The notes: generated from the letters alone by a model not told the origin. 20,000 nt of DNA from an uncultured virus (IMG/VR IMGVR_UViG_3300022223_000003) (IMGVR_UViG_3300022223_000003); one strand, 5' to 3'; positions 1 to 20,000 are shown, counted from the first letter of the stretch. A program made the numbers and translations.

Positions 1-1
1 T

Positions 2-1618
2 GAGGTCTGGGTTCGTGCAGAAGCCAAACGTCGTGGCATCCCTGTTACAGAAAAACAGGTTCGAGACTTCGCGCTCGACCTCGCCCGCAAGGAGTTGAGC
101 AAACGAGTTGGTGTGCCGATTCCGAGCAAGATTCCCACCACCCGAAAAGAGGCCGAGAAGCTCATCAAGAAGGAGGTCAAAAAAGCGGCCAAAAGGGAGG
201 GTAAGAAGCTAGCCAAGCGAGCGGCCAAAGAGGTGCTCACCTCACAGCAAGCTCAGGCTTTGGTAGGCAACATCGCGAAGAACTACCCGTCGGGGATGCC
301 CCCGGTGGTGTTGCCCAAGAAACTGACCGTCGGAGCTGTCCACGAAGCCGCCATGGAAGCTGGTGCTCAATGGACAGAGAACTGGATCAAGACGCAGACC
401 GGCATACCGATCACAGTGCCTCGAAAACTGTCCGTCAACGCAATCGAAGAGAGCATCACAGGCGTACTCCCGAGCGACGCCGCCGAAGCGATGGAGATGA
501 CGTTGACGATTGGCGCACAGTACGCTGCGAGTGCTCTCGTAGCCGCAGCAACAGGCGCTGCCATCGGTTCCGCAGTCCCGGGTCTCGGGACCGTGGTAGG
601 TATCGGTGTCGCGTTGGGTATCCAGGCTCTGAAGGAAGAGTACAAAGAGGACCCGGTGCTTCCGCGATGCAAGGTGAAGTACCCGTGTCCGCCACTTCCC
701 AAAGTGAGTCCTGTTGAGCTGTTGCCGGTGCTCGCTGTCGCTGAGCAAAACGCAAGGAATGTCGTAGCGACACAAGAAAAACATCCGCGTTGTGTGGGCG
801 GGGCGAACTACTGCGCTGCTGTTTTTTCCACGATCAGCAGACGTTCTTTCGATGTTGTGAAAAACACGGCTCCAGTTCTCGGCTACTACCAGACGTTGAA
901 CCTGATCCCGAAATATCAGAGGGCCGCTAACCTGCCGCTGACGCGCTCAACACAGAATGTTCGCAGCATCCTGTCGGTACTCACGAGACGTCGAAACAAG
1001 TTGTCGGCTCTTGTCGCCGAAAGCAGCAAAATAGAACAGCTGTCCCCTGCGAAACTCGCGTCACTGCGGTTCAAACTGGTCACCGAGCTACAGAGCGCGG
1101 TGCGTCAGTACGAGTTCAACCAGAGCAACGACACTCGGCAGTGGCTAGCGACGTTGGGGCGTTTTATGCAGCGTTTGATCGCGGCCGAAAAGAAGACCGC
1201 GGCTCGAAGGGTTCAAGAACGCGCTGAAGGGGAGCGCCGCTTCCGGGAAGCGATGAAAGACCCGGCCAAACAACGGGCGCACGAACTCCAGATTCTGCGC
1301 TTCCAGTGCAGCGAAGGTGATCAAACAGCTTGCGCCAAGGTCCGTGAGCTGCTCAAAACAGCACCTGCACCCCCGAGACCAGCCCCCAGGAAGCCCTCAC
1401 CGGCACCAGTGGCCGCCTGCAATGCGCTGGTGGCCCAGTGGCGCGGCAAGCTGCCTCCGGCCGCCAGAGGCTGTCTGGTGCCCAGCGACCTGCGCAGAGT
1501 CCACAGCCTGTGCATGCGAGCCTACGGCCCCCGGAAGACCCTCACCCCTGCTCAAGCGCTCCAGAGCGCCAACCAGGTCGCCCTGCTCGCGTGTCGACGC
1601 AAGGGTGTGCGCATCTAA
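2..1618 (+). CDS. 5'-truncated hypothetical protein (>=538 aa) with glycine-zipper hydrophobic segment, coiled coil and Cys-containing C-terminal domain
   Basis: Frame is open from base 2 (EVWVRAEAKRRGIPVTEKQ...), so the TTG at 95 is probably not the start. Contains ASALVAAATGAAIGSAVPGLGTVVGIGVALG, repeated G[IVM]P..P.K motifs and a Pro-rich linker. Confidence 0.75.
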   Translation, partial: EVWVRAEAKRRGIPVTEKQVRDFALDLARKELSKRVGVPIPSKIPTTRKEAEKLIKKEVKKAAKREGKKLAKRAAKEVLTSQQAQALVGNIAKNYPSGMPPVVLPKKLTVGAVHEAAMEAGAQWTENWIKTQTGIPITVPRKLSVNAIEESITGVLPSDAAEAMEMTLTIGAQYAASALVAAATGAAIGSAVPGLGTVVGIGVALGIQALKEEYKEDPVLPRCKVKYPCPPLPKVSPVELLPVLAVAEQNARNVVATQEKHPRCVGGANYCAAVFSTISRRSFDVVKNTAPVLGYYQTLNLIPKYQRAANLPLTRSTQNVRSILSVLTRRRNKLSALVAESSKIEQLSPAKLASLRFKLVTELQSAVRQYEFNQSNDTRQWLATLGRFMQRLIAAEKKTAARRVQERAEGERRFREAMKDPAKQRAHELQILRFQCSEGDQTACAKVRELLKTAPAPPRPAPRKPSPAPVAACNALVAQWRGKLPPAARGCLVPSDLRRVHSLCMRAYGPRKTLTPAQALQSANQVALLACRRKGVRI

Positions 1619-1624
1619 GCGCGC

Positions 1625-2152
1625 TCAACGCCAGCCGTCTTCGTGTGTTGCCAGAAGTCGCATATCCGCCACACCCCGCGGTGCCCAAACACAACCCGAG
1701 GCTACATCCCAGGAGTGATACCAGGACAGCGTCCTATCGCGCCCTGCGCCGCGTTGGTACGGGCAGATCTCGATCCCCGCGTGTCTTTCTGCCACGGCTC
1801 CCCAGTTCACGTCGAAACCTCGGCTATCCGCCCACTGCTCACTGAAGGCCAACAGCTCTCGGGCGGTCGGCAGCGCGAGAATGTCCACGCCTAGCCGGAT
1901 CTCGTAGAGATAGCGGTAGCGTTTTCGGGCGAGCTGTATGTAGATGTCTTCGTTGCTGGCGAGGAGATCTGCCCAACCCGACCCGCAGGCATACCACAGC
2001 CCTGCGGGTTTCATGCCCCAACACCCTTTGTTTGACTCTACGTGAAACCCTGTAACAGGTCTCGGTGTGAAAAAATACCGAAGATCCTCCTCTTCGAGCC
2101 TGTCCCCTAGCCGCGCTAGCTGCGCCTGCGTAATCGTGATTTGGGTGCCCAC
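1625..2152 (-). CDS. Viral hypothetical protein with KPxGLW ... W..VA....GIEI.PY ... WDVxSGCVW motifs
   Basis: 175-aa globular ORF at the end of the minus-strand run; Trp-rich motif pattern resembles a conserved phage hypothetical family as recalled; function unknown. Confidence 0.7.
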   Translation of the reverse strand: MGTQITITQAQLARLGDRLEEEDLRYFFTPRPVTGFHVESNKGCWGMKPAGLWYACGSGWADLLASNEDIYIQLARKRYRYLYEIRLGVDILALPTARELLAFSEQWADSRGFDVNWGAVAERHAGIEICPYQRGAGRDRTLSWYHSWDVASGCVWAPRGVADMRLLATHEDGWR

Positions 2153-2165
2153 AAAACGCGCTTCT

Positions 2166-2609
2166 CTAGTTCGACGGCGTCTTGGGTCGTTTTCGCCGCA
2201 GTGGGGTCGTCTCGTCGAGCGACTGCTCGGGCGGCACGCTCTGTCCTGGCAGCGTCAGCTCGATCCCGCGGTGTTTGGCAAAACCTCGTACGAAAGCCCA
2301 TAGGAACAGACCTACGCCGCCCGCGACTGCGAAGTACATCTGAGACCCGATGAGCGGCCACCCCTGACCTTCTGGGTCCCGCCACATGTTCCCGAGCACG
2401 AAACCGGCTACGACCGGGTGGAGGATTTGCGACTCGCGCATCCAGTACCAGAAGTGGTGTTGCCACCTCGACGGCCACTTTCGATAGGCGCGCTCGCGTG
2501 TGAAGAGGCTTCTGCTGGTGAACAGGCCGATGAACATGAAAACGAACGCGGCCGACCAGAAGGGCCAGCGTTCGAGGGTGAGCATGCTTCCTAGAAAATC
2601 GTCGATCAT
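2166..2609 (-). CDS. Three-TM membrane protein, holin-like topology
   Basis: Hydrophobic segments WPFWSAAFVFMFIGLF, ILHPVVAGFVLG and YFAVAGGVGLFLWAFV; basic C-terminal tail (RRKRPK). Holin role is inferred from topology only. Confidence 0.65.
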   Translation of the reverse strand: MIDDFLGSMLTLERWPFWSAAFVFMFIGLFTSRSLFTRERAYRKWPSRWQHHFWYWMRESQILHPVVAGFVLGNMWRDPEGQGWPLIGSQMYFAVAGGVGLFLWAFVRGFAKHRGIELTLPGQSVPPEQSLDETTPLRRKRPKTPSN

Positions 2610-2618
2610 GACGCGGTT

Positions 2619-2647
2619 ATTCTACCGCATCTACGCGCCGGTGACGA
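2619..2647 (-). promoter_or_regulatory. Possible sigma70-like promoter next to the start codon at 2609
   Basis: Minus strand TCGTCA-N17-TAGAAT-N9-ATG; no SD motif before this ATG. Confidence 0.35.
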
Positions 2648-2933
2648 CCAAACCTTCTGGCTGCTCGTGATCTTCCAACCAGCGTCGAATCTTGGCCGCT
2701 TGTAGAAATGCTGTCTCGGTTCCGATTCGCTCGCGCCAGCCGGGAGAGAGCCCGTCGACGGGGCGTTTGCCGCCCATCCCGGCGACGGGCGTCGCGAGCA
2801 TCTGGACAGTGGTTCGGAACTTGCGCCCCATCCGGTTGATGGCCATCTCGAAGGCCTGGGTCTGAATGCCGCTCGGGAGACGGCCGGGCGGCACCTTCAG
2901 CTCGCTGTCCAAGGTGTAGTTGAAATGCAGCAT
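2631..2933 (-). CDS. Hypothetical protein (100 aa)
   Basis: ATG at 2933 overlaps the stop of the upstream gene (TGATG); fits the operon. Confidence 0.7.
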   Translation of the reverse strand: MLHFNYTLDSELKVPPGRLPSGIQTQAFEMAINRMGRKFRTTVQMLATPVAGMGGKRPVDGLSPGWRERIGTETAFLQAAKIRRWLEDHEQPEGLVVTGA

Positions 2934-3259
2934 CAATCCGCCTCTTCTTCCTCGTCGCCGAGTAACATGGGTGCAGGCCCCGGCGGCGGTCTCGTCATGC
3001 GATCGAGCAGGATGTTCCCGACTGCATAGGCTCCAGGATACGCCACTGCGTAGCTCCAGTCACCCGCCCACCAGATGGGTACCAAAACCATCGCTGCTGC
3101 CGTGTAGAGCGGCATGCAGACGTTGCAGGCCAGCGGTTTTCGACCCTCTCGTGTGAGTGCTGCCAGGCCGGGGGTGTTGCGCAGGATGATCGTCAGCCCA
3201 TACGCTCCGAGACCGCCCAAAAGCGACCACAGCAGCAGATCCTGGGGCGTTGGTGTCAC
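2933..3259 (-). CDS. Small membrane protein with CxxC, DUF1360-like
   Basis: TM segment followed by GRKPLACNVCMPLY and further hydrophobic segments; the KPLxCxxC pattern resembles DUF1360-like membrane proteins. Confidence 0.6.
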   Translation of the reverse strand: MTPTPQDLLLWSLLGGLGAYGLTIILRNTPGLAALTREGRKPLACNVCMPLYTAAAMVLVPIWWAGDWSYAVAYPGAYAVGNILLDRMTRPPPGPAPMLLGDEEEEAD

Positions 3260-3263
3260 CGCA

Positions 3264-3581
3264 CTACCTGATCGCCGAGTGCAGGTACCAAAGTTCGATC
3301 TCGATCAGGTTCGCCGCGTCTGTGGAGTCAAGTGTGAAATCCATGCTGATCGGAACGCCATTTGCGTCGTAGGAAAACGACGCCTCGCTGCTCACGTTGG
3401 AGATACCGGCCCCAGGTGACACCAAGATCTGAAAGTTGTCCTCGAACGTGGAGTCTTGTTTCACACCGTCTGGTAAGGAGCTGAGATCAACCGATTGGGT
3501 AACGCCAGACCCTGAAACCCCTATCTCCCCTGAGTAGTTGAGGCGGTAGCTGGAACCGGCAGGTGTTGTAGGGCTCAACAT
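3264..3581 (-). CDS. Small acidic beta-rich protein, possible virion/spike-associated
   Basis: 105-aa ORF with alternating beta-strand pattern, directly downstream of the fibre gene. Confidence 0.65.
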   Translation of the reverse strand: MLSPTTPAGSSYRLNYSGEIGVSGSGVTQSVDLSSLPDGVKQDSTFEDNFQILVSPGAGISNVSSEASFSYDANGVPISMDFTLDSTDAANLIEIELWYLHSAIR

Positions 3582-3595
3582 GTTTCGATCCTACG

Positions 3596-4473
3596 CTAAG
3601 CGATGGGTCCGACTGCGGCTGCAATGCGATCCAGCGCGTCTTTGATGGTTGTCGGTGCTGATCCGCTCCAGTTTGCTGGAACCGCTGCCGTATACGCATC
3701 CGTTGTCGCCCCTGCTGCGATCCCATCGAGCTTGCTCTTATCAGCGCCCGTCATGAAACCGTCTGCACCCCTGCAACGACATCCGCATGGAGAGTGCCGC
3801 CAGCTTGATCGCCGTGGCCGTGGATGTGGTCACCACGCGAAAACTGTGTGCTACCTCCCCCCGAACTGCTTGCCCCTACGTTATTGGCTGATGCCGAGGC
3901 GAGAACCTGATGGGTGTGATCAGACCTGGCAGGTGTCGTAGAGGTTCCAGCGGAACCGACGTTTCCTGATACGCTGGGCGGAGCGCCTGGTGTCCCGAGG
4001 TCATGTTTGTGATCGGCGCGAGCGGGCACAGCACTCGCACCTGCCGAAGCTGCGGCAAACGTCGAGTTTACAGGGGCCGCGGGGGCACCGAGGTCGTGTT
4101 TGTGGTCGGCACGAGCAGCGCTTGTAGCCGTACCTACCGCAGCTGCTGCAAAAGTAGAATCCGCGGGTGTTGTGGTAGCGAGCGGTGTCGTCGGGATCTC
4201 TGCCCAGCTCCCGTCCCAGACGTAGATTTCGCCCAGGCTCTCGACGTAGGTCGAGTACCCTTTGTTCGGTGTGATGTAGCTCCAAGCAGAGCCGTTCCAC
4301 TGAGCGATGTCGCTGGCATGTCCGACCCACGCTCCTGTCGGAACAGTGTCTACGATGTAACGATCCCCGTCCGCCGGGGCGCCCGGGGGATCGTTGATGA
4401 TGTCCAATACGCTCTCTTGCCAGTCGAAAGCAGAAATAGAGCCGGTGCCAACAATGTTGATCTTGCTTCCCAC
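3596..4473 (-). CDS. Fibre/spike protein with N-terminal DUF2793-like domain and four xRxDHxH repeats; reading frame broken at 3768-3771
   Basis: SVLD...PPGAPADGDRYIV...PTGAWVGH...IAQWNGSAWSYITP..G..YV is DUF2793-like. Repeats are ARADHKH x2, ARSDHTH and SRGDHIH. The 240-aa frame stops at 3751, but a -1 shift in the G4 run continues into GADGFMTGADKSKLDGIAAGA...PTTIKDALDRIAAAVGPIA* (stop 3596-3598), giving 292 aa. Confidence 0.8.
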
Positions 4474-4477
4474 GCTT

Positions 4478-4690
4478 CTACCTCATCGGTCGGCTTAGGT
4501 TCCACCACGTACCTGCGAGCAACGCCGCGGTGAGCAACCACATCCCGGGGGTCATCCCTTCGGTCTCGCCGAGGCCTTGGTAGCCGCAGTTGCAACGACC
4601 GAGCCCTGTGAGGTCTGAGTAATCCCTGTCGCCGTCGATGGGTGTCCTCAACGGTACGTAGGTCGTGGTCTGTTGCAGCACTCCGAGCAT
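4478..4690 (-). CDS. 70-aa single-TM microprotein starting MLGVLQQ (paralog B)
   Basis: ATG at 4690 overlaps the upstream stop (TGATG); C-terminal TM MWLLTAALLAGTWW; contains LTGLG and YQGLG. Confidence 0.75.
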   Translation of the reverse strand: MLGVLQQTTTYVPLRTPIDGDRDYSDLTGLGRCNCGYQGLGETEGMTPGMWLLTAALLAGTWWNLSRPMR

Positions 4691-4872
4691 CACGTCGACT
4701 CCGTTGTGTGTGGTGTCACCCACGCCCAAATCATCCAAGCCCCGATCACACCCCCCAAAACCCAAAACATCGCGGTTTTGGGTTCGCCTTTCTCCAAACC
4801 GTTCCGAACCGCATCGCCATAAACATAGCGTTGTGGTTGGTAAACCTCGGGTTGTTGCAACACCCCGAGCAT
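4690..4872 (-). CDS. 60-aa single-TM microprotein starting MLGVLQQ (paralog A)
   Basis: ATG at 4872 overlaps the upstream stop (TGATG); TM AMFWVLGGVIGAWMIWAWV; corresponds to the C-terminal part of track ORF 4690..5094. Confidence 0.75.
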   Translation of the reverse strand: MLGVLQQPEVYQPQRYVYGDAVRNGLEKGEPKTAMFWVLGGVIGAWMIWAWVTPHTTEST

Positions 4873-5339
4873 CACGCTTCCAACAGTTTCTCGAATGCGC
4901 TCTGAAACATCTTGAAACGCACGGGGTAGCCGCGGTTCAGCTCGTCGACGAGATTCGGAGGGAAGTTCTTGAGCTGTTCGATGCGCACCTTCGCGTTGTG
5001 TTTCCCGAGACGTTGTGCGAGATCGCGTCGTGCGCGGACGTCTGCGAGTGTGAGAACGGTGCTGCCGTCCTGCGCCTGCTCTGCTTCGACCCACACCTTC
5101 TCTTCTCCGACCCGCGCTTCTAGAGCGGAAACACGCTTGTTGCTTTGCATCTCGCCAACTCCGTCGAGGTATTTGATAGCAGATAGGGACGGAACGCTCT
5201 TCGGCATACGAAAATGACGAGCTTGGGTAGTGTAAAAACTTACAGTTTCACCTGTCCTTGTGTCCCTATAGCTATCGTCGCACGGATACTCTTTATCTGC
5301 TCCAATCAGACACCCCCCACCCGTGTGTTTCCAAGGCAT
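4872..5339 (-). CDS. Hypothetical protein (155 aa)
   Basis: Coupled at both ends (TAATG at 5337-5341, TGATG at 4870-4874); contains LDGVG. Confidence 0.75.
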   Translation of the reverse strand: MPWKHTGGGCLIGADKEYPCDDSYRDTRTGETVSFYTTQARHFRMPKSVPSLSAIKYLDGVGEMQSNKRVSALEARVGEEKVWVEAEQAQDGSTVLTLADVRARRDLAQRLGKHNAKVRIEQLKNFPPNLVDELNRGYPVRFKMFQSAFEKLLEA

Positions 5340-6193
5340 TAGATCCTCTCCGACCCGATATGCGGTGAAAGCAGGTTGTAGGCGAAGAGCAGAAGAAGCG
5401 CGGCCGACCCGGTCTTTGCCACCGAAGCCTTGGCTACTGGTTTGATGACCTTGCCGAACACCTCGGACGGACAGCTCCGAACGGTTGCGATGACGTGTGC
5501 GTAGCTGCCGACACCCGCATTGGCCATGTTGACCATCGCTTGCTTGAGCAGCGTGATGGTCTGAGCGCCATCGGCGTCACTCATCGTGTCATACGCCGTC
5601 GTCAGCGCGACGGTGTACACCCAGAGCTGGGTCGGGAGCTTGCCCAACAGCGCCGCATCGGGTTCGTAGACGGGTCCGACACCGAGGGCTTGCCCGGCGT
5701 AGCGCATCCCGGCCCACTTCTTCGGCGTCTGCACGACGGCCATGTAGAACGTGCCGCCCTTGTCCTGCTGCCAGCGCCACGTCACAGGTTCGCTCTTGAA
5801 GCTCGTCACCTTGCTGGTCTTGTACCCGGCCTTGCGCATCAGCTCTCTGACCTGCGCGTCCAGGACGCTCTTGTTGGCGCGTCCTCGGTCGGTGAAGACA
5901 AAGCGCACGACCATCGACGGGGTCTGACCCGAGACGAAAGGTTCTTTCTTGACGGTGAAAGGGCCGCGACCGAGCACGAGCAAAGGATCGACCGTGATTT
6001 CCTCGTTGGCCGGAGCCGCGTGAAAACCGCTGATGTATCCCATTCCGCCGCCGGGTGCCGGGGCGAAGGGATGGGGTACGGTGCTCGTCCAGCGCGTGGA
6101 AGCCAGAGCGCCCCCGGGCGCACGGCGGAACGGCCGCGGCGAGTTGCTCGTCCAGCGCGACCCTGCGATCCCTTGTCCGACCTCCATCACCAT
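5339..6193 (-). CDS. Hypothetical protein (284 aa) with N-terminal tandem repeat and C-terminal hydrophobic anchor
   Basis: SRWTSNSPRPFRRAPGG / TRWTSTVPHPFAPAPGG repeat; C-terminal GSAALLLLFAYNLL; GC3-rich codon usage. Confidence 0.8.
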   Translation of the reverse strand: MVMEVGQGIAGSRWTSNSPRPFRRAPGGALASTRWTSTVPHPFAPAPGGGMGYISGFHAAPANEEITVDPLLVLGRGPFTVKKEPFVSGQTPSMVVRFVFTDRGRANKSVLDAQVRELMRKAGYKTSKVTSFKSEPVTWRWQQDKGGTFYMAVVQTPKKWAGMRYAGQALGVGPVYEPDAALLGKLPTQLWVYTVALTTAYDTMSDADGAQTITLLKQAMVNMANAGVGSYAHVIATVRSCPSEVFGKVIKPVAKASVAKTGSAALLLLFAYNLLSPHIGSERI

Positions 6194-6206
6194 TTCGTCA
6201 CCTGCT

Positions 6207-6434
6207 TCAGATCATCTGGCACGGGCAGTCGTTGGCCGCGTGGAACGTGACGATCGCGTTGTTGCCCTTCTTCATGACCAAGATCCAGTTGCCGAGCGCC
6301 GGTACCCAGTAGACGTGCCCTTTTTCGCTGGAGCTGTCCTCTTTGAACTCTGCCTGGTACTGCCCCAAGAATGCGTGGAGGGGTTCATTCCCTCCTTTCA
6401 GTGAAATCACCTTTTTCGATAAAGACCTTGCCAT
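6207..6434 (-). CDS. Small hypothetical protein (75 aa), C-terminal CPC
   Basis: Fills the gap in the operon; purine-rich leader; protein-like composition. Confidence 0.65.
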   Translation of the reverse strand: MARSLSKKVISLKGGNEPLHAFLGQYQAEFKEDSSSEKGHVYWVPALGNWILVMKKGNNAIVTFHAANDCPCQMI

Positions 6435-6458
6435 TCCTGTTTTTCCCGTTTTTCCATG

Positions 6459-7028
6459 CTACCTGAAACCGGAGACTTCGCTGTCGGTTTCTGGCGAGCG
6501 TGAGAGCATCCACCAGACGAGGCCTCCAAGCGCCAGTAGCGGAAGCATGGCCACGGCACCGCCTGTTTGGCCGAACCCGGGCCGTAGCTCGGACGCGGGC
6601 TCGCGGTAGGAGCCTCCGCGGAGGGCTCCCAGACCGTCTGTGAGCGGCGCCGGGGAGTAGTTCATGGCCTCGGCGTAGCTTTCACCGCCGATGGACACAT
6701 CCCGGTAGGGAGCCGCCTGGACACGATAGCCGGGCGGCGACCCGGGTTGCGCTGCGGCGTTCCAACCGACGTTGATGTTGCCCTTCCGGGAGTCGACGGT
6801 GGGCCGGAGCTTGTAGGGGTGCCAAGGCGTGGGCCACGACACCCCAGCCTGTGAGCGAAGGTAGTCGTTGGTGTTCTGGATCTCGGTCAGAACGTCATCG
6901 CCCCGCGTGATGGTCAGGGCATCGCTCGCGGGGATGGTAGCCGACAGCGCAGACGCAAGACCGCGGTCGTGGAGCGCTTGGTTGGCGCCCACGGTATCTC
7001 GCTGCGGCTGTCCGGTCCCGAGGGTCAT
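6459..7028 (-). CDS. Hypothetical protein (189 aa) with C-terminal TM anchor
   Basis: Start reassigned to ATG 7028 (MTLGTGQ), which is preceded by AGGAGG; TM AVAMLPLLALGGLVWWML; contains DGLGA and PGFGQ. Confidence 0.8.
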   Translation of the reverse strand: MTLGTGQPQRDTVGANQALHDRGLASALSATIPASDALTITRGDDVLTEIQNTNDYLRSQAGVSWPTPWHPYKLRPTVDSRKGNINVGWNAAAQPGSPPGYRVQAAPYRDVSIGGESYAEAMNYSPAPLTDGLGALRGGSYREPASELRPGFGQTGGAVAMLPLLALGGLVWWMLSRSPETDSEVSGFR

Positions 7029-7038
7029 CGACGACCTC

Positions 7039-8061
7039 CTACTGTGCCCACATCGGCTGGCGCACGGCGTACCGACCTCCGCGGGCAACCTCCCGGCGGA
7101 TCTGCCGCGCTCGGGCGAGCTTCTGACCGAGTACGGCGATACGGTGCACCTCCTTGGCCCGCGCCCGCCGCGTCATGCGCACGCGCTGGAGCCTCTTGGC
7201 CGCTGCCTGGGCCTTCTTCTTCAGGGCGACGACGGTGCCCTTGCCCGCGACCTTTCGGACGTTCTTGGGCAGCGGTAGCGCGGCGTTGTCGAGATCGTCG
7301 GCGGTTTGGAGTTCGGCCAACGCGCCCTGGAAACCGGCCAGGCCGATGCTGCTGGGCATCAACGGCAACCCCGGAGCCGAGGACGAACCGCCCGAATAGT
7401 TGGCTCCTTCCGAGGCGTCGATGACGTTGGAGCGCGCCAAGACCCCCGGCATGATGGGCTTGCCGTACTCGTCGACCTGTGCCCGCTGCTGACCGATGCG
7501 ACCGTCCGCGGGGTCGAGCTGGCGGGCCGCCTCGACGGCCTCCATGGCTCCAGCGAGGTCTTCATCGACGGCCGACGCCGTCTGGCCGAGTCCGGCGCGG
7601 CCGTAGCCGCCCTGAATGAAGGGGGCACCGAGTCCGGCGCGGCCGTAGCCACCCTTGATGAAAGAGTCGGCGAGACCGGCACTGCTCGGGGTCAGCGGCA
7701 AACCTCCTGTCCACGACGAACCGCCGCTGTACAACGCGCCGCCGCTGTAGTCGATGACGTGACGGCGCTCCGGGAGCACGCCGGGGATGTTCCCAAGGCT
7801 CCCGGGCCACTCGCCGCCCTGGCTGAACGCGGCCAAGCCCACCGAGCTGGGCATCAAAGGGAGCCCCCGGGCGTGGGAAGAGCCGCCGGAGTAGTTGGCG
7901 CCCTCCGACGCATCGATCACGTTCCGACGCGCCAGAACACCCGGCATCACGGGCCGACCGTACTGATCCACCTGCGCCCGCTGCTGGCCGATGCGACCGT
8001 CGCTGGGGTCCAGAGCTGCCAAACCGTCGAGGACGGCAATCTGTTCTCCGAGTCCGCTCAT
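7039..8061 (-). CDS. Repeat-containing protein (340 aa) with highly basic C-terminus; putative core/cement virion protein
   Basis: Strong SD; three copies of PGVL...VID.S.GA.YSGGSS...GLPL.PSS.GLA; two FI.GGYGRAGLG; K/R-rich tail. Confidence 0.85.
   Translation of the reverse strand: MSGLGEQIAVLDGLAALDPSDGRIGQQRAQVDQYGRPVMPGVLARRNVIDASEGANYSGGSSHARGLPLMPSSVGLAAFSQGGEWPGSLGNIPGVLPERRHVIDYSGGALYSGGSSWTGGLPLTPSSAGLADSFIKGGYGRAGLGAPFIQGGYGRAGLGQTASAVDEDLAGAMEAVEAARQLDPADGRIGQQRAQVDEYGKPIMPGVLARSNVIDASEGANYSGGSSSAPGLPLMPSSIGLAGFQGALAELQTADDLDNAALPLPKNVRKVAGKGTVVALKKKAQAAAKRLQRVRMTRRARAKEVHRIAVLGQKLARARQIRREVARGGRYAVRQPMWAQ
7330..8012 (-). repeat. Intragenic direct repeats (two ~185-bp copies, one ~115-bp partial copy, two ~36-bp copies)
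   Basis: Approx. 7830-8012 matches 7330-7520; partial copy at approx. 7675-7790; ccgagtccggcgcggccgtagcc at 7586 and 7628. Confidence 0.85.
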
Positions 8062-8063
8062 GA

Positions 8064-8075
8064 TCTCATTCTCCT
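8064..8075 (-). promoter_or_regulatory. Conserved translation-initiation box AGGAGAATGAGA (copy 1)
   Basis: Exact 12-mer, 2 nt before ATG 8061; identical copies at 13296 and 13963. Confidence 0.8.
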
Positions 8076-8098
8076 GTGACGGTAGCGCCAGTCACAGC

Positions 8099-11000
8099 CT
8101 ACCTTGTTTCGTCTTCCTTGTCGCCTTTGGGCCAGAGCACCGCCGCCAGCGCCGCCGCTCCCAGAAACCACGGTCCGACGCCCATACCCGCTTTCTGGAT
8201 GGGTGGCGGGGTGGGTGCCGTAGGCACAGGGGGCACTGTTATATGGATGGTGGGGCCAGCGACTTTCACCGCAACATCCTGAGCCGCCTGAGCTTCTCCA
8301 GCCGCCTGCTGGGCCTCTCGCGCCGTTGCGGCGGCCTCCTCACGTTTCTGATCGGCCGTTTGCCTCAGCCGGACGTCCTGGGGCTCTTGTTGAGCCTGGA
8401 TCTCGGCGCGCTGCGCTTCGGCCTCTTTCTGCGTCGCCACATTCGTTTTTTCGATGGCCTCTCGGGTCTTCTGCTGAGCGACGGCTTCGACCTTCTGGAC
8501 TTCGGCCGGTTTCGGGGGCGGTGGAGCGGGCGCGGGGGTGGGGACGGCACGTGGCATCGGGGGCGGTGCGGGAGTAGGCGCAGGCGCGGGCGCCCCGGGC
8601 TTGAGGTCGATGGCCTCTCTCTTCTTCACCGCGGTGGCCGTCACCAACGTCGGCTTCTTGAAACGCAAAAGCAGCGCCTGGTCTCGCATCGGCAAAGGCG
8701 CAACGTTCGCCGCCGTTGGGGCTCGCCCGTGGGTCGCTTCCCACTGCCCAGCATTTTTCGAGACGAGATCGGCGAGAGCCTGCGGCAGCGCGATGTAGGA
8801 CGCCCCGCGCCACCCTTTCTTGGTGCGTCCCTGCTCGACAAGAACCCCCGTTTCTCGGAGGTATGACATCCACATGGTTTCTGGCAGATCGTAGTCGACC
8901 GGGAAAATCAGCGCCGCGAGCTGGAGAAGACCATCGCGAGTTGGTTTGTCTGCAAAACCCGTCTGTTTGACGCCTGTGGGCTTCACCTGCTTCTGGACAA
9001 CGGTGCGTCCCGGCTTCGCCATCTCCAACAAGGCTTCTTGCACATCGAGGATTGCGACGATGTAGGTGGACTTGGCAACAGCGGTCTTCAAAACTTTTTG
9101 TTGCTCTGCGGCGGATTCAGCGCGACGTACATCTGCGGCCACATTCTGCCGATACAGCTCCGCAAAACGCTCGATAGGTTGCGCGAGTGCGGGCAGCGTT
9201 TTGATGTTGCTGTTCGAGACAGCAGTTTCCAGGTATTGATTCCACGCCTGGTTACTTGCCTCTCGAACCCGTTCGGTCTTGAAACGCGGCCCGAGTTGCT
9301 GACGCATCAGATCTTGAAGCTGTTGCACTGCGGCCCCAAAAACAGCCGTTCGAGCAACCAGGGTGTATGCCGCCCTTGTCGGCTTGTCGAAAGAACCGCT
9401 GACCTTTACTGCGGAGTACACGGCCTTCTCTTGGGCAGTCAGTTTCTTCCCTCGACCTGCCTGTGCCGAGAGAACCGTGTGGCGGATGCTCTCCTGGAAG
9501 GTCTTGACGCTGATCGTGACAACAGATTCCTTCAGCGCATTGGCCACCATACTGGCGCGGAAGCTCTTGGTTGCCTGCGCTCTCTTCTTCACGAGCTGCG
9601 CCTGTGTGTTGAGCGCTACCAGAACTGAGGTGCGAACGTAGATCTCGGTATCGCCGCTCGCGAGCCGAACGAGATCGCCCGCAGGGGTTTTCGTAGAGGT
9701 GTTCTCGAAAAACGTCTTGATTGCGTCGGCCAGCTCCTTGGGTCCGCCGCTGGGGTCAAACTTCTTGGTGCTAATCCCAAGGGCGTTGATGGAGGCAATG
9801 ATCTCCGCGGGGTTCACCGCGGTGAAATCCTTGATACGGGCGGCTTCTGCGGCTCGTGCCGCCGCCAGCTTCTGTGCAGCGTCTTTCAGACTTTGAGCGA
9901 CCTGTGGAGGTAGCTTCACGGACATCTCGTCATTGCTGACGAGCCTCCCTTTCACCAACGCAGCTGCCCATGCGTCCCACCCAGGAGTGTCCTCTTGGAC
10001 ACCCATCCATCGAAGCAAGAGCGTCCGCATCTCGCCCTTCCAAGGGCCCGTTGGAGCAAAAGGCTCGCGGCTGATGCGTTTTTCAAGGATCGCTGCATTG
10101 AAAGCCTGGCGCAACGTCGAGGTCTTCACCGAAGATGTCGATTGCTGAGCGATCTTCGCCACAGCTTCAGCCAGAAGATCGCGTTTGGGCCCCGGGGGAG
10201 GCGCTTTGGGAACCGCCAGCTCTTGGAGTCGGTCCCAGGTCGCCCGCAAAACAACGAGCTTGTCTGCTGCCGCCTCGATGCGAGGATCCAGCTTGTGTTT
10301 CTGCGCTTGCGCCTTCCACGCTGCCAACACCTGCTCTCCGCTCGTCGGTTTCGGCACCCCGAGAAGACCCAAGAGCGACACCATCTCGCCGCCGGTGACG
10401 GTGGCGACTTGCTCCGAGGGGAGAGCAACAAGCACAGGGGGCTTCGGCGCGGCGTCGGGCGACACCTTCGCGTCGGCGTCGGCTTTCAGAAGCAAAAACG
10501 TCTTTTCGCTCACGCGAACGTTTCGGAGATCGGCGGTTGCCTTGACGATGTAGGGGTCGAGACCGCGCTTGTTGGCGCTCTCCTTCCATGCGCCCTCCGT
10601 AGTCGGTCCTGTTTTCCCATCCGACAGTCGTTCGGGTGGGTGTCCTAGTCGCTTGAGGATGCTCTGGACGTCGTGCGTGTCGACGACGACCCTCTTGTCT
10701 TCCGGCCGCGTCGGAGGTGCTGCTTCGCCTACTGCCGCCGCCTTCAACGTCTTGTAGGTCGCGGCACTGACAGTTGCGGCTCTTCCGCCGGTGGTGCCCC
10801 GGATGGTCGTATTGAGCTTCCGGGCGGCGGCAACAGCCTGATACTTCGCCTTGGTGGTGGGGCCGTATTTCCCGTCGGTGATGCGAGCCGGATCTTGTCC
10901 CAACGCGATCAAAATCTTCTGTAGCTCGTCCACCGGGACGCGGAGCGAACCGGGAGCAACACCGGGTTTGGGGGCAACTGGAGCGGGTGCCTTCGGTTTG

Positions 11001-11467
11001 GAGCCGATCGGCCGAGCCGCTTCATCTCGAAGACGACCTGTTTTCAAGGCCTTATCCCGCAAGCGGCCCAACGCCTGTTGGCTGATCCAGACGTTCTTGT
11101 TGTCGACGACCTTATCTACGATGCGTGGGGCGATCTTCGAGTGAGGCTCCTTGAACAGTTTGGCGTAGCGGCTCCACGCAGCATCCGTCTCGACGTCGTA
11201 GAAACCCGTCTTGGTGACGTACACCTGAAGGGCGTTGAGCATGTTCTGCAACGACGTCGTCTTGACGGTCGTTGCAGTCACAGCCGCCGTCGCCGCTGGC
11301 TGGGCCGGAAGACGCCCAGAGGGCGCCGCGATACCGAACTCCCCCAACGCCTGGCTGTGGCGTTGCTGCCCGTAGCCGTAGCCGCTCAGGCTCGTCGGCA
11401 CGTCGCCGACCGTTGAAAACGCAGCGAGGTAGGAGCCCAACAGGAGGTTGTCGTCGTAGGGGTTCAT
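8099..11467 (-). CDS. Large (1122 aa) C-terminally anchored protein with multiple degenerate peptidoglycan-binding (PG_binding_1-like) repeats
   Basis: ELQKILIALG...DGKYGPTTKAKY and DVQSILKRLG...DGKTGPTTEGAW match the LQ..L..LG...DG..GP.T..A pattern; more degenerate copies follow; Pro-rich linker, coiled coil, TM PWFLGAAALAAVLW. Confidence 0.8.
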   Translation of the reverse strand: MNPYDDNLLLGSYLAAFSTVGDVPTSLSGYGYGQQRHSQALGEFGIAAPSGRLPAQPAATAAVTATTVKTTSLQNMLNALQVYVTKTGFYDVETDAAWSRYAKLFKEPHSKIAPRIVDKVVDNKNVWISQQALGRLRDKALKTGRLRDEAARPIGSKPKAPAPVAPKPGVAPGSLRVPVDELQKILIALGQDPARITDGKYGPTTKAKYQAVAAARKLNTTIRGTTGGRAATVSAATYKTLKAAAVGEAAPPTRPEDKRVVVDTHDVQSILKRLGHPPERLSDGKTGPTTEGAWKESANKRGLDPYIVKATADLRNVRVSEKTFLLLKADADAKVSPDAAPKPPVLVALPSEQVATVTGGEMVSLLGLLGVPKPTSGEQVLAAWKAQAQKHKLDPRIEAAADKLVVLRATWDRLQELAVPKAPPPGPKRDLLAEAVAKIAQQSTSSVKTSTLRQAFNAAILEKRISREPFAPTGPWKGEMRTLLLRWMGVQEDTPGWDAWAAALVKGRLVSNDEMSVKLPPQVAQSLKDAAQKLAAARAAEAARIKDFTAVNPAEIIASINALGISTKKFDPSGGPKELADAIKTFFENTSTKTPAGDLVRLASGDTEIYVRTSVLVALNTQAQLVKKRAQATKSFRASMVANALKESVVTISVKTFQESIRHTVLSAQAGRGKKLTAQEKAVYSAVKVSGSFDKPTRAAYTLVARTAVFGAAVQQLQDLMRQQLGPRFKTERVREASNQAWNQYLETAVSNSNIKTLPALAQPIERFAELYRQNVAADVRRAESAAEQQKVLKTAVAKSTYIVAILDVQEALLEMAKPGRTVVQKQVKPTGVKQTGFADKPTRDGLLQLAALIFPVDYDLPETMWMSYLRETGVLVEQGRTKKGWRGASYIALPQALADLVSKNAGQWEATHGRAPTAANVAPLPMRDQALLLRFKKPTLVTATAVKKREAIDLKPGAPAPAPTPAPPPMPRAVPTPAPAPPPPKPAEVQKVEAVAQQKTREAIEKTNVATQKEAEAQRAEIQAQQEPQDVRLRQTADQKREEAAATAREAQQAAGEAQAAQDVAVKVAGPTIHITVPPVPTAPTPPPIQKAGMGVGPWFLGAAALAAVLWPKGDKEDETR

Positions 11468-11907
11468 CAGAACTGCACCTGCGCGACGACCACCTGAAGC
11501 TCCTGCGGGCCTCCTGGAGCGACGACCGCAAAGAGCTGCTCATCAGGAAGCAACAGCTGCATGAACCCGCTGGGTGCGAAAGCACCGCCGCCCATCTGCC
11601 CGTTGACATTGAAAGGTGCGCTGGTGTTGTTGCCCAATGCTTCTTGCTTGCTGAAAAGCACTTCCACCGCGGCCGGAGCCGGGTTCTCTCCCCGGAGTGA
11701 AACTCCGACAAACATGAACACCTTGGCGGCGCCGATGTTCCTTGCCACTTCGGTGACACGATCATTGCGCAGCCGCAGGCTCGTGCCCTTGGCCATGGCG
11801 AGCCGGTGCGGGCCGACCACGCTCGCCCAGAGCGCTCGGGCATCGAGCAGCCCCTGGCCGGAGCTGAACTCGATCTTGAAGGGGATACCCGGCTGTGCGC
11901 CGTCCAC
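11467..11907 (-). CDS. Beta-rich 146-aa protein; putative minor capsid/penton-like single jelly roll
   Basis: GGAGG SD plus GTG; alternating beta pattern ending LLLPDEQLFAV...LQVVVAQV; third gene of the capsid-like cluster. CDS is well supported, function is inferred. Confidence 0.55.
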   Translation of the reverse strand: MDGAQPGIPFKIEFSSGQGLLDARALWASVVGPHRLAMAKGTSLRLRNDRVTEVARNIGAAKVFMFVGVSLRGENPAPAAVEVLFSKQEALGNNTSAPFNVNGQMGGGAFAPSGFMQLLLPDEQLFAVVAPGGPQELQVVVAQVQF

Positions 11908-11918
11908 GGAGACCTCCG

Positions 11919-12509
11919 CTAGAAGTTACCCCGGCAGACGACGTAATCGCCGAGTAGTTGAATGCCAAACTCCTTGGTGGCCCCCACGAGCGCCGCCCAG
12001 CGGGCGGTGTCGATGGTCCACTCGACGTCGAGATCGGTTCCCGGGACCGTGATGTAGACACCGTCCCACTCGGCGATGTTGCCCGAACCGCTCCTCGAAA
12101 GCAGCGACTGCATGCTCACGGGGCGCTTGAAGACGGTGAAATCGCGGCCTTGCTCCTGCACCTGAAAGCTGACGAGGAATGGCGCGGCACCCCCGAGATC
12201 GGGGTCCATCATGAAGCCAGTCATCCGGCGGAACGCGAAGTTGTAGCGCGACAACAGCGTCACCGGGCGGCTCTGGGTGACGATGGCGCCGGTGGGATCG
12301 ATCCGAACGGTGAACTGGAGATCCTCGATCCGCATGTCCTCCGGCGGGAGCAACCCGCTGGAGAGATCGGAGTAGTATTGAATGAGGGCACCGGGCGGAA
12401 CGGGGATTCCAGCATCCGGCCCTTCCTGCGGCGCTTGCACGCCGGGGGTCATGGTACGCGCCCCTGGAACGGCGGCACCCAACGCTTGTCCTCCCAAACC
12501 TCGCAGCAT
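11919..12509 (-). CDS. Beta-rich 196-aa protein; putative second (minor) single-jelly-roll capsid protein with Gly/Pro-rich N-terminal leader
   Basis: AAGGAG SD; about 8 predicted strands ending FGIQLLGDY, parallel to ITNYLHGLI of the upstream protein; N-terminus MLRGLGG. Confidence 0.55.
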   Translation of the reverse strand: MLRGLGGQALGAAVPGARTMTPGVQAPQEGPDAGIPVPPGALIQYYSDLSSGLLPPEDMRIEDLQFTVRIDPTGAIVTQSRPVTLLSRYNFAFRRMTGFMMDPDLGGAAPFLVSFQVQEQGRDFTVFKRPVSMQSLLSRSGSGNIAEWDGVYITVPGTDLDVEWTIDTARWAALVGATKEFGIQLLGDYVVCRGNF

Positions 12510-12540
12510 CTCGAATCTCCTTGGCCCTGCTCCGAGGGCG

Positions 12541-12568
12541 AAAACAAAAAGGCCGCCCGAAGGCGGCC
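12541..12568 (-). terminator. Rho-independent terminator downstream of the putative major capsid gene
   Basis: Minus strand GGCCGCC-TTCG-GGCGGCC-TTTTTGTTTT: 7-bp GC stem, cUUCGg tetraloop, U tract. Confidence 0.9.
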
Positions 12569-12625
12569 GACGTTATCCCACCCGGAGTAGAAGAAACGTC
12601 GGCCGCAGTCGGAGAGGCTCGCCTG

Positions 12626-13291
12626 CTACTTGGTGACCGCGGCGCGGATCAGGCCGTGCAGGTAGTTGGTGATGATGACGGGCGTGTCCAGCGTCGGCTG
12701 CACGACCGTCACGGTGTTGGAGAAGCCCGCGGGGTTGGGCTGCGCCGTCCAGGTGCGGGGATCGAAGCGCAGAAGGCCGTCCAGCTCGTGGTTCTGGTTG
12801 AGCATCTGCTTCTTGATCAGCCGCGCCGCCGAGGCGGTGGCCGGGACACCGACGGACATGATCGAGAGGTTGTTCTCGGTCGTGTTGCCGTACATGCCGT
12901 ACCCGGAGGGGAACTTCACGGCGGGTCCCTCGTCCTGGAGGATGTCGTTGATCTTCAGGCGGTAGTAGGAGTTCTCCACCAGCTTGAGGACGTCCCGACC
13001 GCTGGTGATCGAGTCGCCGACCGCCAGGCGGAAGTAGAGCCCGATGCGGTCGAGCACCATCGATTCGCCCGCCGACAGCTTGCGGGGGGTCTTGATGTTG
13101 CTGTCCGTGTCGCGCTTGCCCTGGACGTCCTGGAAGAAGACGATCTCGGTGCCGGTGGGGATGGCTTCCTGCGCTGGAACGACGGCGGAGTCCCACTTGT
13201 CGCTCTCGCGGAAGTCTCGGATGTTGACGACCTGGCCCGTATCGGTGTCCCGAAACAGTCCCGGCTGCCCTTCAATCGGTTGAAGTGCCAT
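12626..13291 (-). CDS. Putative major capsid protein (single-jelly-roll type), 221 aa
   Basis: Strong SD box, very strong GC3 bias and own terminator indicate high expression. Beta-rich with WDS...FFQ..GK..TDSN...L...I...PSGYG...L.G pattern that I associate with SJR-like capsid proteins; no HK97 features recognised. Confidence 0.6.
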   Translation of the reverse strand: MALQPIEGQPGLFRDTDTGQVVNIRDFRESDKWDSAVVPAQEAIPTGTEIVFFQDVQGKRDTDSNIKTPRKLSAGESMVLDRIGLYFRLAVGDSITSGRDVLKLVENSYYRLKINDILQDEGPAVKFPSGYGMYGNTTENNLSIMSVGVPATASAARLIKKQMLNQNHELDGLLRFDPRTWTAQPNPAGFSNTVTVVQPTLDTPVIITNYLHGLIRAAVTK

Positions 13292-13295
13292 AGTT

Positions 13296-13307
13296 TCTCA
13301 TTCTCCT
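13296..13307 (-). promoter_or_regulatory. Conserved translation-initiation box AGGAGAATGAGA (copy 2)
   Basis: Exact 12-mer, 4 nt before ATG 13291. Confidence 0.8.
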
Positions 13308-13357
13308 GATCATGGTTGGTTTGTTGGCCTTCGGGTTGTGTTCAGGGAGCTGCCGAT

Positions 13358-13963
13358 CTACGAGAGATACGGAGCGTAGCCTCCCAATCCGCCCAGGGTT
13401 TCCTCCTGCACGACGGTCCCTTCGAGACCGAACAGTGCTTCGGGTGTGACGGAGGGGTCTCCGACACCCTGGAACGCTCCCGGCGACGCGGTGACGCCGG
13501 TGGTCTCCAGCGCCGCGAGGGCTTCCATTCCCTCGTCGCCGCCGTAGCTCGTCATGTAGTCGTCGCCCTCGCCGAGCGTCGCCACGTTGAGCGGCTCGCT
13601 TCCGGTCAGCTCCGCGAGCGCGGTCTGAAGGAAGCTCGCCAGTGCGAAGCCGCCGACACCGCCGAGGACGCCCATGGCGGCCTCGCGGTTGTACTCGTAG
13701 AGGCCACGTGCCCCCACGACGCCTGCCACGAAGACGGTGCCGGACATGACGGCCGACCGCAGCAGCGGGTTCTCGATCATGGTGGAGAGGTTGAGCCTTT
13801 CGGCCAGCTCCTTGGCTCCCCATCCGGCGAGCAGGATGGCGCCGCCACCGGCGGTGCTCGCCCACAAGGCCTCGCGGAGCATGTTGACGTCGAGGAACTG
13901 TTCCATGCCCTCGTAGTCGCCAAACTCCAGGCCCATCATGTCGTCATACGCATCCAGATTCAT
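13358..13963 (-). CDS. Multi-TM (about 3 helices) protein with acidic Gly-rich termini, 201 aa; putative major virion membrane protein
   Basis: Start reassigned to ATG 13963 (MNLDAY) behind the SD box; hydrophobic Gly-rich helices; lies immediately upstream of the capsid-like gene. Confidence 0.8.
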   Translation of the reverse strand: MNLDAYDDMMGLEFGDYEGMEQFLDVNMLREALWASTAGGGAILLAGWGAKELAERLNLSTMIENPLLRSAVMSGTVFVAGVVGARGLYEYNREAAMGVLGGVGGFALASFLQTALAELTGSEPLNVATLGEGDDYMTSYGGDEGMEALAALETTGVTASPGAFQGVGDPSVTPEALFGLEGTVVQEETLGGLGGYAPYLS

Positions 13964-13974
13964 CTCATTCTCCT
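13963..13974 (-). promoter_or_regulatory. Conserved translation-initiation box AGGAGAATGAGA (copy 3)
   Basis: Exact 12-mer whose last A is the A of ATG 13963. Confidence 0.8.
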
Positions 13975-14008
13975 TTGCTCGACCCACGATGGGCACGAGG
14001 TCTGCGCT

Positions 14009-14818
14009 TCAGCCTACACGAAAAACTTTACTCGCCGCCACCATTCTCTTCGGTGCTTCCCACCCAAAAGGCATATTTACTGATGCGTCCATGGAAACCC
14101 AGTGGGTTGGATTGGCTCTCGGGAAACCAGCCTGAGCGTAGATATGGTTCCAATCCCTCGCGTCTTTCGTTCGGATCACCTTATACCTGCACGGGATGCC
14201 GAGCGAAAGTAGGGTGGCGCACGTCAACGAGCTGTAGTCGTCGCAGTCACCCGTCCCAAGAGCCAACGTGTGGCCTGGTTTTTGGTAGGTGTCGACGCCC
14301 AGAATGTCACTGGTGTAGCGGACGTCCCTACGCATGTTTCTGAAGACATTTCGGGCAGTTGTCACGTCTTTCGCCGTCAAACGAGGTGGAACCTGACGGC
14401 GCAAATCACCAAAAACAGCTTTTGCCTCGCGGACGTTGTCTTTTTCAGGGATGCACCACCGATTTCCGCACTTACGCGACACGGACTGGCGGGCGAAGGC
14501 ATACACGACGGGGTCACGTTTTCCGTCGTCCGCCAGGCCGTTGAGGTAACGGATGCGGTCACGGAGGGTGCGGATACGGTAAGAGCGCAACCGCATGGGT
14601 ACCGCGGCGTGGTTGCGTGTCGGTACTACGGCCCGGCCACTGTTGTGGAAGGCCCTTCCCGGTACTCTGGCGCCGGGGCGCGGTGCCGGAATCGCCCCGC
14701 CTCGCGCCCGCATCCCTGACAGACCTCCACGACCTGTCAGCTCGTCGGCGGCCTTCTTCAAATGGTGTGCTCCGATAACGAGCGACGCCAAACCGAGAGC
14801 GACGTTACCGAAGGCCAT
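14009..14818 (-). CDS. Transglutaminase-like (papain-fold) cysteine protease with N-terminal membrane anchor
   Basis: Catalytic triad motifs GDCDD, WNHIY and WVSMDAS; VRYTSD and LLSLGIP.R typical of the Transglut_core superfamily; N-terminal hydrophobic helix. Confidence 0.88.
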   Translation of the reverse strand: MAFGNVALGLASLVIGAHHLKKAADELTGRGGLSGMRARGGAIPAPRPGARVPGRAFHNSGRAVVPTRNHAAVPMRLRSYRIRTLRDRIRYLNGLADDGKRDPVVYAFARQSVSRKCGNRWCIPEKDNVREAKAVFGDLRRQVPPRLTAKDVTTARNVFRNMRRDVRYTSDILGVDTYQKPGHTLALGTGDCDDYSSLTCATLLSLGIPCRYKVIRTKDARDWNHIYAQAGFPRANPTHWVSMDASVNMPFGWEAPKRMVAASKVFRVG

Positions 14819-14825
14819 GACCCGC

Positions 14826-14854
14826 AGGATACGGGCGCCTGCCTACTTCCACAA
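14826..14854 (-). promoter_or_regulatory. Putative sigma70-like promoter giving a leaderless transcript of the protease/structural operon
   Basis: Minus strand TTGTGG-N17-TATCCT-N7-ATG(14818); no SD. Confidence 0.5.
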
Positions 14855-14901
14855 GACCTCCAACCTATCCCATCTTCTGCAAAAGTGTTTTTCCGTCGTT
14901 T

Positions 14902-17091
14902 TCAGGCGGGCTCGCCGTCTCCCCCGGGCTCCACGTCGTTTGGCGTGGGTTCATCGTCGATCTCCGTCAAATCCCCGTCATCTGGCGGGGCCATCAGGTC
15001 GTCTCCCGTGACTTCCCCGTCGCCGTCCAGCTCGATCTCGGTGAGCTGGTCCCGAACAGCGTCGAAATGACGCATGAGCGCGTCCACCGCACGTTCCGCC
15101 AGACCTGGATCGATCACGTGAAGCTCGGCGAGGCCCCCGAAAAACGCCTTGAGGTATTGCAGCGAAGCGCGCTTGTTCCCGTCGCGAACGTACCCGAGGA
15201 ACTGTTCGGAAAAGGGGCGCCAATCCTCGAACTCGGCGAAGTGGATGAGCATCGCCACCGTTCTTCCGACCAGCTCACCTTCGTCCGCCGCGTTGTCGAG
15301 CGCCTGAACGTGGTCTTGGGTCAGCGTCGGCAGTTCCGGCACCTTGCCTGTCCGTTGAACCACCGCGGCGGCGGCCTGTTGCACTTGTTCGGCCGATGGT
15401 CCTACCGCCCCGTAGGGACCGACAACCCCTTGCGGGGGCACGGGGCGTTGGGGGGTCTGTGGGGGCGGCTGCTGAGCTGCCTGGGGGGGCATCGGCCGTT
15501 GAGCACCCTGCGGAGACTGCGGCTGTTGGACGGCCTGGGGAGGTGTCTGGGGAACCGGGTACATCTGCTGGGGCGCCATAGGGGCTCCCGGGGTCATCTG
15601 AGGGGCGGCCATCTGTTGAGTGCGCTGAAGCATCCGTTGTTGGAGGGCGAGACGCTGGCGTTCAGCCTCCATAGCGGTTCTTTGCTGTGCTTCGCCCTGG
15701 CCGATCCGCGCCCGAATCGTGTTCGCGATGCTTCCCGCGAAGTCCCGGTTCGAGAAAAGAGCCCCCAGGGCGTCGAAAAAACCCGCGGATACCCCGCCCT
15801 CTTGGGACCGGCTGAAGTTCTGCGCAACGTTCATCACGGCGGCCAAATCGTCGATGGTGCTCTTGAGCGTCGACGACCTGTCTTCCTTTTTCGTCACCAG
15901 CTCAAGGACGTCCTTGACGGAGAGGCTGTTGTTGTCCTGCTGGAGCAACTTCGCCTTCAAGAACTCCTTGAACTCGTCGTCAGGGGCTTCGCCTCCCCCA
16001 CCCATCATAGTCATGAGCATCCCCATCGCTTTGACGAGTTCGGTGAGCCCTTCCGTGGGCGACTGCTGCGGCGGGGGCGCCGGGGGCGGCGGCGGTGGAG
16101 CTGCGGCACCGATGGAGCCGTCCTCCGTCAGCTTCATCAAAAGCATCTTCATGACCGGGTCTTCTTCCTTGGGTTTGGAAAGAAGAGCCATCATCATCTG
16201 ATTCTGACGATCAGCCTGAGCTTTGTTCTCCTGCATCATCATCATCATCATCTGCATCGTCCGGTCACCGGACGCTGCAAGCGCGGCCTGCGCTTCATTG
16301 ATCTGTTCTTTGGCTTCGGCCGCCTTGACTTCGGCGTTGCCTGAAAGTTTTTCTTGTACTTGCATGAGACCTGCCAGCATTTCGAGAGGATCGGTTGTTT
16401 CTCGCGGTTTTGTCACTTCACGCATCTGTTGTAGGTAGCGCTCGTTCTGTTTCTCGTTGCGTTCCATCATGGCGGACACGAGATCCAGGGCGCCCGTCGC
16501 GTCCTTTTTCTGCGGGACGCCGAGTAGACGAACGGTGCCCAGTTCCATCTCCCGATTGGCCGCATCAACCCCCACCAAGTCGTACTCGCCGGGGCCGTAG
16601 TCGTCCATAACGTACCGCGTCAAAAACGACTCGAAATCAGAGAAGTTGTTGAGGTCTTCGGCGCTGTAATCGCTGATGTACCCGCGATTACCCTTGTCGC
16701 GCTTGTAGACCTTGACCCGAGCGGCCCCCGGCGCTTTGTCCAAGAGGTTTTTGGGCATCCCCTTCCCGGCCCCTTGCGGCTTTCGTGCTCGGGCGGGTTT
16801 GGGGGGAGGCACCATCGGTGCAGAGGGCCCAGGGATAGGAACGATTCCTTCATCTTCAGGTGCGGGCGAAGGAACGACGACCTCCACCTCGGCGCTGGAC
16901 GCCACTTCCGCGGCGCCCCCCTTCCCTCTCCGCCCGTTCGACGGTTTACCGTCCGTTTCCACGTCGACGGACGAAGCGACCTCCTCAGCCGCGTCTCTGG
17001 CGACCTCTTCTGGATCGGCTTTCGCGTCGATGCCGAGAGCGCTCAACGTGTCGTTGATGTCGCGGCCTTTCTCTGTCGAAGCTGTTGGCAT
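14902..17091 (-). CDS. 729-aa low-complexity protein: acidic/Pro N-terminus, small globular domain (YGPGEY), Met/Gln-rich coiled coils, poly-Pro and PQ tracts, helical C-terminal domain
   Basis: Long ORF with GAGGA SD, 7 bp downstream of the recombinase; (ATG)6 run at 16234-16251; no Walker motifs seen. Confidence 0.85.
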   Translation of the reverse strand: MPTASTEKGRDINDTLSALGIDAKADPEEVARDAAEEVASSVDVETDGKPSNGRRGKGGAAEVASSAEVEVVVPSPAPEDEGIVPIPGPSAPMVPPPKPARARKPQGAGKGMPKNLLDKAPGAARVKVYKRDKGNRGYISDYSAEDLNNFSDFESFLTRYVMDDYGPGEYDLVGVDAANREMELGTVRLLGVPQKKDATGALDLVSAMMERNEKQNERYLQQMREVTKPRETTDPLEMLAGLMQVQEKLSGNAEVKAAEAKEQINEAQAALAASGDRTMQMMMMMMQENKAQADRQNQMMMALLSKPKEEDPVMKMLLMKLTEDGSIGAAAPPPPPPAPPPQQSPTEGLTELVKAMGMLMTMMGGGGEAPDDEFKEFLKAKLLQQDNNSLSVKDVLELVTKKEDRSSTLKSTIDDLAAVMNVAQNFSRSQEGGVSAGFFDALGALFSNRDFAGSIANTIRARIGQGEAQQRTAMEAERQRLALQQRMLQRTQQMAAPQMTPGAPMAPQQMYPVPQTPPQAVQQPQSPQGAQRPMPPQAAQQPPPQTPQRPVPPQGVVGPYGAVGPSAEQVQQAAAAVVQRTGKVPELPTLTQDHVQALDNAADEGELVGRTVAMLIHFAEFEDWRPFSEQFLGYVRDGNKRASLQYLKAFFGGLAELHVIDPGLAERAVDALMRHFDAVRDQLTEIELDGDGEVTGDDLMAPPDDGDLTEIDDEPTPNDVEPGGDGEPA

Positions 17092-17098
17092 TTCTTCC

Positions 17099-18022
17099 TC
17101 ATTCAGTCAGGGAGGCCCCTGCATCGTGCACGGCCTTCACGGTGCTAGAGGGCTCCATCGAGATGTAGTGATCCACCGTTGTTTGGACATTGGCGTGTCC
17201 GGCGATTTTCGCGATCGTGGCCAAGTCGACGCCTTTGCGATGCAACGTCGTGACGTAGGTGCGCCGCATCGTGTGGGGCGTGAAGTTCATCCCCATGGGT
17301 TCGCGCATTTTCTGGAGAGAGTCTCGAAGAGAGCGGGAACTTACGTGATTGGTTCCACTCGTCGATGTTTTTTTCGTGATTCGCGGGAAGAGCCAAGGAC
17401 CTTTCTGTCGTTTTCTCCACCCGGCCAAGTAACCCGTCAAGATCTCGACACCTTCCTCCATCAAAGGTACGTGGCGCTCCTTGTCGCCCTTGCCGAGAAC
17501 CTTGAGGATCAGAGTGCTCTTCTTCTTGCCGTTCGCCAGCTTCACGTGAGCACGCTGGATGTGTTCCAACTTCAACGACACGATCTCGGCCGCTCGCAGG
17601 CCGCAACAGGGGAGCAACATAACGGCTGTCCGCATGGGCTCTTCCAGCTCCAGGTCTGCCGAGCGGAAGTAGTTTGTGAACTGATCGACAGGTAGCACTT
17701 CGCGCATGCGTACTTGGCGGCTGGGGAGGTCGACCTTCGTTTGTTCGACCACCTCCACCCCTCGCCCTCGGACCCACTCTAGGTACTTCTTGATTGCGAA
17801 GATGTGCACCCGCACTGTGTTTGGGCGCAATCGCTGCCGAATGAGCATCGAAGCCAGCTCGGAAAGCAGCCCTGGGGGGATTTGAGAGAAGTCTCCGTAG
17901 CCGTTGGCCCGCATCACTCGCAGAAAAATGTCCGCGCTCGAAGCGTATTTCTGGGCAGTGCCTGGCGATTTCACACCGAGGAGATACTGGCGAAACGCTT
18001 TGCTGGACACATCCGCTGGCAC
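17099..18022 (-). CDS. Tyrosine recombinase/integrase (XerC/D-like)
   Basis: Catalytic residues all present: GLRAAE (R), GKGDKER (K), HTMRR (HxxR), AGHAN (H), TTVDHY (Y); N-terminal core-binding domain; 307 aa. Confidence 0.95.
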   Translation of the reverse strand: MPADVSSKAFRQYLLGVKSPGTAQKYASSADIFLRVMRANGYGDFSQIPPGLLSELASMLIRQRLRPNTVRVHIFAIKKYLEWVRGRGVEVVEQTKVDLPSRQVRMREVLPVDQFTNYFRSADLELEEPMRTAVMLLPCCGLRAAEIVSLKLEHIQRAHVKLANGKKKSTLILKVLGKGDKERHVPLMEEGVEILTGYLAGWRKRQKGPWLFPRITKKTSTSGTNHVSSRSLRDSLQKMREPMGMNFTPHTMRRTYVTTLHRKGVDLATIAKIAGHANVQTTVDHYISMEPSSTVKAVHDAGASLTE

Positions 18023-18075
18023 TGGGCACCGATAGGGTCACGTGACAGCTAACCACTCTTTGACAAGGAAACACA

Positions 18076-18272
18076 ACTTTTTTGGACGAAAAAAAGGCTC
18101 CTAGCAACAACGGCACGTCGTTTTCTATCGAGATAGGGCTCCTAGTGACACGCTACTCGCTTTTTTGACACAAAAAACCTTCCTGTATCCACAATCACCT
18201 GCTTTTTTGACACAAAACATGTTCCTGAAAACACACCTCCCTTCTTTTTTCTGCCGGAACATGGCTCCTAAA
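18076..18272. repeat. Degenerate five-unit ~42-bp tandem array in the AT-rich divergent intergenic region
   Basis: Units begin near 18076, 18119, 18159, 18201 and 18243, each with a T-tract and a TCCT core. GCTTTTTTGACACAAAA is exact at 18159 and 18201; GGCTCCTA occurs at 18096, 18137 and 18263. Confidence 0.75.
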
Positions 18273-18274
18273 GG

Positions 18275-18304
18275 TTGTTTCAGCCCTTGCACCCCCTGTA
18301 TGCT
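18275..18304 (+). promoter_or_regulatory. Putative promoter abutting ATG 18313
   Basis: TTGTTT-N18-TATGCT-N8-ATG; shares CCCCTGTAnGCT with the site at 18716-18727. Confidence 0.4.
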
Positions 18305-18312
18305 CCCAGAGC

Positions 18313-18684
18313 ATGAGACGTCTATTCGAGTTCCTCATCCGCCGCGAGAGCAAGGACGACCATCTCGCAAAGGACAAGGAGAACTACGCCGACGACATGG
18401 ATCTCGTTATTTCCCCTCGGGATGGCAGCCTGGTAGCTGTCGCCCAGGTCGACGGGGTCCACGTCTGCTGGGTGTGCTTCGATCTGTTCGTCGAAGACCC
18501 GGCCCACCCTGATCGGCAGGTCGAGTTCAACTGTGGAGGGCACGGCACCCGCATCCACATCCACGCCAAATGTGTTCGGGCTGCGGGGCGCTACAAGGGC
18601 GACCTCTTGCACGACAAGGTGGCAGGGCACCAAGCGCGGCGTTTCGCCACCAAAGCGACAGTGGGTTCTTCCAACAGCGGCTGA
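18313..18684 (+). CDS. Small putative zinc-binding protein (CxxC...HxxC), 123 aa
   Basis: CWVC ... HIHAKC; first gene of the divergent unit. Confidence 0.7.
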   Translation: MRRLFEFLIRRESKDDHLAKDKENYADDMDLVISPRDGSLVAVAQVDGVHVCWVCFDLFVEDPAHPDRQVEFNCGGHGTRIHIHAKCVRAAGRYKGDLLHDKVAGHQARRFATKATVGSSNSG

Positions 18685-18698
18685 CGCCAGCACACCTG

Positions 18699-18727
18699 TT
18701 GCCGTGTTCGCGCAGCCCCTGTAGGCT
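18699..18727 (+). promoter_or_regulatory. Putative sigma70-like promoter giving a leaderless transcript
   Basis: TTGCCG-N17-TAGGCT-N6-ATG(18734); no SD. Confidence 0.55.
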
Positions 18728-18733
18728 GACACT

Positions 18734-19522
18734 ATGCCGAGCGACTACTCCGAACTGCCGCAGTTTCTGGCGACCCGCGAGGGGGAGGCGTACTCCTCGC
18801 AGTTCTCCACGGACGACTACGGCGAAGTCGGAGACCAGCGCCCCTACCAAATCGTCTTCCCGAGCTACCCAGCGCCCAAGTTCCTGGCTCGCTACCAAGA
18901 GCTGAAAGCCGCCCTCAACGAGTGTGGGACCTTGTGTCAGCTCACCGGCAAACCGTTTCGGCTCGTGAAGTGGGGGTCGAGGCTTCCTTGCTACCCCTGT
19001 CAGGGGCGCAAGCGGACCAACAAACTCCCGGGCCTGAAGATCACATCCCCAGGCGCACTTCGCGGCTTTCCAAGCGCTCAACCCATCGCCGACTTCCACC
19101 CCCGTGGCGGCACGCTCATCTACGGTCCAGACGGGCAACCCAAGCTCGTCGGCGCCCCCAACTTCCGTGTCACGCGCAACCCGAACCAGCCGCGCAGTTT
19201 CGTCAACTGGGAGACGCCTATACCCCAGCGATACCTGGAGGCGGTGAAGACAGCGCAGTATGTCGCTCGCGCCACCGGCCGCAACGCTTTCTTGTGCTCC
19301 TCGATGGGAGCGAGCTGCAAGAGCCGCAACCCCAAGAAGTGGGTGCCGGTGGTCTACGTGACCCCCGGCGGCCTCGTGCAACGCTACCCTCACGACCTGC
19401 AACTGCCTGGCGCCACGAGCACGAAAGGTTCCACCTCGGCCGTCAACACGGTCACAGCAGACGAGTTCCGCGAGCTGGTGCGCGAAAGTGAGGGGCGCAC
19501 CCGTCTCGGCCAAGTTCACTGA
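18734..19522 (+). CDS. Hypothetical basic protein (262 aa) with apparent internal domain duplication
   Basis: GC3-biased ORF; two segments with helix-TG[KR]...L ... C ... P[IV]....P(R)GG. Confidence 0.8.
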   Translation: MPSDYSELPQFLATREGEAYSSQFSTDDYGEVGDQRPYQIVFPSYPAPKFLARYQELKAALNECGTLCQLTGKPFRLVKWGSRLPCYPCQGRKRTNKLPGLKITSPGALRGFPSAQPIADFHPRGGTLIYGPDGQPKLVGAPNFRVTRNPNQPRSFVNWETPIPQRYLEAVKTAQYVARATGRNAFLCSSMGASCKSRNPKKWVPVVYVTPGGLVQRYPHDLQLPGATSTKGSTSAVNTVTADEFRELVRESEGRTRLGQVH

Positions 19523-19553
19523 AAAACCGCATTTCTCACCTGAAGGAGAACAG

Positions 19554-20000
19554 ATGCCAACCCTTGACGAGATAGCCGAGAGGCAAGCAAAGACACAGCT
19601 TCGACGACGTGCCGTCCGTGCTATCCGCAACGAAGATCGCCTGGCGTTCGAGGAGCGGGTAGAAGACAAGGTCGCCGAGCTAAAGAAGCGGGCAGCCAAA
19701 GAAGCCAAGGCCGCCGCCAAGGAGGCTGAAGCCAACGCCGAGGCACAGGCCGATCAACAAAAGGTTTCCGCCGAACGTCGAACCGAGCGAATCGCGCAAC
19801 GCGAAGCTCGAAAAACGGAGCGGAGAAACCGCAGAAGGGGTTTGCGCACTCGACAAAGCACAGCGACCCCCGAGACCGGCGAGGCGAGCACAGCGACCCC
19901 CGAGACCGGCGAGGCGAGCACAGCGGCCCCCGAGACCGGCGAGGCGAGCACAGCGGCCCCCGAGACCGGCGAGGCGAGCACAGCGGCCCCCGAGACCGGC
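19554..20000 (+). CDS. 3'-truncated charged coiled-coil protein with STA[TA]PETGEA decapeptide repeats (absent from ORF track)
   Basis: AAGGAGAACAG-ATG at 19554; open to the window end: MPTLDEIAERQAKTQLRRR...RQSTATPETGEASTATPETGEASTAAPETG. Confidence 0.85.
   Translation, partial: MPTLDEIAERQAKTQLRRRAVRAIRNEDRLAFEERVEDKVAELKKRAAKEAKAAAKEAEANAEAQADQQKVSAERRTERIAQREARKTERRNRRRGLRTRQSTATPETGEASTATPETGEASTAAPETGEASTAAPETGEASTAAPETG
19857..20000 (+). repeat. 30-bp tandem repeat, at least 4.8 copies, runs off the window
   Basis: AGCACAGCG[A/G]CCCCCGAGACCGGCGAGGCG head-to-tail; first two copies carry A, later copies G. Confidence 0.97.

Follow-up and report, generated by a model that had tools for sequence, protein, structure and literature searches.

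Does a short glycine motif that recurs in the particle genes of an uncultured virus mark the sites at which a virus-encoded protease matures the particle? The question arises from the window, a stretch of 20,000 nt of the uncultured virus IMGVR_UViG_3300022223_000003, in which the region of interest (4478–14818) comprises 13 ORFs on the minus strand. A sequence-only reading had described an adenovirus-protease-like motif in many putative virion proteins of this region and had named a Cys-His-Asp enzyme encoded there as the candidate maturation protease. Among eukaryotic jelly-roll viruses, adenovirus is one example in which a protease matures the particle by cutting at Gly motifs. Our literature search found no description of Gly-motif protease maturation in tailless prokaryotic viruses, nor of the pairing of enzyme and tag considered here.

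The particle module and its virus group

The window is the particle (morphogenesis) module of a group of tailless viruses with circular genomes of 80–104 kb and no prior description. Its genes, in the order of their strand, are as follows.

17099..18022, minus strand: tyrosine recombinase (PF00589, E 6.4e-23), first of the gene run; homologs in 26 loci
14902..17091, minus strand: acidic Pro/Gln-rich protein, 729 aa, adjoining the enzyme gene in relatives; homologs in 31 loci
14009..14818, minus strand: transglutaminase-fold Cys-His-Asp enzyme, 269 aa (PF01841, E 1.6e-11)
13358..13963, minus strand: multi-pass membrane protein, 201 aa, likely the major virion membrane protein; family present in 64 of 73 loci
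12626..13291, minus strand: probable major capsid protein 1, 221 aa, single jelly-roll; 280 homologs
11919..12509, minus strand: probable second capsid protein, 196 aa, with a variable N-terminal leader opening with LRGLG; family in 62 of 73 loci
11467..11907, minus strand: conserved protein, 146 aa; family in 56 of 73 loci
8099..11467, minus strand: tail-anchored protein, 1122 aa, with peptidoglycan-binding domain(s) (PF01471, E 2.4e-7); homologs in 23 loci
7039..8061, minus strand: repeat protein, 340 aa, with a basic C-terminal part; candidate core or cement precursor
6459..7028, minus strand: tail-anchored protein, 189 aa; 17 homologs
6207..6434, minus strand: small conserved module protein, 75 aa, without the tag; homologs in 17 loci
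5339..6193, minus strand: tail-anchored protein, 284 aa, with short N-terminal repeats spaced by (G)-L-[GA]; 26 homologs
4872..5339, minus strand: protein of 155 aa with LDGVG at 58–62; start codon uncertain, a later start being chosen by the gene caller
4690..4872, minus strand: tail-anchored protein, 60 aa, absent from the sequence-only reading; C-terminal hydrophobic segment read from sequence
4478..4690, minus strand: tail-anchored protein, 70 aa, with LTGLG at 27–31 and YQGLG at 37–41

Viruses of this group are large and tailless, and they probably enclose a membrane and build the capsid from two single jelly-roll proteins; the membrane is suggested by the 86 C-anchored proteins encoded in the particle gene runs of the group. 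The host is likely bacterial. The 221-aa protein was modelled as a jelly-roll-type sandwich (pLDDT 71.5), and its best structural matches were mostly jelly-rolls, though weak (SPV1 capsid chain, Z 6.6; HCIV-1, 4.7; P23-77, 4.5). Its nearest named Atlas clusters were PM2 P2 and PRD1 P3 domains (0.76–0.77), while the 196-aa protein pointed to P2 domains (0.75–0.76), all of these values lying below 0.9 and serving as leads only. The 146-aa protein, which had zero matches in Pfam and PHROG searches, is a possible penton by its size and position.

The adjacent beta proteins of 221 and 196 aa, placed after a membrane protein, recall P23-77, IN93, SH1, SNJ1 and SPV1. Unlike these single jelly-roll tailless viruses, the present group has much larger circular genomes, in which DNA polymerase A, a primase and a recombinase are encoded; the relatives also carry separate amidase, CHAP and M23 lysins. 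An FtsK/HerA-type packaging ATPase was not found with five queries and their profile in five long relatives, with gene calls covering 84–93% (best E 0.075), and no match to the enzyme was found in P23-77, IN93, SH1 or SNJ1.

Enrichment and conservation of the tag

The 13 pentapeptides named in the sequence-only reading (14 occurrences) were all present at the places and in the minus-strand ORFs to which it had assigned them. It had also proposed a comparison with shuffled sequences, which bore out an excess of the [LVFMY] forms. Within the 13 ORFs of 4478–14818, G[LVFMY]G occurred 22 times against 8.6 expected, a count that none of 2000 shuffles reached, and hydrophobic-x-G-[LVFMY]-G occurred nine times against 2.4–2.5; in the remaining 12 ORFs of the window, G[LVFMY]G was close to expectation (5 vs 4.3–4.6). 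These patterns were chosen from the same sequence on which the enrichment was counted. The form [MIL]xGxG fits just six of the 14 named occurrences and was not clearly enriched in the 13 ORFs (9 vs 5.1–5.4, p 0.06–0.09), nor were [MIL]xGG (5 vs 5.1–5.4) or any GxG (37 vs 32.5).

The short Gly/hydrophobic tag was recovered in held-out relatives and not in enzyme-less controls. In the relatives, hydrophobic-x-G-[LFM]-G stood 2.7–5-fold above shuffles. The strict tag was counted 18 times against 6.5 expected in held-out, mutually non-homologous accessory proteins (12 vs 4.4 under strict membrane masking), and 12 times against 2.6 in a distant complete genome, G006 (9 vs 1.8 under strict masking), which was analysed later with the pattern already fixed. 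For the six complete or long relatives, observed and expected counts were 4/1.0, 5/2.0, 4/1.0, 6/1.8, 7/2.0 and 12/2.6, the last being G006. No enrichment (4 vs 8.6) appeared in the control set, 227 proteins from 11 cultured tailless viruses without an enzyme match, and the relatives differed from these controls with binomial p values of 0.0009 and 5e-5. This comparison cannot separate the enzyme from the lineage, since the capsid, host and genome size of the 11 controls are different too. In these controls the looser core [LFM][GAS][DE] was raised as well (68 vs 41.2); soluble non-structural proteins showed a mild excess of bare GLG (40 vs 27.6); and among 127 accessory proteins the strict form is carried by 15, the majority lacking it. 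By these statistics, flexible segments of membrane-anchored and core-type proteins carry a short linear motif under selection, (hydrophobic)-x-G-[L/F/M]-[G/A/S], which is often shortened to L-[G/A/S].

Without a common tag, the enrichment would have to stem from membrane-proximal sequence rich in Gly and Leu, from short modules of common ancestry and from the choice of pattern. The pattern was indeed refined after the data had been seen, with about 20 variants tried; the fold enrichment is modest; membrane proteins of the control viruses reached 10 vs 4.5 with looser masking; and several of the named copies are not conserved. However, the enrichment withstood local 30-residue shuffles, homolog removal and strict masking. 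It held in G006 with the pattern fixed, in each of the six relatives, and in the enzyme's own linkers, where G[LFM]G occurred 24 times against 6.9 in the poorly conserved anchor-to-domain segments of 76 homologs, while G[VIY]G was not raised (21 vs 21.8). We regard such a by-product as improbable.

A likeness to adenain specificity as a whole was not supported. In held-out sets, [MIL]xGG was at chance (25 vs 24.2, 8 vs 7.2 and 6 vs 8.7), the sole exception being 7 of 26 close enzyme linkers against 2.5 expected, and [MIL]xGxG (34 vs 24.5 overall) fell to chance once x = L/F/M was removed (21 vs 21.2). GVG showed no enrichment family-wide (53 vs 52.4), and the best conserved copies of the tag terminate in A, D, E or S, not G. 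Whereas adenain sites are (M/I/L)XGX↓G and (M/I/L)XGG↓X (arrow, cut), the tag here often lacks the initial hydrophobic residue, the first Gly or the last Gly.

Conservation of the individual copies in homologs was mixed: GGGMG, RPGFG and, as an atypical form, FQGVG were retained; TDGLG and MSGLG shrank to L-G; and LRGLG, both RAGLG copies, LGGLG and LSGYG were not retained. In the 284-aa protein, GGGMG (48–52) has G50 in 25 and G52 in 22 of 26 homologs, followed by an invariant S-G-F at 55–57. RPGFG (149–153) in the 189-aa protein keeps G151 in 17/17 homologs and F-G in 11/17, while TDGLG (130–134) has G132 in 0/17 and both L133 and G134 in 17/17, its conserved core being L-G-[SA]-L. FQGVG (164–168) in the 201-aa protein represents aromatic-x-G-[FLM]-small, with G166 in 32 of 59 rows (11 gaps) and [FLM]167 in 52/59; LGGLG (190–194) of the same protein is an insertion present in 1/59. 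A further conserved tag of this family is M-M-G-L-E at residues 9–13 (G11 47/59, L12 44/59), and G[LFM][GASDE] was found in 40 of 43 N-termini against 17.0 expected. For LRGLG, [MIL]xGxG occurred in 0/44 leaders and G[LFM][GAS] in 8/44 (3.0 expected); for LSGYG (27–31, 1122-aa protein), [MIL]xGxG occurred in 4/21 N-termini (1.3 expected), with the motif itself in the closest homologs only. The 70- and 155-aa proteins had zero homologs among the loci. Since GVG is at chance family-wide and the 155-aa protein is without homologs, LDGVG is probably a chance match.

The 340-aa protein contains a 30-residue module three times (starting at residues 48, 102 and 213), each copy terminating in G-L-A: G75-L76-A77, L130-A131 and G240-L241 are all present in 23/23 homologs. 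It also has a conserved I-A-V-L-D-G-[LFI] at 8–14 and a basic C-terminal part with 24 K/R in 75 aa. Its initial MSGLG retains G3 in only 3/23 homologs, and the two RAGLG copies are an insertion shared with 3–4/23. The module recurs in 9 of 17 homologs of the 189-aa protein. The 221-aa capsid candidate has no enriched form of the tag, and capsid-type proteins mostly lack it.

The transglutaminase-fold enzyme

The enzyme at 14009–14818 is, as the sequence-only reading had it, a Cys-His-Asp enzyme of a family different from adenain. It matches PF01841 with 44.9 bits (cut-off 23), and C192, H225 and D244 are invariant in 27/27 homologs; in a wider alignment, Cys was present in 150/150, and His and Asp in 141/141 and 140/141 aligned. 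By this conservation, the enzyme appears catalytically intact. An N-terminal membrane anchor is followed by a flexible basic linker with GGLSG (residues 31–35) and a catalytic domain at about residues 60–269. Insertions at the catalytic Cys occur in 22 of 150 homologs, with an intein Pfam match in 4/4 tested. The family extends to 2092 clusters at E 1e-10, some of them non-viral. Of the 35 loci with the enzyme gene, 31 have it immediately ahead of the genes for membrane and capsid proteins; in G004 and G005, its direction of transcription leads away from the capsid operon.

The fold itself cannot name the reaction because transglutaminases, PNGase, PeiP/PeiW and LapG match about equally (Z 8–9.6). 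The top match was 3kd4 (Z 12.8, 3.2 A, 141 aligned), followed among others by transglutaminase 3 (9.5), factor XIII (9.2), PeiP (9.0), PeiW (8.7) and LapG (8.0). These matches at Z 8.0–9.5 would also suit an enzyme carried in the virion that attacks the host envelope (cell-wall peptide, S-layer or adhesin) during entry or exit, or a transglutaminase cross-linking the particle, with the tag being structural, such as a turn at the membrane surface. Cys117 and Cys122, which co-vary (115 homologs with both, 26 with neither, none with one), could form a disulfide, suggesting an oxidising compartment, and a peptidoglycan-binding domain is present in the 1122-aa protein. An envelope role is countered by the separate amidase, CHAP and M23 lysins of the relatives, cross-linking by a tag without Gln or Lys, and LapG-like action by the absence of the LapG site [TAP]AAG from linkers (0 vs 1.8) and tail-anchored domains (0 vs 2.4). 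Overall, we find such roles unlikely.

Several known enzymes share parts of this design. PeiP and PeiW, phage-encoded transglutaminase-fold hydrolases, are lysins of methanogen phages; the present enzyme is instead membrane-anchored, heads the particle genes and probably belongs to viruses of bacteria. The periplasmic proteases LapG and DvhG (BTLCP) act on proteins tethered to a membrane, which they cleave at a short motif of small residues. LapG shares the R-Y-x-x-D ... G-D-C-[DE]-D-Y block and the Cys-His-Asp triad, and was the best PDB sequence match, a weak one (4u65_E, E 0.0036). Possible counterparts of the acidic calcium-binding motif that this family has next to its active site are D171 (in 145), D176 (139), D191 (138), D193 (137) and D194 (105 of 150), which align with LapG acids. 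Excerpts of PMC13090378 describe DvhG as anchored by an N-terminal membrane helix and a disordered linker, which on that description resembles the layout here. The enzyme matched no BTLCP family profile, with PF01841 and PF04473 as the only Pfam matches at E 0.1; the LapG Z score is below those of several other superfamily members, the enzyme is viral, and no LapD partner was seen.

As in adenovirus, a virus-encoded cysteine enzyme coincides with a short motif built on Gly that recurs in many precursors of internal particle proteins, among them a basic repeat protein (the 340-aa protein here) as a possible core precursor. An adenain-type catalytic order was rejected: Cys192-His225-Asp244 stands against His54-Glu71-Cys122 in AVP (adenain), the latter as given in excerpts of PMC4246237. 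The same excerpts give the pVI site as IVGL↓G, which in that form matches the pattern enriched in this virus group. The enzyme further differs from AVP, which acts with DNA and peptide cofactors, in its transglutaminase fold and membrane anchor, and cleavage at the tag is here predicted.

In the phage collection, the enzyme matched only gp34 of SSIP-1 (26.8%, E 2e-5, two records of one genome; profile match E about 1e-22), annotated as 'structural protein'. As the excerpted PMC6356626 and PMC6260650 describe it, SSIP-1 is a membrane-containing phage that has no tail and two types of capsid protein. Its gp34 follows the Gln-rich gp33, a position held here by the 729-aa Pro/Gln-rich protein, without a sequence match. 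SSIP-1 differs in genome size (44 kb vs 83–104 kb), in having gp34 anchored at the C-terminus rather than the N-terminus, and in capsid proteins without detectable similarity (hhalign probability about 1%). Tag enrichment was absent from SSIP-1 (2 vs 1.7; 0 vs 1.2 under strict masking), as was enrichment of G[LM][GA] (13 vs 10.3, p 0.22). With the enzyme present in SSIP-1 but the tag not enriched, the link between enzyme and tag is circumstantial.

Maturation or docking

We favour, tentatively, the reading that the tag is a maturation-cleavage site for a non-adenain protease. The membrane-anchored enzyme would be packaged on the viral membrane, cut particle proteins at the tag and, by cleaving the tag in its linker, release itself from the membrane anchor. 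It would also trim the leaders off tail-anchored proteins and divide the 340-aa protein at each G-L-A that closes a module. Papain-like folds usually read a hydrophobic P2, so the cut would probably fall after the small residue following L/F/M. An adenovirus-style maturation would thereby have been reached by convergence with a different protease family. Basic residues follow the anchor in 74 of 95 enzymes and in 32 of 50 tagged tail-anchored proteins (6 opposite); under the positive-inside rule, this could place the enzyme and the tags on opposite sides.

Alternatively, the tag could stay uncleaved and serve in sorting, binding the capsid underside or the 201-aa protein and gathering membrane proteins, including an enzyme with another job. 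The tag tracks the capsid lineage and is not enriched in the enzyme-bearing SSIP-1, capsid-type proteins mostly lack it, and in the 340-, 189- and 284-aa families Gly-Leu-small terminates a longer module that is conserved and mobile, as a binding peptide would be; docking likewise predicts a tag in the enzyme's linker. It leaves unexplained, however, why an intact, intein-targeted enzyme heads the particle genes in 31/35 loci, and a docking site would be expected to be longer and less variable than this tag. We rate docking as somewhat unlikely, yet the main rival of cleavage.

Taken as a whole, the picture may be that of a lineage of large tailless viruses of bacteria, widespread and undescribed, in which no packaging ATPase is recognisable. 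Here an anchored transglutaminase-fold protease, packaged and self-released via a Gly-Leu-Gly tag, would process dozens of membrane and core proteins that carry the tag and are otherwise unrelated, as an independent counterpart of adenovirus maturation at nearly the same site (pVI IVGL↓G); we put this forward still more cautiously than cleavage itself. As a cultured virus, SSIP-1 makes the enzyme's role testable. Should the enzyme cut the tag, the virus group would provide a new family of viral proteases, an instance of convergence with adenovirus in cleavage site, and a compact protease-tag pair open to testing; should the tag be a docking signal, it would offer a handle on protein sorting into the particle membrane of such viruses. 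The finding bears on how tailless prokaryotic viruses select and remodel membrane proteins.

A gene run shared by a group of related viruses

The enzyme under study, a 269-aa membrane-anchored protein of the transglutaminase fold, is encoded in a gene run on the minus strand that starts with a tyrosine recombinase.

Gene run of the window
17099-18022, minus strand: tyrosine recombinase, start of the run
Between recombinase and enzyme, minus strand: 729-aa acidic protein
14009-14818, minus strand: 269-aa enzyme
Minus strand: 201-aa membrane protein, then 221-, 196- and 146-aa proteins
Minus strand: 1122-aa protein, tail-anchored, with a peptidoglycan-binding domain
7039-8061, minus strand: 340-aa repeat protein
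Same run, minus strand: several small tail-anchored proteins

The source contig of the window has 87,650 bases. The 221-aa protein has 280 homologs, and 74 loci were gathered through it, three of them complete records of 83-102 kb with terminal repeats; a fourth complete record (G006, 104 kb), more distant, was reached through the enzyme. Gene order was kept, with the 201-, 196- and 146-aa families in 64/73, 62/73 and 56/73 loci. The enzyme gene was found in 35 of the 73 loci, directly upstream in 31; where a locus had at least 9 kb upstream it was there in 16 of 20, and two of the four such loci lacking it upstream encode the enzyme elsewhere in the genome. In two relatives (G004:C10 27600-31365; G005:C1 55692-59787), the block of recombinase, 729-aa protein and enzyme has the opposite orientation to the capsid operon.

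In its model (pLDDT 71.5), the 221-aa protein is a jelly-roll-type sandwich whose best structural matches were mostly viral jelly-rolls, all weak (SPV1 capsid chain: Z 6.6, rmsd 3.5, 128 aligned). Foldseek at E 0.001 returned no match for this model or for that of the enzyme, and the profile of the 221-aa protein did not significantly match those of gp45 and gp46 from SSIP-1, a cultured tailless membrane phage. In the Atlas, the 221- and the 196-aa protein both lay nearest, among named clusters, to PM2 P2 domains; at 0.75-0.77 this is no more than a lead. We infer that the virus is tailless, has an internal membrane and builds its capsid from these two proteins, each a single jelly-roll. Residues 1-24 of the 221-aa protein (12626-13291) match phrog_473 weakly (E 0.023), recur as the opening stretch of another protein, of 131 aa, in a relative (G001 78785-79180) and, judged by eye, resemble the start of SSIP-1 gp44.

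The relatives carry genes for DNA polymerase A, primase, helicases and lysins (amidase, CHAP or M23). Neither terminase nor portal was matched among 84 screened proteins of relatives, and an FtsK/HerA-type packaging ATPase was not found in the whole circular contigs G001-G005 (83-102 kb), where packaging may proceed by nucleoprotein co-assembly. Several further genes were observed. A 507-aa protein with G-L-G at residue 163 is encoded apart from the run, on the plus strand (95-1618), and could be a particle protein whose gene has moved; its two homologs directly follow the 340-aa gene in loci L020 and L037. A 240-aa DUF2793 protein (3751-4473, minus) with tail-fibre-like PHROG matches is a possible spike, and 2166-2609 looks holin-like, as judged from hydrophobicity alone. 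Genes for 123-aa and 262-aa proteins (18313-19522, plus), conserved in 24 and 18 loci and without a family match, head the capsid operon in some relatives. In relative G001 (L076:11743-12894), a radical SAM/SPASM gene adjoins a small precursor-like ORF. The bins of six loci (L069-L074) carry six different labels (Gemmatimonadota twice, Fimbriimonadaceae, Acidimicrobiia, Actinomycetota and Anaerolineae). Four of these contigs measure 74-96 kb and the two inspected appear wholly viral; thus the bin label may not reveal the host.

The tag is enriched in particle proteins and in the enzyme linker

The sequence-only reading had listed 13 pentapeptides between 4478 and 14818 as a motif resembling the cleavage sites of adenain, the adenovirus protease ([MIL]xGx|G and [MIL]xGG|x). 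All 13, in 14 occurrences, are where it had placed them. In the 13 ORFs of this interval, G[LVFMY]G was counted 22 times versus 8.6 in shuffled sequences and hydrophobic-x-G-[LVFMY]-G 9 times versus 2.4-2.5, both patterns having been picked on the window sequence in which they were counted. The strict adenain forms did not clearly stand out in these ORFs (9 vs 5.1-5.4, p 0.06-0.09; 5 vs 5.1-5.4).

Held-out tests omitted the window and eight near-duplicate loci. Genes of the relatives were called by our own script (84-93% coding), and shuffling was performed inside 30-residue blocks. For 304 proteins encoded by the capsid gene and the genes downstream of it, GLG was the sole raised form (122 vs 71.4), GFG, GMG, GYG and GVG not being raised; for 219 proteins encoded upstream the count was 34 vs 31.4. 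GVG, GYG and GIG were discarded as tag forms after this count. For a set of 127 particle-run accessory proteins with no homology to one another, the tag, hydrophobic-x-G-[LFM]-G, occurred 18 times vs 6.5 (15 proteins vs 6.2); the 40 of them that have a membrane segment held 12 copies vs 3.1. The form [LMF]xG[LFM][SDE] was also raised in the 127 (13 vs 5.3), while the same core minus its leading hydrophobic residue (16 vs 16.1), [LMI]xG[not LFM]G (21 vs 21.2) and [LMI]xGG (25 vs 24.2) were not. With the pattern fixed beforehand, the particle run of G006 gave 12 vs 2.6 and the remainder of that genome 8 vs 5.9; G001-G005, which have core families in common, gave 4/1.0, 5/2.0, 4/1.0, 6/1.8 and 7/2.0.

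This enrichment is unlikely to be an artefact. Some background exists, since counts were raised in non-structural soluble proteins (21 vs 14.8; bare GLG 40 vs 27.6); they were raised outside the particle run of G004 as well (10 vs 5.1). The controls were eleven cultured tailless viruses in which the enzyme had no six-frame match (PRD1, Bam35, GC1, Toil, WheeHeim, PM2, Jorvik, P23-77, IN93, SH1 and SNJ1; 227 proteins). Their total was 12 vs 11.0, with 10 vs 4.5 in the membrane-protein subset. When membrane and hydrophobic stretches were strictly masked, 4 vs 8.6 remained in the controls (2 vs 3.1 in their membrane subset), compared with 12 vs 4.4 in the group, 9 vs 1.8 in G006 and 5 vs 1.1 in the window. 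Enrichment against controls then had binomial p values of 0.0009 and 5e-5, which are optimistic taken singly because about 20 pattern variants were tried. Single-linkage family weighting, which merged unrelated proteins and so diluted the test, still left hydrophobic-x-G[LFM]G two- to three-fold raised in membrane proteins. A looser core, [LFM][GAS][DE], was discarded as evidence because it was raised in controls and non-structural genes too.

The linkers joining the enzyme's anchor to its catalytic domain are an independent set for tag enrichment. An N-terminal hydrophobic segment is present in 95 of the best 150 enzyme homologs, and linkers could be used from 76. These linkers were enriched in G[LFM]G (24 vs 6.9) and, likewise at varying positions, in G[LFM]S (11 vs 3.9); the leading hydrophobic residue was not required here (10 vs 7.1), and adenain-only forms were at chance. 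Twelve of 26 close homologs had G[LFM][GAS] in the linker, vs 5.1 expected.

Copy by copy, conservation of the listed motifs was mixed, and the best conserved copies were absent from the list. In the 340-aa family, G-L-A closes each of three repeats (the first in 23/23) and the start is a conserved I-A-V-L-D-G-[LFI]. The 201-aa family begins M-x-G-L-[ED] (G in 47/59 and L in 44/59 rows), and S-G-F is found in 26/26 of the 284-aa family. For TDGLG of the 189-aa family, the first Gly was kept in 0/17 and L-G in 17/17. The common element is thus G-[LFM]-small or L-small, with a hydrophobic residue preferred two positions earlier. This element and the adenain consensus overlap, the adenovirus pVI site IVGL|G fitting the element found here (available text of PMC4246237), but they are not the same. 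A 30-residue module occurs three times in the 340-aa protein (7039-8061), and 9 of the 17 homologs of the 189-aa protein (6459-7028) carry a single copy, which marks it as a mobile particle module. A viral-contig scan with the 340-aa protein as query gave no match.

The enzyme

Placement of the enzyme in another family than adenain was borne out: it matches PF01841 (E 1.6e-11) with a Cys-His-Asp triad. The active site appears intact and conserved, C192, H225 and D244 being invariant in 27/27 homologs and the Cys in 150/150 of the best 150. The catalytic order of adenain is His-Glu-Cys (available text of PMC4246237), hence the enzyme is not adenain. Adenain did not appear among the structural rows listed for the enzyme model, a listing in which absence does not count against a match. 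This model reached Z 12.8 to 3kd4 and 8-9.6 to transglutaminases, PNGase, PeiP/PeiW and LapG; such a broad match to the transglutaminase superfamily does not point to one reaction. The best solved sequence match was LapG (E 0.0036), in the available text of PMC13090378 a calcium-dependent Cys-His-Asp protease cutting [T/A/P]AAG; its relative DvhG is described there as anchored by an N-terminal helix and a disordered linker.

Twenty-two of the best 150 homologs (P0122, P0131, P0191 and others; also L037:7536-9218) have an insertion exactly before the catalytic Cys. Twelve of the 22 finish in an intein-type Asn-Cys junction, the catalytic Cys being the intein +1 residue, and all four tested match intein Pfam models below the curated cut-off, as expected for an essential site. 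Cysteines 117 and 122 always come as a pair (both in 115 homologs, neither in 26, one alone in 0) and could form a disulfide or metal site. Among 50,697 phage records, the sole enzyme match was SSIP-1 gp34, annotated as a structural protein.

Does the enzyme act on the tag?

The tagged proteins are probably virion proteins on a predicted internal membrane. Tentatively, and at somewhat less than an even chance, we read the enzyme as a maturation protease that cuts the tag. The enzyme would be packaged in the particle, act there as a protease, free itself by cutting its own tag, trim the leaders of tagged proteins and split the basic 340-aa repeat protein, which has 24 K/R in its last 75 residues. 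The latter step would resemble the processing of adenovirus core precursors.

Capsid family and enzyme occur together in every enriched genome, so either of them could be what the tag tracks. A search for enzyme-bearing viruses with another capsid retrieved only gp34 itself with SSIP-1 gp34 as query, and nothing with a distant homolog. SSIP-1 speaks against a link between enzyme and tag: the enzyme is present there and the tag is not enriched (2 vs 1.7; 0 vs 1.2), although gp34-gp37, gp52 and gp53 do contain G-[LM]-[GA]. A host-directed or cross-linking enzyme with an unrelated tag is an improbable alternative. Cross-linking at the tag itself was discarded because the tag has no Gln or Lys.

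An uncleaved docking or sorting tag is a possible explanation, somewhat less likely than cleavage. Topology may also speak against a link between enzyme and tag. Basic residues follow the anchor in 74/95 enzymes and 32/50 tagged tail-anchored proteins. In the simplest topology, without signal peptides, all large domains would lie on the cytoplasmic face, a known position for tail-anchored bacterial proteins whose tails are basic; the positive-inside rule taken literally would put enzyme and tags on opposite sides. A predicted complex between the enzyme domain (56-269) and one repeat of the 340-aa protein (46-90) scored 0.03 and is uninformative.

Our literature search, which covered listings and abstract openings and left subscription papers mostly uncovered, found no paper on this virus group, the tag or the enzyme's role. 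The word "protease" is absent from the main text of a survey of prokaryotic double jelly-roll viruses (PMC5894146), and the NO16 structure paper mentions a protease only for adenovirus (PMC13552765). In conclusion, the tag and the enzyme are real and the virus group is undescribed. If cutting is shown, it would be a new form of protease-directed virion maturation.
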